This document shows, one piece after another, positions 1 through 58,801 of a stretch of 58,801 bases of DNA (positions are counted from its first letter, which is position 1; each line of letters starts with the position of its first letter). The notes under the pieces were generated by a model. It did no database searches and was not told the DNA's origin. It saw only the letters and a list, made by a program, of their open reading frames with translations. The translations under genes and the position numbers were made by a program. This stretch comes from a virus, in IMG/VR virus record IMGVR_UViG_3300028453_000003. The stretch is one strand, 5' to 3'.

Positions 1-127
1 GTATTGTTTTATGGTTGCTTTGGAAAGGTTTCTTTCTGCAACAAATTGTTCAAAGTAATGACTTTCTTTCATATAATCACCTATCTTCTTTTTGTTAGGT
101 ATTATATTTTGGTGTGGGTTATTATGA
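1..127. repeat. Terminal direct repeat identical to 58675-58801 (overlap of a circular assembly)
   Basis: Read directly: 1-127 (gtattgttttatgg...ggttattatga) recurs exactly at the window end. It contains the first 72 nt of the integrase ORF. Confidence 0.95.
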
Positions 128-143
128 ACTATACCAAAATATA
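103..143. promoter_or_regulatory. 11-bp inverted repeat upstream of the integrase start
   Basis: tatattttggt (103-113) / accaaaatata (133-143) with a 19-bp spacer. It lies just upstream of the int ATG (position 72, equivalent to 58746). Confidence 0.3.
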
Positions 144-240
144 GTGTTGAAAAAGAGTTTTTTGTTATAGTGTATTTTATATTTTGTAGTATATAAAGGT
201 GATGTTATTACGAATATTGTAAAAAGTATTACTTGTGGTT

Positions 241-278
241 TAAAAAAAGAATAAGCCAAACCTTCATAATGGTTTGAC
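241..278 (-). terminator. Hairpin plus oligo-T at the end of the late operon
   Basis: Stem 257-262/271-276 (caaacc/ggtttg) overlaps the stop codon. The minus-sense run ttattcttttttta (241-254) follows. Confidence 0.4.
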
Positions 279-950
279 TTGGTAGAAATAGATTTGTCTG
301 CCATTTGCGGCTTTTATGATTTGGTTTGCATTGCAAGTCTTGTAACCCCTACTTGAATCATAAACCTTAAACTTATAATCTCCAGTTACATTGTAGATTG
401 AAATCCAATGCCCATAATTTTCGGAATATGAAAGGCAAGTAGGTTTTGTAGCACCACCAGTTTCTATATGAGCAATAACACTATAACCTTTAGATAATGC
501 ACTTTTCACTGCATTATAAGTACGATTTATCTTTTCAACTTTCATTCCAAGTTTTTCTGCACCTTTGATTAAATTGGATGGGCTTGTTCCATCCTTTGTA
601 GTGTTACAAGCCTTTCGGCATTGGAGTTCTGTTTTGTAATTTAAGATTTGTGTACTTGCATTTGCAAGACTTGTTGAGCCACAAGTCCACCCATTTGGTT
701 GCTCTTGACCTACGAAAGGTGTGGGGCTATCGTATAGGTATGTTGTGTAGTTTGGAAGTCTTGAATGGTGTATGAAGAATTTTGCTTGGTTATCAAACAA
801 TCCACAGTATGCTTTTTGTTTCATTGTGTAGGTTTTGCCATTCATTGCTTTCATTTTAAGTTGGCTTGGTTGTCCTTTGCCACTTTTTACTGATGTTTTT
901 ACTTGTTTCATTGCTTTTTGCATTTCTGCTTTACTGAATCTGATTGTCAT
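264..950 (-). CDS. pei: Pseudomurein endoisopeptidase (PeiW/PeiP-like, peptidase C71) with N-terminal pseudomurein-binding repeat
   Basis: Cys-His-Asp contexts GWTCGSTS, YGHWISIY and VYDSS. The segment AYCGLFDNQAKFFIHHSRLPNYTTY resembles the PMBR motif. It is the last gene of the late operon. The ATG at 950 is preceded by aaggag; the track ORF extends to 989. Confidence 0.75.
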   Translation of the reverse strand: MTIRFSKAEMQKAMKQVKTSVKSGKGQPSQLKMKAMNGKTYTMKQKAYCGLFDNQAKFFIHHSRLPNYTTYLYDSPTPFVGQEQPNGWTCGSTSLANASTQILNYKTELQCRKACNTTKDGTSPSNLIKGAEKLGMKVEKINRTYNAVKSALSKGYSVIAHIETGGATKPTCLSYSENYGHWISIYNVTGDYKFKVYDSSRGYKTCNANQIIKAANGRQIYFYQVKPL

Positions 951-967
951 ATTTTTTGCTCCTTTTT

Positions 968-1426
968 TTATGCAGTTCTTACCCAACAATATACTGCAAG
1001 GTAGGGGGGCATATTGTTGTGTGCTTTTCCATTTTGTTGGGCTTGTGTGGTGTTTGTTCCCCCAGTATATTGGTTGGTTGGAGTAGCATATTCTGTATAT
1101 ATTGTGGTTGTTTGTCTGTTTGATGAGTAGGTGTAACCACTACTACTCCCACTTCCAGTAGACCAGTTGTATGGCATTGTATGTCTGTGTTGGTTTTGTG
1201 TGTGAGTGTGTCTTGGCATTTCTTGTTCTGTCAGACTTACTGTTTCTGCTCCATCCATTTCTCCATTAGAGTGTGTTGTTCCACAAGCCAGTAAGAATCT
1301 GTCTTTGATTTGTTCCCATTCACCACCAAACAGTTCAGATGGGTTTGTACTGTTCACCGACATATAAATAGCACCAACTGGGTATATTTTGTTGAAGTTT
1401 GCATCTTCGACTTTGAATTTCACCAT
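968..1426 (-). CDS. Tail fibre protein with phage tail-collar domain
   Basis: Motif LTEQEMPRHTHTQNQHRHTM, a G/S/T-rich tip, and position in the fibre block. Confidence 0.65.
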   Translation of the reverse strand: MVKFKVEDANFNKIYPVGAIYMSVNSTNPSELFGGEWEQIKDRFLLACGTTHSNGEMDGAETVSLTEQEMPRHTHTQNQHRHTMPYNWSTGSGSSSGYTYSSNRQTTTIYTEYATPTNQYTGGTNTTQAQQNGKAHNNMPPYLAVYCWVRTA

Positions 1427-1436
1427 AATCCATCAC

Positions 1437-2087
1437 CTATTCATTATATACGATTATATAATCGAATGTTGTATCTCTTGCTAATCCATAAGTAGATGAA
1501 GTGCGATTTCCTATGTAATAGGATAAGGTTTTGTTGTTTCCTTTAAAACGAATCATTGTTGAGCTTGTACTTGCATTTGTACTGCTACTGGTGTATGTGT
1601 TTGCAGTTTGGCTTCCACCACAAGAATATGATGTTGCATTTGATGTTGATGATTTGTAAACATACCTTATTGCTCCATAATTTGCACTTCCACTTGTAGC
1701 ATATGATGGTGTTGTTGTGGTGAATGCTTTAACCATCAAGACCATTCCGACATCGTATCTTGCAATGTCTGTTGCCCAACTTGTATTATCTTGGTTTGAT
1801 ATTCCACCTTGTGGGTAGATTAGTAGTGCAATAGGGTAGCCATTTCCATTATAGTTAATGGTTACTGTTCCAGTACCTCCACCAGTTGAGCCAGTTGTGA
1901 AACTTCCAATTACTAATCGTGGGCAACCACTCCTACCTTGTTCTATGTCATCGATTTTTGCGATTAAGCCCAGTAATCCAGTAGTGCTTGAATATGTTGT
2001 CGGTACACCTTTATTGTCAAGTTGGGTTATTAACTGGTCTTTCATTTCATCAAGGCTACCTTGAAGAGTTGTTGTATCGTTTGTCAT
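1437..2087 (-). CDS. Tail fibre / receptor-binding protein (variant sharing N-terminal adaptor with 2087-2899)
   Basis: MTNDTTTLQGSL..KGV..GLLGLIAKI aligns with MVNDITTLNGSL..KGV..TTLASKV of the upstream gene. The C-terminus is G/S/T/N-rich. Confidence 0.5.
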   Translation of the reverse strand: MTNDTTTLQGSLDEMKDQLITQLDNKGVPTTYSSTTGLLGLIAKIDDIEQGRSGCPRLVIGSFTTGSTGGGTGTVTINYNGNGYPIALLIYPQGGISNQDNTSWATDIARYDVGMVLMVKAFTTTTPSYATSGSANYGAIRYVYKSSTSNATSYSCGGSQTANTYTSSSTNASTSSTMIRFKGNNKTLSYYIGNRTSSTYGLARDTTFDYIIVYNE

Positions 2088-2899
2088 TAGTTACCATCTC
2101 CATTAATAAATGCGATTGCATCTTCGATTTGTTGTTGGTATTGGCTACAATCACTACCACCACCAAGACTCTCTAACTTAATCTCTTTCACATATATGCT
2201 ATCGGATTTTGCAATTGATAATGCAGGGTATGCACTTGTCAAATATGTACTATCAGCGATTGTAACAACCTTTGAGAACACTTCTGTATCACTACTGTTG
2301 TAGATTTTGAATGTTAAGGTTGTACCCTCTTTTGATAATTCGTATGTGTTGTAGTCATTAGTGGTGAGGTTGCTTACTGCTATATTTGAAGAAATACCTC
2401 CCCCAGTTATATTGGGGTTGTACAATAGAAGGTGTTTTGTGCTTGTAGAGTTTGGTTGGAATAAACCGACACCTTTTTCTTGTGCTTGGGCTATTCCTAC
2501 TCCACCACCTTTATCTGATGAAGAGGAAACTGCTCTTATCTTCGCAGTAAGTTTCCAATTATCCAAACCAGCTTGTACTGGTAAACAACAGGTACTGAAA
2601 TTTGCATTGCTATTAGTTAGCACATAATGGTCTGTATCAAAACTTAATGAGGTATTCACAGTTGATGATGAAGCCCATATCTCATAAAAGTTAGTATATT
2701 GGCTTGTTTGATTAGTTGCACAACTATCCTCAAATAATGTAGTAGAGCCACCCCCACCAGTTATTTGGAGTACCTTTGAAGCCAAAGTGGTAAGCCCATC
2801 TGATGCACTTGCTTGTACCCCTTTTTGAGTAATATTACTTGCTAATGTTTCCCCTAACTGACTCAAAGAGCCATTTAAAGTTGTAATATCATTAACCAT
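2087..2899 (-). CDS. Tail fibre / receptor-binding protein
   Basis: The N-terminal adaptor is shared with 1437-2087. The C-terminal DAIAFING matches DAIAYIN of 2913-3725. Confidence 0.5.
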   Translation of the reverse strand: MVNDITTLNGSLSQLGETLASNITQKGVQASASDGLTTLASKVLQITGGGGSTTLFEDSCATNQTSQYTNFYEIWASSSTVNTSLSFDTDHYVLTNSNANFSTCCLPVQAGLDNWKLTAKIRAVSSSSDKGGGVGIAQAQEKGVGLFQPNSTSTKHLLLYNPNITGGGISSNIAVSNLTTNDYNTYELSKEGTTLTFKIYNSSDTEVFSKVVTIADSTYLTSAYPALSIAKSDSIYVKEIKLESLGGGSDCSQYQQQIEDAIAFINGDGN

Positions 2900-2912
2900 A
2901 AAATCATCTCCA

Positions 2913-3725
2913 TCATTGGTTTATGTAAGCGATAGCATCACCGATAAGGTCTGCTAATGCTTTCCCTTGCCTTGCATCCAATACCTTACCACTCGCAGTA
3001 GTAGTCAAATTATTCGCAATATCCGAAGAGGTAAGCATACCAGTAATCGCAGATGAAGTCAAATAAGTATTCGTATCCACCGAACCATCATTCTTCAATA
3101 ATCCAGTTGTACTGCTCTTCTTAACCAAATTAGAACCATCAGACAAATCACTTGAAGATGATGGGATAGATGGCTTATTACTCAAATCATTATAAGACCC
3201 ACTTGTAGCCACAGTTGAAAGCCCATCAATTGTACTCTTATAACTATTCGTGAAATCGTTTGTACTTAACCCTTTTCCAGTTACCTTATCAACCTTATTG
3301 TCCAAGTTATCCTTTGTTAATTTTTCACTTGGAACTTTACTATCACTTGTAGTAGCAGACCAACTTGAAACAATAGTAACAGTAGCATCACTACCATTAG
3401 TAACAGTAAAAGTAGTTGAAGTTCCATTCGTAAAAGCAATAGTATAAGTATCTACCAATCCACTTGATCCAGTCTTGGTAACACTTGAAATACCATTACC
3501 AGTAGCACCAGTATCACCTTTCGCTCCAGTATCACCTTTAGCACCATCATTACCATTAGTAACAGTAAAAGTATCAGTATCGCCATCGGTATAAGTGATT
3601 GTATAAGTATCTACTTTTCCACTTGTAGATGTTTTTACAATGGAAGCGATACCATTACCATCATCTCCCTTTGCACCTTGCTGACCATCAGCACCAACAA
3701 CTCTACCCAAATCATATGTTGTCAT
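2913..3725 (-). CDS. Collagen-like tail fibre protein
   Basis: Gly-X-Y runs (GAKGDDGNG, GAKGDTGAKGDTGATGNG), a duplicated VDTYTI..TFTVTNG module, and the KGLSTNDFT fibre motif. Confidence 0.7.
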   Translation of the reverse strand: MTTYDLGRVVGADGQQGAKGDDGNGIASIVKTSTSGKVDTYTITYTDGDTDTFTVTNGNDGAKGDTGAKGDTGATGNGISSVTKTGSSGLVDTYTIAFTNGTSTTFTVTNGSDATVTIVSSWSATTSDSKVPSEKLTKDNLDNKVDKVTGKGLSTNDFTNSYKSTIDGLSTVATSGSYNDLSNKPSIPSSSSDLSDGSNLVKKSSTTGLLKNDGSVDTNTYLTSSAITGMLTSSDIANNLTTTASGKVLDARQGKALADLIGDAIAYINQ

Positions 3726-3731
3726 AAATTA

Positions 3732-5000
3732 TCAATCTCCATTATGTGTGTTTGATGTGTCATAGTACAGATGACCATCATTACCAATGAAATAAGGGTT
3801 ATCTACTGCATTCGGAAGTTCAACCAGTAAATGCCCATTAGCATCTATACTAAAAGATCCAGTACCAATAACTGAACCACTTCCCCCTTGAATGTCAATG
3901 TTTCCACTTCCAAGAAGAGAAATATTATTAACAGTCTTAATGTTCTGCCCACTAATCAATGCATCTTGCTTTGCATCAATCGTGTTCTTCGTAAGCTTTT
4001 CACTTGCAACTTTCTCATCAGATAGTGTCTGCTCCCATTGAGTAACAATATCAACTCCACCACCAGTACCAATCTTATCATTGATGGCAAGGTTGATTTC
4101 GTGTTGTGTTGCATTGGCTGAAGTTTCCAGTTGAGATAAAGCTGAAGATTCAGTAATGATAGTGGAATTGTGAGTTGATGGGTGGACATAATAATTCGCA
4201 TTAGTTTCAATAGTGCCAAGTTTAGTCTTTTCAGTCAGAGTATAATCATTTGAAGATAACCCTTTACTAATTTCAACATTGACTTTTGTAGCAAGTTTAT
4301 TATCAATTTCAGTTTTGGAATAAGTGTCAATATCTCCACCACTATGATCCATACCCTTGCCACTTGCATCACCACCGATTTGAAGAACCAAATCGCCATC
4401 TTCATCACGATAAAAATCGATATGGGGTTCAAGTCTGTTCACTACACTATCTTCTTGAGTGGCTAATTTGTTCTGATATTTGAACTTGATGTTTACATTT
4501 GATAATTTTATAGTTGCATTTGATTTATTACCATTAAAGTTAATACCTACCTTAAATCCTTGCCCACTTATTGCATTATTTACAACCTTACTACTAAAAT
4601 TGAATAATGAACAGTCTACCTCTATATGTCCTTGTGTAGTTATGATGTTTTCAACCAACATATAATTAGTCATACCCATACAAGTCAAACTAAAATTAGA
4701 CAAAATAGGATAATTCACCGAAACATTGCTAACCTCATAATCAAATTCAACAATAACATTAACAATATCCTTTTGCAACAACCGAACCAAAGCAGATGAA
4801 ATAAAAACAATACTATCTTGCTCTGCCAAGTTCAACTTCACAAACTTATCATTCTGCTTAAACCAATTATTACCAACAAAATCAGTAGCAGAAAAAACAT
4901 AAGGATTATCGGCAAGGTTCTCATCATCCAAAACCAAATCAACCCTATCATCTAATGTAAGGTCAATATCTCTTCTTTGTGCTTGATCCATATCCATCAT
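3732..5000 (-). CDS. Tail fibre protein
   Basis: KGLSSNDYTLTEKTKL and SDEKVASEKLTK motifs are shared with 2913-3725. ATGA start/stop overlap with the upstream gene. Confidence 0.6.
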   Translation of the reverse strand: MMDMDQAQRRDIDLTLDDRVDLVLDDENLADNPYVFSATDFVGNNWFKQNDKFVKLNLAEQDSIVFISSALVRLLQKDIVNVIVEFDYEVSNVSVNYPILSNFSLTCMGMTNYMLVENIITTQGHIEVDCSLFNFSSKVVNNAISGQGFKVGINFNGNKSNATIKLSNVNIKFKYQNKLATQEDSVVNRLEPHIDFYRDEDGDLVLQIGGDASGKGMDHSGGDIDTYSKTEIDNKLATKVNVEISKGLSSNDYTLTEKTKLGTIETNANYYVHPSTHNSTIITESSALSQLETSANATQHEINLAINDKIGTGGGVDIVTQWEQTLSDEKVASEKLTKNTIDAKQDALISGQNIKTVNNISLLGSGNIDIQGGSGSVIGTGSFSIDANGHLLVELPNAVDNPYFIGNDGHLYYDTSNTHNGD

Positions 5001-6727
5001 ACATTATCAACCCATACATTATCTATCGCTTCTTCAGTCATCTTATCATTATACATTACAGTTTCAGACAAGTCAAGTGGCTCACGAACCAGTTTCTTCC
5101 TTTGTTGAGCCAAATTGTTCTTAACTTTCATATTCGCATCTATATCTCCAAGACCATACTCTGTCTGCACCATAGGTCTGTCAGTTACATCAATGTTTAT
5201 CTTCCTACTTGCAACTTGGTAAGTATTAGTCAGTAATGGATTAATTGTCTTGGTTTCAACCCAATCGTTAATGTTTACTGGTGGCAAACCAACTGCCTTA
5301 ACAGTAAAGGTAGTCAATGGTTTGAAATACTTTTGCAAGGCATCGTGAGAATACTGGGTAGCCTCACTATAACTGCTATTCTTTTGCATATTCTCTATAT
5401 GTGTTTGCTCACCATATCGTAGTATCTCACCAAGTTTCCCTTTCCTTGTGTAACGATAATGTGTTCCCTCATAATCCTCTACATCCAATGATTTGTATAC
5501 TGTCAAACAATCATTCACCAAATCCTTTGTAGGTGAATACTTGACATTGGATATTCCAATAATATCTCCATCAAAACCCTCATTGAAGATATGGGCAATG
5601 TTCTCTTCACTATTCGTATGTTGAGTGAAATTGATATAATCATCCTTACGATATTCACCATACTTTATTTGGAACTCATATTCGCTTTTTTCAAGTATGC
5701 TCTTGACACCATCAAGGATAGTCTTACCATTAACACCAAGATTGGTAGGGTTAATCACTTCACCATTGAAAACTCCCAAATCATACAAGAGCATTTTATA
5801 ACTGCTCTTATCCTTTGTGCTATCATACAATAAGTTTTCCTTTTCCTCTGTATCCTTATCATCAAGTACATCCTTGAAATCACGAAGAAAAGTTACTCTC
5901 TTCAGATAATATTTCGTATCACCAGTCTGTGAGTAATCTCCCTCTGCCGATTTAATCTTTGAAAGCAAATCAACTTCCCAAACATAACGATTATTCGCTT
6001 TCCATTGTGGAGCAGAATCATTACTGAACTTCTTCTCATCAGTACCTTGAGCCTCTGAATCCCAATCAATAAGAATATGTTTCTCTTCACCATCTCTTGA
6101 TCCAATCGAATAATCTACTCTCAAGTAAGCCTCAAAAGGTTTCTGCTCATCAAATCCGTGTGTGATTTCGTGCTTTGTATTGGTAGTCTGCACATTAGTT
6201 TCACCAATGTCAAAACCACTACCTTGAAAATCTTGAGTCTTAATAAGGTTCACTATTTCGGCAGTAGTACCACCTTGTATCCAAGTAACACCATTCTTTT
6301 GCAAGTAAGTCTTTGGATTAGGTATGCCAGTAAATGATTTAGGTGAAAAATTATCATCCCAAGCACGAGGCAACTTGCTAATAGTGTTAAGATTAGAAGC
6401 CCTACCCTCTGGATTATTCATAAAGATATAGAACAGATGAGCATTTTTCAACTGGTCCTTCTTAAACCAACTGCCGAAACCTTGATAACCAGTTTGGTCT
6501 GCAATAGTTCCACCACAAACACCACCGAAGATACAAACCCAAACCTCATTCTTACCAGTACAACCGAACTTCTTCGGCTTGGAATGAATGTCAGAGCCGA
6601 CACCACAATTAACTGCCTTATGCCCTATGCTCTTGAAAGCATCCATTACTTTCCTTATCCTTGCCTTGTCTTTTGATTTGGTTTGGATATTATCTGAATT
6701 TACATAAAAAGTATATGTCTTTGCCAT
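4997..6727 (-). CDS. Virion tail-tip/baseplate-associated protein, function unknown
   Basis: 576-aa ORF lying between the tail-tip proteins and the fibres. No motif recognised. Confidence 0.45.
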   Translation of the reverse strand: MAKTYTFYVNSDNIQTKSKDKARIRKVMDAFKSIGHKAVNCGVGSDIHSKPKKFGCTGKNEVWVCIFGGVCGGTIADQTGYQGFGSWFKKDQLKNAHLFYIFMNNPEGRASNLNTISKLPRAWDDNFSPKSFTGIPNPKTYLQKNGVTWIQGGTTAEIVNLIKTQDFQGSGFDIGETNVQTTNTKHEITHGFDEQKPFEAYLRVDYSIGSRDGEEKHILIDWDSEAQGTDEKKFSNDSAPQWKANNRYVWEVDLLSKIKSAEGDYSQTGDTKYYLKRVTFLRDFKDVLDDKDTEEKENLLYDSTKDKSSYKMLLYDLGVFNGEVINPTNLGVNGKTILDGVKSILEKSEYEFQIKYGEYRKDDYINFTQHTNSEENIAHIFNEGFDGDIIGISNVKYSPTKDLVNDCLTVYKSLDVEDYEGTHYRYTRKGKLGEILRYGEQTHIENMQKNSSYSEATQYSHDALQKYFKPLTTFTVKAVGLPPVNINDWVETKTINPLLTNTYQVASRKINIDVTDRPMVQTEYGLGDIDANMKVKNNLAQQRKKLVREPLDLSETVMYNDKMTEEAIDNVWVDNV

Positions 6728-6742
6728 ATCATATCACCTTTT

Positions 6743-8431
6743 TTAGATTGGTTTCTTCGGATAATTGCTTGACTCATAAGGGCTACCATACTTTGTAATG
6801 TAATGATGCCAACCTCTTGACTCAATCTGTGTTGATGGGTCTACATAGAAACCATTCACTTTTGCGAATATATGCCCACCTCTACTGTTATGTGAGTGCA
6901 TATATTTCAAATCAGTTATGCTTTTTGCATTAAGAAGATTTAGCATAACTTCTGTCTTGCAACAACAATTTCCTCTTCCACGATTCCAAGTTGTTTCTGC
7001 ACTTTGGTAGAACCCACTTTTGTATTCGTGTGGGAAGTTTACTGCTACATATTTCCATATTGGTTTGATACAAGCATCACCAGTTGCCTTTGTAATGCTA
7101 TTTGCTCTTGCTAACCAAGTCTTGTTCTTTTCGCTTGTTGCAGACTCTACTGTTACACTATCTGTTGTTTCGTAGACTTCAGTCCATAAGTGTGTTCCCA
7201 TTCCATAAGTGAAATAAAGGTTTGGGTAATCGTTCAAGCATACATTTCTGCTCTTGTTATTGTAGATGACTACCTTTTGCCCTTTAAGTGTGTCTGCACC
7301 ATTACGAAGTGTCATACTTTTCTCATTTACAGTAGCACTTGCATTTTCAGTAGTCAGTTTTTCTGTTGCACCTTTCTTGTAGGTTGCTAATCTCCAATTG
7401 TTCCTTGCAACTAAAGGGTCGTGTAGGGTTACATTTGTCTTAAGTGGGAGTTCAGTAGACTTTAGTAAGTATTTCAATGCTCCACTATAATAGTTGTAGT
7501 TTTTTAGGTAGTCTACACCATAGTCATAGTTGATTCCCTCTTCGGTGATTTTTTCTTTCAAGTTCACTTCTGATAGGTTGTATCTTCTGTCAAGGTCTAT
7601 GAGTCTGTCTGCACATTCCAATGTTATCCTTGTTAAGTCATCATCGACTTCGGCAGTTGAGATGTACCCACCGAAAACTCTCTGTGGAACTCCCTCTGTA
7701 TCGGTTACTGTTAGGTTTATCTCATCACGATAATCGAACACTAACCCACTACGATTAGCATTTGGGTCAGTAGGTAACAGTTTCTCATCCAAATCGTGAT
7801 GATACATAAATTCGGCAGACATAGTGTTTATGCCAAATTCATTGCTATGCTCTACTGTTGCCTTTATCATAGTCAAGGTGTCATCCTTGTTGTTATGCCT
7901 TTTGGCTTCGTAAATATCAAACTTCTTAACAGATAATCCTATGAATACTGAATTGGATACCAACCTATACTCTATTTCCCTTATGCCTTTATCCAAATGA
8001 ACATACTGATGATGTCTGTTGAAGTTCACATCATTACTGTTCCAGTAACTGCCTTTTGAACTATCTTGCCTTACACCATCAATATAGATTTCTGCATTAG
8101 ACTTCAAACTTGTATCCTTTTTCTTTTCAGTTGGTGTCAAGTAAGTGTTAGCGAAAAGGAACTCTAAACGATAATTATCGCTTGTCTGTTTCGCATCATA
8201 CTTGAACTTCAAGATAAGCCTATCCTTATTCTTGGATTTTATGACTTTCATACCTCTCCAGTTCTTGACTTCACCATTATGGTTTAAGTTGCCTTTGAAA
8301 GCAGAGTATTGTTGCTCTTGGGTTTTGTCAAAGGAAAAGATTTGACAAGTGAAATCATCCTTGTCATATCTGATCCTATGGGTTTTGTTGGCATCGAAGT
8401 TTCTTGTTATGTGTCTACTGAAATATGCCAC
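6743..8431 (-). CDS. Virion protein with C-terminal transglutaminase-like cysteine peptidase domain
   Basis: GRGNCCCKTEVMLNLLNAKSI ... GGHIFAKVNGFYVDPS matches the Cys, His, Asp pattern of the transglutaminase core. GTG start lies after gggagga. Confidence 0.65.
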   Translation of the reverse strand: MAYFSRHITRNFDANKTHRIRYDKDDFTCQIFSFDKTQEQQYSAFKGNLNHNGEVKNWRGMKVIKSKNKDRLILKFKYDAKQTSDNYRLEFLFANTYLTPTEKKKDTSLKSNAEIYIDGVRQDSSKGSYWNSNDVNFNRHHQYVHLDKGIREIEYRLVSNSVFIGLSVKKFDIYEAKRHNNKDDTLTMIKATVEHSNEFGINTMSAEFMYHHDLDEKLLPTDPNANRSGLVFDYRDEINLTVTDTEGVPQRVFGGYISTAEVDDDLTRITLECADRLIDLDRRYNLSEVNLKEKITEEGINYDYGVDYLKNYNYYSGALKYLLKSTELPLKTNVTLHDPLVARNNWRLATYKKGATEKLTTENASATVNEKSMTLRNGADTLKGQKVVIYNNKSRNVCLNDYPNLYFTYGMGTHLWTEVYETTDSVTVESATSEKNKTWLARANSITKATGDACIKPIWKYVAVNFPHEYKSGFYQSAETTWNRGRGNCCCKTEVMLNLLNAKSITDLKYMHSHNSRGGHIFAKVNGFYVDPSTQIESRGWHHYITKYGSPYESSNYPKKPI

Positions 8432-11400
8432 TTAAAATTCCTCCCAGTCGATGTCTATTATTTGTCTGTTTGCATTTATGTATTCAAGGAATACTTGTTG
8501 TGGCTTATCCCATTCGTTTGCCTTTTTCATATATGGGGCTAATACTGTTTCATCACTTGCACTAATGTTTCGTAGTGTCAATGGGTTCTGATTAGGTCTT
8601 ATGATACATAAGCCTACTGGGGAGTCCTCATTGTATAGGTTTGCATAGTAGGTTTCATCAAAGGTTATTTGCACCTTGTTTGCATTTCTTATTGATGTGT
8701 CTACATTCCAGTTAGGTTCGCTATCTCCATCGTGGCACATCAGCTTATTCATTATGATTGTTGATTGTGCATTTGTGTTGAAGATGATTATGAAGTCTAT
8801 GTATTTGACTTGGTCTATGCAGTCAAATGTAGCCCTTATTTCAGTAGTGTTGCTGTTTACTGTGAATGTTTGTGAACTTTCCCATATTCCATATTGTAGG
8901 TTGTTGTCAAGGTGGATTGCTCCATTTTCATCGAAGCCTCTTGCTTTGATGGTTATGCTTGTTTCGTTGCCTACATCTATGTTGCCTATGTATAGTGAGA
9001 ATTGGTTGCTTGGTTTCTTTAGGTATTGGCTTGATGATGGGAAGTTTAATGCAAGTTTACCACTAAAGTTTTTGTTGATTGCAAGAGCATTGTCATTATC
9101 AATTACAGTAGTTGTCATTGATGCACTATGTTCCAATGGAATCAAGTTTCCATTACTTGCAACATCATATAATGCGAAGTTGTCTACTCTGATGTTTTCA
9201 CCAATGTGCATTTCTTGTTTGAACTTTTGTATGCTTGTTTGTGGTGCGAATGTACTCATCATAGTGTTATGCTCTTCGATGAATCCCATACTTTGCTCAT
9301 TGTTGATTGTTTCGCAGTAGACTCTATCAACAAGTTTAAGTATTCTTATATCTACATTAGGATGTTTCACTACAATGAATGGTCTGCCACGATAGAACTC
9401 CCAAGTTGTGCCACCGAATGATACCTTTGCATAGTCATCATTATATTCATTCAATTGCAGTTTTAAGTTCTCTGATAATTTCAAGATGTTAGCACTATAC
9501 CAACTGTCAGTAGCATCATCATATCTGCTTATGACTATGTAACCACTTCTTCGGTGGAACTCTGCACGAACAAGGTCATTTCCAATATATACTGGTGAAT
9601 ACTGGTTCTCTAATGAAAAGAGGCTTATTCCAGTTTCTGTATAACATTCTACACCACCTTTGTACTGTATATATGGATTGCACATATATTGGGGCTTCTG
9701 CATTACCTTGCCCAGTTCATCGCTAATTTGATACAATGGCTTGACATAGTACAGAGTTCCCTCATCAGATTTCCTTGTGAATACTGTCTTTGCATTAGGA
9801 ACTGGAGTAGGCGAACATAACAACTCACTATATTCAAGAGTAGACTCTGATGTGCTTACATCTTCATAAAGCCTTGCTTGTATTTCACCAGTCAGTTTGT
9901 TGAGTCTGTCATATCTTGCATTGTTGTAGGTTATTCCGATTTCCAAATCCCAGTCAATGTCCTTTGGCAATGGAACATTATTCAATAAGACTAATCCACC
10001 ACCTACTGCTCCTTGTGGTAGCATACCATAATCCACGAAATTAAGATGATCCTCACGAAGTTCCAAATGCCAGTTACTACCGAATACAGTACCATCATAT
10101 TCGCTTACGATTGGAGTGATGTCAGAAACCACATAAGGCTCAAGTTTGAAGTCAGATAAGATGATTTCGTTATCTGTTTCATCTTGGTATATTCCAAATG
10201 TGTTCCATCTGATTAGGTCTGTCTTGTAGATGATGTTTTCATCTATATTGATTGCAACTGTGTTTCCATTCCTTTGTATTCTTACTTTGTTTATTAATGG
10301 GGATTGTTTGAATGGAGATTCTGCGAAGATTAGTTCATCTATTATTGTGCCATCATTGTATAATGTTGCTTTTTGTGGTGATATGAATAATCCATCAAGT
10401 GTTTCAAGTGTTGGGTCTGCTCCTATGATAATAGTTGGGTTGTTTCCAGTTATGATTTCGTTAAATGATAGGACATAGTAGTTTGTGTTGGTAAATTCTA
10501 ATGCCATAATGGAGTGGATGTCATCATCAGTTGTTGCAGTAGTTATTGTGTCATCCACGAATGTTGGAGTGTCAGTTCCCAAATGAACATAATTCTCCGA
10601 TTGAGCAATGATAGGTGATAATGGGGGGTTGTTCTGACTTTTAGTAGTTATCTCTGCATTACTATAGTAATTTGCTCCTTGATATTCTTCGGTGTCTTTC
10701 CCAACTATGTTGATTAACCATCTTCCCAGTCCTAACTCAAATTCATTATGTGATGAAGTAACATTATCAACAAGGTAAGAATAAAAATAAAACTCTTCCA
10801 AAGTATCCCTATTCAATAATTTCATTATATAATATTCATTCACTTTAGTATGAATACTTGCATTAGGGTTTGATACAAGCACATCAATGTTTTGATATGT
10901 CTGTTCATTATAACCAAAGCCAGTCTGTGTTAATGTGGCACTACTTTTTGTACTAGTTTCTAAAGTAGGGGCGAAATTATATATAGTTAATGAACTTAAA
11001 TAATCCCCACCATTTAATGCAAGTAGCCAATTAGAACCAGTTCCCTCTTCTACTATCAAATCATATTCCACTATTGTTTTTCGTGTTCCATCATCTTTCA
11101 ATTCATATCGTGGAGTAGTAGTTTTACCACTAGTACCAAGAAACAGTATTATTTCTTCAAAAGGTAATTCAAAATCAAAATCCACTTTCAAATGTGCAAG
11201 ATTTCCAAGAACATTATCAGAAAGAGTATGAGTTATAACCCTAGATGCTCCTTGAGATTCAATCCAATCGGCAAAGTTTTTCCTAGTATTTGTTGTATTA
11301 TTATATGTGAAAGTTCTGCAAAATGGGTAAGTATTAGGAAAACCACTTACACTATCATTGCCTTGCCCATCAAAACATATAGTAATTTTGTATTCATTAA

Positions 11401-12223
11401 TTGCCATTGAATCCAAATAGAACCAACCTTGATTACTATACCTATCCTTATTCTCCCTATTTATAATTGGGTTTTCAAGGAAAACCCTATCTTCATTAGC
11501 CAATTTTCCCCAACTACCATTTCCAATCCTATATTGCACTTGGAGAATTCCATTAACACTTGCTAAACGAAACTCAATACTGTTTCTTGGGTCAACATCT
11601 TCAAAGGTTACAATGTCTGCATTAAAGGTTGGTTTAAATCTTGTACAACCATAATATTGTGTTGTAATCTGCACATTCTCATCATAAGAAAGGAAAGGAA
11701 CTTTTATAAGACCATCATTATCTGTTTTCATAACAAAATCCATATAAGTAACTGGTTCTTCAACACCAGTTTGTTCAACTTTAATGCTAATTGGTTCGTT
11801 AATGATTGGTCTATTATAAATATCTTTTAAATAGATAGTATAATAAGTTCCATCCATACTATTTTCATCAATGTTAATGACAAGGTTCTCTGAAGTGATG
11901 TAACTATCCAATCTTTCAAACTTCTCAATAATGATTTCCTTTGTAACCACTTGTGGCTTATACTGTTCATTCCCTTGGAAATGAACATCCACGAACCAAG
12001 CATCCCCACTTAAATAGATAGGAACACTTGCAACACCATACTCATTAGTAGTAGCAGTTCTTTCAAAAGTATAATCATTATTGTAGAAAGCGACAGTTAT
12101 TGGAACACCACTTAAAGGAGCATCATCAGAAGAAGTTACAATCACATTATAATCCTTTGCCTTTTCACCTTGCATTATTGTAATATCATCTGCTTGAATC
12201 TTCAAATCTTCCTTACTGGACAT
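8432..12223 (-). CDS. Large tail-tip / adhesin-like structural protein
   Basis: 1263 aa. The N-terminal carboxypeptidase-regulatory-like beta-sandwich (PLSGVPITVAF..TTNEYGVASVPI) resembles the C-terminus of the upstream gene. Confidence 0.55.
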   Translation of the reverse strand: MSSKEDLKIQADDITIMQGEKAKDYNVIVTSSDDAPLSGVPITVAFYNNDYTFERTATTNEYGVASVPIYLSGDAWFVDVHFQGNEQYKPQVVTKEIIIEKFERLDSYITSENLVINIDENSMDGTYYTIYLKDIYNRPIINEPISIKVEQTGVEEPVTYMDFVMKTDNDGLIKVPFLSYDENVQITTQYYGCTRFKPTFNADIVTFEDVDPRNSIEFRLASVNGILQVQYRIGNGSWGKLANEDRVFLENPIINRENKDRYSNQGWFYLDSMAINEYKITICFDGQGNDSVSGFPNTYPFCRTFTYNNTTNTRKNFADWIESQGASRVITHTLSDNVLGNLAHLKVDFDFELPFEEIILFLGTSGKTTTPRYELKDDGTRKTIVEYDLIVEEGTGSNWLLALNGGDYLSSLTIYNFAPTLETSTKSSATLTQTGFGYNEQTYQNIDVLVSNPNASIHTKVNEYYIMKLLNRDTLEEFYFYSYLVDNVTSSHNEFELGLGRWLINIVGKDTEEYQGANYYSNAEITTKSQNNPPLSPIIAQSENYVHLGTDTPTFVDDTITTATTDDDIHSIMALEFTNTNYYVLSFNEIITGNNPTIIIGADPTLETLDGLFISPQKATLYNDGTIIDELIFAESPFKQSPLINKVRIQRNGNTVAINIDENIIYKTDLIRWNTFGIYQDETDNEIILSDFKLEPYVVSDITPIVSEYDGTVFGSNWHLELREDHLNFVDYGMLPQGAVGGGLVLLNNVPLPKDIDWDLEIGITYNNARYDRLNKLTGEIQARLYEDVSTSESTLEYSELLCSPTPVPNAKTVFTRKSDEGTLYYVKPLYQISDELGKVMQKPQYMCNPYIQYKGGVECYTETGISLFSLENQYSPVYIGNDLVRAEFHRRSGYIVISRYDDATDSWYSANILKLSENLKLQLNEYNDDYAKVSFGGTTWEFYRGRPFIVVKHPNVDIRILKLVDRVYCETINNEQSMGFIEEHNTMMSTFAPQTSIQKFKQEMHIGENIRVDNFALYDVASNGNLIPLEHSASMTTTVIDNDNALAINKNFSGKLALNFPSSSQYLKKPSNQFSLYIGNIDVGNETSITIKARGFDENGAIHLDNNLQYGIWESSQTFTVNSNTTEIRATFDCIDQVKYIDFIIIFNTNAQSTIIMNKLMCHDGDSEPNWNVDTSIRNANKVQITFDETYYANLYNEDSPVGLCIIRPNQNPLTLRNISASDETVLAPYMKKANEWDKPQQVFLEYINANRQIIDIDWEEF

Positions 12224-15098
12224 TCACATTCACCACCTCTTCCATCTGTACTGGTTGATACACTATACCACCATCAACAAAACCTTTCAGACTAACCCTC
12301 AAAGTCAAACTACCATTAACCCAATCAATAGGTACACTTGCCCTACCATTCTCATCAGTCAAAACAGTCCTCTCATAACCATAATCACCAGTAGCAGACT
12401 TAAAACTATAATGCAACATAAAACCCTCAACTGGATTATCATCATCAAGCAAAGTAACAACATAAGGATAACCAAGTTCCAAAACAGTTACATTGCTTGG
12501 ATATTCAAATCTCAACTCCTTATAATCAAAGTTCACATTCAAACTTGTGGAATAACTACAACCTCTATAATTTTCAGTTTCATTATAAGTCAAGGACAAG
12601 GTATAATCTCCATTACCCCAATTCACTTTAAACAATACTCTACCATAAATGTCAGTCATAACATTAAAACTATTACTGAAACCATCATCACCTTGTACTC
12701 TAACATTAACAACTTGACTTGAGATTCCCTTATTATCCTTATCTAACAAAAATATTTCAAAAGTATCATTCAAAGTATCAAGGATAGTGGTTTCCATAGT
12801 GTTGAAGTGGGTTGCAGTTTTCCAGTCCTCTATGATTGGTGAGAAGTTGTCATATCCTAACCCTATCTTGTCGAAGTTCAATGTTTCGTAAGCATTACCA
12901 TTCTTATATGTACTGGTTACATCTGCACTATTAACTGCAACTGCATTATCAAAATCATAATGCTTGAAATTATTATAACTATGCTCAAACAATGGTTCGC
13001 CATTATCCTTATTCAACAATCTCAAACTCATCTCCCAGTTACCATCAAAATCTTCAGAGTACAATGTTGGAGTATGGTTTCTGAAGATAATATCCCAATT
13101 TGAGTATTTATTGACATCAGTAACATTATTCAATGTGAAACTTGATGGTGCATCCAGTTCGTAACTGCCTACCATATCACCATTGACATCTTCCAATGAT
13201 GTGAAGTTCTGCCAATAAGATGGTCTGAAAATGTCAAGAATATCATCAGTATAATCGTGTACCAAAGCAAGATAATGTTTTATTGCATTAGATGTAATCT
13301 TACCAGTTTCCACAATACCGAATTTAGTCAGTAACTTATGAGTTAAGTATTTGACACCAACATCACATTCATAATACAAATCATTAATCTTCTTAATATT
13401 AATAACCTCATAAATCTCTGCCCAACCACGATGGTTCAATGGATCACCATCAGCTCTTTGTGGAATAGTGTCAATCGGAATTGGCTTATCCATTTCACAA
13501 AGACCTTGCAATGTAGCGACATCTTGCCAACTCATACGAAGAGTCATCTTTATATCTTCAGAGTAATCTCCTTTTTTACCATAGTAAGCACGATTGAGAT
13601 ACCTATTTTCAATAAGACTATTCTTGCTATCGGCAGTAACATCTGCCTTATGACACCTTGACAATGGTATTACACCAATATAAGCAATCATCTTCTCAAT
13701 GTCAATGCTCATAGTGTCCTTTTTCTCATCAAAGTAATTATGCTTACTTGCCTTTGCCCTAACAGTCCAAACTTGTGGAGAGCCAACATTAACACTATTA
13801 TGCACATACCTTTTATCCCTACTCAAAGCAGATGAACCAACAACAATCATACCTCTTGGCTCAAGAATATGAATCAAGCCATCATAATCCTTACCACTAT
13901 CATTAGAATAAGTGGTTACAGTATAATCATCCTCTCCACCAACATTATGGAAAGGTATCCTTATATGAGCCTCAAAATTGCTCATCACATCATCAACTTT
14001 CAAGCAGATACGATTGTCAGAACTTATGCCCTCTGTAATGAATGAGTCCACATTAACATTCATTCCCAAGTCAATCATACTGGTCTTTAATGGGTATTCC
14101 ACTTGTAATCCTTGTGGGATTGTAATGTCATAACAATGCACCTCTTCACCATTGTAGACTCCATAAATGTTCACATCAAAATAACCATCTTCAAAAGCAA
14201 AACATTGCCCATAAGTGTAAGTTATCAACTCACCACTTGGAGATGGGTAATACTGCTCAACATTCACTATACTCTCAACTTGCTTGTTTACTGCATAATC
14301 CCCATCGTTAGTTGCAACAAGACTATACTGCCCAATATAACTGAACTTCAACCTTAACTGCAATACATCAGACTTGCCACTACCTAAAGTGAAAGTCCAT
14401 CTCTTTGTCGATGGGTCAAAAGCACCAGTCTTATTGCTACTTAAGATAGTTACACCAGTAGGCAACTTGATAGTTGTTTGCCCAGTTCCACCATCACCAG
14501 TATTCTTAGCAGTAATCCTCCAAATGAATTCATCATTATTAGTAATGGTAGCAATTGGTGGCTCTGCAAAGATAGTAAACTTCGGTTTCAATGGCAAATA
14601 ATTAATGCTCAACCTTGCCCTATTTATACTAATTTCACTTGCCTCTGTGGATTTAGTCTTATCCCAAACCACCTTAACAATAAGGCTCTTGAGTTGGTCT
14701 ACTGTCAAATCACCAAGTTTGAATTGCAAAGTATGATTATCATACTCAAGCAAATTTTCTAACTTGGTGAATGATGTGATTTCACGAATGAAAGTGTTAT
14801 TTCCCTTAACACCACTATAAATCCTAATCTTCGGAAAGTTGTTCTTATTCAAGTTGTACTTACGAAATACGATAGTCCAGTAGACATTGCCAACCTTATA
14901 CTTACTTGGGTCAATCTTATTATACTTGTAAATGTAGCAAAGGTCTTTAGGCTTATATTCAGTAGCAGAGTTTTTACCTTGTGGATGAACATAAGCACCA
15001 TAACCCTCACCAGTCCTTGCATAAACAAGATTTTCCCATTTAGCACCAGTACCTTGCTCATACAAGTCATTACAATTATATAAAGTTTCGTGAACCAT
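12213..15098 (-). CDS. Large tail-tip / adhesin-like structural protein with DUF11-like repeat
   Basis: TAKNTGDGGTGQTTIKLPTGVTILSSNKTGAFDPSTKRWTF resembles DUF11/CARDB repeats of archaeal surface proteins. Two carboxypeptidase-regulatory-like domains at the C-terminus. Confidence 0.55.
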   Translation of the reverse strand: MVHETLYNCNDLYEQGTGAKWENLVYARTGEGYGAYVHPQGKNSATEYKPKDLCYIYKYNKIDPSKYKVGNVYWTIVFRKYNLNKNNFPKIRIYSGVKGNNTFIREITSFTKLENLLEYDNHTLQFKLGDLTVDQLKSLIVKVVWDKTKSTEASEISINRARLSINYLPLKPKFTIFAEPPIATITNNDEFIWRITAKNTGDGGTGQTTIKLPTGVTILSSNKTGAFDPSTKRWTFTLGSGKSDVLQLRLKFSYIGQYSLVATNDGDYAVNKQVESIVNVEQYYPSPSGELITYTYGQCFAFEDGYFDVNIYGVYNGEEVHCYDITIPQGLQVEYPLKTSMIDLGMNVNVDSFITEGISSDNRICLKVDDVMSNFEAHIRIPFHNVGGEDDYTVTTYSNDSGKDYDGLIHILEPRGMIVVGSSALSRDKRYVHNSVNVGSPQVWTVRAKASKHNYFDEKKDTMSIDIEKMIAYIGVIPLSRCHKADVTADSKNSLIENRYLNRAYYGKKGDYSEDIKMTLRMSWQDVATLQGLCEMDKPIPIDTIPQRADGDPLNHRGWAEIYEVINIKKINDLYYECDVGVKYLTHKLLTKFGIVETGKITSNAIKHYLALVHDYTDDILDIFRPSYWQNFTSLEDVNGDMVGSYELDAPSSFTLNNVTDVNKYSNWDIIFRNHTPTLYSEDFDGNWEMSLRLLNKDNGEPLFEHSYNNFKHYDFDNAVAVNSADVTSTYKNGNAYETLNFDKIGLGYDNFSPIIEDWKTATHFNTMETTILDTLNDTFEIFLLDKDNKGISSQVVNVRVQGDDGFSNSFNVMTDIYGRVLFKVNWGNGDYTLSLTYNETENYRGCSYSTSLNVNFDYKELRFEYPSNVTVLELGYPYVVTLLDDDNPVEGFMLHYSFKSATGDYGYERTVLTDENGRASVPIDWVNGSLTLRVSLKGFVDGGIVYQPVQMEEVVNVNVQ

Positions 15099-15655
15099 CA
15101 GTTACCACCATAAGCACAATAACCAACTCCCATCACCAAACCATCAAAAGGAACATTGATAAAATCCCTTACATTAATCGGCGAAGCGATTCTACTGTAA
15201 GCCATAACGAAGTCCAAATCACCATTCTTGGTTTCTCTCTTGACAAGGAAAATACCCTCAAGATAAGTTATTTGACTATCACCAAGTTGGATTTGTATAT
15301 CGGTTGCTCCACCATCCAAGTTGATAGTGAAACCACCATCCCAGTCTTGTATAGGGTTGCATTTGAGTTTGAAGTTAGGCACTTGCAAGTCTGCACTAAT
15401 GTTACTATAAACTTCTTGCAAATCAATAATGCTTAATCCTTGAGTATCCCTTATCAAACAACCAGTATTATTATCAATGCAATCTTCCATATTAGATGGA
15501 ACACTTTCGCAGAGAATGAAAGTGTAATCTCCACCCTCATCAGTGTTGTCATCGCCAAAGATGTCATTCATATTTTCCAAGTCAAATTGCTTATTCACGA
15601 ATCTCCAAAAATGTTTCGCTTTTCTGAAAACAAAAGTGTATTCCTCATTAGCCAT
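15098..15655 (-). CDS. Distal tail protein candidate (paralog of 15658-16215)
   Basis: 185 aa. Shares the TF.FRK..F...NKQ and ECID.N.GCL blocks with its equally sized neighbour. Lies just downstream of the tape measure gene. Confidence 0.4.
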   Translation of the reverse strand: MANEEYTFVFRKAKHFWRFVNKQFDLENMNDIFGDDNTDEGGDYTFILCESVPSNMEDCIDNNTGCLIRDTQGLSIIDLQEVYSNISADLQVPNFKLKCNPIQDWDGGFTINLDGGATDIQIQLGDSQITYLEGIFLVKRETKNGDLDFVMAYSRIASPINVRDFINVPFDGLVMGVGYCAYGGN

Positions 15656-15657
15656 AC

Positions 15658-16215
15658 TTATTGCACCTCACAAGTATCTTGACCTACAAAACTTGATCCT
15701 TTCATAAGTGTCAAATAATTCTGACATCTGACTTCAGTTAGTTGCCTTGCATAAGCGACAATGTAATCGTTACCAGTATCTGCACCAGTAACCTTTGCCA
15801 ATGCTATCGCTTTAATGTAAAACACTTCATCTTCTGCAAATTCAATGTTCACATCTTTCTGTGTATGTTCTTCGGCAGTTCCACCAGTTTCCCATTCATC
15901 AAGGAATAGGTTGAAACCACTTTCGCCATTGTCAAACCATTCTACTCCAAGATGGAATTGCACATCTGTATAAGTTGATGCACTTGGCTCTATCTTTATC
16001 ATACTTGTTGGTGCATCGTTTGTTTTTAAGCATCCATTTTCATCTATACATTCGTTGAAGTCTAATGGTGCAGAAGAGAATAGTAAGAGATGATAAAGTG
16101 AATCATCGTTCAAACTATCTCTGTCTTGTATCACCATTTGTTTGTTTAAGTGTTTGTAGAACCCATTGGGTTTTCTGAAAGTGAAACTTGTTTCGTAATC
16201 GTATTCACTTGTCAT
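15658..16215 (-). CDS. Distal tail protein candidate (paralog of 15098-15655)
   Basis: 185 aa, tandem duplicate of the downstream gene. Confidence 0.4.
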   Translation of the reverse strand: MTSEYDYETSFTFRKPNGFYKHLNKQMVIQDRDSLNDDSLYHLLLFSSAPLDFNECIDENGCLKTNDAPTSMIKIEPSASTYTDVQFHLGVEWFDNGESGFNLFLDEWETGGTAEEHTQKDVNIEFAEDEVFYIKAIALAKVTGADTGNDYIVAYARQLTEVRCQNYLTLMKGSSFVGQDTCEVQ

Positions 16216-16231
16216 CGTTTATCATCTCCAT

Positions 16232-19200
16232 TTAATATCCTATTGCTCCATTTGGTGAGTTGTATTCTATCATTGCTTTGTCTACTGATTGTCTTATTCT
16301 TGCATCTAAATCTTGAACTCCTATGATAGTGGAGTTTGACATATCAATATTTACAGTTGGGGCAAATATTTTTGGGGTTTGTTGATTAACCTTGTCATTT
16401 GCTTGAACATTCTTTGCATTTGCTTGAAGTTGCTCATTACTTACTCCTTTTTGGGCAAGTACACCTACATCAGTTCGTAGATTTTGGTAGGAATTGTAAC
16501 CATTAGTCAATGCCCTACCTAATGCTTGACCACCCTTGTACATCATTTGTTTTCCACTATCAAGGGCTAACATTGAATATTCCATCTCTTTGGCGATTGT
16601 ACGAGCGATATTTGCTGGAGAACCCACATTTAAACCCCCACTTGACTCAAAACCATCAGAGAGTTGTTTTCCTAATGCTTGACCTTTATAATAAAAATCA
16701 TCTTTCCTATTATCCAACTCTTGAAGTGCATAATCCATCTCCTTAACAACAATAGACTTCAAGGATGGTTTGTGATTCTTGAAACCATCAACCATTTTCT
16801 GACCTAATGTTTTACCACCATTGTTAAAGGTAGCATACCTTGATTGTATCTCACTAACACCTTTCGCAAGTACACTAACAACTGCACTACCAAAACTTGC
16901 ACTACCAGTCCTAAAACCAGTAGGCAAAGCATTACCTAACCTTGTACTTGCACTCTGAACCCTTGCACTTGCACTACTAATAGTAGTGATAAACAAGTTA
17001 AGTTTCACTTTCAATTGAGCAATAGCATTAGCAGTCTGTTGAATAGCAGTAGTATTGCCACCATTTCCAGTAGACAATCCACCAAGTTTAGTGGCAAAGT
17101 CCATAACATCCTTAACATCATTATACAACTGGTCTAACTTACTCTTCAAGCCCATACCAATTGCACCACTAATAGAACCACCTAATGCCCCACCAATATT
17201 GCCTAAAGCATCAGATGTACCCATTGCATTATTCAACTTTTGAATAGCAGTAAACAATGGTGGCAATTGAGTAGCAACTGTTGTAATGGCAGTTATCTTT
17301 TCAGTTTTAAGAGTTTCAGAGAAATCCAAATCATTGAAATCAGAGATGAATGTTTGTATTGTCGGCAAAATGTCTTGCACAAGAGTAGTCAATCCATCCT
17401 TACCACCACTTAACAAACGATTTCCCCATTCAACAAGTTGAACTCCAAATATAGTAAGGTCTACAACTAACAAGTAAGGAATTGCTTGTGCCAATACTTG
17501 CAATACATTGCCTATCAGTTTGATGGTTTCTGCACCTTGATTAATGTTCTCTTCACCTAAAGCACTTGCACTTGCACCTAATAATGCTATCGCTCCAAGT
17601 GGAACTATCAACATTGTAATCGCTTCTGCAACAAGTAACAAGGTTGTAGCAATACCCACTACCATAGGAATAGCAACCACATCGGCAGTTAAACCAAGAA
17701 TACCACTTATCGCAACGAAACCAACAATAAACCAAGCAATAGTATCATCACTTGCAATATAATTAAGAGCATCTGCAAACATATGGATAGTGGCAATTCC
17801 ACTCTCAATATTCTCTTGTTGCCAATTCTGAACTGCACCAATACTTGCAATAGCCAACAATGGTAAGTTAAGCAAGACAATCGCTTCGGCTATTAAACCC
17901 ATAGCAATAGCCATACCAGTAGCCAACTTAACTGCACCTTTACCTATGCTTTCCATTGCAGAGTCTGGAACTTTACCAAGAGCATAACTGAAAACAAGCA
18001 TTGCTCCACCAAGCAAGGCAAACCATATACCAAATTCCTTGATGAACTCAATACCACTATTGAACTGTGGTTTTAAAGACTCATAAGTGTAACCAATAGC
18101 ACTAATCAAGAGTATTGCCTCTTCAATCAAAGCCCAAGCCATAGCCAAAGCAACTGCAAACTCAACAAAAACCCTTGCCATCTTACCAAGATTCTTACCA
18201 AGTTTACCCCATTCAGACTTAAAGTTTTCCTTAAAACCACCAGTATTCATAGTCTTGCCAACATCACCAGTTCCCTCTGCGATGCCACCACCAACATCCT
18301 TAAGTTTACCAAACATACCAAGCAAAGGCTTCGCAATCTTATAAACACCATAAGCAGTAATACCAAAAGTAATCATCCAAGAAACCCAATCCTCCAAGAA
18401 ATTACCAAATTGAGTAGCCTTACCATCCTTATCAATCAAACCAATAGCCTTTGCAAATTCAGTAATCTTCGGTGTAACCCAACCGATACCTTTTTCCAAT
18501 GCTTCAAGCATAGTTACGAAGTTACCCAAAACATCAGTAATCAATGGTTCGATTACACCAAATGCTCTTGCAAGATCAATGGATAATTTAACTTCCAAAG
18601 TGGTGATTGCATCACTTAAATTAGTTATGTCTTTAGCAGTCTTGTCATAACCTCTCTCTTGAGCGATTTGGAGCAATGCTTTCAACATACCCTCTTTATC
18701 AGATTGTTCACCACTCCATAATCCAGTTGCTTTAAGTTCTTCTGCACCGATACCGACTTCTTTTAACCTACGAAGTTCACCATCAAGTGCATCGTTAATA
18801 GCGAGTATACTGTCCTCTTGGCTTCTGCCTTGTTTCACGAACTCTGAACCATAAATAGCCATTACTTCAGTCAAGTCGCCAAGACTTTGTTGTTGCACTT
18901 TATATTTTGTTGCAGTTTCCAAAGCATTAGCACCAACAACAGTCATATCAAGTTTTTTGTACTGCTTCTGCATCCCATTTAATTGGTTGGTGAAGTCTTG
19001 AGTTGCTTTTGCATTCATACCCATTCTTTTTGCAAAGTAGTCTTTTTGGGATTCTGCATTAATATGGCTCATAGTTTTATCGTAGACATCCATCAATTCG
19101 TTGAATCCCCACATTGTTAATGCCATTGAACCGATTCTTCTTGGCAAGTAACCCATCTTATCCAAATCATTGACCTTTGTAGCATTTCGTTGCCTAACTG

Positions 19201-20296
19201 CACCTTGCTCATTAAGTAAAGCAGTTTCCTCACCAATAAGACTTGCTTTCTCTTTTTCAAGAGTTAATTCTTCTTTGATAAATGCTAAACTTTTTTCTCT
19301 TTGACCAGTAAGATTAGATAAAATACCTCTTTCTTCATTAAGAAGAGTAAGCATTTGACTTTCTGCATTTTTAGAAGCCATAAACATTTCATTAGAAATT
19401 TTAATCTGTTCATTAATCCTAATGCGAGAAGCCAATTCTTCACCAAGCCCATTTTGGAATAATTTTTCAGTAGCAACCATCTCTTCTTCATATGTGAGAT
19501 TTTTCTTAATTTCACTACCATTTCTTATAATTTCTTTTCCAACCCTACTTAATGCAGTTGCTCTCTTTTGAGTAGTTATCACTTGCCTTTCAAGTTCTTC
19601 ACTTAATCGCACTAATGAAGAAAAACTTTTAGTAACTGCCGAATCAAATGTCCTTTCGGATTTTGCTCTTTGATTGATAAAGTTAAGACTTGCTTGTAAT
19701 AGTTCATTTTCGTGGATAAAATATTTAGCCACATTACTGCCACTAACTTCCATTTCTTTCATAAAAGCAGTATTTTTCTGAACTAATCCTTGTGTTTCTC
19801 TCCATTTTGCATTGATTTGTCCTATTTCTGAATTGTAAATCCCAAGAATATCATAATGTTCAGATAATTGCCCATTCATAGCAGTCCATAATTGAACTAA
19901 TGGCTCTGTTCCACTTGTGATTGCACTTATTTCAGTCTTGACTTCCCTAATTCTCTGTACTGTTTGAGTAGTTGTTTCATTGACTTTTTGTTTGATAGCA
20001 TCGATTTCTCTACGAAGTTCAAGGATTTCTGACCTTAATGTTTCAATCCCTTGAGTATTGGCAAATTCGGTGTTCATTGTGGCAATGTCTTGCTTGATTA
20101 CTGCAATGTCATCTTTCAATGTCTTTAAACCATTCAAAGCACCATTGAAATTCCAATTACCACCACCCATCTCCATCATACTCTTCATAGAGCCACTTAA
20201 TTCAGATAACTGGGTAGTAACCTTTGCAATACCACTTTCAAAAGGAGTAGTATCTATTGTAACCTTACCATCTACTGTAAATGCTTCTACTGACAT
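16232..20296 (-). CDS. Tail tape measure protein
   Basis: About 1350 aa with a coiled-coil N-terminal third and a hydrophobic, Gly/Ala-rich centre. It has the canonical position after the chaperone genes. ATG at 20296; the track starts at TTG 20308. Confidence 0.85.
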   Translation of the reverse strand: MSVEAFTVDGKVTIDTTPFESGIAKVTTQLSELSGSMKSMMEMGGGNWNFNGALNGLKTLKDDIAVIKQDIATMNTEFANTQGIETLRSEILELRREIDAIKQKVNETTTQTVQRIREVKTEISAITSGTEPLVQLWTAMNGQLSEHYDILGIYNSEIGQINAKWRETQGLVQKNTAFMKEMEVSGSNVAKYFIHENELLQASLNFINQRAKSERTFDSAVTKSFSSLVRLSEELERQVITTQKRATALSRVGKEIIRNGSEIKKNLTYEEEMVATEKLFQNGLGEELASRIRINEQIKISNEMFMASKNAESQMLTLLNEERGILSNLTGQREKSLAFIKEELTLEKEKASLIGEETALLNEQGAVRQRNATKVNDLDKMGYLPRRIGSMALTMWGFNELMDVYDKTMSHINAESQKDYFAKRMGMNAKATQDFTNQLNGMQKQYKKLDMTVVGANALETATKYKVQQQSLGDLTEVMAIYGSEFVKQGRSQEDSILAINDALDGELRRLKEVGIGAEELKATGLWSGEQSDKEGMLKALLQIAQERGYDKTAKDITNLSDAITTLEVKLSIDLARAFGVIEPLITDVLGNFVTMLEALEKGIGWVTPKITEFAKAIGLIDKDGKATQFGNFLEDWVSWMITFGITAYGVYKIAKPLLGMFGKLKDVGGGIAEGTGDVGKTMNTGGFKENFKSEWGKLGKNLGKMARVFVEFAVALAMAWALIEEAILLISAIGYTYESLKPQFNSGIEFIKEFGIWFALLGGAMLVFSYALGKVPDSAMESIGKGAVKLATGMAIAMGLIAEAIVLLNLPLLAIASIGAVQNWQQENIESGIATIHMFADALNYIASDDTIAWFIVGFVAISGILGLTADVVAIPMVVGIATTLLLVAEAITMLIVPLGAIALLGASASALGEENINQGAETIKLIGNVLQVLAQAIPYLLVVDLTIFGVQLVEWGNRLLSGGKDGLTTLVQDILPTIQTFISDFNDLDFSETLKTEKITAITTVATQLPPLFTAIQKLNNAMGTSDALGNIGGALGGSISGAIGMGLKSKLDQLYNDVKDVMDFATKLGGLSTGNGGNTTAIQQTANAIAQLKVKLNLFITTISSASARVQSASTRLGNALPTGFRTGSASFGSAVVSVLAKGVSEIQSRYATFNNGGKTLGQKMVDGFKNHKPSLKSIVVKEMDYALQELDNRKDDFYYKGQALGKQLSDGFESSGGLNVGSPANIARTIAKEMEYSMLALDSGKQMMYKGGQALGRALTNGYNSYQNLRTDVGVLAQKGVSNEQLQANAKNVQANDKVNQQTPKIFAPTVNIDMSNSTIIGVQDLDARIRQSVDKAMIEYNSPNGAIGY

Positions 20297-20297
20297 A

Positions 20298-20684
20298 TTA
20301 TCTACCAACTCCTTTTCTTACTGCATTAACTATTTCTTTTTCTATTAATGGTGTTGCTCTCTCTCCACCAATGGTTGCCCATCTTGGAACACCACTTGTA
20401 GTATTAGTATACCTTAACTCTGCATAATGGAAACCAGTTCTTGGATTCCAAGCATCATAAACAAGATGTTGTTGCATACCGAAAGGTGTTTCCACGAAAT
20501 CATAACTCTCCGATAATATGGAATGTCTTAACACTTCATTCCATCTTGGAGCAATCGGTAACACTTGCTCATACACATCATACTTTATCTTATCAGATGT
20601 ACTGCCTATTGCTTTTTTCAAGTTCTGTGGTAGTCTTTCAAGTTTCTTAACTGCCTTATCAGTCTTGAATTTTACATCTAACAT
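20298..20684 (-). CDS. HK97 gp10-like tail/neck component
   Basis: MLDVKFKTDKAVKKLERLPQNLKKA...APRWNEVLRHSI resembles the gp10 family pattern. Confidence 0.35.
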   Translation of the reverse strand: MLDVKFKTDKAVKKLERLPQNLKKAIGSTSDKIKYDVYEQVLPIAPRWNEVLRHSILSESYDFVETPFGMQQHLVYDAWNPRTGFHYAELRYTNTTSGVPRWATIGGERATPLIEKEIVNAVRKGVGR

Positions 20685-20689
20685 ATTTT

Positions 20690-21082
20690 TTATTCCTCTA
20701 TAAGTGATTCGTATATATCCATATAATCCTCACTATCTTCAAACTTCGGTGTTGTCATCTTACCAGTCTTTGAAGAGGATTTAGACTCTAATCTGTTTTT
20801 CTCTGCCTCTTTCTGTTCGGCTTTGATGATTTCCAACTCATTATTCAACAATTGAGCGAAGATGAGATAATCCATTTCCCAAAAGTCCTTTAAAGTTAAG
20901 CCCATACCCTTGACTCTCCTTGTCAAGAGAAAATACTCATCGATGAATTGCTTTTCGATGAGTTCACTTGGCTTTTCCATAAAAGTATCAGTATCTTCGC
21001 TAATCGGATTGAAAGGATTGCTTTGCCTCTGCAATAATATTCTGCTTGACAAACTTCTCAACATCTTTAGTAGAAGCCCCAA
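20690..21082 (-). CDS. Tail assembly chaperone, downstream overlapping frame
   Basis: This open frame overlaps the 3' end of 21000-21581 by 83 nt in the +1 frame. Internal ATG at 21064. Confidence 0.4.
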   Translation of the reverse strand: MGLLLKMLRSLSSRILLQRQSNPFNPISEDTDTFMEKPSELIEKQFIDEYFLLTRRVKGMGLTLKDFWEMDYLIFAQLLNNELEIIKAEQKEAEKNRLESKSSSKTGKMTTPKFEDSEDYMDIYESLIEE

Positions 21083-21581
21083 GACTCAACATCTTCTTAA
21101 TACTTGCCAATAAACGAATGATAGTCATATCAGAGTCATCTGCATTGTTAACAAACTCTTCCTTTGTGATACCTTCTAATTGAAGTTCTGCAAGTTCACC
21201 ATATTTACCCAATACATATTGTCTGATGGCTTCTATCTCTTTCTTATGTTTCTCATCAAGTTTCTCACCTTTTTCGATGAGTTTTCTTCTTTCATTGCCA
21301 AGATCAATCAATTGCATACTATATTCAGTAATGTTATCCAAGTCATCATCACTTGGCTCTTCTTTCTTATTGATTGCAGTTACAATGTTATGGATTGATT
21401 CGATTTGAGTATCTATCGCTTCTATATCTCTTTCAATTGCTTTTGCCTTGTCTGTGATTGGTTTGTACTTTTCTTGCTCTGCCTCAATGCTCTTTTGATG
21501 TTCCAATATCTGTGCATTGGTGCATCTTTTGAACTTGTACTTTTTACCACAAACTTCTATACTGTTTTTAGAAAATTCCAT
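21000..21581 (-). CDS. Tail assembly chaperone candidate
   Basis: Acidic coiled-coil protein of 193 aa, located between the major tail and tape measure genes. Confidence 0.45.
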   Translation of the reverse strand: MEFSKNSIEVCGKKYKFKRCTNAQILEHQKSIEAEQEKYKPITDKAKAIERDIEAIDTQIESIHNIVTAINKKEEPSDDDLDNITEYSMQLIDLGNERRKLIEKGEKLDEKHKKEIEAIRQYVLGKYGELAELQLEGITKEEFVNNADDSDMTIIRLLASIKKMLSLGASTKDVEKFVKQNIIAEAKQSFQSD

Positions 21582-21602
21582 TATCTCATCTCCTACTCAT
21601 TT

Positions 21603-21632
21603 AAAAAAAAAGTGGCTACACCGAAGTGTAGC
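21603..21632 (-). terminator. Hairpin plus T9 after the major tail protein gene
   Basis: 7-bp stem gctacac/gtgtagc (21615-21621/21626-21632) with a cgaa loop, followed in minus sense by nine T (21603-21611). Confidence 0.6.
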
Positions 21633-21655
21633 GATTATATGTAAATATCATAAAT

Positions 21656-22867
21656 TTAAGGTTCTGTGTCTTTTACCCAGTAGTAATCCATACTTGAGTC
21701 ATCATCACTTGCAGATGAACTGCTTGTATCGGATTGTATACTTTGGGTTGCTTGTGGAGTTCCCCAATGTAAATCTTCCAATTGTGAAAGAATATCAATG
21801 TTTACTGGAGATACAGTTCCATTGTTTACAAGGTTGTACTCAATGTTAATGGTCTTGGTTTCATCACCACTTAAGTCAGACCAAGCCTTTGTAATCTCAA
21901 CTTTTGGCAAGTACATTGCAAAGGATTCGTAGACATCTTCACCACTAACCTTACCAAGTGTACGATTAGTACCAGTAATAAGGATTTCTGCGAAATAGTT
22001 ATCTTCGGTGATAATATCTCCATCATTGACACCAGTATACCATTTGTCGATAAGGTGTTGGGATTTTTCGTTCCATTGGATTTCCAATTCTCCATCGTTC
22101 TCAAATTGACCCTCATCTTTCATTGCTTTACCGAATGGTGTTCCCAAGCATAAAAAGTCCTCAAGGTTAGTGTTGAATGAATTGGTGGAACTGATGACAC
22201 AACCATAATCGTAGGTTGCTAATTGCTCTTCGGTTAATTCGGTTAAGTCTGTTCCGAAATCTGCAATGTAAATGTGAATGTTTTGCACCCCAAGTTTGGA
22301 TAGGCTTTGCCCTACTGTTCTTACTGGGTTTGCTTGGTTAAGGATTGGTGCATCACTACCGAAAGTGTAAGTTAAGTTAATACCATCATCACTTATTTCA
22401 TATTCAAGTTCACTCATTTTTGCATTGTCATATGTGATTGCATCGTTTTCTACTGCACCATAACCATTAATGATAGTAGCAATTGGTAATCCAGTTGGGT
22501 TTACAAGGTCTTGGTAGAATTTCCATTCGTAGACATTACCACTACCAGTTCCATCCAATGGAACTGTTTTCTTCTCATAAGACCCAAGTAGCATATACCA
22601 ACCATCTTCAAAGAACTCACCAAACATCGCCTTTTGCTCCCATTGAGGCTCTGCACTTGCACTTGTCCTATCAGAAGCGATAACAATGCTCTTTGAACCA
22701 GTATGACCTTCCCAGTCGCTTGTTTCGACAGTAGGCTCTCCCTCAAAGGCAGAACCTCTTGCCATAATACCACCACGAACTGGAAGTGATGGGTATTCGC
22801 CAGTCTGCTCATCCTTTTCCTTTAAAGCAATAGACCAGTAATGAAATGCTTCGTTAAATCCAGTCAT
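21656..22867 (-). CDS. Major tail protein candidate
   Basis: 403 aa. It precedes the chaperone and tape measure genes and is followed by an attenuator-like terminator. No sheath gene was seen. Confidence 0.5.
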   Translation of the reverse strand: MTGFNEAFHYWSIALKEKDEQTGEYPSLPVRGGIMARGSAFEGEPTVETSDWEGHTGSKSIVIASDRTSASAEPQWEQKAMFGEFFEDGWYMLLGSYEKKTVPLDGTGSGNVYEWKFYQDLVNPTGLPIATIINGYGAVENDAITYDNAKMSELEYEISDDGINLTYTFGSDAPILNQANPVRTVGQSLSKLGVQNIHIYIADFGTDLTELTEEQLATYDYGCVISSTNSFNTNLEDFLCLGTPFGKAMKDEGQFENDGELEIQWNEKSQHLIDKWYTGVNDGDIITEDNYFAEILITGTNRTLGKVSGEDVYESFAMYLPKVEITKAWSDLSGDETKTINIEYNLVNNGTVSPVNIDILSQLEDLHWGTPQATQSIQSDTSSSSASDDDSSMDYYWVKDTEP

Positions 22868-22868
22868 C

Positions 22869-23075
22869 TTAATCTTTCTCCTCTTCTTTATCTACCTTTT
22901 TAGGTGCTTTCTTCTCTTGCACATACTCAAAAAATCCAGTTTCCATACATCTATCTACCAATTCATTTGGTATATTGTAGACTTTACCTCTTTCCAAAAC
23001 TTCATCTGCTTTGATGACTCTAAAATGGATTAACTCAAGAATCTTTTGAGGTTGAGCATTATACTTAAGTTTCAA
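22869..23075 (-). CDS. Small head-tail joining protein candidate
   Basis: 68-aa ORF between the capsid and tail genes. Confidence 0.3.
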   Translation of the reverse strand: MKLKYNAQPQKILELIHFRVIKADEVLERGKVYNIPNELVDRCMETGFFEYVQEKKAPKKVDKEEEKD

Positions 23076-23097
23076 TCTAATACATCTCCATTAATAA

Positions 23098-23583
23098 TTA
23101 TAACACATATTCCATCTCATACCTTACAGTAATCACATTCGCAAAGAACTCATCTTCATAATCTTCACGAAATGCTTGTTTATATACACTTATGATTGGC
23201 ATAGCACCAACAAACTTAAGGTTCTGCAACTTCGGATGTAAGTCTTGCCAACTTCTTTGAACATTCAAAGACTTCAATACTGACTCTTCAAAATCCCAAA
23301 GTTCCTCAATCAAGACATCGGTATCTTGAGTATAAGTGTACAGTTTGATGTCGAAGTTACGATAATAACTTCGGCAATCCATCATTGTGCTTAATACCAT
23401 ACCCTTTTGCTCTGAATTATCATCACCATACTTAACATCAAAGCAAATTAAAGGCAAATCACGATTGGCATTAATAGTATAAGGGTCAAAGTAATATTGC
23501 AATCCTTTATAATCTCCCATATTCTCATCATCAGACTCAAAATACTCTGCGATGGATTCAAGGATTTCTCTTAACACACTCAT
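23098..23583 (-). CDS. Head-tail connector / tail completion protein candidate
   Basis: Assigned by position. The ATG at 23583 overlaps the upstream TGA (ATGA); the track start at 23592 is TTG. Confidence 0.35.
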   Translation of the reverse strand: MSVLREILESIAEYFESDDENMGDYKGLQYYFDPYTINANRDLPLICFDVKYGDDNSEQKGMVLSTMMDCRSYYRNFDIKLYTYTQDTDVLIEELWDFEESVLKSLNVQRSWQDLHPKLQNLKFVGAMPIISVYKQAFREDYEDEFFANVITVRYEMEYVL

Positions 23584-24503
23584 ACATACCAACTTCCTTT
23601 ATAATATTTCTTTGATTTAGAATTGCACCTTGTCTTGCAGTTAGGGTCTACATTACAGAATTGAGTCCAACCCAACAATTTAAGGTTTGGATCACCATAA
23701 CCATTACTTGCCATATAATTCTCAATGAAAGCATCTATTTGTGCTAATAACCTATCTGCATAGTTTCGGCTTAATTGAGTACCATCTCCCATTGTTTTTC
23801 CTTGATTCTCCCATTGGATTAACCAAGAAAAGGCACTTGCACTCTTGTAGCATAAGTGTTCCAATTGTGGTGGTATCTCATCCCAACTGTAAGCACGAAG
23901 TTTATTCATTATGTAATTCTTACCGATGACAATTTGCTCATCTAAATCTTCCAATGTGATGTTGAACTGGTCTGTCCTTGCAACCAAGTTACAAAGGTAG
24001 AAATCATCTACTTGTTTACTGAACTCAAGGTTGATACAGAATACTGATGAAATCCACCTATTCTTTTTCTGCATACTTGTGTTTGCTTTCCTAACAAGGT
24101 ATCTGAATTGATGGTAACCATCTTCGTTGATTACTGTATCTTCGTGGCTAATGTCATCTGCCTTAAGTTCAACTTGGTTCACTACACCACTTCTTGTATT
24201 ACTGAAACCAATTGTTAGGTCTGATGGAGTAATTGTTTCCTCTGAATAGAATAATATTTCAAAGTAATCAATATCATTATAATCCCTAACTCTTGGCAAG
24301 TGGATACGAACCTTTGAATCTGCTTGGATATTTTGAATATGCAAGGAATTGTCAAAGTCAGAATGATGATCCTCTACCAGTTCAACTTCTTCGGAATGTT
24401 CTATATTGTCTGTTTCATCAAATTCGTATGGGTATTGTCTGTCTATATGTGTTTCTCTTAACCATTGGAGAACTTTATAGTAATCTTCCATCTTGTTATC
24501 CAT
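23580..24503 (-). CDS. Head completion / connector protein candidate
   Basis: Lies downstream of the capsid gene. The ATG at 24503 sits 7 nt after ggagga; the track start at 24518 is TTG. Confidence 0.35.
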   Translation of the reverse strand: MDNKMEDYYKVLQWLRETHIDRQYPYEFDETDNIEHSEEVELVEDHHSDFDNSLHIQNIQADSKVRIHLPRVRDYNDIDYFEILFYSEETITPSDLTIGFSNTRSGVVNQVELKADDISHEDTVINEDGYHQFRYLVRKANTSMQKKNRWISSVFCINLEFSKQVDDFYLCNLVARTDQFNITLEDLDEQIVIGKNYIMNKLRAYSWDEIPPQLEHLCYKSASAFSWLIQWENQGKTMGDGTQLSRNYADRLLAQIDAFIENYMASNGYGDPNLKLLGWTQFCNVDPNCKTRCNSKSKKYYKGSWYV

Positions 24504-24530
24504 AGGATTGTCCTCCAATTATGAATGAAA

Positions 24531-24553
24531 GGTAGTTAATCACCTTAACTACC
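24531..24553 (-). terminator. Hairpin overlapping the capsid gene stop
   Basis: 9-bp stem ggtagttaa/ttaactacc with a 5-nt loop, followed by a weak T-rich tract. Confidence 0.4.
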
Positions 24554-25489
24554 TAAAACATCTTCAACTTTAACCATTCTTTTACCATCTTCAAGTGCAT
24601 AAGTTCCTACACCAGTAGTGAATTGCATAGTGATGGTTGGTTCAGATTGTCTGTCAGAGTCATCGTACTTGAGTACATTGATTAATGGGTAGTATTTATC
24701 GTAAACTCCAGTAACTGGAACTTTCTGAACTTTAGGGTTGAAATAATCCAAGTAGAAGATTTGTAAGGATGGCATATCAGTACAAAATGCTAACAATTCT
24801 TTGTCATCCATAGTTTTTCCACCCCAACTGAAAGTCATTCCACCGACTTCAAACACATTGTTTAAGCCTAATCCAGTTTTTGGGAAAGTGTATTCCATAC
24901 CTTGAACTTCTGCTTTGATTTCAAGTTCGGTTAATGCTTTTAATCCTAAAGCACAATGGTTCATATTGTAACCATCTGCCATTTTGAAGTTTCTGATTTT
25001 GGTAATGTCTGCGATGATGTCTTTGATTTCGGCAGAAGTCCAGTTGTTATTCAACTCGTATGCTACACTTTCATCAGTAGCACTTGCAACTGCACTTTCG
25101 TAGACATTGTTATCGATTTCTTGTGCAAGGTAAGTGGAGATAGGAGTCATCATATCGATGATGGATAATTCTTTTTCTCTTAAATCTCTCATTTCGACTT
25201 CTAATTCGATACCATATTGTTCAAGTCTGAATCCTTGTGGGGTTACTTCGGAGTATCTGACTCTACGAAGTCCAGTACCCTCTGCCATTAACTTTTTCTT
25301 TCTACCTTTGACTTGTTGCTCTGCCTCTTCGCCTTTCCATACATCAGTAACTGTAATTTGCTTATCGCTCACCTTTTCGGTAGGGAAGAACCCTGCGAGG
25401 TTGAATTTACCAAAGGTGTCTTTTCTAATCTTGGCAGTATATAAACCACCATAAAATTCTTTATTTACTCTCTCTAAAGCATTTGCCAT
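24545..25489 (-). CDS. Major capsid protein (HK97-fold expected)
   Basis: 314 aa, assigned from size and position after the scaffold and decoration genes, and it is followed by a hairpin. Confidence 0.6.
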   Translation of the reverse strand: MANALERVNKEFYGGLYTAKIRKDTFGKFNLAGFFPTEKVSDKQITVTDVWKGEEAEQQVKGRKKKLMAEGTGLRRVRYSEVTPQGFRLEQYGIELEVEMRDLREKELSIIDMMTPISTYLAQEIDNNVYESAVASATDESVAYELNNNWTSAEIKDIIADITKIRNFKMADGYNMNHCALGLKALTELEIKAEVQGMEYTFPKTGLGLNNVFEVGGMTFSWGGKTMDDKELLAFCTDMPSLQIFYLDYFNPKVQKVPVTGVYDKYYPLINVLKYDDSDRQSEPTITMQFTTGVGTYALEDGKRMVKVEDVLGS

Positions 25490-25582
25490 AAATAATCATC
25501 TCATAAGTATTAAGTTTTAAATAAATTAGTAATAATAAATGTTTAAATTTCAAATCCCACTATGGGTTAGTTAGAGTTTCTG

Positions 25583-26104
25583 TTACAATGCAGTCAAACT
25601 GATAGTGAATGCTTTATGGTTTGACCTAAATTGCACAGTTTCAGTAGCATCAGTATAACCATCTGCCTCAACTGTTACACTATAATCATCATAAGGCATA
25701 TCCTCAAATACTGCTTCACCATTCTCATCAGTAGTTTCACTATCAGAACCAATGGTTACAGTAGCACCACTTATTGCATTTTCACCATCATTTACAGTAA
25801 TAGTCAAAGTATCAGTAATGATAGACATTGCAATAGACAAAGTAGTATCCTCACTAACAGTTACTTGGCTTGGATGTTCATAATCCACATAACCAGTACA
25901 AGTTGCAGTAACATCATATTTCTCCAATGGAACTTCAATGACAGTTTCACCACTCGCATCAGTAGTGCCAGTAAAGGCAACACCAGTATCGTTGTAATCG
26001 GTAAAGGTTACAACTGCACCCTCTAATGGGTCAGTTCCATCGGTAACAGTAACAGTAACTTTTGCAGTCGGATCATTATTCAAGAAAGGGTATCGCATCT
26101 TCAT
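25583..26104 (-). CDS. Capsid-associated protein with two carboxypeptidase-regulatory/PEGA-like beta-sandwich domains
   Basis: The module VTVTDGTDPLEGAVVTF..TTDASGE..Y.VT....GY is repeated. ATG at 26104; the frame overlaps the end of 26076-26615. Confidence 0.5.
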   Translation of the reverse strand: MKMRYPFLNNDPTAKVTVTVTDGTDPLEGAVVTFTDYNDTGVAFTGTTDASGETVIEVPLEKYDVTATCTGYVDYEHPSQVTVSEDTTLSIAMSIITDTLTITVNDGENAISGATVTIGSDSETTDENGEAVFEDMPYDDYSVTVEADGYTDATETVQFRSNHKAFTISLTAL

Positions 26105-26615
26105 AAAGATGCACAATAATATATCCTCCACTATTTGCAGATTTGGATTCTAATGCTTGACATACTTGCATACTTGCAGTAGAACCAGTATATTTGTCTA
26201 ATCCAGTATTGTAAGCATCCAAGCACAAGTAATCTCCACTTGTGATAGCCACATTGTCAGATGCCAATGGCAAGATTAATTCACCAGTCTTAAGTTTAAA
26301 TGCAGTAACAAACCTTTTGTAACTACCATCATTAACTGCTTCGGTTGGGAATGCTCCACTTGGGAACTCACAAGGATACATAGTGATGTGAGTTGCTTTG
26401 GTGGTTGCTTTGGTCATTTGCAAGTCTTTTCCACTACCCAAATCGAATTGCAAGAAGTTTTCTTGCTTAATAGGGTATTGGAACTTGAAGAATTTCTGTT
26501 CTGCACCATTAATGGTGGAATAACCAGTATCAATGGACACATTGCCCTCATTTACTTCGTAGGTTCTACCCTCTGCCTTTTCAAAGAAAGTACCTATAAC
26601 ATTTCCAGTTGCCAT
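26076..26615 (-). CDS. Head decoration protein candidate
   Basis: 179 aa with a strong aggaga RBS. The C-terminal pattern SGDYLCLD...GGYIIVHL recalls the decoration (DUF2190-like) pattern. Confidence 0.4.
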   Translation of the reverse strand: MATGNVIGTFFEKAEGRTYEVNEGNVSIDTGYSTINGAEQKFFKFQYPIKQENFLQFDLGSGKDLQMTKATTKATHITMYPCEFPSGAFPTEAVNDGSYKRFVTAFKLKTGELILPLASDNVAITSGDYLCLDAYNTGLDKYTGSTASMQVCQALESKSANSGGYIIVHLYEDAIPFLE

Positions 26616-26631
26616 ATTAATAAATCTCCTA

Positions 26632-27216
26632 TTATGTAATTTTTTTATTTAATAAATCGGCTTCGATTTTTAATTTATAAAAATTTATGCTTCTTTTTAA
26701 TCGTTTACCATTATACCACAAACCAAATATCTGCTTACCATTTTGAACACCCTCTTTCACAATTCTTGCATAAGGTTTAAAGTTTTCACCTTTCTTGGAT
26801 TCACTCATATGTCTACAATGTTCCTCTGAAAACTTTTTACCTAACCAATATCTTGCATTGTTTTCACTCAATTTCTTACGAGTTACATCAGAATGTTTAA
26901 ACCCCATAGAACCATCTCCACCTTTTGTGAAATTAAATCCATAGGGATTTTCATAATGATAAGTGCTTAATTCAGTTATGAATAATGATTCTAACTCATT
27001 TAAATCATCATCAGAAAAATCATCAGATAATTCAACTAACTTCACATAATCATATCTTGTAGGATTATTCTGCAAAATACGATTAATCGGTTGTTCATCA
27101 TAATAATAAGGATGATTATGCCTATAATTTCTCCTATTCTCATCAAGATGACTATCTTTCCCTACATAACAATAGGAATCATATTTTGTATCAGAATAAG
27201 CATAAATTCCTTTCAC
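26632..27216 (-). CDS. GIY-YIG homing endonuclease with NUMOD3-like repeats
   Basis: KGIYAYSD..YCYVGKDS..R..H, followed by GFKHSDVTRKKLSE and GKKFSEEHCRHMSESKKG. It is inserted between the scaffold and decoration genes. Confidence 0.8.
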   Translation of the reverse strand: MKGIYAYSDTKYDSYCYVGKDSHLDENRRNYRHNHPYYYDEQPINRILQNNPTRYDYVKLVELSDDFSDDDLNELESLFITELSTYHYENPYGFNFTKGGDGSMGFKHSDVTRKKLSENNARYWLGKKFSEEHCRHMSESKKGENFKPYARIVKEGVQNGKQIFGLWYNGKRLKRSINFYKLKIEADLLNKKIT

Positions 27217-27225
27217 GATAAACAC

Positions 27226-28092
27226 CTACCAGTTCGTATTTTCTCTCTCCCATTTTTCAAAATACTCTTGTGAATATTCATCAACTTGATCTTCTTTTGG
27301 TATGTCATCTGCATCTCCATCAGTTATTGTATCGACACTTTGACTACCAACTGCTTTGATTGGTTCAGTTACAATCTTGGTATTCTTCATATGTTCCAAT
27401 TCTTCTACACTAAACTTTTGAAACATTTCCATACCTTTTGTATCATCACCAACAATCTCTTTGATAAGTTTCTCTTTGGCTTTCGCTTCTTGCTCACGAA
27501 GTCTATCAGAATCTGCTTTGTAAGTTTCTGCATTGGCTTTTAACTCATCAAATTGTTTCTGCAATGCCTTGAACTCATTAAGAGTTTCATCACTATTTTT
27601 GGATTTCTCTCTCAACTCCTCCATCTGCTTTTTAAGGATACCAATCTCTTCTCTCTGCTCTGCAATGGTTTCCTCTTTCTTATCAAGCATTGCTCTTAAT
27701 TCATCACTCACCTTACCATCTCCTTTAGTTTCAATACTATTGTATAATATTTGGCTTCTTGGGTTAGCAGTCAAGCCAACATTAGCCATTGTAAAATTTA
27801 TAGGTTTGTAATAACTCCCATAATCCACAAAATCGCAAGTAAATACTGGCGAAAACCCATTCCCAGTAATGTCAATGTCGGATGGCTTCTCTGCATAGAG
27901 TTTGCCATCTTCAAACTTGAAATTACCTAACGAACCTATAATTTCATCAGAGTGTTCTCTCATCACATCAACCTTTTCGGTGTCATCTGCAATCTTCTGT
28001 AAAAATTCATCATCAAACTTTACTGGCTTCTCCAAGCCGACATCAGTATAATCCATCGTTCCAGTCTGCCAAATCTCAATCATCTCTGCCAT
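27226..28092 (-). CDS. Capsid scaffolding protein
   Basis: Central charged coiled coil (EQREEIGILKKQMEELREKS...), positioned after the portal and MuF genes. Confidence 0.55.
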   Translation of the reverse strand: MAEMIEIWQTGTMDYTDVGLEKPVKFDDEFLQKIADDTEKVDVMREHSDEIIGSLGNFKFEDGKLYAEKPSDIDITGNGFSPVFTCDFVDYGSYYKPINFTMANVGLTANPRSQILYNSIETKGDGKVSDELRAMLDKKEETIAEQREEIGILKKQMEELREKSKNSDETLNEFKALQKQFDELKANAETYKADSDRLREQEAKAKEKLIKEIVGDDTKGMEMFQKFSVEELEHMKNTKIVTEPIKAVGSQSVDTITDGDADDIPKEDQVDEYSQEYFEKWERENTNW

Positions 28093-28819
28093 TCACATCA
28101 CCATAAACAATCTTATTATATTCGGCAGTTGCTCTTGCACTAACTGGTTCAATACCACACCTACCATTCATATGGTCGAAAGGCAACTCATCCAAAGGTC
28201 TTGGTGGCTTTCGCTCTTCGGCTCTGCACCAAGCACAAACTTGACTATCACCTCTTGTAACCCAACGATAAGTAGCATCCTTACCATACTTGAAATCATA
28301 AACACTTCTTCGGATCTTCTGAAAACCCATACCAGTTCCATACTTAACAGTATTCTTTACTCTTTTGATGGTTTCCCTTAACTTCGGTTCAAGGTTAAAG
28401 GAATCCTCATCGCCTCTGTCCTTTACAACTTGTAGGTTAAGTTTAACTTCATTTCGTAATGATGTTATGATGTTCTTGATGGTGGTTTCCATCACTTGCT
28501 TTGTGATTTTCAAATCATATTTCAGATTAACCAGTTTATGCTTATTAGTGGGAACATCTTGAGCCAATAATTGATTCTTCCTTGTTGCATTTTCATACTT
28601 TTGAAATTGCTTTTCATTTACTTGTAGCAACTTCTCTTCTAATCGTTTGCAATCATCATCAAAGTGTTTTTCAACATAATTATGTGGCTTGGATGAATAC
28701 TTTTTAGTGAAATCCTCTAAAATCATCAATATAGCCAAAGCATATTCCTTTTCTGAAAGGTCGCCATCGTACTCCTTGTAATCGAATAGGTCTGCCAAAT
28801 TTGTTAATAAATCTGCCAT
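28076..28819 (-). CDS. Minor head protein, SPP1 gp7 / Mu F-like
   Basis: RWVTRGDSQVCAWCRAEE...PFDHMNGRCG motif. Lies directly after the portal gene. Confidence 0.7.
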   Translation of the reverse strand: MADLLTNLADLFDYKEYDGDLSEKEYALAILMILEDFTKKYSSKPHNYVEKHFDDDCKRLEEKLLQVNEKQFQKYENATRKNQLLAQDVPTNKHKLVNLKYDLKITKQVMETTIKNIITSLRNEVKLNLQVVKDRGDEDSFNLEPKLRETIKRVKNTVKYGTGMGFQKIRRSVYDFKYGKDATYRWVTRGDSQVCAWCRAEERKPPRPLDELPFDHMNGRCGIEPVSARATAEYNKIVYGDVNGRDD

Positions 28820-28825
28820 ACACCA

Positions 28826-30172
28826 TCACCTATTCTGATACCTTTGTTGCTCTCTTGTGATATTCCTAACATCGTGGTTTACATTCGTGGAAGAGGATGG
28901 GTTCTTCACAATACTTGTTCTGCCATTCCTATCCAAATCCTCTTGACCCTTTTTCACAATCGGCTTATGCAAACTATTAGGGTCAGTTTCACCATCCAAT
29001 AATTGGTCTTCCTCATAATCATCCATTTCAAATTCAAGATGACATTCACCTTTGATGTTCTGCAACTCAAGTTCCTTATCAAAGAGTTTCTTAATATACT
29101 TTGCAACCCAATCCCGATTATACTCCAAGAACAAGACCCTACCAGTAGTCTTACTATCCAATTGAATATCGGCAGTAGCCCTATTTGAAGATTCAGAACT
29201 GAATACTGCCTCTGGAGTATTCAAAGCAATGTAAACTTCTTTTTCAAAGTATTTAATGTAATCTTGAATTTGTGGCAAACTACCCCCCTTAAGGAGTTCA
29301 ACTTCAATACCATAAGGCAATATCAAACAACCTTTCATATGGTAATTATTAACCACTTCTGCAACTTCATCTCTTGCATCTTCATCCAAGTAAGTGTTCA
29401 TCTTGTTTTCATTTCCCATTGTAACTGATATAATGTTACTGTTCTTATATACAGTCAATGGCATCTGCTCTCTTAACACTCTCTTGTAGTAGATTGGTTC
29501 TAATGCACCACCAATCAAGGCATTGGCTTTACCATCTCTCTCTAAATATTTCATATGTTGGATTTCATCAAGTTCATAACTGATTTCCATTTCAGTCAAA
29601 TCCTCTTCCAACTCATCAAACTTCTTACGAAGCCAACCCTTATTAGTTCTTGCATTTTTCTGAATCACTTGCTTGTAACCACAAACATCACCATTCTCAT
29701 CAAAGATAACCTTGATACGATAATCAACACCATCATAAGCCAAGAATGTAGGCTTGATATGGTTCTCAACTATACGAAAATGTTGGAACACATCACCATC
29801 CACGAAACCTTTCCAAAGGATATTATCAATAATGTTATCCAAATCCCATATTTCAACCATATCTTCCAAATGCTTAACTGCCTTATCATTATCACCAGTA
29901 ATATACCACTTGGTATTGGTCTTTGTCATCAAATCCATCAAGATACCTTGTGCTTGACTATCGTGAACACTTGCAAATCGGCGATTCTTAACAGTATTAC
30001 GAACCCTTGATGGAGTAGCCTCATACAAATCAACCTTATCACATTTACGATAGTGGTCTTTCCTATCATCAAGACCAACTTCATAAACCTCATTAGGATG
30101 ACTATTCAACAATACCTTACTTGCTTTCGCAATCCTTTCATAAATTCCTATAACTCTCACCTCCTCCATCAT
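28826..30172 (-). CDS. Portal protein
   Basis: 448 aa, immediately downstream of TerL with a 1-nt overlap. Confidence 0.7.
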   Translation of the reverse strand: MMEEVRVIGIYERIAKASKVLLNSHPNEVYEVGLDDRKDHYRKCDKVDLYEATPSRVRNTVKNRRFASVHDSQAQGILMDLMTKTNTKWYITGDNDKAVKHLEDMVEIWDLDNIIDNILWKGFVDGDVFQHFRIVENHIKPTFLAYDGVDYRIKVIFDENGDVCGYKQVIQKNARTNKGWLRKKFDELEEDLTEMEISYELDEIQHMKYLERDGKANALIGGALEPIYYKRVLREQMPLTVYKNSNIISVTMGNENKMNTYLDEDARDEVAEVVNNYHMKGCLILPYGIEVELLKGGSLPQIQDYIKYFEKEVYIALNTPEAVFSSESSNRATADIQLDSKTTGRVLFLEYNRDWVAKYIKKLFDKELELQNIKGECHLEFEMDDYEEDQLLDGETDPNSLHKPIVKKGQEDLDRNGRTSIVKNPSSSTNVNHDVRNITREQQRYQNR

Positions 30173-31392
30173 CAGTAACTGTAAATCCTCACACTATCTT
30201 TATACTGCCTATCGGCACTTAATATGCCTACTGTTCCATAAATACCATAACCAAGAGCATCCATACTATGGTCATCGTGTTTAATCGGCTTATCTATATC
30301 ATTACCCTCTTTATCCTTTTGATAACAATAAGATTCAATCTCACGAATTGTATTGGTGCATCGCTCTGCAATATGCAAAGTGCAAGATTTAACTGCCTCA
30401 ATCTTCGCATCAACATTCTTAATACCACCAATCGCATTGAAACCATAATCACAGAACTCTTGTATACGATCTGGCTCTGCACTATCGCAGTATACTGTAT
30501 CAACTTGATTAGGATTGAGATTGTATTTCCTTAACAGTTTAATGCACTCTGCAATGAACTGATGGTTAATAAGGTTTCTTTCATAGACTTCATCAATGAC
30601 ATAACACTCACCATCAAGCCAACCTAAAAGCAAGAAACAACTTGGATTATTGAAACCAAAGTCGCAACAACCAGTATAATACTCAAAACCTTTTGAGGAC
30701 TCTTTAATATCCCAATGTTGATATATTAAGCCACCACTATCTTGCCAAAGCCCTAAAGTGAGCCTAACATAGTTATCCCAGTCAAATTTCTTCCTTTCCT
30801 CTGCCATCTTGATATACTCTTCACCAACAAAACTATTATCAGTATAATGAAAATGGATAATCTCAATCTTCGGATCATCACGATGCAAATGAAACCTCTT
30901 ATAAATCCAATGAGCCTTTGTAGATGGAGTAATCACAAGTAAAAGTTGCCCATAATCTTTCATACTGGCTTTACCCCTTACCCTTGACTCCAACTCATTA
31001 AAAACATCTTTAGAAATCTCCTCTGCTTGTTCCACATACACAAAATCAAGGTTTAAACTCCTAATCTTCTGAGGGTCATCTAAACCCTTAAAGGAGATAG
31101 TACTCCCATTTAGGAATGTGATAACACCTTCTGACTTGTTTTCCTTATAAGGTATCTGATAATTGTCCAATGCTTCCCTAATTTCTAACCATGAAGTCAT
31201 TCTCAAACTTGGTAAGGTTTGCCTAAACACAGCCACACGAGCATTTTTATGAGTTAAAGCGTACAGAATTGTCTTGTGTATCGCATAGAGAGTCTTGCCA
31301 GAACCCGCCGCTCCTTCTACGAGCAGATATTTGTGTTTATCGTTAATGTACTTCGCTTGTTTCTCTGTTAACTTCCATTCGATGGTTGGCAT
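30172..31392 (-). CDS. terL: Terminase large subunit
   Basis: Walker A VEGAAGSGKT, Walker B LDFVYVEQAEE, and a C-terminal nuclease region with DHSMDALGYG. Confidence 0.9.
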   Translation of the reverse strand: MPTIEWKLTEKQAKYINDKHKYLLVEGAAGSGKTLYAIHKTILYALTHKNARVAVFRQTLPSLRMTSWLEIREALDNYQIPYKENKSEGVITFLNGSTISFKGLDDPQKIRSLNLDFVYVEQAEEISKDVFNELESRVRGKASMKDYGQLLLVITPSTKAHWIYKRFHLHRDDPKIEIIHFHYTDNSFVGEEYIKMAEERKKFDWDNYVRLTLGLWQDSGGLIYQHWDIKESSKGFEYYTGCCDFGFNNPSCFLLLGWLDGECYVIDEVYERNLINHQFIAECIKLLRKYNLNPNQVDTVYCDSAEPDRIQEFCDYGFNAIGGIKNVDAKIEAVKSCTLHIAERCTNTIREIESYCYQKDKEGNDIDKPIKHDDHSMDALGYGIYGTVGILSADRQYKDSVRIYSY

Positions 31393-31667
31393 TAGGAATC
31401 CACCTCTTCCTTGTTTAAATCAGAGATAATTTCAACAGAAGTGAAATCAATGAAACCACCAATAGGAACCTCATAACCATTATGTCTCAATTTAAAACAT
31501 TTTATAGGATTAGGATTACTCTGCAAAATCCTATTAAAAGGCTGGTCATCATAACGAGATGGGCGTAAATGTTCTTTATGCCTTTGATTCTTCTCAATAT
31601 TTGAATCCTTGCCAACATAAGCAACAGAATTATCTTTTTTATCAAAATAAGCATAAATCCCTAACAT
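31392..31667 (-). CDS. GIY-YIG domain-only protein (truncated paralog of 26632-27216)
   Basis: MLGIYAYFDKKDNSVAYVGKDS...QPFNRILQSNPN aligns with the N-terminus of the full-length endonuclease. There is no NUMOD region. It is wedged between terS and terL. Confidence 0.65.
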   Translation of the reverse strand: MLGIYAYFDKKDNSVAYVGKDSNIEKNQRHKEHLRPSRYDDQPFNRILQSNPNPIKCFKLRHNGYEVPIGGFIDFTSVEIISDLNKEEVDS

Positions 31668-32114
31668 TTAATCATCCTTTTCATCTTCTTCCAAAAGTTT
31701 TCTCTCTTTCTCTCCCAACTCATAAGGAGATTTAGCACTACTAATCTTTAATTCAAAGTTATTATCAGTAGCCAAAGCCATCTGCTCTCTCTTACCAAAA
31801 CGATTAGGATACTTCCTCTCCAAAATCCAAGCCGAACTGACCCAATTGCCTTGATCTATCGCATTAGTGTAAATCACATTAAGTATATCCATTTCGGCTT
31901 GTGCCTCTGCCTCTGTAACCCTATCATAGAACTGCTTATAAGGCTCAAGACCTTGCTCACCTTTCTTCTTCCAAGCATAAAAAGTAGTTTTATGAATGCC
32001 AACACTCTGACAAACAGTAGTAATATAATTGCCTTTCAACACCCCCTCAACAATCTTATCACATATAGTCTTATTCAACTTTTGAGGATGTGTTCCACCT
32101 TTAAGTCTACCCAT
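31668..32114 (-). CDS. terS: Terminase small subunit
   Basis: N-terminal HTH (TTVCQSVGIHKTTFYAWKKKGEQG), 148 aa, upstream of terL. Confidence 0.7.
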   Translation of the reverse strand: MGRLKGGTHPQKLNKTICDKIVEGVLKGNYITTVCQSVGIHKTTFYAWKKKGEQGLEPYKQFYDRVTEAEAQAEMDILNVIYTNAIDQGNWVSSAWILERKYPNRFGKREQMALATDNNFELKISSAKSPYELGEKERKLLEEDEKDD

Positions 32115-32142
32115 CTCCTACAAACTCCTTAAAAAAAATTTT

Positions 32143-32385
32143 TCATATAAGATGCACTAAACCATCAACAAGCAAAACAACAACACCAACTGCAATACCA
32201 GTCAATATTGCATTTCTTGTAATGTTGCTCTTCTGTTCTTGTTGCAACATCTCATCATGCCTAATCATAATCTCTGTCAATCTCTGTATACTCTTCGTAT
32301 TCTCTGCAAGAGCATCACTATAACCGTTCAACTCTTGCTTAATCATCTCTTGCTCTGTTTCCAACCTGACAATCCTTGATTCCAC
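32143..32385 (-). CDS. Tail-anchored membrane protein (holin-like candidate)
   Basis: Coiled-coil N-terminus and one C-terminal TM segment (AILTGIAVGVVVLLVDGLVHLI). Confidence 0.3.
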   Translation of the reverse strand: MESRIVRLETEQEMIKQELNGYSDALAENTKSIQRLTEIMIRHDEMLQQEQKSNITRNAILTGIAVGVVVLLVDGLVHLI

Positions 32386-32670
32386 TCAAGCACCACCATC
32401 ATCATCGTTGGGATCAAGCTCATAATCATCATTCAATACAGTTTCATCATTGCAAAAGCACTCATTCTTACCATTGCCCAATGACTCAAAAGTGTTAGGG
32501 TGTTTCGCACTCCACACAATCAAGACAATGCTCACAATCGCAATAGCCAAAGCAGAAAATTCCTCTGCACTCAAATATTGTGCAAGGTAAGGTGATAACA
32601 CACCATACAATAATACTGCAATGGTAGAAACATTATTCTGCCAATCGTAATCCATCAAAAAAATCTCCAT
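32386..32670 (-). CDS. Two-TM membrane protein with acidic tail (holin-like candidate)
   Basis: Hydrophobic stretches TIAVLLYGVLSPYLA and ALAIAIVSIVLIVW, with a D/E-rich C-terminus. Confidence 0.3.
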   Translation of the reverse strand: MEIFLMDYDWQNNVSTIAVLLYGVLSPYLAQYLSAEEFSALAIAIVSIVLIVWSAKHPNTFESLGNGKNECFCNDETVLNDDYELDPNDDDGGA

Positions 32671-32682
32671 TTAATTGTTTTT

Positions 32683-32765
32683 TGCGATGGTATGCACATA
32701 AAATAAAGGTGAAAAAAGGGTAGGAGATGGTGAAAAAAATATGATAAAAATTGCATACCATCGCA
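32683..32765. promoter_or_regulatory. 14-bp perfect inverted repeat flanking a 55-bp promoter/terminator-like segment
   Basis: tgcgatggtatgca (32683-32696) / tgcataccatcgca (32752-32765). The spacer reads ataaaataaaggtg...ggagatggtgaaaaaaatatg on the plus strand and is T-rich in gene sense. Confidence 0.5.
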
Positions 32766-32774
32766 GAAAAAAAT

Positions 32775-33059
32775 TCATTTATGTCCTTTAATCATCAACT
32801 TCCTATTCGGAATGTTATGCCTATATGACTTATGCCTTGTCTTAATCTTACTATATCGGATATGCACTCCTCTCCTTGCCTCTGATGGAGCAGAGAATGG
32901 GATCACATTATCCACCTTTTCCAAGCCACAGTATTGTACTGCACTTGACAAGACCAAACCACACTTGTTGCAATAGGTTTCCTCACGAACATAATCCCTT
33001 ACAAACTCTGTATTATTGCATATAGGACAACATTTGGTTTCCTTTTCGGTAAAAATCAT
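32775..33059 (-). CDS. TFIIB/TFB-type Zn-ribbon protein lacking cyclin domains
   Basis: CCPICNNTEFVRDYVREETYCNKCGLVL matches the TFB N-terminal ribbon pattern CPxCG..(x)..D...GE.VC..CGLV. It is followed by only 50 basic residues. Confidence 0.7.
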   Translation of the reverse strand: MIFTEKETKCCPICNNTEFVRDYVREETYCNKCGLVLSSAVQYCGLEKVDNVIPFSAPSEARRGVHIRYSKIKTRHKSYRHNIPNRKLMIKGHK

Positions 33060-33148
33060 CAGTAAAACATCTCCTTATCGTGTAGTGTGGAAGAAACATA
33101 ACTCCCAAATTGGTTCTACTATATATTTTAAACTTGAAAGTATATAAT

Positions 33149-33250
33149 ACAGTTGAAAAAGTATGTTTGCAAGTGTAATAATAAATCGTGATAAATCATG
33201 AACAATTACAGTTTTACAGTTGAAAATGTACTATTGCAAGTGTAAAAATA
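33149..33250. repeat. Direct repeat, 2 copies of about 35 bp, 67-bp period
   Basis: acagttgaaaaagtatgtttgcaagtgtaataata (33149-33183) and acagttgaaaatgtactattgcaagtgtaaaaata (33216-33250). Confidence 0.8.
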
Positions 33251-33424
33251 GTGAAAAAGAAGCCCAAAGAAGCAGTATTCGTATACCAACGAACAATGGT
33301 GTCAACCCCAAATGTAGACAAATTTCAAGCCCAAAGAAACAATAAAATAAAAAAAGAAGCCAAAAAACCATATGTTTGGTAAACAATAAAACAATTCGTA
33401 AAAACACGAATGAATAATTTCGAC

Positions 33425-33524
33425 CAACTTTGTCAAAAAATCGCAGATGTTTGTATGAAAAACCACCAACTTTGTCAAAAAAATGCAGATGTTTGTATGA
33501 AAAACCACCAACTTTGCAAAAAAC
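33425..33524. repeat. Tandem repeat, 42-bp unit, 2.4 copies
   Basis: caactttgtcaaaaaa(t)cgcagatgtttgtatgaaaaaccac occurs twice, followed by a partial third copy. Confidence 0.9.
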
Positions 33525-33958
33525 AAAAACACGAAAACAGATAAGAACACTCCAAAACAGAAAAGAAGCCCAAAGAAGAAAAATCCGATTTTTCAATGAA
33601 AAAATAGGTATCTCAACACACAAAAACATAACTTAACCGAGTAAAGCACACAATGAAACAATAAAATAACATTAGAAATATTATTTTATTACATAGTAGC
33701 CATATATAGCAGAGGAAGAAACATAAAATAAAAAAAATACTATAATAATATATAATAACAGAAACTATATAAAACAATCGCACACCATAACCCCCCACAT
33801 ACACCAATGAAAACCCACAATGAAAAAACCCCCAAAAAAACCGAAGAAACATAAAAACCAAAAACCAACCAAACTCCACAGAGCCACACCCCTACCTACT
33901 TTTAAAATTTTTAGGTACTTAACATAAAAACTTTTTAGAATTGCTTATTTTTCTTATT

Positions 33959-33976
33959 GGGTGCCTTTTATTAGTT
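33959..33976 (-). promoter_or_regulatory. Promoter-like TATA+GGCAC motif facing the late genes
   Basis: Minus sense reads ctaataaaaggcaccc, which matches the motif found upstream of the AT-rich cassettes. Confidence 0.35.
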
Positions 33977-34312
33977 ATTCTATTCTTATATATCTTAAAA
34001 AATTGTAGTATATTGTCTTAATATACTATACTGTACAGATAATAGTTAAATGTCTTATCATTACTTTTCATTATTATGTTATTGTCTTTTTGTCCGTGTT
34101 GATCCCTCAATAATTTTTTCTTATTAATTTCCTTATTGTTTTTTTTGTTTTTTGAGTTGTGTATTAATTTAGTATTTTTTTATTTTATTTTGTTGTGTTG
34201 TTGTGTGTTTAATTGTTTTTTTGTTGTTAATATAACAATTGTTATAAAATAGGTTTAAAAAAAAGAGAAAAAATAAACTTTTATATTTGATCTATTAAAT
34301 GAGATAATTTAT

Positions 34313-34627
34313 TTAATTTCCAAAAATTGAAATAATATCTTTTTGAATGTCATAAAATGTTTTTTGGGTTAAACCATAACATTTAATTTTATATTGGGTT
34401 TCGTTTTCGATGTCGTCGATTTTTATGATAATTTCTAAATCATTATAATAAATGTTTATTAATTTAAAGTTTCTATGGTTTCCCATATCCTCTTTTATTT
34501 GATTTAATCCAATTTGAGAGGCTAACCATTTTAAATGATTGTAAGCCTCTTTTATATTGATTCTTTCAAATGATTCGTATTTATATTTGGTTATTGGTTC
34601 AATTTCAATAATTTTTATGTATACCAT
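34313..34627 (-). CDS. AT-rich cassette protein 1, unknown function
   Basis: ATG at 34627 follows the conserved leader ttgagagttgaaaaaa. The track's MKK prefix is a TTG artefact. A T-rich terminator lies downstream. Confidence 0.6.
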   Translation of the reverse strand: MVYIKIIEIEPITKYKYESFERINIKEAYNHLKWLASQIGLNQIKEDMGNHRNFKLINIYYNDLEIIIKIDDIENETQYKIKCYGLTQKTFYDIQKDIISIFGN

Positions 34628-34680
34628 TTTTTTCAACTCTCAATAGTTTTTTAGTTTAAGTGCCTTTTTAAATTGTAACA
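34628..34680 (-). promoter_or_regulatory. Conserved promoter-leader module, copy 1
   Basis: Minus sense reads tgttacaatttaaaaaggcacttaaactaaaaaactattgagagttgaaaaaaATG. Confidence 0.6.
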
Positions 34681-34731
34681 TTTGAAAAAGACAAAAGAAA
34701 AAATAATAAGAATTTTAAAGTAATAATTACT

Positions 34732-34950
34732 TTAAAAATCTTTTAGTAAATTGTTTATGTTTTCATTACAAAAGTATTTTAATTGATCCTTATCATATTT
34801 TAATATTTTTGTAAAATCTGTATTTTTATTTAATTGAAAAAGAATTATTATTATATCTCTAATTTTATTTTGTGTATTGTTATTATCTAATAGGAATAAG
34901 TTTAATAAAATTCTTAATTCAATTAGATTTATTAATAATTCTTTTTTCAT
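34732..34950 (-). CDS. AT-rich cassette protein 2b, unknown function
   Basis: 72 aa, with its ATG overlapping the upstream TGA (ATGA). Confidence 0.5.
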   Translation of the reverse strand: MKKELLINLIELRILLNLFLLDNNNTQNKIRDIIIILFQLNKNTDFTKILKYDKDQLKYFCNENINNLLKDF

Positions 34951-35723
34951 ATTAACACAACATTATTTTTATATTGTAATGTTTTAAGGTAGTTTTCTAT
35001 ACTGTCCTCAAAATCATATAATAAAATAGTTTTGTTGTTATATTCAACATATGGATCAACATAATTATAAACCTCAGTATTTTCATAACATTCATAATTT
35101 AAATTGAAAATTAAATCATTACATTTATTATCATTTTGTATTATGATATTATCAAATAAGAATGATAATTCATTACATTCATATTTTTCAATAGGTTTAT
35201 TTATCCAATAGTTATAATCATTTGATAAAAAAGATATAAATCCATCATAAGAACTATTTTTTTTATGAATATAGTTTTCCATATTTTCAAAAGATAATAC
35301 ATAATTTTTTATTAGATTTAATGTTGTATAATTAGTTTTTAGGAATAATCCATTTTTATCAGTTCTGTAATTGTAATACTTAGGACTGTCTATATAACTG
35401 TCTTTTAATTCTAATAAAAATTGAGGATTTTCTATAATATCATTAGGTAGTAAATCTTTTATTAATTTTAAATATAAATTGCTAAATTCTTTTGATATAT
35501 CATTTTTATAATTTTCAAAATTTTCAAAATTATAATTAACTTCAATATCATTTTCATTTAAAAAAGAATATTTATCTAACAATATATTTTTGTCCTCAAC
35601 TTCATAATCAATAAATTGATCAGAATTACAAAACATACTTTCATAAAATCCATAAAAAACATTTATATATAGTTCTTTTGTTATGTTTTCATTTTCTTTA
35701 TTTTCAAAATTATATTTATTCAT
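34947..35723 (-). CDS. AT-rich cassette protein 2a, acidic N/Y/D/E-rich, unknown function
   Basis: ATG at 35723 follows the conserved leader. 258 aa. Confidence 0.6.
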   Translation of the reverse strand: MNKYNFENKENENITKELYINVFYGFYESMFCNSDQFIDYEVEDKNILLDKYSFLNENDIEVNYNFENFENYKNDISKEFSNLYLKLIKDLLPNDIIENPQFLLELKDSYIDSPKYYNYRTDKNGLFLKTNYTTLNLIKNYVLSFENMENYIHKKNSSYDGFISFLSNDYNYWINKPIEKYECNELSFLFDNIIIQNDNKCNDLIFNLNYECYENTEVYNYVDPYVEYNNKTILLYDFEDSIENYLKTLQYKNNVVLI

Positions 35724-35780
35724 TTTTTTCAACTCTCAAAATTTTTATAGTAAAAAGTGCCTTTTAAGTCTTTAACAACT
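35724..35780 (-). promoter_or_regulatory. Conserved promoter-leader module, copy 2
   Basis: Minus sense reads gttgttaaagacttaaaaggcactttttactataaaaattttgagagttgaaaaaaATG. Confidence 0.6.
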
Positions 35781-35928
35781 AAAAAAGACAAAAGAAAAAA
35801 TAAAAAATAATTAGAATAAAAATTCTAATTCAAATAATTTAAAAATAACTTTACAAATGAAAAAATAAAAAATAAAAAATAAAATTAATGTTGTATTATT
35901 GCTTATCATTTTTTCAAAATCCTTTTTT

Positions 35929-36327
35929 TTATTCAAATGTTAATTGATATTTATTTGAGGATAAGACAAAAACATTATTAAATTGTAAATTGCTTTTGTT
36001 TTCATAATTTTTCTTTAATTCTTTTTCTATAAATCTATAAAAATTAAAGAATTGTTTTTCATTTAGATAAATATCAATACCATATAATGACTTATCAAAA
36101 TACTCTTTATTTATTATGTATTGATCTTTTGAATAAATTGTTAAATCTAATCGTAATCTATAAAAATCAAAATGTAAAGTAAACCTTTTAAATTTAGGAT
36201 TTTCAAAAATTGCTTTTATTTGATTTTCATTACATTTTAAAGGATTTTCTAATTCATAAGAATATACATAATTTTCTTTATTTTTGCTTATGTTTTCAAT
36301 ACATAACTTTTTTAATTGTGTTTTCAT
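35929..36327 (-). CDS. AT-rich cassette protein 3, unknown function
   Basis: ATG at 36327 follows the conserved leader. Confidence 0.6.
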   Translation of the reverse strand: MKTQLKKLCIENISKNKENYVYSYELENPLKCNENQIKAIFENPKFKRFTLHFDFYRLRLDLTIYSKDQYIINKEYFDKSLYGIDIYLNEKQFFNFYRFIEKELKKNYENKSNLQFNNVFVLSSNKYQLTFE

Positions 36328-36378
36328 TTTTTCCAACTCTCAATAGCTTTTAATTTAAGTGCCTTATTGATCTGTAAA
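36328..36378 (-). promoter_or_regulatory. Conserved promoter-leader module, copy 3
   Basis: Minus sense reads tttacagatcaataaggcacttaaattaaaagctattgagagttggaaaaaATG. Confidence 0.6.
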
Positions 36379-36508
36379 AATCTAAATAAGACAAAAGAAA
36401 AAAAGATAAAAACAATTAAATTTTAATTGCTTTATCTATATAAAATAAAATTAGTTTATTGTTTTAGGTAGTAACCTTTAATTTAATTAAAGTTTTACAA
36501 TGAATACT

Positions 36509-37057
36509 TTATTTTTTGAATAAATTGTAAATATCATTTGTACTATTGAAAATATAATTTTCCATAAGTTTATCTAATGAAAATTTAGTATTTATCATAT
36601 ACCATGATAAACCTAAATGATCTATACATAAAATATATAAATCGTCTTTAGAATTATAAAGTATATCATAATTGCAATAATCCTTAAATAAACATAAATC
36701 ATTTTCATTAATAATAAAGTATTGAAAATATTCTTTATAAGTTAAACTTATAAAATCATAATAATGATTGTGTAACATTAAATTTAAATCGTCCTCAGAT
36801 AATTCATTTAAATCAGTATTTTCAAAATCATAAATATAAGAACTGTAATTCTCAAAAAATTCAATTATAGTTTCATTATCATAATTTTGTATAAATTCAT
36901 AACTTAAATTATCAATATTTGAATTTTGTAAATCATAAGGTATTAAATTTATATCAAAATAATCGATAAAATTGCCTAAACTTAATACATTTTCTTTTAG
37001 TTCGTCTTTACTTATTTTCATTATTTTAGTTTTTAAGTAATATTTTTCATTTTCCAT
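36509..37057 (-). CDS. AT-rich cassette protein 4, strongly acidic, unknown function
   Basis: ATG at 37057 follows the conserved leader. The protein is D/E/N/Y-rich with no Arg. Confidence 0.6.
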   Translation of the reverse strand: MENEKYYLKTKIMKISKDELKENVLSLGNFIDYFDINLIPYDLQNSNIDNLSYEFIQNYDNETIIEFFENYSSYIYDFENTDLNELSEDDLNLMLHNHYYDFISLTYKEYFQYFIINENDLCLFKDYCNYDILYNSKDDLYILCIDHLGLSWYMINTKFSLDKLMENYIFNSTNDIYNLFKK

Positions 37058-37111
37058 TTTTTCAACTCTCAAAAGGTTTATAATAAAAAAGTGCTTTATT
37101 TGTCTGTAACA
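37058..37111 (-). promoter_or_regulatory. Conserved promoter-leader module, copy 4
   Basis: Minus sense reads gttacagacaaataaagcacttttttattataaaccttttgagagttgaaaaaATG. Confidence 0.6.
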
Positions 37112-37282
37112 ACATAATAAAACATATGAATAATAATATATGTTTAAAAAATTGAGAATTGAGAGTAAAAAAGAAAATTTTATAATTTTTTAGTTACTAT
37201 AGACAACAATTTATAAAAATTGGATTAGATCCACAATACTATAAAAATTATTAAAAATTTTTGTATTGTGTGCCTTTTTATT

Positions 37283-37302
37283 CGATTAATAATTATTAAT
37301 CG
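37283..37302. promoter_or_regulatory. 20-bp perfect palindrome
   Basis: cgattaataattattaatcg, immediately next to a TATA+GGCAC-like motif (37268-37284, minus sense). Confidence 0.5.
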
Positions 37303-37508
37303 TTACATATAGTATATATGAACTAATATATAAATATTTCTATTTTTATTTTGAATTTACAACAGCTAAAAAATTTTAGGATCAACATATAAAAAATACT
37401 TAACATAGTTAAGTTAATTGTTTTTGTATTGTGTGTGCCTATTAGTAAAAAAAGGTAGTGGATCAATTTCATATAATCATTAATCCTTTTTCAGTTCAGC
37501 TCAAAATA

Positions 37509-37646
37509 AAAAAAGTTTGTACCCAGGCCCTACCCCAAGCCGACCCCCACAGTTTTGGCAGAGCAGAGTACCCAAACCCTACCCACCAGTAAAAAAAAAA
37601 AAAGTTTGTACCCAAACCCTACCAATTATATGTGTGTACCCTTGCT
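37509..37646. repeat. G+C-rich island with three copies of GTACCCARRCCCTACC, two of them followed by A runs
   Basis: Copies at 37519-37535, 37568-37584 and 37608-37623. Four C-tracts lie within 37522-37548 (a G4 motif on the minus strand). A13 run at 37591-37603. Confidence 0.8.
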
Positions 37647-37782
37647 TAAAACTATAAGGATGATGATAATACTCTTGCTTTAAAATAATAATTAATGGTA
37701 AAAGTAGTAGTTTAATTAATCAGTAATGCAATATAATGAAAGCAGTTAATAAAAAAAGTAAATATAGGTAACTTGATATAGG

Positions 37783-38124
37783 CTACCTAATTATAAATTG
37801 TGGTTTTTCTATGATTAGGCAGTCGAGTCCCCCCCATTCTTGTTTGACATATGCTCTGCCGATGGGGTTTTCTTTTCTACCATGAGGCATTATTTTTTTG
37901 GTTATGATGTCGCCATCAGTTAGTATGTTTATTGTGATGACTCCATCTTCTTGTCGGTGGGATTCTATCCATCTGTCTGTTACTGTTAATGGGACTGGGA
38001 TTATTAATGCTTTTTTCCCTATCCATTCTCTTTTTGTGTATATGATTGGGTTTCCTCCCATATATTTGACTCTTCGGAATTCGTATTTCTCGAATTTGAG
38101 TTTTAATGTTATTTCATTTTGCAT
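37783..38124 (-). CDS. Small DNA-binding protein candidate (AbrB/DUF2080-like)
   Basis: The ATG at 38124 (MQNEITLK) is preceded by agagagtatgataaa. TKREWIGKKALIIPVP resembles the DUF2080/AbrB-type strand motif. The upstream part of the track ORF is a repeat array. Confidence 0.4.
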   Translation of the reverse strand: MQNEITLKLKFEKYEFRRVKYMGGNPIIYTKREWIGKKALIIPVPLTVTDRWIESHRQEDGVITINILTDGDIITKKIMPHGRKENPIGRAYVKQEWGGLDCLIIEKPQFIIR

Positions 38125-38145
38125 TTTATCATACTCTCTTTTTTT

Positions 38146-38265
38146 GGTAATCGGTTTGAAAATCAAAAGCAGAAAATCGATTTGAAATTCGGAACTTGCA
38201 ATCGGTTTCAAAATCGGAACTTGCAAATTGGAATGAAAATCAGAAATCGATTTGAAAATCAGAGG
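38146..38265. promoter_or_regulatory. Iteron/operator array (five 17-nt cores, two 10-bp palindromes)
   Basis: Cores of the form aatcg[ga]ttt[gc]aaaat[ct] start at 38149, 38174, 38200 and 38245, with a degenerate copy at 38225. aaatcgattt occurs at 38174-38183 and 38244-38253. ggaacttgcaa occurs twice. Confidence 0.65.
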
Positions 38266-38273
38266 TAGAGAAC

Positions 38274-38383
38274 CTTTATGCCAGTAGCACACAGTAAATT
38301 GTTACAGATATAAAGGCACTTTTATTGAGAGTTGAAAAAAATTCGTGTTAATGTACCCCTTATTGTATGCTACTGGCATAAAG
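38274..38383. promoter_or_regulatory. Candidate invertible promoter segment: 16-bp perfect IRs flanking a reversed copy of the promoter-leader module
   Basis: ctttatgccagtagca (38274-38289) / tgctactggcataaag (38368-38383). The 78-bp spacer carries ttgttacagatataaaggcacttttattgagagttgaaaaaaatt on the plus strand. Confidence 0.55.
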
Positions 38384-38406
38384 ATTCCCCCCCCATTTTG
38401 GAAATT

Positions 38407-38688
38407 CTATTCCATCAGTTCTATCCAGTATTTGACTCGTTCCAATTTTGGTATTCTTGGCTCTGAAGCCATATCCCAACAACATTGCAGGAACAAGTGA
38501 TCTGTTTCGTAGTCTTCCATAAATTCTTCGCTATGAGGACATAATAGTCCATCATTGTATCTGTCTAATGATTCTGCTAACAAGTTGATGGTTGGTTCAT
38601 CATCATCAATAGTGTCTAAATCGATTTCAATTTCAATCATATCATTGTCATCGATTTTGCTTGTTAGTCTATATTTTTGTATATTCAT
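38407..38688 (-). CDS. Acidic small protein, unknown function
   Basis: ATG at 38688 follows taggtgga. The track start at 38700 is GTG. Confidence 0.5.
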   Translation of the reverse strand: MNIQKYRLTSKIDDNDMIEIEIDLDTIDDDEPTINLLAESLDRYNDGLLCPHSEEFMEDYETDHLFLQCCWDMASEPRIPKLERVKYWIELME

Positions 38689-38703
38689 TTGAAAATCCAC
38701 CTA

Positions 38704-38835
38704 TTATTCGTTTTTGCATTTAGGAATATTAAAACTTTCGCATAATTCCTTGCCAAATTCTTCTGCACTCATTTTGAGTATGGTTTCTTGTTCTTTTTTG
38801 TTGCATTTTTGAAATGCCTTGTCGAATACATCCAT
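38704..38835 (-). CDS. Small protein (43 aa), unknown function
   Basis: gaggtgaaataa precedes ATG 38835. Translation: MDVFDKAFQKCNKKEQETILKMSAEEFGKELCESFNIPKCKNE. Not in the track because it is under 60 aa. Confidence 0.45.
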   Translation of the reverse strand: MDVFDKAFQKCNKKEQETILKMSAEEFGKELCESFNIPKCKNE

Positions 38836-38936
38836 TTATTTCACCTCTTAACAATTATTGTTTTGTAATCGTTGATATTACTTTATCATTCATAGTATTT
38901 AAATGTTTTGGTAGAATGGTTGAAAAAAAAATAGTT

Positions 38937-39071
38937 TTATCTTTTGTATGCTAAATCCCAATAGTGAAATCGTTGTGAAAATCGGACATAACATCGGTTC
39001 TTCGTGCCACAGTTCCAACAGTATTTCATATTGGGTTTTAGTTTTGTTCCACAATGGCTACAATATGTCAT
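38937..39071 (-). CDS. Zinc-ribbon protein (44 aa)
   Basis: MTYCSHCGTKLKPNMKYCWNCGTK... contains CxxC-N11-CxxC. ATGA overlap with the upstream stop. Confidence 0.5.
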   Translation of the reverse strand: MTYCSHCGTKLKPNMKYCWNCGTKNRCYVRFSQRFHYWDLAYKR

Positions 39072-39337
39072 AATAATCCCATCTCCTTTGCGATTAGTAG
39101 TAGTTCTTCTGCTTTGGCATCGTATTCTTCTTCGGCGATTACTCTTGGCAGTTCTTCAAGATCCCTTTTCAAATCATACAAAAATGGTAATTTTATCTCT
39201 TCACCAGTATCCTTTATGATACGATAAGATGATTTGCCACTATGCTTATGATAAATCCTTTCACTATTAAGTTGCAATAATAATATTAAACCAATGAGAG
39301 CATCACGAAGTTCTTCACTTATTAAGTATTCAGTCAT
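39068..39337 (-). CDS. Hypothetical protein
   Basis: 89-aa ORF within a coupled operon. Confidence 0.5.
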   Translation of the reverse strand: MTEYLISEELRDALIGLILLLQLNSERIYHKHSGKSSYRIIKDTGEEIKLPFLYDLKRDLEELPRVIAEEEYDAKAEELLLIAKEMGLL

Positions 39338-39503
39338 CTGATTTCATCTCCTTGAAATCTTTTGCCATTAATTCTAATACTATTGAATCATATCCACCTA
39401 TATTGTAACTTAATTCCAATAGTTTGCCTTGTATTTCAATGGTTCTGCCATCGTATAGTTTTATGTTTGCAGTTATTTCTCCTATTTCTCCAAAACACAT
39501 CAT
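39330..39503 (-). CDS. Small protein (57 aa), unknown function
   Basis: The ATG at 39503 overlaps the upstream TGA. Its end overlaps the next ATG. Confidence 0.4.
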   Translation of the reverse strand: MMCFGEIGEITANIKLYDGRTIEIQGKLLELSYNIGGYDSIVLELMAKDFKEMKSDD

Positions 39504-39721
39504 ATTCTATCATCCCATTTCTTGCCACGATTGAATTGTTTTTCGCTTGGGTCGGTTGATTCGTGCCTTAAGTGGAAAATGTATAGCCAAGTGCTTTTAT
39601 GATGACATATTGGGCAATGGTGGTAAATGGTGTTTTTGAAAATCAGTTTGAATTTCAACCACCATTCCCATTTTTGTGTTGTTGCTCCACAATAGGGGCA
39701 TCGGATCTTGTACTTTTTCAT
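39500..39721 (-). CDS. Zinc-finger protein
   Basis: CPYCG ... CPICH cysteine pairs. Confidence 0.55.
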   Translation of the reverse strand: MKKYKIRCPYCGATTQKWEWWLKFKLIFKNTIYHHCPICHHKSTWLYIFHLRHESTDPSEKQFNRGKKWDDRI

Positions 39722-39933
39722 TTGTATCGCTCCATCTTCATATGTATGAAACTTATTCTTAAAGCATCCAAATGGTCTGCTCTACTGGTTCTTGGTCTTT
39801 CGTTGCAGTAATCCACAAATTCCTTAAGTATATGTCCGTATTTTTGAGAATATGTTGCACCTATGATAACCACCTTTGAATATAATATAATAATCCAACT
39901 AACATTAAACCAATTAACAATATTCCTATTATA

Positions 39934-40140
39934 TTATTCATTATGTAACTCTCCCATTCTTTTGAAAATTTGGTAGCGAAATTTTTCGCAATTGTTTAGT
40001 TCTTTTTGTAATTTTCTAATAGTGTCTTGTTGTTTCATAAGTATGTCTACAAGTTCTTGTAAATTGTATTCCTTGCCAGTTTCATCACGAACACAATTAA
40101 TCACATCACCATAAAAAATGACTTCAAATTGCTCACTCAT
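39934..40140 (-). CDS. MSE-start / QQ(A/D)TI coiled-coil family member
   Basis: MSEQFEV..., LMKQQDTIRKLQKEL. Confidence 0.5.
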   Translation of the reverse strand: MSEQFEVIFYGDVINCVRDETGKEYNLQELVDILMKQQDTIRKLQKELNNCEKFRYQIFKRMGELHNE

Positions 40141-40146
40141 TGTTAA

Positions 40147-40371
40147 TCACTCCTTATCATTTATCAGACTAACAAGTTCTACAAGAACATTGATTATGTC
40201 TTGTTGTGTGTCTATGATGTGGTCTTGCATTTTGACTTTCCGATTGTATTTTCGTATGTCATTGTGCAAGTCAATTATAACTTGGTTGAGTCTTTTATCT
40301 TCATTTTCCAGTTCATTTATCTTTTCACTCATTTTTATGATTTGTTCTTTTTCATCGTTTTTATTTGTCAT
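40147..40371 (-). CDS. Coiled-coil small protein
   Basis: 74 aa, heptad-rich. Confidence 0.45.
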   Translation of the reverse strand: MTNKNDEKEQIIKMSEKINELENEDKRLNQVIIDLHNDIRKYNRKVKMQDHIIDTQQDIINVLVELVSLINDKE

Positions 40372-40511
40372 TTTTCATCTTCCTTATTCATTTCCATCAT
40401 CTTATCCAATGCTATTGTAAATCTCTTCAACACTATGCTTGTCCATACAGAGTCAATGAATATTCCAATAAATATGCCTAAAAGTAAAATTACCCAGTTA
40501 AATAATGTCAT
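40368..40511 (-). CDS. Small membrane protein (47 aa)
   Basis: agggtg RBS. Translation starts MTLFNWVILLLGIFIGIFIDSVW... The stop overlaps the next ATG (ATGA). Confidence 0.45.
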   Translation of the reverse strand: MTLFNWVILLLGIFIGIFIDSVWTSIVLKRFTIALDKMMEMNKEDEK

Positions 40512-40514
40512 TCT

Positions 40515-41069
40515 TCACACCCTTTGTTGTTTGAGTTCCTTAATCTCTTGTCTTAATTTTGCATTTTCACTATCACTTTGCCCACAAAGGTCTTGTAATT
40601 CTATTATCTGTTTTAATTGCTCTTCACCAATTTTTGCATATTTTTTTAGTTTCCTTTCCAACTCTTGTATTGTGTCTTGTTGCTCTAATATCTTCGCTTT
40701 CAACTTGTCGGTACATTCTTCAAACTCTTCCAATGCCTTGATTTTATCGCCCAAGAAATCGGCACATTGTTGGTCAAGTTCTGCAATCTCCTTGTCTTTC
40801 GCTTCGATGGTGGCTTGTTGCTCACCAATCTCTCTTTTGAGTTTTGCAATTTCTTTTGATTTTTCACAATTACTTTCTTCAATTTCTTTGAGCATAACTG
40901 CATAATTATGTGTACACTCATCAAACCAGTTCAGATAATTACAAATCTTATTTACTGCTTCCCTTTCTTCTGCAAGAAAACTATACATCTTCATTCGCTT
41001 ATAATCAATCAAAAGAATAATCTTATCTGTATTCACATCTTCTTGCACTACAAATCGTTTCTCACTCAT
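40515..41069 (-). CDS. MSEKRF / EQQATI coiled-coil family member (long form)
   Basis: MSEKRFVV..., REIGEQQATIEAK, ILEQQDTIQEL, ENAKLRQEIKELK. Confidence 0.55.
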   Translation of the reverse strand: MSEKRFVVQEDVNTDKIILLIDYKRMKMYSFLAEEREAVNKICNYLNWFDECTHNYAVMLKEIEESNCEKSKEIAKLKREIGEQQATIEAKDKEIAELDQQCADFLGDKIKALEEFEECTDKLKAKILEQQDTIQELERKLKKYAKIGEEQLKQIIELQDLCGQSDSENAKLRQEIKELKQQRV

Positions 41070-41389
41070 TTTTCACACCAATTTTCCTTACAATCATAAC
41101 AACAAGTATTGCAGATTGTTTTCAATTCTTGTCGCAACTTCTCATTCTCTTCCTTTAATTGCTTTACTTTTGCACTCCATTTTTCAGATTGTCTTATTTG
41201 CCATTTGAAATCATCTGTTGCCTTATTCAAGAAATCACACAATTTCAAGGCAACTTCCTTATTTCTACATTCAAAACAATCTTCTACTCTTTTAGTATTT
41301 ACTACTGCCCACCAATATTCTCCTTTCCAATCGTTCTCTTCATTCAATATTTCAAGTTCGTTTACAACAAATTGTTTATCATTCATCAT
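41066..41389 (-). CDS. Family-related small protein (NDKQFVV start, ENEKLRQEL zipper)
   Basis: MMNDKQFVV..., KQLKEENEKLRQELK. Confidence 0.5.
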   Translation of the reverse strand: MMNDKQFVVNELEILNEENDWKGEYWWAVVNTKRVEDCFECRNKEVALKLCDFLNKATDDFKWQIRQSEKWSAKVKQLKEENEKLRQELKTICNTCCYDCKENWCEK

Positions 41390-41696
41390 CACAACCCCTT
41401 ACAAATCGCTCTATTTCTTTAATGTCTTTTTCCTTGAATATTTTATCCAATTTATCCATATCCTCACCAATATGACTGGAGTATTCGTGAATAACTGTTG
41501 CTTCAGATTGATATAGTAAATCTAATAAAAGGTTGATGGTGGCTTGTTGCTCATTCAACTTATCAACAACATTCTTCCAATTTTCACATAAATCAATATT
41601 GCTCCGAATATTTGAAATGACACACTTCTCTTCTTGTCTGTCATATAATCCCTCATCACCACATACACTTGTTAAGTAATATCGTTTCTCACCCAT
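41379..41696 (-). CDS. MGEKRY / LNEQQATI family member
   Basis: MGEKRYYL..., VDKLNEQQATINLL. Confidence 0.55.
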   Translation of the reverse strand: MGEKRYYLTSVCGDEGLYDRQEEKCVISNIRSNIDLCENWKNVVDKLNEQQATINLLLDLLYQSEATVIHEYSSHIGEDMDKLDKIFKEKDIKEIERFVRGCDDE

Positions 41697-41703
41697 ACAT
41701 CAA

Positions 41704-42096
41704 TCACCATTCTAAACTGATTATAATCTTTTTCTTCGGTTCTCCCATTACAGTTCCTAATTCCACTTTAACATTTTTTAAATTAAAATCTTCTTTTATT
41801 TTTTCCAACTGATTTAAATCAAATTTTTCAGTAATTATCTTGCAGGTTAGATAAGGGTTATCCTCTAACTTTATTTTAGCAAAACCATCAACATATTTTT
41901 CCAGTTTTTCTTTTAAATATTCAATTGCTTTATGTTTATCCCCTTGAATGTTCTTTAATTCTTTTTCTAATTTTATTTCCTCTTTATGTAACTCTTTCAA
42001 ATCCTCAAAGGAATACTCCTTTATCTCCTTTTTATGACACACTGTTTTTGAATAAGGAACTCCGAAAGGGTCAGTATCATCATTCATATAAGACAT
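41704..42096 (-). CDS. Hypothetical protein
   Basis: ATG at 42096 follows ggagggattataat. The track start at 42150 is upstream. Confidence 0.5.
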   Translation of the reverse strand: MSYMNDDTDPFGVPYSKTVCHKKEIKEYSFEDLKELHKEEIKLEKELKNIQGDKHKAIEYLKEKLEKYVDGFAKIKLEDNPYLTCKIITEKFDLNQLEKIKEDFNLKNVKVELGTVMGEPKKKIIISLEW

Positions 42097-42097
42097 A

Positions 42098-42355
42098 TTA
42101 TAATCCCTCCTTATCATCCAAATTATCCTTAATATATTTGAAATGACCATTAACTGCTAATGCAATTGAATTAAAATCCTCATCATAGATTCCTAACTTT
42201 ATAATGTTTTCATCATGTATGAACATATCATCACCATTATGGAAATGTATATGCCATAATTTGTATATTTGACTATAACAGAAATTTTTAATGGCACAAT
42301 GTCCAAGAATTTTGAAAGATTTTGTCTCCAATACCATACACAAATCACTCATCAT
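42098..42355 (-). CDS. Hypothetical protein
   Basis: The ATGATGAGTGAT start context overlaps the upstream gene's end. Confidence 0.45.
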   Translation of the reverse strand: MMSDLCMVLETKSFKILGHCAIKNFCYSQIYKLWHIHFHNGDDMFIHDENIIKLGIYDEDFNSIALAVNGHFKYIKDNLDDKEGL

Positions 42356-42725
42356 CAAACAACTCCTTCATATCGTCTCTTATTTTGAAGTCAGCACATT
42401 CGCCAACTTCTTCAAATTCATAAATTCCTCCCTTGCTTTTATGTCCTTTCAAGCAGCACATATCATATTCATAAACACCTTCCGTATAACAAAAATGAGA
42501 AGTGTAATTAGCATGTTCGCAGAGTTCACATAATTCCACATGATAAAAATTACTCAAGATCATTATCAGATTTTCATTTTTAACATATAACTCATTCAAC
42601 AAATTAACAGCAGTTTCAAATATTCCCTCATCCTCAATAGGGTATGCGTCCCCAGTCTCTGCATCAACTATTGAATAAGGCACTATTTCAGTATCAAGAT
42701 AAAATTTAACAAATGGTTCACTCAT
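42345..42725 (-). CDS. Cys-rich hypothetical protein
   Basis: ATG at 42725 lies 6 nt after aaggtga. Contains CELCEH...CC..GH. Confidence 0.5.
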   Translation of the reverse strand: MSEPFVKFYLDTEIVPYSIVDAETGDAYPIEDEGIFETAVNLLNELYVKNENLIMILSNFYHVELCELCEHANYTSHFCYTEGVYEYDMCCLKGHKSKGGIYEFEEVGECADFKIRDDMKELFDDE

Positions 42726-42727
42726 AC

Positions 42728-43060
42728 TCAATCACCTTTAGAATATAATATAACAGTTCCCTTTCGTATATCTTGAAACATTACTGGTTTAAAATTATCC
42801 AATTCTTTTCGCAACTGTTCATTATCTTTTTTGAGTTCTGCAATGATTGTTTGAAATCTTTTATCTGCTTGATGTTTTTCAATCGTAAGATATTGGATGG
42901 TGGCTTGTTGCTCATTCAACAAATAGACAATTTCCCTAATCATTTCATTATCATTATCAAAATCACCAGTCAGAAGGTATTCTATCTTATCTGTCTGCAC
43001 AAAGATATTATGAAATCTCCCTATCTTTTCAGATTTGACAATAAATCGTTTCTCACTCAT
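42728..43060 (-). CDS. MSEKRF / LNEQQATI family member
   Basis: MSEKRFIV..., YLLNEQQATIQYL, KKDNEQLRKELDN. Confidence 0.55.
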   Translation of the reverse strand: MSEKRFIVKSEKIGRFHNIFVQTDKIEYLLTGDFDNDNEMIREIVYLLNEQQATIQYLTIEKHQADKRFQTIIAELKKDNEQLRKELDNFKPVMFQDIRKGTVILYSKGD

Positions 43061-43304
43061 TCTCTAACTCCTTTCGTATTATTTCAACTTGTTCATCAGT
43101 TAAGAATTTTAAACAATGCTTTTTGATTATGCTTATCTGCTCTTCTCTTTTATGTACTCTTCTTTGATACATTTCAATAGTGGCCTGTTGCTCATTTAAC
43201 TTATGTTCCACATCATTCACATCTAATATTTCATCGGTTTTAGAGTCATAAATTCCTCCCCATTTATCTACAATTCTTGTTTTCTGAAATCGCTTCTCAC
43301 TCAT
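43053..43304 (-). CDS. MSEKRF / LNEQQATI family member
   Basis: MSEKRFQK..., HKLNEQQATIEMY. Confidence 0.55.
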   Translation of the reverse strand: MSEKRFQKTRIVDKWGGIYDSKTDEILDVNDVEHKLNEQQATIEMYQRRVHKREEQISIIKKHCLKFLTDEQVEIIRKELENE

Positions 43305-43307
43305 CAA

Positions 43308-43421
43308 TTAGCCCCTTTGAAATCTTTTCATATTCTCTTCATATTCCCTACCAATTTTGTTGAAACTTTGCCGAATAAACTCCCAAAACCACTCTTGAAA
43401 ATCAAATCGTTTCTCATTCAT
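43308..43421 (-). CDS. MNEKRF family mini-protein (37 aa)
   Basis: ATGAATGAGAAACGATTTGATTTT start, with ATGA overlap to the upstream stop. Confidence 0.4.
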   Translation of the reverse strand: MNEKRFDFQEWFWEFIRQSFNKIGREYEENMKRFQRG

Positions 43422-43594
43422 ACTATCTCTCCATTTTCGTTCCTATACTCTTCATCAGGTTTCTTGATTTCAATTATAATCTCATCATTACCATTGCAGT
43501 GCAAAAGATTAATATCATAATAATTCCCTTGCAAATCCTTAATAATTATATCACAAACATTCCTAACTGGAAAATCAAATCGTTTCTCACTCAT
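43418..43594 (-). CDS. MSEKRF family mini-protein (58 aa)
   Basis: ATGAGTGAGAAACGATTTGATTTT start, with ATGA overlaps at both ends. Confidence 0.45.
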   Translation of the reverse strand: MSEKRFDFPVRNVCDIIIKDLQGNYYDINLLHCNGNDEIIIEIKKPDEEYRNENGEIV

Positions 43595-43794
43595 TTAAAT
43601 CCCTCTTTTTCTGCAAATTCGTGTTGTCGCAAAATCATCTCATATTCTGCAACTTGCTTTCGTAACTGCTCATTCTCTTCATAGAGTTCATTCAACAAAT
43701 CTACAACTTCACTCTCATTTAAATCTGTATCTTTATCCATTATATGATATTGTAATACTGTTTCAGAAGATAACTTAAATTGTTTCTCAATCAT
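43591..43794 (-). CDS. MIEKQF family member with NEQLRK zipper
   Basis: MIEKQFKL..., EENEQLRKQVAEYE. Confidence 0.5.
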   Translation of the reverse strand: MIEKQFKLSSETVLQYHIMDKDTDLNESEVVDLLNELYEENEQLRKQVAEYEMILRQHEFAEKEGFK

Positions 43795-44134
43795 CTATCC
43801 ACAACTCTTTTATTAATTCATTATTCTCTTTTTTCCACGCTTCATTTTCCTTTCGCAACTGCTCATTCTTTTTATACAAATGTAAAACATCTTGTTCTTT
43901 ATCTTTATTAATTTCTTTCAATTCCTTATTTTCTTTTTTAAGTTTATTATGAATCCTTTTAAACTCGATATTTAACTCCTTTAGTTCTAACAGTCTATCT
44001 ACGGTTGCCTTATGATTATTTTTAAGAATTTCATCTTCTTTTTCATCCTGACAATAACCTAATCTTTTGTTATTTTCATAAAATAATCCATCTTCAACAC
44101 CAAATAAGTTGTTATAATACCACCAATCAACCAT
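43787..44134 (-). CDS. Coiled-coil protein with NEQLRKENEAWKKEN zipper
   Basis: gaggtgg RBS, 115 aa. Confidence 0.5.
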   Translation of the reverse strand: MVDWWYYNNLFGVEDGLFYENNKRLGYCQDEKEDEILKNNHKATVDRLLELKELNIEFKRIHNKLKKENKELKEINKDKEQDVLHLYKKNEQLRKENEAWKKENNELIKELWIDD

Positions 44135-44461
44135 TATACCACCTCATATATTATTCATATCTCAATTCATCTTCTTTAATATTAATCAAGTTCCTTCCAA
44201 TATTTGAATCAATTCCACACCACATATTTGTCATACATCATCACCCTTATATGTAAATAATTCACTCATCATATCACATCATATAATTTTAATAAAATCC
44301 ACAAGCACATTAACCATATCGCTTGAAGTTCAATCCACATTGCAAGTTCACTCATCATCAATCACCATAATGTTCGGACATTTACAATTCCAATACCATA
44401 TAATACAACTATATACAATTGCTAATAAAACAAATTTCTCACTCATCACCTTATGCTCTCC

Positions 44462-44800
44462 TTAAATAGTATCTGCTCCAACTATATTTCTCCTTACCAC
44501 ATACTGCCACCTATAACTATTGCGACAACCACAACTTGGCTTCGCCCACATCGAAATAGTAGGATATTTCGGTTTCACACTCACAACATTATAACTTTTT
44601 ATATGTCCTTTGGAGCGATTGACAATCACAGTATCATAATGCACACCATTGATTTCAGTACAATTCGTTACATTCACTTCACTCTGATTAGCAGTAACAA
44701 TAATATCTTCATCTGCATAATCAACACTCACACAAATCGCTAATAATACAATCACAATGAAAATTCCAATCAATAAACATTTAATGTAGTCGATAATCAC
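44462..44800 (-). CDS. Membrane-anchored protein
   Basis: N-terminal TM segment LLIGIFIVIVLLAICV. Confidence 0.5.
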   Translation of the reverse strand: MIIDYIKCLLIGIFIVIVLLAICVSVDYADEDIIVTANQSEVNVTNCTEINGVHYDTVIVNRSKGHIKSYNVVSVKPKYPTISMWAKPSCGCRNSYRWQYVVRRNIVGADTI

Positions 44801-45093
44801 TCTCCCATCATATCTAAAAACAATTCCTTATTCTCAACTGTAAAACGAATAGTAACCAAATACTCCATCTCCCAAAGCCCAACAAGTTTACCACTTTGGG
44901 GATTAAGGATTTGAAAACCACCTAACCCAAATTCGTGCATATGTCTAAAAATCCCAGTAGGAATCTGATAACCATTGTGCATATAATAATAACCTTTCGT
45001 ATCAACTTCATAAGTATTGAAAACATCACTTACCTTACGAATATCTTCAACATCCAAATCACCATCAAACAACTCTTTTAACTTTTCAATCAT
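44797..45093 (-). CDS. Hypothetical protein
   Basis: ATG at 45093. The track start at 45114 is GTG. Confidence 0.45.
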   Translation of the reverse strand: MIEKLKELFDGDLDVEDIRKVSDVFNTYEVDTKGYYYMHNGYQIPTGIFRHMHEFGLGGFQILNPQSGKLVGLWEMEYLVTIRFTVENKELFLDMMGE

Positions 45094-45229
45094 CAAAATC
45101 ACTTTTCTGCTCACTATAATAATACAAATCTGCTCTCAAATCTTGCAAATCACTAATAATCGCCAATTCAACAATAAGTATTATTAAACCAATAAAAAAA
45201 TTACACAATAACAAAAATTCACTCACCAT
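45086..45229 (-). CDS. Small membrane protein (47 aa)
   Basis: gaggtgata RBS. Translation starts MVSEFLLLCNFFIGLIILIVELAII... Confidence 0.4.
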   Translation of the reverse strand: MVSEFLLLCNFFIGLIILIVELAIISDLQDLRADLYYYSEQKSDFDD

Positions 45230-45236
45230 TATCACC

Positions 45237-45971
45237 TCATTCAATATCTGCAAAGTATTGGTGGCATTTCACAAGTCTATTCTGATTTACTGTTATCAAC
45301 TGCCAACTTGGTGGCTCTAATTGTAAGTATTGTTGGTCTGGGTAACCATCATAACCTAAAAAATGCCCACAATACCCATAAAATATTTGCTTATAACCAG
45401 TAGGAAACCTTTTAAACTCCGACCACCAAATATTTTTATGATTATGACCCTCAAGGTACATATCTGCAACAATATGTTCAGTATTTCTCTCCAATTTCCC
45501 CATAGCCAATGGTTTGGTCTTTGATGAACCTTTACCATGTCTACAAAAAATACTAAAGTCAAAATCATTAATAGAAAATGTATCTAAATTCTGATTGCAA
45601 TAAGTAATCCCCAATTCTCTACACATATCTTTAACAATATTGAAACCAAATTCCTTGTTTAAACGATATTCGTGATTACCAATACAATAACAAACAATAT
45701 CCTCTTTAAATGGTTTGATATTATTAATAAAATATTCTCTCTGCTCTTCAACAGTACAATCTTGCCCATAAGCACTATCCCCAACATTCTTACTTGCAAC
45801 TTCCAACATATCACCAAGCAAATAGATTCGGCGATTTTTAAGAGGTTTTATAGTTTTAAGCATTTGCTTAAACAAATCCTTATTAAAAGTAGGATTCCCT
45901 ATATGCAAATCTGAAATAGGAATGATATTCACTACTGTTTTTGAGTTCAAAGCATATTGATCCAACACCAT
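45237..45971 (-). CDS. Calcineurin-like metallophosphoesterase
   Basis: Motifs DLHIGN, GDMLE, GNHEY, RHGKG and GHNH in canonical order. Confidence 0.8.
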   Translation of the reverse strand: MVLDQYALNSKTVVNIIPISDLHIGNPTFNKDLFKQMLKTIKPLKNRRIYLLGDMLEVASKNVGDSAYGQDCTVEEQREYFINNIKPFKEDIVCYCIGNHEYRLNKEFGFNIVKDMCRELGITYCNQNLDTFSINDFDFSIFCRHGKGSSKTKPLAMGKLERNTEHIVADMYLEGHNHKNIWWSEFKRFPTGYKQIFYGYCGHFLGYDGYPDQQYLQLEPPSWQLITVNQNRLVKCHQYFADIE

Positions 45972-46615
45972 TATATATCACCATCTAATTTTTTCCATTC
46001 AAATCCTTGTTTTTTAACTTCTTTTTCTAAATCTTCTAAATTAACCCTTGAAATATGTTTATGGTAAATTTTCCCATTATTATCTCTTAAGTTAATAACA
46101 TATCTCCAAAGGAATCCTTGTTTGCAACTATTACATTTAACTGTTGAAACTCTATAATATCCAGTAGTGTTCGTGGAATTATGTTTATTTGTACAAGATT
46201 TAGTCATCTTTATCTTATCTTCTATGCTCCAAATTTTTCCAAAATTAGGATGCTTTTCACCACTCATAGCATTACTTATTTTGTCTTTCGCTTCTTTAGA
46301 ATGGTGTTTCCCATACATTGGATGAAGTTCCCCACATCTCCCATAACAATGATGCTCTTTTCCATATTTTGCATCATTTTTTCTATGAAATTTATCGTGG
46401 ACATCTTTTGGAACACATTGTAAATTTTGGATTCGGTTGTCTGTTTTATTGTAATTAATATGGTGAATTACACAATTTTTTGGAATTGGTTTTCCATAAT
46501 GTTCTTCCCATATCAAACGATGTAATAACTGGTTATTATTCCCTTGCTTTTGTGAACTAATTTTATAATACCCATAATTATTCAATGTAGCATTTCCATA
46601 TTTCGTTTCAATCAA
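45971..46615 (-). CDS. HNH homing endonuclease with NUMOD-like repeats
   Basis: HHINYNKTDNRIQNLQCVPKDVHDKFH, plus GKEHHCYG..GKHHSKEAKDKIS..GEKHPNFG. Paralog of 46938-47441. Confidence 0.75.
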   Translation of the reverse strand: MIETKYGNATLNNYGYYKISSQKQGNNNQLLHRLIWEEHYGKPIPKNCVIHHINYNKTDNRIQNLQCVPKDVHDKFHRKNDAKYGKEHHCYGRCGELHPMYGKHHSKEAKDKISNAMSGEKHPNFGKIWSIEDKIKMTKSCTNKHNSTNTTGYYRVSTVKCNSCKQGFLWRYVINLRDNNGKIYHKHISRVNLEDLEKEVKKQGFEWKKLDGDI

Positions 46616-46621
46616 TCTTAT

Positions 46622-46954
46622 TCACCTTTTCTTTTTGTTTATTCCTAATCTTCGTAGTTCGCCTCTGATTTGTCTTAATTCATCATCAAAGTTTTCTTTT
46701 CTTTTTTCGGTTATGTATCCAGTTCCATTTTCTTTTGGTTTTATCCATTTGGTTCTTTTCCATTCGTTTTTTTGGTCTTGCAATGCTTTGGCACTACAAT
46801 CTTTAGTACAATATACTTGCCGATGATGTGTTTTTGCAAAATATTGTCCACAAAATTTACATTTGCAAATTATACTGGCACGATTAAAATGGAAAACACA
46901 ATTGGGTGGTGCATTTTCTTTTATTTTCTTTATATCTTTATAAATTATCTTCAA
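46622..46954 (-). CDS. Basic zinc-finger protein
   Basis: CKCKFCGQ...YCTKDC. Confidence 0.45.
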   Translation of the reverse strand: MKIIYKDIKKIKENAPPNCVFHFNRASIICKCKFCGQYFAKTHHRQVYCTKDCSAKALQDQKNEWKRTKWIKPKENGTGYITEKRKENFDDELRQIRGELRRLGINKKKR

Positions 46955-47441
46955 ATTTATACCACCTTAATCCTTTTTCTCTAACTGCTTTTTCTAATTC
47001 AACAATATTAGTTCTTGAAATAGTTTTCCTATTCCCATCTGCATTAGTATATTCATATCTAAATATGAAACCTTGTTTGCATTTGGAACATTTATTTTTA
47101 TAAACATTGAAAAAACCAACTGTATTCTTGGATTTACTCATTTTAAAACAAGAACTCATCTGATGTTTATTTCCTTTTTTATGTAATTTCAAATGCTCTT
47201 CCTTTTTTAAAAGAGATAAATTACAAATGCAATTATTGACCCTATTTTTATCGTTATGATGAATTTGATAACCTTTGGGGATTTTACCATAATACTTTTC
47301 AAATAATAATCTATGGAAATATTGATGATGGTTACCCTCTTTTCTACTTGTAATTCGATAATACCCATTATCATCTAATTTAGCATTTCCCCATTGGGTA
47401 TGAATTGTATTATTTGGTTTTATTTTTAATTTATACATCAT
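46938..47441 (-). CDS. HNH homing endonuclease (paralog of 45971-46615)
   Basis: QIHHNDKNRVNNCICNLSLLKKEEHLKLH. Both the N- and C-terminal regions align with the neighbouring HNH gene. Confidence 0.7.
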   Translation of the reverse strand: MMYKLKIKPNNTIHTQWGNAKLDDNGYYRITSRKEGNHHQYFHRLLFEKYYGKIPKGYQIHHNDKNRVNNCICNLSLLKKEEHLKLHKKGNKHQMSSCFKMSKSKNTVGFFNVYKNKCSKCKQGFIFRYEYTNADGNRKTISRTNIVELEKAVREKGLRWYKFEDNL

Positions 47442-47682
47442 CCTCTCCTAACCATTCGTACTCATCATCAGTTTCATCTTCATTGAAACCAAGTTCAAAA
47501 TCATAATGATGGAAACATAATTCATTCAATAATAAGAACATCACTATAACAATGCTCCAATAATAATGCCCAGTAGCATTACTCAAGTTGGCTACAAACA
47601 TACTAACCATCAACATACAATATTGGCATAATAATAAGATGAAAAAAAGAATGAAATAAAAGATAGGATTCATACTATTCAT
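47431..47682 (-). CDS. Multi-TM membrane protein with acidic tail
   Basis: Three hydrophobic segments, with C-terminal DETDDEYEWLGEDD. Confidence 0.45.
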   Translation of the reverse strand: MNSMNPIFYFILFFILLLCQYCMLMVSMFVANLSNATGHYYWSIVIVMFLLLNELCFHHYDFELGFNEDETDDEYEWLGEDDV

Positions 47683-47953
47683 CACCAATTTCCTTAAGCA
47701 TAATTTGGAACAGTCTTTTCTTGGATTCCAAAGTAGTTCTTAACTCACGATAATCCAATCTCAATTCACCAATAGTCTGTTCAACATAAGCATCCTTTTC
47801 AGCTACTGTTGGCTTTGCATTACCTATTACTGCACCGAAATCTGTTCCAAGCAAAATGTCGGCTCTTTGTTGCTCATAATCAAATTTACTGTTCCAATAG
47901 TCAGTTTCCATCTCTTCAATCTCATCGTTAAGTTTTCTTATCTCATCTTTCAT
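47675..47953 (-). CDS. Coiled-coil protein
   Basis: 92 aa. Confidence 0.4.
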   Translation of the reverse strand: MKDEIRKLNDEIEEMETDYWNSKFDYEQQRADILLGTDFGAVIGNAKPTVAEKDAYVEQTIGELRLDYRELRTTLESKKRLFQIMLKEIGDE

Positions 47954-48350
47954 TGTAATTCCTCATTGGTTTTAATCCTAATTCTTTTCTGATGTTGTTT
48001 AACTGGCTTTTATCCCAGTTGGCTTCAATTAGTTTCCTTTTAACTTTCCTTGCAAGGTCAAGGGTTTCATAATTGCCAAAATACACATTGTTTTTCCTTA
48101 CAATAAACCCTTTTCTACCTTTCAATATGCTAATGTAAGTATCATTGAAATCCTTTTGTGCTTTTTTTCGTGGTAATCCAGTTGCTTTCCTTGAAAAACC
48201 ATCTTTTCGTATTATTCTTCGCATAATATACCTATACTGTCTTGGAGTAAGTGTGTATTTTGCTTGAAGATTATAGGCACTCATTCCTTGATCCAAATCT
48301 TTTAGAAAGTTAGTCCAGTTTATCGTTGGCTCTACCATCATCATTTTCAC
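47943..48350 (-). CDS. DNA-binding protein candidate (HTH plus AP2-like segment)
   Basis: GFIVRKNNVYFGNYETLDLARKVKRKL resembles an AP2-type fold. The true start is probably one of the ATGs at 48338-48344. Confidence 0.35.
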   Translation of the reverse strand: MKMMMVEPTINWTNFLKDLDQGMSAYNLQAKYTLTPRQYRYIMRRIIRKDGFSRKATGLPRKKAQKDFNDTYISILKGRKGFIVRKNNVYFGNYETLDLARKVKRKLIEANWDKSQLNNIRKELGLKPMRNYNER

Positions 48351-48577
48351 CTATATCGGTACAGTTTAGTATTGTTGCTCTGTTTTTGCACTTCTAAATC
48401 ACGAAAGTAATTCTTTTTCAAAATGTTGCTCACTTTCGTAGATGATAATCCTTTACCTAATTTGCCAAGTTGGAAATCGTTTCCTTGTAGAAATTCACTT
48501 ATTTCTTTTGCAGAAATCCACTTGCCCTTATTGAGTACGAAGTAGCATTTGATTACTCCTTTGGCTCTTTCTTCCAT
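48347..48577 (-). CDS. Winged-helix protein candidate
   Basis: 76 aa, basic. Confidence 0.3.
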   Translation of the reverse strand: MEERAKGVIKCYFVLNKGKWISAKEISEFLQGNDFQLGKLGKGLSSTKVSNILKKNYFRDLEVQKQSNNTKLYRYR

Positions 48578-48583
48578 CAGTTA

Positions 48584-49141
48584 TCACATCTTTTCAGTTC
48601 TTATGATGTAATGACTTGCTCTGAAGTCATCTTCATATTTACTTGCAGTTGTCTTGTCTTGGTCTTGATAGTGGTTACTGGAGTAACTGTATTCTCTATC
48701 GTTCTCTTGTTCAAGTTTTTCCACCACTAATTGACATATTCTGCAACCATCTTCCAGTACGATTGGGTATTTGTTCAAGTTCACTATTTCCAATGTGATA
48801 TGACCCTTAAAATTAGGGTCAATAAAACCACTTGTAATATGCACCAACAATCCAATCCTTGCAAGACTTGAAACTCCCTCTACTCTACCAACATAACCAT
48901 TCGGTATATGCACCTTTTCCAAAGTAGATATTAACACCAGTTCATTCGGTGGTATCACCACACGATTAAAGTTTTCCACCACATCAGTTTCATCGGCTAA
49001 AGGTGGAACTATAACCCCCTTATTCAAACGAAAATGCAAATCAATACTGCTTGGTTGCAAATACAATGAATTAAAAGGTTGTATGAAATCAGAATGTTCT
49101 TTCTGAAGTTCCATCAAACTCCTATCAGAAAGGATGCTCAT
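48584..49141 (-). CDS. dcd: dCTP deaminase (possibly bifunctional DCD-DUT)
   Basis: MSILSDRS start typical of Dcd, plus SSIDLHF and SGFIDPNFKGHITLEIVN. ATG at 49141 lies 5 nt after ggtga. Confidence 0.8.
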   Translation of the reverse strand: MSILSDRSLMELQKEHSDFIQPFNSLYLQPSSIDLHFRLNKGVIVPPLADETDVVENFNRVVIPPNELVLISTLEKVHIPNGYVGRVEGVSSLARIGLLVHITSGFIDPNFKGHITLEIVNLNKYPIVLEDGCRICQLVVEKLEQENDREYSYSSNHYQDQDKTTASKYEDDFRASHYIIRTEKM

Positions 49142-49142
49142 C

Positions 49143-49418
49143 TTATTCACCATCCTTTTTAAACCAAATGTTAAAGTGATTTGACATTGAGTTGGTGCGA
49201 ATTTCTTTTATCTCTCCAAACTCCTCTTCAAATGCTCTTAACAATTCCATTGGTAAGAAATCAACAGTCCAAATTATGATGAATCTGTCTTGGTTGAAAT
49301 TGAACCAAGCAAGACCCATATTGTAGCCATATTTTTCAAGTATGGCTTCCAGTTTCAATCCTAATTCATTTTGCAAGGATTGTAACTGCTCCTTAATCTC
49401 AAAATACTTATCCATCAT
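49143..49418 (-). CDS. Hypothetical protein
   Basis: ORF downstream of the methyltransferase gene. Confidence 0.4.
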   Translation of the reverse strand: MMDKYFEIKEQLQSLQNELGLKLEAILEKYGYNMGLAWFNFNQDRFIIIWTVDFLPMELLRAFEEEFGEIKEIRTNSMSNHFNIWFKKDGE

Positions 49419-49424
49419 TTTCAC

Positions 49425-50177
49425 CTAAACTAATTTTTTCTGTTCGTTCGCTTCGTTTATCCTTTGCTTTGCAATATTATAATAATTTTCATCTAATTCT
49501 ATTCCTATGAATTGGCGATTGGTGTTTATACAAGCGACACCAGTAGACCCACTCCCCATAGTAAAATCCAAAACAGTATCTCCATCATTAGAATAAGTCT
49601 TAATAAGGTATTTCAGTAAATCAACTGGTTTTTGAGATGGGTGTTTCCTATGAAAATTATTACATTCTCCTATCTGATTATTAAATGAAATTAACCTATT
49701 TGGAAATCTTAACCCATTATCTTTGTACTCTTGAGGAGGAATATCTATGCCATAAGTATTAGAACTAACATTATTCCTCTTAAAACTTTTATTAGTTTTT
49801 GCTTTTTCCATTTGAGGGAAATATTTCCCACTTTTTTTATAAAATACCATAATTTCCTCATAATTATTCAGAGGTTGGTATTTTTGAGTAAATCTGCCAG
49901 TACCAACTTGTTTATCCCATATCCAATCATATTTATAATATTTGATATTAGATAATCTCAAATGGCTACTAAAAGGTTCAGTGCCAAACAAAAGTATAGG
50001 GCTATCATCATAAGTTAAATTATCCAAACATTCCCACATTGGCTTAAAAGGAATAATATTATCCCATTTACAAACAGTTGTACCATAAGGAGGGTCAGTT
50101 AAAACCAAGTCCACTTTAATATCTTCTTCTGCAAGTTTCCTCATTTCTTCAAGACAATCCCCTTGTATTAATTTCAT
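49425..50177 (-). CDS. DNA methyltransferase, beta-class (DPPY; N6-adenine or N4-cytosine)
   Basis: Motif IV VLTDPPYG lies N-terminal and motif I DFTMGSGSTG lies C-terminal. Confidence 0.85.
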   Translation of the reverse strand: MKLIQGDCLEEMRKLAEEDIKVDLVLTDPPYGTTVCKWDNIIPFKPMWECLDNLTYDDSPILLFGTEPFSSHLRLSNIKYYKYDWIWDKQVGTGRFTQKYQPLNNYEEIMVFYKKSGKYFPQMEKAKTNKSFKRNNVSSNTYGIDIPPQEYKDNGLRFPNRLISFNNQIGECNNFHRKHPSQKPVDLLKYLIKTYSNDGDTVLDFTMGSGSTGVACINTNRQFIGIELDENYYNIAKQRINEANEQKKLV

Positions 50178-50178
50178 A

Positions 50179-50844
50179 TTATTCCACCTTTTTACCTAAT
50201 GCTCTTAAAACCTCATCTGCAAGACTATCACCAATACCATCAACTGCTAACAGTTTCTTCTTGTCAAGTTTCAACAAATCACGAAGATTCTTCAAGTTAT
50301 GCAAAGCAACAATGTTCTCTGCCCTTTTCTGACTAATTCTTGGAATTGAAACCAAAAAATTATAACAAGGGTTTCGACTCAATTTTTCAACTGGTCTAAC
50401 AACCCTACGATTTGTATCATTGCACTTCTCAAACACAAACCTCATACATTGAAATGCTTCCTTATCATCCTTGAAAGTAACAACATTCGTATAAGTTAAT
50501 AAAGAAGCCATTGCACTAAAGAAATGAGTCTTATGGAAATGGTTTCTCTTTGTGTATTTTTTCCATTGATAACAAGCAACATCAATTGATCCGACCACGA
50601 ATACGAAATGGTAAGGGAAATTGTTCGCTTGGTCTATGGTTTCCTTTTTCAATCTGCCATCGTAGATTGATTGTATGAAGTCAATAGTGGTTTTGAACTC
50701 TATTACTGTATTTCCACAGACATAATCTCCATATTGGAGTTGGGTTTCTTCATAATCGAAACCCCAACTGATAAATCTTCTTTCTGCATACTTTCTTCGT
50801 TCTTTGTGTTCTCTTGAGTCCATATAGATTTTCAAGTCAGTCAT
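50179..50844 (-). CDS. ERCC4/XPF-Mus81-type nuclease with C-terminal (HhH)2
   Basis: GDYV...VIEFKTTIDFIQSIYDGRLKKE fits the ERK-type motif. LLAVDGIGDSLADEVL is an HhH. Confidence 0.65.
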   Translation of the reverse strand: MTDLKIYMDSREHKERRKYAERRFISWGFDYEETQLQYGDYVCGNTVIEFKTTIDFIQSIYDGRLKKETIDQANNFPYHFVFVVGSIDVACYQWKKYTKRNHFHKTHFFSAMASLLTYTNVVTFKDDKEAFQCMRFVFEKCNDTNRRVVRPVEKLSRNPCYNFLVSIPRISQKRAENIVALHNLKNLRDLLKLDKKKLLAVDGIGDSLADEVLRALGKKVE

Positions 50845-51017
50845 AAATCAACTCCTTGAAGTTGTGGAATCAAAATTTTCAAGTAAGATGAATATTCATC
50901 TCTCTTTTTCCTCAACTCTTCTCCTTTCTTGTAGTCAAGGTGTTCGGTTGCAAGGGTCTTGTCAATGTTTTCGATATTGCACCTTACAATCCTCACAGTT
51001 TCATTTATCGGATTCAT
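50841..51017 (-). CDS. Small protein (58 aa)
   Basis: ATG at 51017 follows ggagagagaag. The track start at 51098 is TTG and overlaps the Zn-ribbon ORF. Confidence 0.4.
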   Translation of the reverse strand: MNPINETVRIVRCNIENIDKTLATEHLDYKKGEELRKKRDEYSSYLKILIPQLQGVDL

Positions 51018-51129
51018 CTTCTCTCTCCATAGGTAACAATCTATATACTGTTCCACAAAATTCACATTCTTGTTCAGTTCCATACTTGTCAGTTTCAACG
51101 ATTATTCCATTGCATATAGGGCATTTCAT
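51001..51129 (-). CDS. Zinc-ribbon protein (42 aa)
   Basis: ggtgataaaag RBS. Translation starts MKCPICNGIIVETDKYGTEQECEFCGTVY... Confidence 0.5.
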   Translation of the reverse strand: MKCPICNGIIVETDKYGTEQECEFCGTVYRLLPMEREDESDK

Positions 51130-51250
51130 CTTTTATCACCAAAGGTTAGGTTGTATGGGAAATATGCTCCCAATATTTCATTCATTCTTTCATCATCTAT
51201 TTTCCCATCTTTGCAACATTTGTGCAAGATGTCTAAAAATTCCTTGTTTG

Positions 51251-52210
51251 TTAATGTAGCCATTGTTTTGCTCCTTGTGTTATCCAATATTCTTGTTTTG
51301 GCATTACCACCAAATTTTCAGAGATAAGAGTAAAAATATTACCTTTCCACCCACAACTTGTACAGAAGAAATGAGTTGGAGTTACACAGAAATTTACTGA
51401 ATCATTTTGGTGTTTCGGACACGAACACCATAGGTTCTCCCCATATTCCCTAACTCTTCGTAGGTTGTAAATTTCTTTAAACACTTCTCTTAAGTCTTTG
51501 TTTAGTAAATCATCATCTGTCCTTAACTGGTTGCCATATTGCAACCTTTTAGTTTCAATCTCTTCAAGTGCCTCTTTGTAATGGTTAAAGGCACTTCGGA
51601 TTATCTTATCGTGATAGTGCATTGCATTTTCATAGTAATCCAAGTTTTCGTTTATATCGTGGAATTCACCTTGTTTAATATGTACCACTTGATTAGTTTT
51701 GGGGTGGGTTGAACCGATGAGCCGAATATTACCATCAAGACTACTGTTAAAATTAACTTCATCTAATGAAATCAATTTAAATGAACGAAGATTTAATAAT
51801 TCGATGACATAATGTTTGAAGAACAATGATGGTTCTTCAATAGGTTCATCGAAAAAGACTTTAAAATTAGTAGGTGGTATCTGCACATACAAATGATAAC
51901 CTTTATTAGTTGAGTCTACGATGACACAGTCAATCCCTTTTCTTTCAAGGAACTTACTGATAGTCAAGCAGTCATTCCAAGCCACACTCTTATCATCTTC
52001 ACTATCAAAGTCCAAAATGATATTCCAAACAACACTATCCTTACCATACTTTGTAATGTAAAGATCAGAGCCTTTAGGTTGATTTTCAACTAACCTTTCA
52101 AGTTGATCCACAGACTTTATCCTAACTCGCCTTGCATTACGATTACGATTACGATACACAGTAGTCAAGTAATGTTGCTTATCTTTAAAGATTTCTAAAG
52201 TTCTCATCAT
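51251..52210 (-). CDS. Archaeo-eukaryotic primase-polymerase (PrimPol) with C-terminal zinc finger
   Basis: ILDFDSEDD (DxD), NKGYHLYVQ, LIGSTHPKT, and CSCPKH...CTSCGWKG. Confidence 0.75.
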   Translation of the reverse strand: MMRTLEIFKDKQHYLTTVYRNRNRNARRVRIKSVDQLERLVENQPKGSDLYITKYGKDSVVWNIILDFDSEDDKSVAWNDCLTISKFLERKGIDCVIVDSTNKGYHLYVQIPPTNFKVFFDEPIEEPSLFFKHYVIELLNLRSFKLISLDEVNFNSSLDGNIRLIGSTHPKTNQVVHIKQGEFHDINENLDYYENAMHYHDKIIRSAFNHYKEALEEIETKRLQYGNQLRTDDDLLNKDLREVFKEIYNLRRVREYGENLWCSCPKHQNDSVNFCVTPTHFFCTSCGWKGNIFTLISENLVVMPKQEYWITQGAKQWLH

Positions 52211-52451
52211 AAAACCTCTTCAAACTTGGATTATGGGATAGGTTCTCTTCCAATCGCTCATCGAAAGGTTTACTCCTATCCCAATCATACGATGCAATAA
52301 TCAGTTTCTTCAATTCTCTACACTTTTTACTGAAATCATTTTCAATCGGCATCACTTCCATTCATATTATTAAAGGCAAAATGACAAAGGTTAATAAAGC
52401 ACTTATATACCATAATATTATAAATGCAAATTCAGATATTCCCATTTGACA

Positions 52452-52892
52452 TCACCTCACACTAAATCTTTTCATATATTCTGCAAAATCGTAAGCATTT
52501 GCATTAGCAACCCCAAAAAGAGAATGGTATTTATTATGACAATATTTACACAATGTAATACCATTACTTAATTCCACTCTTAAAGAGGGATAATTTTCAT
52601 ACCCATAGATATGATGAGCAACTAAATGTTTATCTTTTGGAAAACCACAACATTGACAAACTTTATCCCTTTCCTTAACATCAGAAACCCATTGTTGATA
52701 AATGGGAGAATTTCTTGTTACTGAACGACCATCTATTTCATCATAATCTGCTTTCTTGATTTCTTCTATTGTTTCATATTCATTAATAAGAAATTCTTCT
52801 CTGATTTTAAGATGTTTTTCTCTTTTCTTTAATTCTTGCATCTTCCTTGAAATTTCTAAATTAGGATTATTTCTATAAAAAATGGATTCCAT
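52452..52892 (-). CDS. HNH endonuclease
   Basis: CQCCGF...HLVAHHI...NGITLCKYCHNKYH. Confidence 0.75.
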   Translation of the reverse strand: MESIFYRNNPNLEISRKMQELKKREKHLKIREEFLINEYETIEEIKKADYDEIDGRSVTRNSPIYQQWVSDVKERDKVCQCCGFPKDKHLVAHHIYGYENYPSLRVELSNGITLCKYCHNKYHSLFGVANANAYDFAEYMKRFSVR

Positions 52893-52901
52893 ATTTCCAC
52901 C

Positions 52902-53084
52902 TCAATAGAAATAATCTAAAAAATGTTCATAGGATTTAACAATGTGTCTTTTACTGACTTGTATCCTATCATCCAATTCAACAATGTTAATAAAAGGATT
53001 ACTCCTCTCATTCACAATCTTACAAGCAAGTTCCTTTGACTCAACAAAGAAACGATTATTTTGCTCGTCGCTAACTTCAAACAT
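52902..53084 (-). CDS. Hypothetical protein
   Basis: 60-aa ORF. Confidence 0.35.
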   Translation of the reverse strand: MFEVSDEQNNRFFVESKELACKIVNERSNPFINIVELDDRIQVSKRHIVKSYEHFLDYFY

Positions 53085-53085
53085 A

Positions 53086-53334
53086 TTATTTCACCTCTAC
53101 TCTAACGAAATAAATCAAGTATGAATCCCTTAAATCATACAATACTCTTTCAACATCCATCTTCGGAAACCTACTGAAAATAGTCCTTGCTTGAACTGGA
53201 GAGTTCTTTTTGATATGAGTATAAATATACTTGTCATCTCTGCCAAGCAACTTAACACTCATTTGATTGACTCCCTCTGTTTCAACAACAAGAGTTATGG
53301 TTTCCCAAGAATCTACTTTACCATCAACTATCAT
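53086..53334 (-). CDS. Winged-helix protein candidate
   Basis: The ATG at 53334 overlaps the helicase TGA (ATGA). Confidence 0.35.
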   Translation of the reverse strand: MIVDGKVDSWETITLVVETEGVNQMSVKLLGRDDKYIYTHIKKNSPVQARTIFSRFPKMDVERVLYDLRDSYLIYFVRVEVK

Positions 53335-55205
53335 TGCAACCAACCCAAGTCATAAATAGGATCAGACTTCATAAGTGTTTCAAAAAACAATTCGCTTTTC
53401 TTGGTTATCTTACGATTTTCATCTATGAAATCTTGGAGTTCATCTTCTATTCCACGATAGTTTTTCAAGAGTAAGTCTTTGCCTTTTTCAAGATTATCTC
53501 TTGAAAAGTTTGGTTCGATACGATTTACTTTGCTACCATCGTAGAGATGCCCATTGATTGCATATACTGGTGCTTTGTTATCCTCACCAATGCAGATAAG
53601 GTAGTTATTGTCATACAACTTCCTAATCTTCTGCTCAATGTCATTACGATTGGTTGAGTACCATCTTCGGCTACCATATTCACTTTTCAAATACCTTGTA
53701 GTGAAAAAGTATTGATGTTCATCTGTATTCTCTGAAAGCCAATCAACATCTTTACTACCCTCTAAAGTACCAACATTGAACTTGACAGTTTCCTCATAGT
53801 TCGCAGTAGACTTGCTATTGCCAACATTATAAACATCAAACTCATTGAAAATACCATTAATGAGTTTAACCTCATTCGGTAGCAAGTTGTTATTGTTGTC
53901 AAAGATGGTTAATGCAGTTCTCACATCTTGCTTACTTGCCAATAGTAGTGGATGTTTTTCACCATACTCTTCGTGATAAACACACTTACCCTTATTAAGT
54001 GTACAACTTAACTTCAAAATAGAATTGAACTCATCAACTTTCCTATTGAAGTCATCGATAGTTCCGATATATTCAACTATGTCATACATATAAAGGTCAA
54101 ACATATCCACATCGGTTTTTTCATTTGCAAGGAAATGAACTAATCCTTGAACACTCTCTGTATCCATTTCAACTTGTCTAATCTCATTAGCATATGAACC
54201 TTGATTATTCATAATGGATTTGAAAGTTACCAAGTCCATAGGGTCTACGAATGGTGGAGTAATGATGATTGACCTACTCTTCTCTTGCTCATTTATTATA
54301 TCTTCGTGAGCAGTAGTGTAAGCCAAACAAGGATAACCTTTAACCCATTGCTCTTCAGTAACATTTTCATTACTGTTATCCACTACACCTCTTTCAATAT
54401 AACCATCAGTTGAAAGTTGTTTCAGTAAATCTCTCATATCAATCGTGTTTTGGTCTGAATTACTTCCTCCAAGATCCCCTATGTAAAAGATATGCCCAGT
54501 AAGGTCTTGGTGGTTATACTTTCTAAAAAAGTATGCCACACTTTTAGCACCATAGTGAACTCTTTCTTGTGGTATGAATTTCAAGGCAGTTTCAAGGATA
54601 TGGGATTTACCAGAGGCTTGAGAACCAACTGCTATCACATTAGTTCCCTTGTAGCCAAGATAAGTTTGTAGGAAACCAAAGAATGCTCTTAACACTTCAA
54701 TGGTTAATCCAACACCAAGCCCATCACAGATTTTAGTAACAAACTCCAATGGTGTAAAACCCAACTCAATACATCGCTTACTGAATTGTTGATATAGTGG
54801 TGGGTATTTCCTACCCATTTGGATTAACTGCTTGATTTCATCAATCTCTAACTGTTCATCATTAGCGATTTGCTTGGCTTCTTGAAAATTACCACAAACA
54901 TTGCTACGAAGAGTTTCAAGGTCAGACAATATCCTTTCAATATATTCTACCTTGTATTCATCAGATGACATTCCAAGACTTGACTCATCTTGTCGCATAA
55001 GTTCCAAGATGTCATCGTGTCGGATTTTCTTTTCAAGATAAACCAATATTTTTCTACCACTATTGGATTTGGAGAAAGAAGTTACTTGCTTATCACTTGA
55101 AAATATAATATCTTGCCTTTTCCCACGAATAGCAATAATATTATACTTTTTAGCACTTGTAGGGATAATATCAAGAGATAAACTCTTTGTTACTTCAATT
55201 ACCAT
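53331..55205 (-). CDS. P-loop NTPase, putative replicative helicase
   Basis: Walker A VGSQASGKSH and Walker B-like IFYIGDLGG, about 620 aa, positioned near the PrimPol gene. Confidence 0.6.
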   Translation of the reverse strand: MVIEVTKSLSLDIIPTSAKKYNIIAIRGKRQDIIFSSDKQVTSFSKSNSGRKILVYLEKKIRHDDILELMRQDESSLGMSSDEYKVEYIERILSDLETLRSNVCGNFQEAKQIANDEQLEIDEIKQLIQMGRKYPPLYQQFSKRCIELGFTPLEFVTKICDGLGVGLTIEVLRAFFGFLQTYLGYKGTNVIAVGSQASGKSHILETALKFIPQERVHYGAKSVAYFFRKYNHQDLTGHIFYIGDLGGSNSDQNTIDMRDLLKQLSTDGYIERGVVDNSNENVTEEQWVKGYPCLAYTTAHEDIINEQEKSRSIIITPPFVDPMDLVTFKSIMNNQGSYANEIRQVEMDTESVQGLVHFLANEKTDVDMFDLYMYDIVEYIGTIDDFNRKVDEFNSILKLSCTLNKGKCVYHEEYGEKHPLLLASKQDVRTALTIFDNNNNLLPNEVKLINGIFNEFDVYNVGNSKSTANYEETVKFNVGTLEGSKDVDWLSENTDEHQYFFTTRYLKSEYGSRRWYSTNRNDIEQKIRKLYDNNYLICIGEDNKAPVYAINGHLYDGSKVNRIEPNFSRDNLEKGKDLLLKNYRGIEDELQDFIDENRKITKKSELFFETLMKSDPIYDLGWLQ

Positions 55206-55253
55206 CACTTAACACCTTATTTTTAATTTAAACATAAAACTACACCTAAATAT

Positions 55254-55288
55254 AAAAAAAGCGAAAAACCTAATTAAAGATTTTTCGC
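55254..55288 (-). terminator. Hairpin plus T7
   Basis: gcgaaaaa/tttttcgc stem (55261-55268/55281-55288) enclosing the stop codon, followed in minus sense by seven T. Confidence 0.55.
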
Positions 55289-55828
55289 AATTGGGAACAT
55301 CTTCCCATTCTTATTGACACCACAATGTACCATACATTCGTAACCATCAAGTGCCTCTTCAAGTTCTTCAACAGTAAACTTGATCCCACCAGTAAAATCG
55401 GATGGTAACTCACCACTTGATATGAAACAAGGTCTGACAAACTCTGCCAATGCAGAGTTGCCACCACATACAAGTACATTTTCCTCTTCCTTATCATGAT
55501 TGCAGAAAAGGAAAAAGGTAACTTCTTGAGCATCATCGATAATCTCAATTTCTTCAACTTCATTTCCAAGATTATCTTCAGTCATTACAACTTTGCCATC
55601 ATCATCAAGTTTCCTTGCACGACATTTTGGCATATCATCAAGGATTGACATTTTAAGGGTAAATAAGGTGTATTTACCAAATTGACCCTCTTTCTCACTA
55701 ATGTACACTTTTTCTACACCACAATGCACACCATCTTTCTTATGCCAACTTTTGACAGAAGATAAAAAGGTATTCATTGTTACTCTATCTTCATCGAATG
55801 AAGATTTTTCTTCTAACATTTCTACCAT
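55274..55828 (-). CDS. First protein of the replication operon, function unknown
   Basis: ATG at 55828 follows gaggtgaaaaaa. The track start at 55837 is GTG. Confidence 0.5.
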   Translation of the reverse strand: MVEMLEEKSSFDEDRVTMNTFLSSVKSWHKKDGVHCGVEKVYISEKEGQFGKYTLFTLKMSILDDMPKCRARKLDDDGKVVMTEDNLGNEVEEIEIIDDAQEVTFFLFCNHDKEEENVLVCGGNSALAEFVRPCFISSGELPSDFTGGIKFTVEELEEALDGYECMVHCGVNKNGKMFPIAKNL

Positions 55829-55893
55829 TTTTTTCACCTCTGAATAAATGTATAATTGTAATCACAAGCAATACTCATTAAACTTGTGATGGA

Positions 55894-55941
55894 TAAGCAA
55901 GTTGGGAATCGAACCCAAATCCAAGACACCAGTCTTTGCTT
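55894..55941 (-). ncRNA. tRNA top-half-like minihelix A
   Basis: Minus sense: AAGCAAA / 16-nt connector / TTGGG-TTCGATT-CCCAA / CTTGCTT-A. The T-arm is canonical and there is no D or anticodon arm. Confidence 0.5.
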
Positions 55942-56021
55942 ACAAGGTTGATATTATGAATAGAGTTTAGAACAAAAAATTGTTCAAGGATGGGGAAAAT
56001 AAGCAAAAACCCATCCTTAAA

Positions 56022-56071
56022 GTGCTTGGGTAGGAGTTGCACCTACTGGATCAACTGTCTTGACCAAGCAC
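56022..56071 (-). ncRNA. tRNA top-half-like minihelix C (degenerate T-loop)
   Basis: Minus sense: GTGCTTGG / TCAAGACAGTTGATCCA / GTAGG-TGCAACT-CCTAC / CCAAGCAC. Confidence 0.4.
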
Positions 56072-56108
56072 GAGAGGTCTAAAATTATGAAGTGCCACTA
56101 CAATTTCA

Positions 56109-56249
56109 GTTGGGTAGTGGTAGCAGTAACTCCTTTAAAAATTTTAAAAGGGGTGTAATTGATTTATATGAGTAATTTTTGGGGTGATTTAACAATATGA
56201 ACAAAGATTCGTGTTTAATCCATCGGAGTTACTGCTATCACTATCCAAC
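56109..56249. repeat. 25-bp inverted repeat enclosing 91 nt
   Basis: gttgggtagtggtagcagtaactcc (56109-56133) pairs with ggagttactgctatcactatccaac (56225-56249). The two mismatches are G-T on the plus strand. Confidence 0.85.
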
Positions 56250-56416
56250 CAAATGGTTGGTGGTAAAGTTCGGATAATAAAATAATTAATCTTTTAGTCA
56301 ATTTTTGCATTATTTTAATAATTCTTATTTCAATACTCTACGAACCTTACCAATTGAGTATTCATAGAAAATCAAATTATCTAATTTTTAATAGTTTTCA
56401 TATTCTATAAAAAATA

Positions 56417-56695
56417 GGGTAGCATAATGGTGTTCTCCACCACTACCCCTTTTCCAATCCGAATAGGATTAGTCATTCAATTGCATTAATCAAATCTGAA
56501 AGTTTTTATAATCATGATTACATTAATTATTAAAAGAATGCAATTGAAAGCCATAGCCAAGTGTTGAAACTTGGAGTTGGAAAAAAATGTAAAAGCCAAC
56601 TTGCCGACCATCTATGGCAACCATTTTCCCACTTATATAACACCTTTAATATTCGGAATTGCTTGGAGAATATGGTTAAATGCTCCAAACAATCC
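56417..56695. ncRNA. Cluster of abutting perfect hairpins and a three-way junction (candidate structured RNA)
   Basis: Nested hairpin at 56417-56448. Hairpin aatcc/ggatt at 56456-56470. 11-bp stem at 56477-56487/56537-56547 with an inner 12-bp palindrome. 7-bp closing stem at 56550-56556/56612-56618 around two 6-bp hairpins. Extended hairpin at 56655-56695. Confidence 0.45.
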
Positions 56696-56698
56696 AAT

Positions 56699-56747
56699 GA
56701 GCGATGGTGGGAATCGAACCCACCAAGACAATCACCAGTTAATCGCT
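56699..56747 (-). ncRNA. tRNA top-half-like minihelix B
   Basis: Minus sense: AGCGATT / AACTGGTGATTGTCTTG / GTGGG-TTCGATT-CCCAC / CATCGCT-C. Confidence 0.5.
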
Positions 56748-56912
56748 CTATTTTTGGAGGAAAAATCTAATTGACATTTTAGATTGTAAAAATTGTTACT
56801 AAAAATAAAAATGACATGCACCATACAAGTGAAACACAAGCAACTATCTTGAAATCTCTTGTACGAACCTTTACACCATTATCCCTTTGAGGATATAATG
56901 TTTTAGGTTGCA

Positions 56913-57032
56913 TTATTTACCACCTTTGTAATCTTTTCTTTGAAGTTTTAAAATCTGTACAAAGGCATCGTACTCTTGTGGGGTCATATCGACTCTCACG
57001 AATTTATTAGAAATAGTTTTATCTACTTTCAT
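56913..57032 (-). CDS. Ribbon-helix-helix protein (Cro-like candidate, 39 aa)
   Basis: gaggtgaaatttt RBS. Translation: MKVDKTISNKFVRVDMTPQEYDAFVQILKLQRKDYKGGK. Confidence 0.5.
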   Translation of the reverse strand: MKVDKTISNKFVRVDMTPQEYDAFVQILKLQRKDYKGGK

Positions 57033-57149
57033 AAAATTTCACCTCTACTTTCCAAAGATTCTTTTGGTATGGCAGTACCCATCTAAATCTTCGTTGATAA
57101 TACTTTCATCAAAGTAATATATAAATGTTTGCATAATGCTTTATAGTAA

Positions 57150-57177
57150 TACAATATATATTGTAGTATATAATACA
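57150..57177. promoter_or_regulatory. Operator-like palindromes in the divergent intergenic region
   Basis: 16-bp perfect palindrome tacaatatatattgta (57150-57165). TACAA/TTGTA half-sites recur at 57173-57177. Confidence 0.5.
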
Positions 57178-57246
57178 ATTTTCTATTTGAAAAATATAGC
57201 AAACAATAAAAACAACAATAAACATAATAAAATATGGTGATAAAAA

Positions 57247-57417
57247 ATGAGCAAAAATGTATCAATGTTGAATGTAAGGATTAGCAACGAACTGAAAAAA
57301 GAGTTGAAACTAATCGCAGTCTACGAGGAAACTACTGTTAGCGATGTTGTGATTGGCTTCCTTGAATATGGGATCAAGGTTTATCATAATGAGCAAAAAC
57401 TTATTAAAGATAAATAA
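57247..57417 (+). CDS. Ribbon-helix-helix (CopG-like) regulator, repressor candidate
   Basis: Translation: MSKNVSMLNVRISNELKKELKLIAVYEETTVSDVVIGFLEYGIKVYHNEQKLIKDK. It is one of the two plus-strand genes I accept and is divergent from the early genes. Confidence 0.6.
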   Translation: MSKNVSMLNVRISNELKKELKLIAVYEETTVSDVVIGFLEYGIKVYHNEQKLIKDK

Positions 57418-57424
57418 TATAATA

Positions 57425-57571
57425 ATGTATTGTGCAATCAAAGAACATATTATTTCACCTCTACTTTCTGGAATAACTATTTTTTTTGCATTGCATATTA
57501 TTGGGGGTGCAATGGCAGTTGCACCTCCTTTTTTACCACCATCATATTTTTCTGTTTTTATTTATATTTAA
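57425..57571 (+). CDS. Small membrane protein (48 aa) downstream of the RHH gene
   Basis: Translation: MYCAIKEHIISPLLSGITIFFALHIIGGAMAVAPPFLPPSYFSVFIYI. This is the in-frame tail of track ORF 57353-57571. Confidence 0.3.
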   Translation: MYCAIKEHIISPLLSGITIFFALHIIGGAMAVAPPFLPPSYFSVFIYI

Positions 57572-57643
57572 AATGAGTATTAGAGAGCATTTGAAAACTA
57601 AAATTATAACAATTGTTATATTGTAATTTAAAAAAAGAGAAGA

Positions 57644-57673
57644 GAATGTTGATGTTATAATTCTTCAACATTC
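57644..57673. terminator. Hairpin between convergent genes
   Basis: gaatgttga/tcaacattc stem (57644-57652/57665-57673). The loop contains the int stop codon. Confidence 0.4.
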
Positions 57674-58746
57674 ACATCAAATACTTGAACCAATTCCAAC
57701 AACTTGTCGATTTTTTGTTCGTTCCTTTCAAATTCTCTTCGTTGTTGATTAATAACACTTGATTCGTGGTTTATAAGTACATTGTTCATTGCATTTATGT
57801 ACTTATGTTTCAATTCTACGGGGTTCTTCTTCAAGTAGATTTCCCTTATCTTGCCTCTGCTCCTACCTTGGATGAAATCAACTTCGGCTTCAGAAAGTGC
57901 ATTTTCACCATTGCAAAGCATAGTTGCATTGAACTTTCGTAGCATATGGCTTCTGAAACGATTGTAGATTCCGACTTTGCCTAAACCGAGAATATCATTG
58001 ATTTGACCCATTAAGTAATTGATGTAATTACTGCTCACTTTGAATAGTGGTGAGTCGAGTTCAAGTTTACGATTGGCATTTAGGAGCATTTTCACTATTT
58101 CGTGTACTGCTTCAGGTGAACAGAATGTGTAATAATATTCATTCACTTTTCCTCTTTTCATTGTGAAAGTTGGTATTATCATTTCTTCACTTGAGTATAA
58201 TTCAATTAGCATTTCTTTGATTGATTTGCTTTCATCAAGTTTTCCACAACTTTCAAGGAACTGCCCAACAGTCAAACTTAAACATTCTGCCTTTGCCATT
58301 CCACTACTGCATTGTAGTAGTATAAATGCTCTCATCATTAGGCTACTGAAGTCAAGGGCTTCTCTAATGATTGATTTTGTTGGCAAGTCTTTGAAGCCTA
58401 TTGGTTTTTCTTTTCTTATGTTTTTATCGCTCATATATGGTAGTGTTGGTATTTCTATTTCAAAGTGGCGATAGAAACTTTTTACTTGTGTCATCTTGTT
58501 TTGGATAGTGTGTTTGCTATCTTTTTCTACGATGTATTTTCGGTAGTTTACGAGTCTTTGTCTTAAGGTTCTTTTTTTGAGTCTGATGCCCTCTTCTTCT
58601 TCGTTGTCTGCTTCTTCGATGAGTTCATCGAGGCTCATTTGGTTGTATTTTGTATATTCTCTTAGGCTTGTTTTGTATTGTTTTATGGTTGCTTTGGAAA
58701 GGTTTCTTTCTGCAACAAATTGTTCAAAGTAATGACTTTCTTTCAT
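57655..58746 (-). CDS. int: Tyrosine recombinase / integrase
   Basis: N-terminal SAM-like domain (LSKATIKQYKTSLREYTKY). C-terminal RSHMLRKFNATML (HxxR) and GRSRGKIREIYLK (catalytic Tyr). Confidence 0.85.
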   Translation of the reverse strand: MKESHYFEQFVAERNLSKATIKQYKTSLREYTKYNQMSLDELIEEADNEEEEGIRLKKRTLRQRLVNYRKYIVEKDSKHTIQNKMTQVKSFYRHFEIEIPTLPYMSDKNIRKEKPIGFKDLPTKSIIREALDFSSLMMRAFILLQCSSGMAKAECLSLTVGQFLESCGKLDESKSIKEMLIELYSSEEMIIPTFTMKRGKVNEYYYTFCSPEAVHEIVKMLLNANRKLELDSPLFKVSSNYINYLMGQINDILGLGKVGIYNRFRSHMLRKFNATMLCNGENALSEAEVDFIQGRSRGKIREIYLKKNPVELKHKYINAMNNVLINHESSVINQQRREFERNEQKIDKLLELVQVFDVNVEEL

Positions 58747-58801
58747 ATAATCACCTATCTTCTTTTTGTTAGGTATTATATTTTGGTGTGGGTTATTATG
58801 A
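58675..58801. repeat. Second copy of the terminal direct repeat (identical to 1-127)
   Basis: Identical sequence read directly. Confidence 0.95.

What the first reader, a model, noticed from the sequence alone, without database searches (positions are those of the whole stretch)
32775..33059. Stand-alone TFB/TFIIB Zn-ribbon protein at the head of the late operon
The first 40 residues (KCCPICNNTEFVRDYVREETYCNKCGLVL) match the N-terminal Zn ribbon of archaeal TFB, the module that docks on RNA polymerase. The protein lacks the B-reader GPEWRAF-type segment and both cyclin folds, and ends in a short basic tail. A ribbon-only protein could compete with host TFB for the RNAP dock domain, shutting down or re-targeting host transcription, or it could act with a viral partner at the GGCAC promoters. 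Its position between the long non-coding hinge and the packaging genes fits a late-switch role.
Basis: partly seen in the sequence, partly recalled or inferred. Interest (0 to 1): 0.6.

Follow-up and report, generated by a model that had tools for sequence, protein, structure and literature searches.

The report
Viral stand-alone TFB zinc-ribbon protein
A tailed virus of methane-producing archaea encodes a conserved 94-residue protein that keeps only the RNA-polymerase-docking zinc ribbon of the host initiation factor TFB plus its own basic tail, and it sits just before the DNA-packaging genes, so it is a candidate, untested, late-gene switch.

Summary
Window 32775-33059 (minus strand) is a real 94-aa gene under purifying selection (pN/pS 0.06-0.35). 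Residues 11-33 form a CxxC-x15-CxxC ribbon that passes Pfam PF08271, best matches the Pyrococcus TFB ribbon (1PFT), and aligns to TFB N-termini at hhalign E 8e-18.

There are no cyclin repeats. The B-reader signature is gone: only G45-x-E47 stays in register, and that is not significant on its own. The tail is basic (pI 11.7) but is not generic. It carries a family-specific motif, YRHNIPN-KLM-KG.

About 36 clusters (52-100% identity) are all stand-alone. In all 13 loci examined the order is ribbon, membrane protein, 80-aa coiled-coil protein, TerS, with TerL and portal following wherever the contig reaches that far. More distant small ribbon proteins sit in the same slot in viruses whose TerL is only 21-29% identical.

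The gene has its own TATA box behind two palindromic repeats. A conserved, covarying hairpin rich in oligo-T separates it from the packaging genes, so it is probably its own transcription unit.

Most likely function (inferred, about 0.4): an RNAP-binding late-gene regulator. A TFB decoy and a non-transcriptional role remain open. The GGCAC link is not supported. This scan has already noted a similar ribbon-only gene in another Methanobrevibacter virus.

The parts
32775..33059 (-). CDS of the 94-aa TFB-ribbon protein (stop codon 32775-32777).
   Evidence: ORF list. 36 homologous clusters at 52-100% identity over the full length. pN/pS 0.06-0.35.
32961..33029 (-). TFB-type zinc ribbon, C11-x2-C14-x15-C30-x2-C33, with P12, D22, Y23, R25, E27 and, just past C33, G34-L35-V36.
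   Evidence: PF08271 32.2 bits against cut-off 29. NF001658. 1PFT. hhalign on the ribbon alone, E 4.6e-21. Regex hit.
32862..32936 (-). Conserved post-ribbon block, residues 42-66 (QY-GLEK-N-IPFSAP-EAR-G-H). It lies where TFB has its B-reader. Only G45-x-E47 and R-x-G are in register.
   Evidence: Invariant columns Q42, G45, L46, K48, P54, S56. The full-length hhalign runs through residue 69. This block alone is not significant (E 0.82).
32778..32825 (-). Family-defining C-terminal basic motif, residues 79-94 (YRHNIPN-KLM-KG-K).
   Evidence: H81, L88 and M89 are invariant in A1. H81 is also invariant in the wider set A4. Tail pI 11.7. No Pfam, PHROG or NCBIfam match to this part.
33069..33076 (-). 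Shine-Dalgarno sequence AAGGAGAT of the gene.
   Evidence: Read from the sequence. Conserved in L002-L004.
33120..33132 (-). Archaeal TATA-like box TTTAAAATATATA, about 60-70 nt upstream of the ATG. This is the candidate promoter of the gene itself.
   Evidence: Sequence. Conserved in L002, L003 and L004. Its promoter function is inferred.
33148..33250 (.). Two copies of a 36-nt repeat (33148-33183 and 33215-33250), each an imperfect palindrome (TACAnTTGnAA ... TTnCAAnTGTA), directly upstream of the TATA box. Candidate operator sites.
   Evidence: Repeat family D1. Conserved in relatives. A regulator-binding role is inferred.
32673..32775 (-). Intergenic element between the ribbon gene and the next gene. 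Perfect 14-nt arms lie at 32683-32696 and 32752-32765 (24 nt at 92% when extended). The 55-nt loop holds sense-strand T7, T7 and T6 runs and the conserved motif CCATCTCCTAC.
   Evidence: I4. RNA fold -23.9 kcal/mol, z -4.1. Four arm variants keep perfect complementarity and a fifth (L005) keeps it imperfectly. T-run clustering.
32386..32670 (-). Next gene: 94-aa protein with two hydrophobic segments. It follows the ribbon gene in every family locus.
32143..32385 (-). 80-aa protein, read as coiled coil plus a C-terminal hydrophobic (membrane) segment.
   Evidence: Also present in vir249, which lacks the ribbon gene.
28826..32114 (-). Packaging module: TerS (31668-32114), a GIY-YIG-like fragment (31392-31667), TerL (30172-31392) and portal (28826-30172).
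   Evidence: PHROG 4102 at E 1.9e-27; Terminase_3 at E 1.2e-27; Portal_Mu at E 1.4e-6.

Best explanation
The gene encodes a small basic regulator built from the RNA-polymerase-recruiting zinc ribbon of archaeal TFB, a diverged stretch in the B-reader position, and a family-specific basic tail. I propose the following sequence of events.

1. [quoted passage not shown]
2. The protein binds the host RNA polymerase at the dock domain through the ribbon.
3. Through its tail it acts at the promoter region immediately downstream, switching on or licensing transcription of the packaging and morphogenesis genes.

This would make it an archaeal-virus counterpart of the small basic late regulators (RinA/Ltr) that bacterial siphoviruses encode just upstream of terS. 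In architecture it resembles Sulfolobus TFB3, a truncated TFB that activates without a DNA-binding core.

Shown here: the ribbon is TFB-type; the whole protein is conserved and stand-alone; its position is conserved; it has a TATA-like box, palindromic repeats and a terminator-like hairpin around it.

Inferred only: RNAP binding, the activating direction of the effect, and the target promoter.
For: 1. Ribbon identity.
- PF08271 above its cut-off; NF001658; 1PFT is the top solved match.
- hhalign E 7.9e-18 over the whole protein and 4.6e-21 for the ribbon.
- Nearly every conserved non-ligand TFB ribbon position is kept (P, S/T, D-Y-x-R-x-E, G-L-V-L). That is expected if the same binding surface is under selection.
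- Established knowledge: the TFB/TFIIB ribbon binds the RNAP dock and is needed for recruitment (PMC3025549).

2. Position.
- All 13 family loci have ribbon gene, membrane protein, 80-aa protein and TerS in that order, with TerL and portal following wherever the contig reaches.
- Distant 55-103-aa ribbon proteins sit just upstream of the same membrane-protein/TerS/TerL module, or within about 4.3 kb of TerL, in contigs whose TerL is only 21-29% identical (L023-L034).

3. Own transcription unit.
- A conserved TATA-like box lies behind two palindromic repeats.
- Three T6-T7 runs and a covarying hairpin lie between this gene and the late genes. The rest of the 32.8-kb late region has only five such runs.

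4. Precedents.
- TFB3 needs its ribbon and activates without DNA-binding repeats (PMC6101594).
- This protein is 94 aa with pI 9.5.

5. No other transcription factor B core or TBP is encoded in the window.
Against: - No experimental or expression data exist for this protein.
- The host-type TFB of Methanobacteriaceae has a fully canonical ribbon (L037). A free viral ribbon would therefore compete with TFB for the dock rather than complement a defective ribbon, as TFB3 is thought to do. That favours inhibition unless the tail tethers the protein to the initiation complex.
- In TFB3 the ribbon alone is inactive, and this protein has no predicted coiled coil (low confidence).
- PF08271 also matches ribbons in bacterial control genomes. 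The Pfam hit alone is not proof of a transcription role.
- The nearest GenBank virus, vir249, has the same packaging module and a long non-coding hinge but no ribbon gene. The protein is therefore not indispensable for this module.
Confidence: 0.4

Rival explanations
1. TFB decoy or host shut-off factor. The free ribbon occupies the RNAP dock and blocks recruitment by host TFB, lowering host (and early viral) transcription late in infection. This would be comparable in outcome to the RNAP inhibitors RIP of ATV and TFS4.
For: The ribbon is TFB-type and all DNA/TBP-binding repeats are missing. The host-type TFB ribbon is canonical, so both would compete for one site. Virus- and host-encoded RNAP inhibitors are known in archaea, and RIP mimics part of TFB (PMC9501531).
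Against: - The virus encodes no RNAP of its own in this window and no TFB core. A general block of recruitment would also hit its own late genes.
- The strict placement in front of the packaging module across very distant viruses is not expected for a general shut-off gene.
- The strongly conserved tail motif is not needed for a simple decoy.
Confidence: 0.2
2. Not a transcription factor. The ribbon has been reused as a nucleic-acid- or protein-binding module for DNA packaging (for example marking the pac/cos region in the adjacent hinge, or assisting TerS) or for some other late function.
For: - The gene lies between a repeat-rich non-coding hinge and TerS/TerL.
- The tail is very basic (pI 11.7).
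- Zinc ribbons are versatile, and PF08271 also hits bacterial proteins.
- Phages often carry zinc-ribbon/HNH proteins next to the terminase genes (PMC3592412, abstract).
Against: - There is no nuclease or other packaging-related domain.
- Retention of the TFB-specific non-ligand residues would not be expected after a change of partner.
- vir249 packages with a homologous TerS/TerL but lacks this protein.
Confidence: 0.2
3. Trans-acting swap of the TFB N-terminus. The viral ribbon plus its diverged B-reader-position segment replaces the ribbon and B-reader of host TFB on RNAP, while the host TFB core stays on the promoter. This would change start-site choice or promoter opening in favour of late promoters.
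For: G45-x-E47 and R-x-G lie in exactly the TFB register, and the full-length profile alignment runs through residue 69. Residues 42-66 are as conserved as the ribbon. TFB N-terminal regions modulate RNAP in promoter-independent assays (PMC3025549).
Against: The post-ribbon segment alone has no significant similarity to TFB (E 0.82). The W, R and F of the B-reader helix are replaced. The AF2 model is low-confidence there.
Confidence: 0.1
4. One half of a split viral mini-TFB, working with a separately encoded core-domain partner. Earlier notes of this scan proposed this for other methanogen viruses.
For: Earlier scan note e1-371323, which is a lead only. The ribbon gene always travels with the same two downstream small genes.
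Against: No PF00382 (TFIIB repeat), cyclin or TBP hit appears in any of the 45 window ORFs scanned. The conserved neighbours are a membrane protein and a coiled-coil plus hydrophobic-segment protein. Only Pfam-level sensitivity was applied.
Confidence: 0.05

Closest known systems
N-terminal zinc ribbon of archaeal TFB / eukaryotic TFIIB (Pfam PF08271; P. furiosus TFB ribbon, PDB 1PFT).
   Same: Same CxxC-x15-CxxC spacing and the same non-ligand signature (P after the first Cys, D-Y-x-R-x-E, C-G-L-V-L). About 55% identity between the consensus sequences. hhalign E 4.6e-21.
   Different: TFB continues with the GPEWRAF B-reader, the B-linker and two cyclin-fold repeats. This protein stops at 94 aa, keeps only G-x-E in the B-reader register, and ends in an unrelated basic motif.
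Sulfolobales TFB3, a truncated TFB paralogue that activates DNA-damage genes (PMC6101594).
   Same: A canonical four-Cys ribbon without the DNA-binding core repeats. It acts, or here is proposed to act, as a gene-set-specific regulator rather than a general factor.
   Different: TFB3 is cellular and longer, and needs a C-terminal coiled coil. It co-occurs with a host TFB1 whose ribbon is degenerate. This protein is viral and 94 aa, has no predicted helix in the tail, and the host-type TFB ribbon is intact. Sequence similarity beyond the ribbon was not tested.
RinA/Ltr late transcriptional regulators of Gram-positive siphoviruses (PMC3753634, PMC3152322).
   Same: [quoted passage not shown] One Ltr family resembles a fragment (region 4) of the host initiation factor sigma, as this protein resembles a fragment of TFB.
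   Different: Bacterial system with no sequence relation. Ltr proteins bind DNA repeats; nothing is known about DNA binding for this protein. Here two small genes lie between the regulator candidate and terS.
Virus-encoded TFB homologues of rod-shaped crenarchaeal viruses and Asgard viruses (bioRxiv 10.1101/2021.07.29.453957), and the RNAP inhibitor RIP/ORF145 of ATV (PMC9501531).
   Same: Archaeal viruses that carry, or mimic, part of TFB to deal with the host RNAP.
   Different: The first group are described as TFB homologues, not as ribbon-only proteins. RIP is unrelated in sequence, binds the clamp and blocks the DNA channel.
Unnamed small PF08271 proteins of archaea and tailed viruses (ESM Atlas clusters; labelled 'TFIIB zinc-binding domain-containing protein').
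   Same: 79-117-aa proteins that carry only the ribbon. One cluster of 182 members is 67% viral (Uroviricota).
   Different: These are automatic labels without any functional study. The family here is set apart by the conserved blocks at residues 42-66 and 79-94, found in only about a dozen (10-15) of 1.84 billion representative proteins.

Membership tests
TFB/TFIIB-type zinc ribbon domain (Pfam PF08271). | Four zinc ligands, CxxC-x15-CxxC. | tested here: met
   C11, C14, C30 and C33 are invariant in 22 and in 23 sequences.
TFB/TFIIB-type zinc ribbon domain (Pfam PF08271). | Score above the curated Pfam gathering threshold, and no better-matching ribbon family. | tested here: met
   32.2 bits against 29. 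The next families have E >= 0.059.
TFB/TFIIB-type zinc ribbon domain (Pfam PF08271). | Non-ligand TFB signature (P after Cys1, D-Y-x-R-x-E, C-G-L-V). | tested here: met
   Profile-profile alignment of the ribbon alone: E 4.6e-21, 55% identity. Columns.
TFB/TFIIB-type zinc ribbon domain (Pfam PF08271). | Binds the dock domain of RNA polymerase. | not testable with these tools
   Needs a binding assay or a structure.
Full-length archaeal TFB (NCBIfam NF001658). | B-reader motif GPEWR(A/D)(F/Y) and B-linker. | tested here: not met
   Only G45-x-E47 is in register. The post-ribbon part against the TFB post-ribbon part gives E 0.82.
Full-length archaeal TFB (NCBIfam NF001658). | Two cyclin-fold TFIIB repeats (PF00382). 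| tested here: not met
   The protein is 94 aa with no PF00382 hit. The NF001658 score is 25.9 bits against a cut-off of 384.
TFB3-type truncated TFB (Sulfolobales). | Canonical ribbon without the DNA-binding core. | tested here: met
TFB3-type truncated TFB (Sulfolobales). | Essential C-terminal coiled-coil motif. | tested here: inconclusive
   The AF2 model shows no helix of 4 or more residues in residues 60-94, but pLDDT there is 42-59. No dedicated coiled-coil predictor was run.
TFB3-type truncated TFB (Sulfolobales). | Sequence homology to TFB3 beyond the ribbon. | not tested
RinA/Ltr-like late regulators (functional class, not homology). | [quoted passage not shown] | tested here: met
   94 aa, pI 9.48. 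Gene order.
RinA/Ltr-like late regulators (functional class, not homology). | Binds a repeat region upstream of terS and activates the late promoter. | not testable with these tools
   A conserved inverted repeat exists at 32673-32775. Binding and activation need experiments.
RinA/Ltr-like late regulators (functional class, not homology). | Sequence membership in the RinA/ArpU/Ltr families. | tested here: not met
   No Pfam or PHROG hit other than the ribbon.

The most novel reading that the evidence does not exclude
The protein is a virus-made, trans-acting replacement for the N-terminal module of host TFB. It would take over the RNAP dock and insert its own diverged reader segment. Its tail would hold it in an initiation complex whose promoter-bound part is still host TBP/TFB. 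This would convert the host polymerase to late-promoter specificity. If so, it would be the first archaeal analogue of phage 'appropriation' of the initiation factor (as T4 AsiA/MotA or gp33/gp55 do with sigma). A whole superfamily of such ribbon proteins would then occupy the same slot in Methanobacteriales tailed viruses.
Probability: 0.12. Interest if true: 0.85.

Novelty: new variant of a known kind. Interest (0 to 1): 0.55.

Why it matters
How archaeal tailed viruses time their late genes is essentially unknown. No virus-encoded factor that uses the TFB ribbon-dock contact has been characterised in the literature I could search.

This family gives a short, soluble, easily expressed candidate with a clear prediction: zinc-dependent binding to the RNAP dock, and an effect on a promoter that lies 100 nt away from its own gene. 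It occurs in viruses of Methanobrevibacter-type gut and rumen methanogens, which matter for methane emission.

If the protein binds RNAP, it is also a natural probe of the ribbon-dock interface, which is shared with eukaryotic Pol II. If it does not, it shows that the TFB ribbon has been reused for another task next to the packaging genes.

Tried and rejected
- Complex prediction. The protein (alignment A1) was folded with residues 1-520 of Rpo1N from a Methanobacteriaceae MAG. The result was 'no answer' (0.27 against a mark of 0.32), so it is not used either way.
- AF2 model of the protein. Mean pLDDT is 57.8 and about 70 in the ribbon. That is too low for a fold search, so none was run.
- B-reader homology. 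Rejected as unproven, because the post-ribbon segment alone gives hhalign E 0.82.
- Link to 'GGCAC promoters'. Rejected. The seven intergenic AAAAGGCAC-type sites all lie at 33961-39563, in the cassette array and the far hinge. None is at this gene or in the late region.
- Split-TFB partner. No TFIIB repeat, cyclin or TBP domain was found in the 45 window ORFs scanned.
- Fusion partners as functional hints. The longer PF08271 proteins carry no informative second domain.
- Gene at the physical genome end. Many contigs stop 0.1-2 kb upstream of the ribbon gene. L014, L015 and L016 continue 1.2-6 kb further. Assembly breaks at the variable AT-rich cassettes are therefore the likelier cause.
- Database look-ups with no result. 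GenBank phage records gave no DNA or protein match to this gene. No full-length family member was found in 185,579 species-representative genomes. No whole genome is held for the window.
- tRNA-like elements. ARAGORN and Rfam found nothing in the equivalent intergenic slot of L023, L031 and L033.
- Literature. Hahn & Roberts 2000 (ribbon surface mutants) is not held, so ribbon contact residues could not be checked against published mutants.

Full report
**1. What is there**

Window 32775-33059 on the minus strand is an ATG-started ORF of 94 codons. An AAGGAGAT Shine-Dalgarno sequence precedes the start codon. Almost all genes of the 58.8-kb window lie on this strand.

Read along the minus strand, the order is:
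- an integrase-like gene;
- replication and nucleotide-metabolism genes;
- a 17-19% G+C cassette array;
- a 1.25-kb non-coding hinge;
- this gene;
- a 94-aa protein with two hydrophobic segments;
- an 80-aa protein I read as coiled coil plus a C-terminal hydrophobic segment;
- TerS, a GIY-YIG-like fragment, TerL and portal;
- head and tail genes, and a Cys-peptidase lysin.

The nearest GenBank record is Caudoviricetes sp. vir249 (host Methanobacteriales, human gut), with 44% TerL identity. This is therefore a temperate tailed virus of a Methanobacteriales host.

**2. The ribbon is genuinely TFB-type**

- Pfam gives PF08271 (TFIIB zinc-binding) at 32.2 bits against a cut-off of 29. No other ribbon family is significant.
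- NCBIfam's TFB model matches residues 4-41.
- A profile of the family finds the P. furiosus TFB ribbon (1PFT) as the best solved chain, followed by human TFIIB and Brf.
- Profile against profile, the family aligns to ten archaeal TFB N-termini with probability 99% and E 7.9e-18. The ribbon alone gives E 4.6e-21 at 55% consensus identity.
- The spacing is CxxC-x15-CxxC. Beyond the four cysteines, the TFB-specific P, S/T, D-Y-x-R-x-E and G-L-V-L positions are all kept.
- A host-type TFB from a Methanobacteriaceae MAG has the same pattern.
- PF08271 also hits bacterial ribbons in control genomes. I therefore rest the TFB assignment on the profile-profile and 1PFT results, not on the Pfam label alone.

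**3. What follows the ribbon**

The protein has no cyclin repeats. The GPEWRAF B-reader signature is missing. G45 and E47 do lie at exactly the distance from the last cysteine where TFB has G-P-E. HMMER alignments to human TFIIB run up to that glycine, and the full hhalign alignment runs to residue 69.

When I cut the ribbon off both profiles, the remainder was not significantly similar (E 0.82). The only aligned stretch was this same register. B-reader ancestry is therefore possible but not demonstrated.

The C-terminal half is not a generic basic tail. Residues 42-66 and the terminal YRHNIPN-KLM-KG motif are as conserved as the ribbon. They match nothing in Pfam, PHROGs or NCBIfam. The tail has pI 11.7 and the whole protein pI 9.5. 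AF2 gives a modest ribbon and an unconfident remainder. That could mean a segment that orders only on a partner, but it does not show it.

**4. Family and distribution**

- The word-indexed search found 36 clusters at 52-100% identity, all covering the full length.
- The exhaustive HMM search of 1.84 billion representatives found 254 proteins at E <= 1e-3.
  - Only about a dozen (10-15) of them share the whole architecture.
  - One of those is N-terminally fused.
  - The rest are other small ribbon proteins and ordinary TFBs.
- None of 185,579 species-representative genomes carries a full-length member. Seven IMG/VR viral contigs do.
- pN/pS against four relatives is 0.06-0.35.
- ESM Atlas neighbours are small PF08271-only proteins of archaea and Uroviricota.
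- This scan has already recorded a 64-aa stand-alone TFB ribbon at the replication/packaging junction of another Methanobrevibacter virus (e1-3288233). The general phenomenon is thus not unique to this window.

**5. Conserved position**

In every family locus examined (window, L002, L003, L005-L007, L013-L019) the order is ribbon gene, membrane protein, 80-aa protein, TerS. TerL and portal follow wherever the contig reaches that far.

More distant ribbon proteins show the same placement. They are 55-103 aa, share the ETYC-x2-CGLVL signature and have different short tails. They sit directly upstream of a homologous membrane protein and TerS/TerL, or within about 4.3 kb of TerL. This holds in contigs whose TerL is only 21-29% identical to the window's (L023-L034).

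A position kept across that much divergence argues for a functional tie to the packaging/late module. The tie is not obligatory: vir249 has the module and a long hinge but no ribbon gene.

**6. Cis anatomy**

- Upstream, a TATA-like TTTAAAATATATA (33120-33132) is conserved in relatives. Two 36-nt imperfect palindromes precede it.
- Downstream, the 104-nt gap to the next gene holds perfect 14-nt inverted arms around a 55-nt T-rich loop. As RNA it folds at -23.9 kcal/mol (z -4.1).
- Across relatives the arms change sequence but stay complementary. Four variants pair perfectly and a fifth (L005) imperfectly. A loop motif, CCATCTCCTAC, is kept.
- Sense-strand T>=6 runs are rare in the 32.8-kb late region (eight in all). 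Three of them lie in this gap and a fourth lies just beyond it.
- Archaeal RNAP terminates at oligo-T tracts (established knowledge). The gene is therefore most likely its own unit, or is followed by an attenuator, rather than simply being the first cistron of the late operon.
Nothing links it to this protein.

**7. Mechanism**

The TFB/TFIIB ribbon docks on RNAP and is needed for recruitment (PMC3025549). TFB3 shows that a truncated TFB without DNA-binding repeats can be a gene-set-specific activator (PMC6101594). Bacterial siphoviruses place small basic late activators, one family of them sigma-like, immediately upstream of terS (PMC3753634).

I therefore favour an RNAP-binding late-gene regulator (0.4). 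The main difficulty is that the host-type TFB ribbon is intact. The viral ribbon would have to compete with it, which keeps the decoy/shut-off model alive (0.2).

Other readings:
- a non-transcriptional, packaging-related role (0.2);
- a trans-acting ribbon/reader swap (0.1);
- a split mini-TFB (0.05; no core-domain partner was found).

None of these can be excluded. A complex prediction gave no verdict and RNA data could not be obtained.

**8. Verdict**

The protein is a new, well-defined variant within the known kind 'TFB-type ribbon / truncated TFB'. It is virus-encoded and has a conserved tail and a conserved genomic slot. Its function is inferred, not shown.

Noticed in passing
window 32673-32775: The hairpin after the ribbon gene carries in its loop the conserved motif CCATCTCCTAC. 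Eight nucleotides of it (CATCTCCT) are exactly complementary to the gene's own Shine-Dalgarno region AGGAGATG. Read on the plus strand, the loop looks like a TATA-like box plus a Shine-Dalgarno leader pointing antisense into the ribbon gene. It could be translational feedback or an antisense RNA.
   Followed up: partly
L023:972-1220, L031:3126-3400, L033:1304-1611: In distant viruses, the slot between the ribbon gene and the membrane-protein gene holds a long stem whose 3' side follows a tRNA T-arm-like GGTTCGAATCC/GGTTCGACTCC hairpin (an acceptor-like stem plus a T-arm). ARAGORN and Rfam call nothing there. It resembles the tRNA top-half elements noted elsewhere in this genome.
   Followed up: partly
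L002, L005, L013, L017, L019, L023, L024, L027-L029 (contig ends): In many independent metagenome assemblies the contig stops 0.1-1.2 kb upstream of the ribbon gene. L014-L016 bridge the spot. The cause is probably assembly breaks at the hypervariable 17% G+C cassette array, not a physical genome end.
   Followed up: partly
window 33640-33920: Part of the 'non-coding hinge' is conserved at 73-84% in six relatives (L002, L005, L013-L016). It is G/T-rich on the gene-sense strand. It is a candidate ncRNA, origin or pac region.
   Followed up: no
L041:808-1173 (Methanobacteriaceae MAG, contig of 1.5 kb): A 121-aa cellular or proviral protein carries two zinc modules. Its second ribbon is followed by SIQYVSGEKID, close to the viral QYVGLEKVD block. 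It is a possible link between the viral family and host-genome copies.
   Followed up: no
window 33961, 34660, 35757, 36359, 37270, 37435, 39563 (minus strand): AAAAGGCAC sits about 25 nt upstream of the start codons of the AT-rich cassette genes, right after a TTTAAAAA-like box. This would make those mRNAs nearly leaderless. One orphan copy at 33961 opens the hinge with no ORF behind it.
   Followed up: partly
window 31392-31667 and 45971-47441, 52452-52892: The window holds a 91-aa GIY-YIG-like fragment between TerS and TerL, and three HNH endonuclease genes in the early region. Relative L014 has an extra ~700-nt insertion between TerS and TerL. These are signs of homing-endonuclease traffic.
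   Followed up: no

Follow-up and report, generated by a model that had tools for sequence, protein, structure and literature searches.

The stretch of viral DNA analysed here in full (58,801 nt; hereafter the window) harbors an extremely AT-rich island at positions 34230-37160, in which the five open reading frames (ORFs) listed in an earlier note were all found on the minus strand, with G+C contents between 0.14 and 0.23. Read along the coding strand, they comprise cassette genes E (36509-37057; 182 aa, G+C 0.17), D (35929-36327; 132 aa, G+C 0.17, basic product, variably present among relatives), C (34947-35723; 258 aa, G+C 0.18), B (34732-34950; 72 aa, G+C 0.14, basic product), which overlaps the stop codon of C (ATGA), and A (34313-34627; 104 aa, G+C 0.23), whose place is occupied by other genes in relatives. 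The two largest products were strongly acidic (pI 4.37 for C and 4.20 for E), in agreement with the same note. A sixth gene, overlooked at that time, encodes a 32-aa hydrophobic peptide (MISNNTTLILFFIFYFFICKVIFKLFELEFLF; 35811-35909, minus strand) and is kept in five related loci (L010, L023, L068, L070 and L071). Comparison of the five products rejected the possibility that they were paralogues of one another.

The most conserved cassette gene was C, with 46 homologue clusters and a dN/dS of approximately 0.25; together with B (dN/dS 0.1-0.3), it is under purifying selection. The C family is very large (3185 representative clusters), its distant members match PHROG 37559 and 8431, both without an assigned function, and the confident AF2 model of C (pLDDT 89.6) matched uncharacterised phage proteins in BFVD (E-values of 2e-7 and weaker). 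The 40 homologue clusters of E all belonged to close relatives (61-78% identity), and this gene evolves fast (dN/dS approximately 0.5-0.7, up to approximately 1); its AF2 model was moderate (pLDDT 70). Gene A showed weak homology (E=2e-5) to a 95-aa gene from a 30%-G+C array in the related locus L004.

Judged from its genes, this is a temperate tailed archaeal virus, whose host most likely belongs to the Methanobacteriales of the gut or rumen. Terminase, portal, integrase and TFIIB zinc-ribbon ORFs were identified in the window, which has a single coding strand throughout, and the closest GenBank record was Caudoviricetes sp. vir249 (host Methanobacteriales), with 44% TerL identity. A TerL search against one genome per species retrieved no relative, no match emerged when the region was compared with GenBank phages by blastn, and no tRNA genes were found in the window. 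No relationship was detectable between a C39-like peptidase and the pseudomurein endoisopeptidase of vir249. The array was described in the earlier note as lying early in the genome; its position is instead mid-genome, between a replication/early block on one side and the packaging genes on the other, all encoded on the minus strand. The sole recombinase in the window is a weakly scoring tyrosine integrase located 20 kb from the array.

Between 33.9 and 37.5 kb, the minus strand is organised in four units, each starting with a conserved block of approximately 75-100 nt that consists of a putative stem-loop, a T-run, a GTTACAGA..AATAAGGCAC box and a TTGAGAGTTGAAAAAAATG leader. The four copies of this module, all in direct orientation, aligned over 114 columns with a mean column identity of 80%, with TTGAGAGTTG and GCAC invariant and a TTCTTTTGTCTT block ahead of three of the four, as stated in the earlier note. 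Copy 1 (37054-37129, minus strand; nhmmer E=5e-17) heads E as the first unit of the array, with box GTTACAGACAAATAAAGCAC, leader TTGAGAGTTGAAAAAATG and a diverged T-block. Copy 2 (36325-36399, minus strand), carrying TTCTTTTGTCTT, TTTACAGATCAATAAGGCAC and TTGAGAGTTGGAAAAAATG, heads D and is immediately preceded by the stem-loop and T-run of the E unit. Copy 3 (35721-35795, minus strand; recognised by alignment, nhmmer E=1.5e-18) heads the unit formed by C and B, and the stem-loop ahead of it coincides with the 3' end of the 32-aa peptide gene. Copy 4 (34625-34699, minus strand) heads A and follows a hairpin (TAAAGTAATTATTACTTTA) and a T-run. Modules 2, 3 and 4 each come after an AT-rich stem-loop with a T-run behind it; the shuffle z-scores are only -1.7 and -2.9. 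The leader 16-mer had five zero-mismatch sites and one two-mismatch site, with 0.57 expected at up to two mismatches. Homologous module copies were detected in 9 relatives, and in one of them (L023) the Shine-Dalgarno (SD)-like part is changed to AAAGGTGA and GAGAGGTAA, as would be expected of a ribosome-binding site. Based on a scan of public viral and metagenome contigs, multi-copy matches to the leader 19-mer were restricted to this virus group, and single matches outside it look like chance. Each module contains two A/T-rich stretches, either of which could be the TATA box; one of these choices would yield leaderless mRNAs and make the SD-like element pointless, which counts against a promoter-leader model.

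Repeats and conserved elements surround the array on both sides. The downstream end is marked by a perfect 16-bp palindrome (TATAACAATTGTTATA; 34231-34246), conserved in every array type, among them those of L001 and L010, of which a second copy adjoins the integrase gene (57605-57620). The AT-rich downstream non-coding flank (33100-34230) contains one more AATAAAAGGCAC box (33961-33971, minus strand) and, past it, tandem repeats of 42-nt units (33423-33506) ahead of the TFIIB-zinc-ribbon gene. The upstream non-coding flank (37130-37782) consists of C-rich plus-strand repeats (GTACCCAAACCCTACC; 37519-37623) followed by AT-rich DNA, and holds extra copies of the promoter box (AATAAAAAGGCAC at 37270-37280, minus strand). 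It is bordered by a conserved 113-aa gene, F04 (37783-38124, minus strand), which had no family match and forms the upstream limit of the variable site. Between this gene and a long hairpin lie tandem GATTTTCAAAYCGATT-type repeats (38140-38265), kept in L001, L023, L028 and L068-L072.

The hairpin (38260-38394, minus strand) begins 20 nt past the stop codon of the gene at 38407-38700, with a 28-bp stem (arms at 38270-38297 and 38360-38387) and a sense-strand fold of -55 kcal/mol. Its loop carries a fifth module copy, in reversed orientation (38297-38341, plus strand) and outside the range covered by the earlier note, so that on the gene-sense strand the loop is complementary to the cassette leaders. 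The same architecture was found in seven relatives (L068, L069, L072, L028, L001, L066 and L071), and the loops match the leader of each lineage, four leader types corresponding to four loop types. In lineages whose leader differs, the hairpin differs with it and its loop matches that leader, which suggests an anti-leader regulator: the element may be a virus-encoded trans-acting RNA whose loop pairs with the leader and ribosome-binding site shared by the cassette mRNAs. Comparison of sense and antisense fold energies favored the sense strand in only three of the eight loci. Covariation among window-type hairpins revealed no double changes because their stems are nearly identical, no known RNA family was found in Rfam for 32.9-38.8 kb, and no reversed motif copy was present in the 20 kb examined of L012, an unrelated 128-kb virus contig with its own per-gene motif.

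Arrays were found at this site in 13 related viral loci, bordered by the conserved 113-aa gene and by the TFIIB-zinc-ribbon gene upstream of the terminase; each of them differed in gene content or order. Homology between relatives stops exactly at the start codons that follow the modules. In the window, gene D sits between a module ATG and the 32-aa peptide gene; L010, L023 and L025 have no D in the stretch from E to C. By position, the module in L023 would drive the peptide gene directly, and in L010 the latter comes after another gene, itself placed before E. In L028, B belongs to a different unit, upstream of C, and D-like, E and B genes are reordered among relatives. Three unrelated cassette bodies were found behind the module that follows C and B, where identity was 79-90% before the ATG and 61-65% after it (background 60 ± 4%); for module 4 of the window compared with L010, L025 and L027, the values were 79-89% and 61-64%. 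Further cassette bodies behind the same leader were present in metagenome contigs. The array of L001 has a wholly different leader (AAAGGTGATGCAATATG), multi-copy only within its own contig, and almost no genes in common with the others, indicating that at least one replacement of a whole array also happened. The units resemble autonomous cassettes, and the proposal that cassettes are acquired or shuffled at the shared module is supported by close relatives, in which content and order vary with breakpoints at the module.

The locus is probably a hyperplastic accessory-gene site, that is, an array of moron-like units sharing a module that would serve both as expression signal and as homology for recombination. 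Each unit would be built from an AT-rich stem-loop with an oligo-T block (a putative archaeal terminator), an A/T-rich TATA-like box in a conserved GTTACAGA..GGCAC frame (the predicted promoter), a leader of approximately 17 nt with a weak Shine-Dalgarno-like GAGAGTTGA and an A7 spacer, and one to three small ORFs. Repeated in direct orientation, the block would provide all units with the same expression signal, and its approximately 75-100 nt would offer the homology for recombination events that insert, delete, replace or reorder cassette bodies; we infer such recombination because breakpoints fall at the modules.

The compositional contrast noticed by eye was evident once computed: the island contained 17.4% G+C against 34.7% in the remaining window, the lowest 2.9-kb window reached 17.2% (outside the island, median 35.0%, sd 2.3%), and all 300-nt windows below 22% G+C lay within 33.9-37.5 kb, the sole very AT-rich stretch. 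GC3 was 0.10-0.22 in the five ORFs and approximately 0.38 in core genes of the same genome. Strand skews, inspected for transcription-associated bias, were similar in the island and in the rest of the genome. In sister lineages, arrays with the same cassette families at the same locus had approximately 30%, 24%, 17% and 12% G+C. Thus, one family (f8) varied from 0.30 in L004 to 0.25 in L071 and 0.16 in L028, another (f14) from 0.32 in L004 to 0.18 in L069, and a third (f12) between 0.13 in L001 and 0.17 in L070. Synonymous divergence of C and B was similar to that of the adjacent core gene (dS of 0.31 for C and 0.30 for the flanking core gene, window vs. L010).

These data bear on whether the island could be recently acquired foreign DNA, brought by a mobile element or from an AT-rich donor, as the composition jump had been taken to suggest. 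The G+C boundaries are sharp, the same site in L001 holds an unrelated gene set of 12% G+C with its own leader, and GATC is avoided in the core (34 observed vs. 162 expected), with no such avoidance in the island (11 observed vs. 4.8 expected), as if both had separate histories. However, the same families occur in sister arrays at G+C values from 0.30 through 0.24 and 0.17 to 0.12, L004 holds a G+C-richer version of the window module, at least five relatives keep C, B and E in synteny, with a dS of C near that of the core gene, another virus (L012) encodes a distant homologue of C at 27% G+C, and no transposase or integrase gene was recognised among the island ORFs. Recent import is therefore very unlikely, and low G+C appears as an array-wide property without an import signature, given that the same families span this range in sisters. 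The extreme AT-richness is best described, from the sequences compared, as a lineage-specific state of the whole array rather than the mark of a foreign donor. A force specific to the locus, mutational or selective, may have brought the array to 12-17% G+C, with chromatin exclusion and easy melting as possible selective reasons. A further reading, which treats the ORFs as spurious and the region as non-coding AT-rich DNA serving, for example, as a replication origin or packaging site, would fit the 0.6-1.1 kb of repeat-rich non-coding DNA in which the array is set, just upstream of the terminase genes, and the presence of only an 18-nt tandem repeat at the site in one relative (L003/L066 contig). 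Nevertheless, open frames of 72-258 codons are very improbable by chance at 17% G+C, and the dN/dS of C and B well below 1, dozens of protein-level homologues and the confident fold prediction for C already refute this reading, which retains practically no probability; the flanks could hold an origin or pac site.

The function of the products was also considered, together with the nature of the reversed module. Searches of the five products, the 32-aa peptide and the 113-aa gene product against Pfam, PHROGs, PADLOC and NCBIfam gave nothing significant, in line with the earlier remark that no family could be recognised. The speculation that C and E counter host restriction or CRISPR, as DNA mimics or otherwise, for which acidity is the only evidence, gained nothing from these searches. 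It would agree with their pI of 4.2-4.4 and large D+E excess, with the location of their genes in a hypervariable region, as described for accessory host-interaction genes of MSTV1-like viruses (PMC11375127), with the fast evolution of E, and with the strong restriction-site avoidance of the core genome, which indicates that restriction pressure is real. On the other side, neither ArdA nor any family of the four databases was matched, sequence-profile searches of PDB produced one weak match for C (a chlorophyll-binding protein, E=0.033) and none for E, PDB fold searches with both models found no match, acidity is partly due to AT-rich codon usage (N, D, E, K, Y, I), and D and B are basic. Without sequence or fold membership in DNA-mimic families (ArdA, Ocr and similar), C and E are quite unlikely to act in this way; the products are most likely host-interaction factors. 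As for the segment at 38270-38387, a reversed module within 28-nt inverted repeats could instead be an inverton or a backward-firing promoter copy. Inverted repeats around a promoter-bearing segment of approximately 60 nt are the classic inverton layout, and the loops of window-type and L028 hairpins include the promoter box as well as the leader. Against this, a single orientation is shared by the window and each of the seven relatives that carry the element, the vicinity yielded no invertase gene, the L001-type loop is limited to the SD/leader part, stem mismatches are G-U on the gene-sense strand in three of four window-type copies, and in these copies folding of the sense strand gains 11-14 kcal/mol over that of the antisense strand. 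An inverton or a backward-firing promoter copy is accordingly unlikely. The joint proposal of an anti-leader RNA and a locus-specific G+C-lowering force is tentative, and we regard it as possible but doubtful.

The array of cassettes sharing a module resembles several known systems. Phage morons, a concept associated with Juhala and Hendrix, are extra genes with their own promoter and terminator and a composition unlike that of their neighbours; one relative may have a moron where another, collinear elsewhere, lacks it, and morons are considered beneficial to the lysogen or the infection. Here, whole units with predicted promoter and terminator likewise come and go among collinear relatives; unlike morons, the units form a contiguous array with one homologous regulatory block, and low G+C is array-wide and lineage-specific instead of a per-gene import signature. 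Integron cassettes, in which an adjacent IntI-type integrase with attI acts on promoterless cassettes that each end in an attC, were rejected as a model: the only recombinase is the tyrosine integrase 20 kb off, and the units have their own promoter-like box and a repeat at the 5' end. A close parallel is provided by the promoter-early stem-loop (PeSL) cassettes that T4-type phages carry in their hyperplastic regions (Arbiol et al. 2010, PMC2839356; Comeau et al. 2014, PMC4122927), where a shared terminator and promoter motif lies between small, mostly ORFan genes of a variable region, each gene is an autonomous unit, and breakpoints of indels and replacements fall in the motif. Likewise, a composite motif is repeated between genes of a variable region (four copies, and 9 relatives), with breakpoints in it (the D insertion, the three bodies behind one module, and the reordering of D-like, E and B genes). 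In contrast to PeSLs, a sigma-70 early promoter and a T4-type genome are replaced here by a TFIIB zinc-ribbon ORF and a Methanobacteriales-like TerL, the host being archaeal, with predicted TATA/BRE-type promoters and oligo-T termination; moreover, the motif continues across the translation leader as far as the ATG, the array has 12-17% G+C, and a reversed leader copy lies in a separate hairpin. By analogy, the region is best regarded as an archaeal counterpart of PeSL hyperplastic regions and phage morons, and not as a PeSL member.

PeSL-like motifs have been suggested for an archaeal virus, the haloarchaeal myovirus HGTV-1 (Sencilo et al. 2013, as cited in PMC3950731). According to the citing review, these motifs (a TATA-like box and an inverted repeat) precede ORFs, so that this archaeal tailed virus shares with ours a promoter-like motif before many small ORFs and a proposed role in regulation or shuffling, yet it belongs to another lineage, of a halophile, and is G+C-rich; the review does not mention a compositional island, comparison-based breakpoints or an anti-leader element. 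The MSTV1-like Methanobrevibacter viruses ('Usuviridae') are likewise tailed gut-methanogen viruses with a conserved structural module, and their hypervariable array of small genes was assigned to virus-host interaction, with a repeated module or extreme AT-richness apparently not described in that article (PMC11375127). The present virus is only distant kin of published Methanobacteriales viruses (44% TerL identity to vir249).

The viruses that infect gut and rumen methanogens have hardly been characterised, and this locus offers a testable case of how their accessory genes are regulated and exchanged. Mobile regulatory cassettes bounded by promoter and terminator, like those of T4-type phages, appear to be at work in archaeal viruses with eukaryote-like transcription signals as well. 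Homologous arrays at approximately 30, 24, 17 and 12% G+C within one virus group form a series in which mutational bias could be separated from selection; if a locus-specific force is at work, it would have remodelled proteins whose homologues are encoded at approximately 30% G+C in sister viruses. The leader and the anti-leader, which co-vary, form a candidate post-transcriptional master switch: if the anti-leader RNA exists, one molecule would gate translation of the whole reshuffled array and co-evolve with its leader. Finally, methanogen genetics could use the conserved module as a portable expression signal.

The minus strand carries all long ORFs of the window, among them the genes of a C39-like peptidase (264-989), the portal (28826-30172), the large and small terminases (30172-31392 and 31668-32114), a 94-aa TFIIB zinc ribbon protein with no other domain (32775-33059; Pfam E = 7.5e-8) and a weakly scoring tyrosine integrase (57655-58746). 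Further products are a DNA methylase, an ERCC4 nuclease and a primase-like zinc finger. The nearest GenBank record by large terminase (TerL) was Caudoviricetes sp. vir249 (44% identity; host Methanobacteriales, human gut), and closer relatives, with TerL identities of 84-96%, were uncultivated viral contigs; the source record of one related locus (L024) is labelled as a pig-gut metagenome. Based on the gene content, the nearest GenBank record and the viral-contig relatives, the window is therefore an essentially complete temperate tailed archaeal virus, which probably infects a member of the Methanobacteriales from the gut or rumen. Two fragments resembling tRNA 3' ends (~56700-56727 and ~55895-55930, both on the minus strand; ..GGTTCGATTCCCACC.. 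and ..GGTTCGATTCCCAAC..) were found in a non-coding stretch near the integrase gene, and no tRNA genes were detected in the window by ARAGORN; the fragments may be att-site remnants and could name integration targets. In three related loci, the genes of the small and large terminases are separated by one for a NUMOD3-type endonuclease (L010:6753-7475, L025:5475-6236 and L027:4549-5241); the window has none at that position, carrying an HNH/NUMOD3 gene at 45971-46615 instead.

The five AT-rich ORFs reported in the earlier note, named A (34313-34627), B (34732-34950), C (34947-35723), D (35929-36327) and E (36509-37057), all on the minus strand, were confirmed within an island (34230-37160) of 17.4% G+C, compared to 34.7% elsewhere in the window. 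Every 300-nt window below 22% G+C fell within 33.9-37.5 kb, and the GC3 of the ORFs was 0.10-0.22, with core genes of the same genomes near 0.38; strand skews of the island were ordinary. A gene for a 32-aa hydrophobic peptide (35811-35909, minus strand) had been overlooked. Homologues of C and E were found in 46 and 40 clusters, respectively, with dN/dS values of ~0.25 for C, 0.1-0.3 for B and 0.5-0.7 for E (~1 in some pairs), and the cassette ORFs are real genes. In a case of cassette decay, the 47-aa cassette ORF of L010 is interrupted in L025 by an in-frame stop (L025:1862-1910; TTAATATAAAATG).

The five products are not paralogous to one another, and none matched a family in Pfam, PHROGs, PADLOC or NCBIfam. 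A confident AlphaFold model was obtained for C (pLDDT 89.6), with no match in a PDB fold search (best E-value 0.15) and matches to uncharacterised phage proteins in BFVD (E 2e-7 to 7e-4); the model of E was moderate (pLDDT 70), and had no PDB match. Profile searches with C reached 3185 representative clusters, whose distant members matched PHROG 37559 and 8431, neither of known function, and had no match in Pfam. A role in counter-defence, possibly as DNA mimics, had been put forward as speculation on the grounds of individually promoted, acidic products placed early in the genome. The acidity was borne out for C and E (pI 4.37 and 4.20), the products of D and B being basic; the array lies mid-genome instead, directly upstream of the packaging genes, and the proposed role, which gained no support, is an unlikely possibility.

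The shared module heading each unit was also recovered: the four upstream regions aligned over 114 columns with a mean identity of 80%, and the leader 16-mer occurred five times without mismatch, plus one site with two mismatches (0.57 sites expected at ≤2 mismatches). On the minus strand, each unit reads as an AT-rich stem-loop (e.g. TAAAGTAATTATTACTTTA after B and GATAAAGCAATTAAAATTTAATTGTTTTTATC after E), a T-run containing the conserved block TTCTTTTGTCTT, a box of the form GTTACAGA-N-(A/T)ATAAGGCAC, a second A/T-rich stretch (form TTTACTATAAAAA) and the leader TTGAGAGTTGA, which an A6-7 spacer separates from the ATG. Oligo-T tracts are the known termination signal of archaea. In the related locus L023, AAAGGTGA or GAGAGGTAA stands in place of the GAGAGTTGA element; both are nearer to the canonical GGTGA Shine-Dalgarno found elsewhere in these genomes, suggesting that GAGAGTTGA is most likely a ribosome-binding site. 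In two module copies from relatives, an inserted hairpin of ~33 nt separates the A/T-rich stretch from the leader, which places the promoter upstream of the leader. We infer that the TATA element would be the AATAAGG box, ~44 nt before the ATG, giving a leader of ~17 nt; the CTATAAAA box of the module is an alternative candidate beside it. Extra, leaderless copies of the AATAAAAGGCAC box occur in both non-coding flanks; five of these boxes lie within 33.9-38.4 kb, where 0.06 would be expected. An unrelated large virus (L012, 128-kb contig; 1800-19300) encodes a 38%-identical homologue of C and packs 28 small genes into 20 kb, mostly headed by its own motif (T-run, AAACGGTTAAGTGGTGAT and ATG); repeated per-gene leader motifs may be common in these viruses.

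In 13 related-virus loci an array was found at the same site, bounded by a conserved 113-aa gene (window 37783-38124) and the TFIIB-zinc-ribbon gene, and no two arrays were alike. In transcription order, the window array reads E, D with the peptide, C with B, and A; that of L010, a 127-aa gene with the peptide, E, C with B, and genes of 47 and 91 aa; that of L023, two other genes, E, the peptide alone, and C with B; and that of L028, a 57-aa gene, families f8 and f9, E, genes of 175 and 118 aa with B, and C with genes of 115 and 76 aa. Further combinations were present in L068 to L071. The body of D fills precisely the interval from a module ATG to the peptide gene, and in L023 the D-heading module drives the peptide directly, without D. 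Behind the module that follows C and B, three unrelated bodies were found (in the window, in L010/L025 and in L027), with identities of 79-90% over the 100 nt leading up to the ATG and 61-65% beyond it, compared to a background of 60 ± 4% among unrelated island 100-mers; further bodies follow the same leader in metagenome contigs. Cassette shuffling at the shared module, as earlier proposed, was supported: content and order differ among relatives and breakpoints fall at the module.

The TFIIB-zinc-ribbon gene is the first past the array and was present in every related locus reaching that position; its product might modulate how host RNA polymerase is recruited. In L003/L066 (IMGVR_UViG_3300032038_000123; 55 kb, circular) the array site consists only of 18-nt tandem repeats, (TTTTCAGCTATGACTACC)n, in which the contig ends also meet, and an anti-leader hairpin of the L001 type (see below) is kept; the site is either truly empty or was collapsed in the assembly. 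Public contigs with cassette genes are mostly just 1-5 kb, and the long relatives L002, L005, L006 and L010 stop in the array or ~2 kb from it, consistent with assembly breakage at a repeated, polymorphic and very AT-rich locus.

The composition jump had been taken as a mark of acquisition, a reading contradicted by families that recur at ~30% to ~12% G+C in sister arrays. The array of L004 (TerL 90% identical) has ~30% G+C and a G+C-richer version of the window-type module (TTCTTTTGTCTTCTTTTGACTGTTAAAGGTCAAGAAGGCTC...GGAGATGTTAAAAATG), followed by L071 (~24%), the window type (~17%) and L001 (~12%). Across these arrays, G+C was 0.30, 0.25 and 0.16 for f8 (L004, L071 and L028), 0.32 and 0.18 for f14 (L004 and L069), and 0.13 and 0.17 for f12 (L001 and L070), while f15 and f13 are common to the L004 and L071 arrays. 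The shift in f8 affected all three codon positions, GC2 dropping from 0.26 to 0.09 among proteins 36% identical in sequence. Between the window and L010, dS was 0.31 for C and 0.30 for a flanking core gene, and C had the same composition across the six lineages compared; the array as a whole is therefore stably G+C-poor, to a degree that depends on the lineage, and this is no donor signature. Its cause may be relaxed selection with mutation biased towards AT, a mutational process local to the array, or selection favouring AT-rich DNA.

Short palindromes are strongly avoided in the core genome (GATC 34 observed vs. 162 expected; CATG 9, CTAG 4, AGCT 8 and ACGT 0, but TGCA 359). In the AT-rich arrays, by contrast, GATC exceeds expectation (11 vs. 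4.8 expected at 33900-37500 of the window; 34 vs. 3.0 in L001:3650-7900), mainly in the context TTGATCY. A perfect 16-bp palindrome, TATAACAATTGTTATA, occurs twice in the window: at the downstream array end (34231-34246), a position at which every array type retains it, and at 57605-57620, ~35 nt past the integrase stop codon and less than ~200 nt from a small plus-strand ORF (57247-57417). The palindrome might serve as a shared operator. Three repeat sets around the array, namely 6-8 tandem GATTTTCAAAYCGATT units before the 113-aa gene (38140-38265; conserved in relatives), G-run repeats (GGTAGGGTTTGGGTAC) on the coding strand (37519-37623) and 42-nt tandem repeats before the late genes (33423-33506), might act as iterons or operators, or belong to an origin or pac region.

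A fifth, reversed module copy (38297-38341, plus strand), outside the range first reported and overlooked there, lies in a hairpin that begins 20 nt past the stop codon of the gene at 38407-38700. Its 28-nt arms (38270-38297 and 38360-38387) enclose a 62-nt loop reading GTTACAGATATAAAGGCACTTTTATTGAGAGTTGAAAAAAA on the plus strand, so that the gene-sense strand is the complement of the cassette leaders; the sense-strand fold (-55 kcal/mol) leaves this anti-leader unpaired. A hairpin of this architecture was also found at the equivalent place in other loci, with the same arms in L068, L069 and L072. Arms differ in L028, whose loop copies its own module variant, in L001 and L066, and in L071, whose loop shares an exact reverse-complement 16-mer with one of its cassette leaders. 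The L001 loop contains ATTGCATTACCTTT, the sole such site in 19 kb and the complement (one G-U) of its leader AAAGGTGATGCAAT. When each loop was paired with its own leaders and compared to shuffled loops, duplex energies were -43 kcal/mol for the window (z = -9.2), -42.5 for L028 (z = -9.1), -21 for L001 (z = -3.4) and -27 for L071 (z = -3.1). L023 and L070 lack the hairpin.

A module copy in this position might be a promoter firing backwards, or the element might be an inverton; the latter is disfavoured by the uniform orientation, reversed in 7/7 relatives with the hairpin as in the window. In 3/4 window-type copies, the mismatched stem positions form G-U pairs on the sense strand. Over both alternatives we prefer, tentatively and as a rather doubtful possibility, a trans-acting anti-leader RNA, which would gate translation of the whole array.

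In T4-type phages, modular shuffling is mediated by promoter/stem-loop cassettes, PeSLs (PMC2839356, PMC4122927), and the array shows this pattern, in that breakpoints fall at the module and bodies are exchanged behind it. A similar mechanism is proposed for the haloarchaeal virus HGTV-1 (PMC3950731). No described counterpart was found for the array-wide drift to 12-17% G+C or for the co-varying anti-leader hairpin. The array is best regarded as the analogue, in an archaeal virus, of PeSL/moron hyperplastic regions.

Follow-up and report, generated by a model that had tools for sequence, protein, structure and literature searches.

A run of small genes on the minus strand of a 58,801-nt virus record (the whole record is here called the window) shares up to three short signatures between 39.9 and 44.1 kb, and the question is whether these genes form a real family and what keeps the signatures alike from gene to gene. 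In a six-frame regular-expression scan, M[SGNI]EK[RQ][FY] opened seven ORFs (at 41069, 41696, 43060, 43304, 43421, 43594, and 43794), [EK]QQ[AD]TI occurred six times (40018, 40668, 40806, 41535, 42896, and 43176), and a box of the type NE[QK]LR[KQ][EQ] occurred four times (41126, 42803, 43654, and 43847), with a weak zipper box, ENAKLRQE, at 40536. Every signature-bearing gene lay on the minus strand of this interval, and the signatures were found nowhere else in the window. All three signatures described in an earlier note on this DNA were thereby recovered, and gene lengths of 37–184 aa were confirmed. Neighboring genes overlap by 4 or 8 nt, and public pipeline gene calls for the same contig are in agreement. 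The array lies between the replication and packaging modules; the earlier placement in an "early region" was an assumption.

Similarity between paralogues is weak by BLASTP (≤31 bits), and the members give many sub-threshold matches to unrelated coiled-coil Pfam families, both of which would fit a chance or compositional resemblance among K/E/L-rich coiled coils. A family HMM was made from 35 metagenomic homologues and no window sequence and was run on all 892 ORFs from the six frames of the window. Seven ORFs matched at E<0.01, every one in the array and none elsewhere; the tape measure and the other coiled-coil ORFs were not matched. Scored formally in this way the similarity is significant, hundreds of homologues have the same architecture, and the box counts given below are far above shuffled expectation. 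Chance resemblance is thus rejected as extremely improbable, and the local expansion of coiled-coil proteins is real. The count of "about 11" genes is more accurately given as seven solid and two borderline members (43418–43594 and 43787–44134), plus two or three that have the start cassette only. Two other ORFs tried as members, 40147–40371 and 41704–42150, were unspecific coiled coils by HMM. The gene at 42345–42725 is not significant with the family HMM and is 40% identical to 43591–43794 over 48 aa (BLASTP); it is possibly a distant relative. The features are listed in Table 1.

Table 1. Genes, ORFs, and nucleotide boxes of the array
Feature	Coordinates	Strand	Family HMM E	Description
68-aa family member	39934..40140	-	1e-4	start ATGAGTGAGCAATTT (MSEQF), KQQDTI box
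184-aa family member	40515..41069	-	6e-3	exact leader 18-mer; two B boxes (GEQQATI, LEQQDTI), weak zipper box (ENAKLRQE)
106-108-aa family member	41066..41392	-	5e-12	leader variant ATGAATGATAAACAATTT (MNDKQF); zipper box ENEKLRQEL, Cys-rich tail
105-aa family member	41379..41696	-	9e-5	leader variant MGEKRY, exact B box
126-aa gene	42345..42725	-		start ATGAGTGA (MSEPF), LLNELYVKNENL helix, Cys-rich C-terminal half
110-aa prototype	42728..43060	-	1e-35	leader, beta-meander, LNEQQATI box, DNEQLRKEL box, C-terminal DNFKPVMFQD...ILYSKGD beta-hairpin
83-aa family member	43053..43304	-	2e-7	leader, LNEQQATI box
37-aa ORF	43308..43421	-	2.4	leader only (MNEKRF)
58-aa ORF	43418..43594	-	0.086	exact leader, no zipper
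67-aa family member	43591..43794	-	1e-7	leader variant ATGATTGAGAAACAATTT (MIEKQF), LLNELYEENEQLRKQ
115-aa coiled-coil protein	43787..44134	-	0.15	no leader, KNEQLRKEN box
32-aa hydrophobic ORF	44348..44446	-		leader variant ATGAGTGAGAAATTT (MSEKF)
Leader (start cassette) ATGAGTGAGAAACGATTT	43043..43060	-		exact copies also 41052-41069, 43577-43594
Leader variants	41369-41386, 41679-41696, 43287-43304, 43404-43421, 43777-43794	-		
B box AATGAGCAACAAGCCACCATC (NEQQATI)	42896..42916	-		copies 41535-41555, 40806-40826, 43176-43196
Diverged B box copies	40668-40688, 40018-40038	-		
Z box AATGAGCAGTTGCGAAAGGAA (NEQLRKE)	43847..43867	-		copies 42803-42823, 41126-41146, 43654-43674

The N-terminal motif, previously taken for a trait of the family, is instead the product of an 18-nt start cassette of the general form ATGANTGARAAACGATTT, encoding M-[STNI]-E-K-R-F, which also heads unrelated proteins: ORFs of Zn-ribbon-like and HNH-like type, the 58-aa ORF that has no zipper, and one protein with a PAPS-reductase domain from residue 7. 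With up to 3 mismatches allowed, ATGAGTGAGAAACGATTT has 8 copies in the window against 0.12 expected. CGA encodes Arg-5 in 29 of the 35 copies, whereas Arg at other sites of these genes is CGA in 28 of 167 cases (Fisher p=9e-14); CGA makes up 7% of Arg codons genome-wide and follows AAA in only 22 of 152 internal AAA-Arg pairs. The Lys codon is AAA in 37 of 39 copies, the Phe codon TTT in all 33, and all synonymous sites but one are fixed. Codon 2 is AGT, ACT, AAT, or ATT, that is A-N-T with a varying amino acid, and residue 2 varies (S/T/N/I/G) because of the codon pattern ANT/GGT. The nucleotide constraint covers the start codon and the following 15 nt and does not extend past the 18-mer.

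The cassette has TGA in both other frames and so ends the upstream ORF. At 226 unique leader starts, the end of the upstream ORF falls at nt 2–4 in 77 cases and at nt 6–8 in 52, one of the two TGAs being the upstream stop in 57% of cases. This dual-stop idea leaves the AAACGATTT half of the leader without explanation. In IMG/VR, 116 of 120 exact cassette matches are at ORF starts, and 108 have an SD upstream. Within the window, the array has ATGANTGA at 10 of its 29 candidate starts, the replication module at 1 of 29, and the structural module at 0 of 57.

Such a leader could be a peptide tag for a common partner, for example a capsid-targeting, secretion, or degradation signal, the array then being a hyperplastic locus that encodes tagged effectors. 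In T4-like phages an N-terminal capsid-targeting sequence is common to otherwise unrelated internal proteins, and here too the leader is found on non-homologous proteins (zipper, non-zipper, Zn-ribbon-like, HNH-like, and PAPS-reductase) and is confined to one genome region. However, a peptide signal would not need fixed synonymous sites, residue 2 is under no chemical constraint, and at R5 a change to Q is as frequent as a switch to a synonymous codon for Arg. We consider a peptide tag improbable. The 18 nt might alternatively be an RNA operator, bound across the start codon by a viral or host translational repressor or endoribonuclease, by which the whole gene set of the array is switched on or off together; T4 RegA and RegB, which act on early mRNAs, offer an analogy. 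The limits of the nucleotide constraint would suit such a site, and the cassette is limited to array genes, 10–19 per genome in relatives. Against this, no candidate regulator was found, neither secondary structure nor flanking sequence is conserved around the leader, and nothing separates an operator from homology kept for recombination. We give the operator a slim prospect.

The two internal signatures are conserved in the same manner. The B box AATGAGCAACAAGCCACCATC and the Z box AATGAGCAGTTGCGAAAGGAA each occur 4 times in the window against 0 expected. Across loci, GCC encodes the B box Ala in 23 of 26 cases and TCC the Ser that may replace it in 6 of 10, and CGA encodes the Z box Arg in 8 of 9. 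Repeat finding independently yielded the same three boxes as direct-repeat families D1–D6. All three boxes are thus conserved as DNA, synonymous sites included, with otherwise rare codons; the signatures noted earlier are present as peptide motifs but are not peptide motifs alone. Their identity at synonymous sites could also come from boxes that have spread horizontally time and again, and not from nucleotide selection.

The boxes coincide with the junctions of mosaic segments common to other viruses. Of 48 unique blastn HSP endpoints, 26 lie ≤10 nt from a box against 19.8% expected (p=1.3e-7), although HSPs extend naturally through conserved boxes and the junctions are deduced from alignments rather than from a recombination event directly observed. 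Natural chimeras of the window's own paralogues are joined exactly at a box, LNEQQATI or ENEQLRKEL. One gene, in L014 and L015, consists of window 43308–43177 plus 42919–42710, fusing the 5' part of 43053–43304 to the 3' part of 42728–43060, and the 23-nt overlap is the LNEQQATI box. Protein chimeras that break at boxes are P0002, P0011, P0050, P0073, P0091, P0064, and P0115; P0050, P0073, and P0091 match residues 1–90 of 41066–41392 at ~91% and then have a different tail, and P0064 and P0115 have their N-terminal part in common with 43591–43794 and other tails. L010 and L011 are 99% identical except that 3.9 kb is replaced with 133 bp, the right junction being an ENEQLRQ box and the left a gene start. 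The initial 234 nt of 40515–41069 are 99.1% identical to L010 13476–13709, and a 234-nt patch, 99% identical, is common to the 58.8-kb virus and a 164-kb contig; 43787–44134 has a patch 94.5% identical to L010. L001 13173–13359 is homologous to 41379–41696 from the B box through the gene end. The 37-aa ORF is called as a gene in L110–L112, and the 58-aa ORF has orthologues in L081 and L085. Related viruses have between 0 and 19 copies per 20 kb. The supposed gain and loss of modules is therefore borne out by relatives with other tails and by the chimeras.

An ordinary paralogous family, arising by tandem duplication and divergence, would have motifs kept for protein needs alone and DNA identity from recent duplication, its boxes having no special role in recombination or translation. 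The paralogues are indeed tandem and co-oriented, the invariant N80, L83, and L87 are what a zipper requires, and gene-boundary mosaicism is common across all phages. That account does not explain why nucleotides are kept while the amino acid varies (codon 2 S/T/N/I as A-N-T; B box A/S as GCC/TCC), why the same rare codons recur at loci where the remaining gene sequence is unalignable, why chimeras are joined exactly at boxes, why 99% identical patches are common to otherwise dissimilar contigs, or why the leader is on unrelated proteins. We regard it as unlikely. The array is, in our judgment, probably a multigene family that encodes small zipper proteins and is shuffled by recombination, the boxes serving as crossover points.

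In this shuffled family a full member would have five parts: the start cassette, a variable module of three beta strands, the box (V)VDLLNEQQATI at the helix entry, the leucine-zipper box (E)ENEQLRKEL with Asn at heptad a and Leu at d, and an optional module at the C terminus. The last can be a beta-hairpin tail or a Cys-rich knuckle, or can be missing. New genes would arise by unequal crossing-over among tandem paralogues and by exchange among co-infecting viruses. The boxes would place crossovers in frame and in register within a continuous helix, which should tolerate splicing; junctions at structurally tolerant points could also come from selection for functional chimeras alone. The start cassette would shut any upstream reading frame and restart translation, so that cassettes would be combinable whatever the frame.

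The source virus is tailed and most likely infects rumen methanogens. Its TerL and replication protein are 44% and 40% identical to those of a Methanobacteriales virus, and a TFIIB zinc-ribbon ORF was counted toward an archaeal host; one related contig was binned in an Erysipelotrichaceae MAG. This evidence is indirect; by it the host probably belongs to the Methanobacteriales, and the tailed viruses that carry the array probably infect Methanobacteriales of rumen and gut.

As the earlier note had it, the family matches none described: searches of Pfam, PHROGs, NCBIfam, PADLOC, and PDB sequences were negative or below threshold, as was Foldseek against PDB and BFVD, which gave no structural analogue. 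The family comprises 160 homologues (90% clustering), none named; of 1.84e9 representatives searched, 666 clusters (50% identity) matched at E≤1e-3. In an AF2 monomer model of 42728–43060 (pLDDT 83), strands span residues 7–32, a continuous helix 38–88, and a hairpin 92–107; L76 lies upstream of the invariant zipper-box residues. In 43787–44134 the KNEQLRKEN box is followed by two more heptads that open with Asn.

The zipper resembles GCN4/bZIP in its heptad core (L76, N80, L83, L87), which has Leu at d and buries one Asn at a, with Glu at g and Arg at e beside the core. Pfam bZIP_1 is the commonest weak match (9 of 36 members, best E=4e-6), window members scoring 14.6–16.9 bits against a gathering threshold of 27.6. 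Unlike bZIP proteins, the array proteins have no basic DNA-binding region and have a beta-meander and LNEQQ helix N-terminal to the zipper. A "..EV.D.L....EN..L"-type motif leading into the coiled coil recalls the N-terminal domain of GpsB/DivIVA, and the family profile matches GpsB chains weakly over profile positions 27–75 (E=0.005, below any safe threshold); Pfam DivIVA is not among the matches listed, and the N-terminal part of the array proteins differs.

In organization, the array resembles the IP loci of T4-like phages, which reportedly have a conserved N-terminal capsid-targeting sequence. Both are hyperplastic clusters of small, fast-diverging or otherwise unrelated genes with a short N-terminal leader also conserved as DNA, and in both gene content varies among close relatives, recombination at conserved 5' ends having been proposed. 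Unlike the IP leader, the array leader has the dual-TGA stop-start design and an unconstrained residue 2; two further internal boxes would allow sub-genic shuffling, and the host is probably archaeal. Lambdoid phages are said to evolve modularly via short conserved linkers, and there also short conserved nucleotide stretches border segments exchanged between otherwise dissimilar genomes. In contrast, two of the array boxes lie inside genes, in one continuous helix, yielding protein chimeras, and the same three boxes are reused 4–19 times per genome. The AcrID1 anti-CRISPR family of rudiviruses, reportedly an expanded set of small dimeric proteins, likewise has several paralogues per genome, a variable region, and copy number that differs among relatives; the array proteins have no sequence or fold similarity to AcrID1, for which we know of no description of box-mediated mosaicism.

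What the shuffled genes make is suggested by the zipper. Since its core is Asn-at-a and Leu-at-d, as in GCN4, heterodimerization through the zipper box is physically plausible, and the products may be parallel dimers, homo- or heterodimers joined via the shared polar-core box. No array gene has any functional annotation, and the proposed role in host interaction is for that reason a guess. Our best guess is that the products are dimeric adaptors whose zipper has Asn at a and whose end modules are shuffled; in the least supported step of the model, the paired variable modules would bind host or viral targets, in takeover or counter-defence.

The array ORFs were all present on the minus strand, preceded by Shine-Dalgarno-like GGTG or GGAG sequences and overlapping their neighbors by 4 or 8 nt, and the public gene calls for the same contig gave the same products (115, 67, 58, 37, 83, 110, 126, 85, 137, 105, 107, 184, 47, 74, and 68 aa). 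A six-frame regular-expression scan of the window found the MSEKRF-type N-terminal motif at seven ORF starts, [EK]QQ[AD]TI six times, and NEQLRKE-type motifs four times, with every match confined to 39.9-44.1 kb. When searched as DNA patterns with up to three mismatches, the 18-nt gene start (the leader), the LNEQQATI-type B box, and the ENEQLRKEL-type Z box occurred in eight, four, and four copies, respectively, against 0.12, 0, and 0 expected from dinucleotide shuffles. A repeat finder independently recovered the same three boxes. The three signatures are thus real and lie where the earlier note had placed them. Because BLASTP matches between paralogues were weak (31 bits or less), an HMM was built for the family from 35 metagenomic homologues only and was run against all 892 six-frame ORFs of the window. 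Seven ORFs scored at E<0.01 and two more were borderline, all nine of them inside the array; the tape-measure protein and the other coiled-coil ORFs of the window did not score. The similarity is therefore significant on formal scoring for seven array ORFs. The estimate of about eleven genes held in part, there being seven solid and two borderline members and two or three ORFs with the start motif only.

The AlphaFold2 model of a prototype member, the 110-aa product of 42728-43060, had a mean pLDDT of 83 and consisted of a β-meander at residues 7-32 (strands 7-13, 16-22, and 27-32), one continuous helix (38-88), and a β-hairpin (92-107). Foldseek searches of the PDB and BFVD with this model returned nothing at E≤1e-3. 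Profile searches gave only sub-threshold matches, which agrees with the earlier note's failure to recognize a described family: Pfam matches were to assorted coiled-coil families, the best PHROGs matches (E = 2e-4 to 7e-4) were to families of unknown function or tape-measure coiled coils, NCBIfam matches fell far under the cut-offs, and PADLOC matches (E≥8e-4) covered coiled-coil parts only. Weak PDB sequence-profile matches were to GpsB chains (E = 0.005-0.008), YabA, and the Max zipper; DivIVA (PF05103) was absent among the Pfam matches listed, and DivIC was weakly present. A ribbon-helix-helix repressor, with the leader as its basic N-terminal strand, was rejected because the model has three strands followed by one long helix; none of the family proteins had a ribbon-helix-helix Pfam match.

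Against the bZIP profiles (PF00170/PF07716) the window proteins scored 14.3-16.9 bits, short of the cut-offs of 27.6 and 22.3, and some metagenomic members reached E = 4e-6 over the zipper part only. Unlike bZIP proteins, the prototype has QQATIQYLTIEKHQADKRFQTIIAELKK before the Z box and the β-meander further N-terminal, without a basic-region motif. There is a likeness to GCN4-like parallel zippers in that Asn-80, Leu-83, and Leu-87 are invariant in 36 sequences and Leu-76 is conserved, corresponding to Leu at d and Asn at a, and in that the predicted zipper sits within the continuous helix. This pattern suggests that the family proteins form GCN4-like parallel zippers with Asn at a and Leu at d, and on our own heptad assignment Gln-52 of the B box is probably a second polar core layer. 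We infer that the zippers are able to pair among themselves and that they present variable modules at their ends. The product of 43787-44134 has three consecutive Asn-first heptads (NEQLRKE, NEAWKKE, and NNELIKE) at about residues 95-115; so many polar a positions are unusual for a zipper, and this protein may depend on a matching partner.

The leader sequence, ATG AGT GAG AAA CGA TTT, is exact in three window genes and carries one to three mismatches in five more. Its codons were counted in the window and five independent loci. CGA, which makes up only 7% of Arg codons in the window genome, is codon 5 in 29 of 35 leader genes, whereas in the remainder of these genes it accounts for 28 of 167 Arg codons (Fisher p = 9e-14). 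Lys-4 is encoded by AAA in 37 of 39 copies and Phe-6 by TTT in all 33, and the chemically unconstrained residue 2 (Ser, Thr, Asn, Ile, or Gly) has a codon that is always A/G-N-T. Among 36 unique copies of the LNEQQ[AS][TI]I box, Ala is encoded by GCC in 23 of 26 (background 9%) and Ser by TCC in 6 of 10, and Arg in the zipper box is CGA in eight of nine, so the nucleotides persist even at positions that tolerate different amino acids. Conservation ends sharply at both edges of the 18-mer, with only the Shine-Dalgarno sequence conserved upstream. A plain paralogue family under protein-level constraint only fits these codon data poorly and seems to us quite unlikely. As judged from codon usage, the three signature motifs are conserved DNA boxes. 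Mere avoidance of long A-runs was rejected as the origin of the Arg-5 CGA because CGA appears in only 22 of the 152 AAA-Arg pairs at internal positions. Two further candidates were discarded: a virus-encoded tRNA for CGA (no tRNA genes were found) and an antisense copy of the leader (there were no plus-strand matches).

The metagenomic homologues are chimeras of the window paralogues. In protein P0002, the N-terminal half is that of 43053-43304 and the C-terminal half that of 42728-43060, with the join at LNEQQA-I. Proteins P0050, P0073, and P0091 follow 41066-41386 (about 91%) over its residues 1-90 before continuing into the DNFKPVMFQD tail, the join being at LKEEN..LRKEL, and P0064 and P0115 begin like 43591-43794 and have different ends. 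At the nucleotide level, a gene of the fetched loci L014/L015 aligns to window positions 43308-43177 and then to 42919-42710, the 23-nt overlap of the two alignments being the B box. Two rumen contigs that are 99% identical (L010 and L011, ∼163 kb) differ by a single replacement of 3.9 kb with 133 bp, bounded on the right by an ENEQLRQ box and on the left by a gene start. Window positions 41070-40837 match L010 13476-13709 (234 nt, 99.1%), with similarity stopping about 10 nt before the GEQQATI box, and 44167-43914 match L010 14016-14269 (254 nt, 94.5% identical). Such patches, common to the 58.8-kb virus and an otherwise dissimilar 164-kb rumen contig, indicate very recent exchange of fragments between viruses. 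Of the 48 unique HSP endpoints from all fetched loci, 26 fell no more than 10 nt from a box (19.8% expected; binomial p = 1.3e-7), a result that shows boxes bounding the shared segments, not a mechanism, because HSPs run through conserved boxes by construction. In these alignments, then, the boxes lie at the junctions of exchanged segments. Both the B and the Z box fall inside the one long helix of the AlphaFold2 model, where a crossover keeps the frame and the heptad register, which is presumably why such chimeras survive. The arrangement differs from a shufflon in that all box copies in the window are direct repeats on one strand, with no inverted sites, and the only recombinase found is the integrase; it differs from a diversity-generating retroelement in that there was no reverse transcriptase among the window ORFs scanned.

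Cys-rich tails (CNTCCYDCKENWC; CELCEH...CCLKGH) are carried on family-type N-terminal halves by 41066-41386 and 42345-42725, both on the minus strand, and at other loci similar Cys-rich modules directly follow the leader (MSEKRCCDCEH...). The shuffled repertoire therefore seems to include Zn-knuckle modules.

The sequence ATGANTGARAAACGATTT had 120 exact matches in IMG/VR on about 65 contigs, of which 116 start an ORF of at least 25 codons and 108 have a Shine-Dalgarno sequence upstream. Among the matches listed in the metagenome scan, multi-copy contigs bear an identifier series that recurs among the fetched rumen loci. Most of the leader-headed IMG/VR ORFs have the family architecture (leader, variable strands, ..VDLLNEL.EENEQLK..). 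The leader also heads an unrelated protein with a PAPS-reductase domain from residue 7 (PF01507, 29.4 bits, cut-off 22.5) and HNH-like, Zn-ribbon-like, and membrane ORFs; in the window it is found on the 58-aa non-zipper ORF 43418-43594 and the 37-aa ORF 43308-43421. A leader common to otherwise unrelated proteins of a variable locus resembles the T4-type capsid-targeting-sequence proteins. This occurrence on unrelated proteins favors a T4-like peptide tag, which does not conflict with a role in recombination; we nevertheless regard such a tag as rather improbable.

The sequence ATGANTGA carries one TGA at nt 2-4 and another at nt 6-8, one for each of the two alternative frames. Of 226 unique leader-type starts, 77 had the stop of the upstream ORF at nt 2-4 and 52 had it at nt 6-8; it lay 0-10 nt upstream of 61 starts and 11-90 nt upstream of 24, and 12, contig edges included, gave no upstream stop. 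An arbitrary upstream frame, with the cassette closing any frame that reaches it, would give roughly this split. The C-termini -DE, -NE, and -DD are frequent in family proteins because GAT GAG TGA is the cassette read in another frame. Of the candidate starts in the window, 10 of the 29 in the array have ATGANTGA, as does 1 of the 29 in the replication module, but none of the 57 in the structural module. The start motif is, on these counts, a separable 18-nt cassette that ends upstream ORFs in either frame. The dual-TGA stop accounts for ATGANTGA but not for the AAACGATTT half of the leader. An RNA operator for coordinated translational control would also be compatible with recombination at the boxes; we think it very unlikely.

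The family comprised 666 clusters (50% identity) at E≤1e-3 and 116 at E≤1e-10 among 1.84 billion representatives, and 160 unnamed homologues were found in 90% clusters. Copy numbers were obtained with the same HMM at E<0.01. The window had six copies (seven when searched alone; 58.8 kb scanned). In 20 kb scanned of each locus, L001 and L005 had eight copies, L007 had 18, and L010 had 19; L006 had two in 10.1 kb, L008 two in 10.8 kb, and L013 three in 10.3 kb. Caudoviricetes sp. vir249 had no copy in 50 kb despite common replication and packaging genes. A locus search by alignment found three loci in IMG/VR and one in GTDB genomes, and a search of IMG/VR with a single protein found none. The INPHARED phages had no match to 39-46 kb in a nucleotide search nor to the prototype protein by tblastn. 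A search of a literature library for the motif strings found no paper, and the MSTV1 paper goes no further than a "hypervariable region" of small genes, without mention of the zipper family. By these searches the zipper family is real, moderately large, undescribed, and niche-restricted.

The window is essentially one complete contig (ENA ERZ27247008 k141_93266, 58,815 bp) of a tailed virus, and all of its genes are on the minus strand.

Principal features of the viral genome in order of transcription
Feature	Position	Strand	Remarks
Integrase	57655-58746	minus	first in transcription order; sole recombinase found
P-loop replication protein, 625 aa	53331-55208	minus	
Primase-type Zn-ribbon protein, ERCC4-type nuclease, N6/N4 methyltransferase, dCTP deaminase		minus	
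Three free-standing HNH endonuclease genes	45971-46615, 46938-47441, 52452-52892	minus	replication module; one with NUMOD3 domain
Metallophosphatase "DNA repair exonuclease" (Mre11-like)	45237-45971	minus	
Small-gene block holding the zipper array	∼45.2 to 38.8 kb	minus	
Very AT-rich island	34-38 kb		GC 0.18-0.22 vs about 0.35 elsewhere
TFIIB-type zinc-ribbon ORF, 94 aa	32775-33059	minus	PF08271, 32.2 bits, cut-off 29
Large terminase subunit	30172-31392	minus	followed by head, tail, and lysis genes

The nearest annotated relative is vir249, recorded from the human gut with a Methanobacteriales host; identity is 44% for the large terminase subunit and 40%, over 521 aa, for the replication protein. 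A full TFIIB/TFB homologue (PF00382, E = 2e-33) is encoded at 16804-17526 of L007, a 196-kb relative (IMGVR_UViG_3300028048_000047) with 17-18 MTEKRF-type genes per 20 kb that also encodes an RNase T-like exonuclease. An archaeal, Methanobacteriales host is therefore likely for the window virus, if indirectly so. The TFIIB-type zinc-ribbon ORF, which lies immediately upstream of the terminase genes, is an archaeal-type transcription feature and may encode a late-transcription regulator of the virus. The family-bearing locus L008 is a 61.9-kb contig (CADAMI010000001.1) of the rumen MAG RUG13428, labeled Erysipelotrichaceae. It is about the size of a whole virus and encodes NrdD together with a protein distantly homologous to the viral replication ATPase (23% identity over 184 aa); it is probably viral and was assigned to a bacterial MAG in error. 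The AT-rich island separates the small-gene array from the packaging module; its ORFs (34000-38000) are same-strand genes in the public record, without a Pfam or PADLOC match, and it could be a recently acquired moron or lysogenic-conversion block. At the extreme end of the late operon, 264-989 (minus strand) encodes a C39-like cysteine peptidase domain (PF03412, 25.7 bits) in the spot where a lysis enzyme would be expected; comparison with the pseudomurein endoisopeptidase of vir249 revealed no meaningful similarity.

The three HNH genes, the ERCC4-type nuclease, and the Mre11-like exonuclease are encoded just upstream of the array, and the HNH genes, near the other two, are candidate drivers of local gene conversion and mosaicism. 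The boxes would be the stretches of homology at which tandem copies undergo unequal crossing-over and co-infecting viruses exchange segments, and the start cassette would couple any new pair of neighbors translationally. A stronger proposal is that the boxes are recombination signals kept for that purpose, perhaps nicked or processed by these viral nucleases, that the array is a cassette shuffler making new module combinations, and that the leader is a frame-independent stop-restart joint, possibly a common operator, by which each is expressed; we consider this unlikely as a whole. The earlier note read the array as a diversifying set of host-interaction or regulatory proteins; the underlying observation was confirmed, and the interpretation gained partial support, for a local expansion of coiled-coil proteins with modules gained and lost. 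A role in host takeover or counter-defense is our guess; it draws on where the array lies in the genome, on the small size and rapid turnover of its genes, and on analogy with paralogue expansions in other viruses. What we describe is a mosaic viral multigene family with linker-type boxes, unusual in its sub-genic boxes and dual-stop start cassette.

The viruses of gut and rumen methanogens are barely characterized, and in annotations their variable regions appear as rows of hypothetical genes. An undescribed family with up to about 19 genes per 20 kb in some such viruses is now defined. Its hallmark motifs appear to be DNA elements at the crossover points of active mosaic exchange, as in the 99% patch shared by the 59-kb virus and the 164-kb contig, and an 18-nt start cassette closing both alternative frames has been identified. 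The boxes and leader offer practical metagenome markers for such viruses. If the boxes are kept for recombination, they would provide a simple, testable model for how combinatorial repertoires of small binding proteins arise, and cassette shuffling, if true, would be a means of generating diversity in archaeal viruses without a reverse transcriptase or an invertase.
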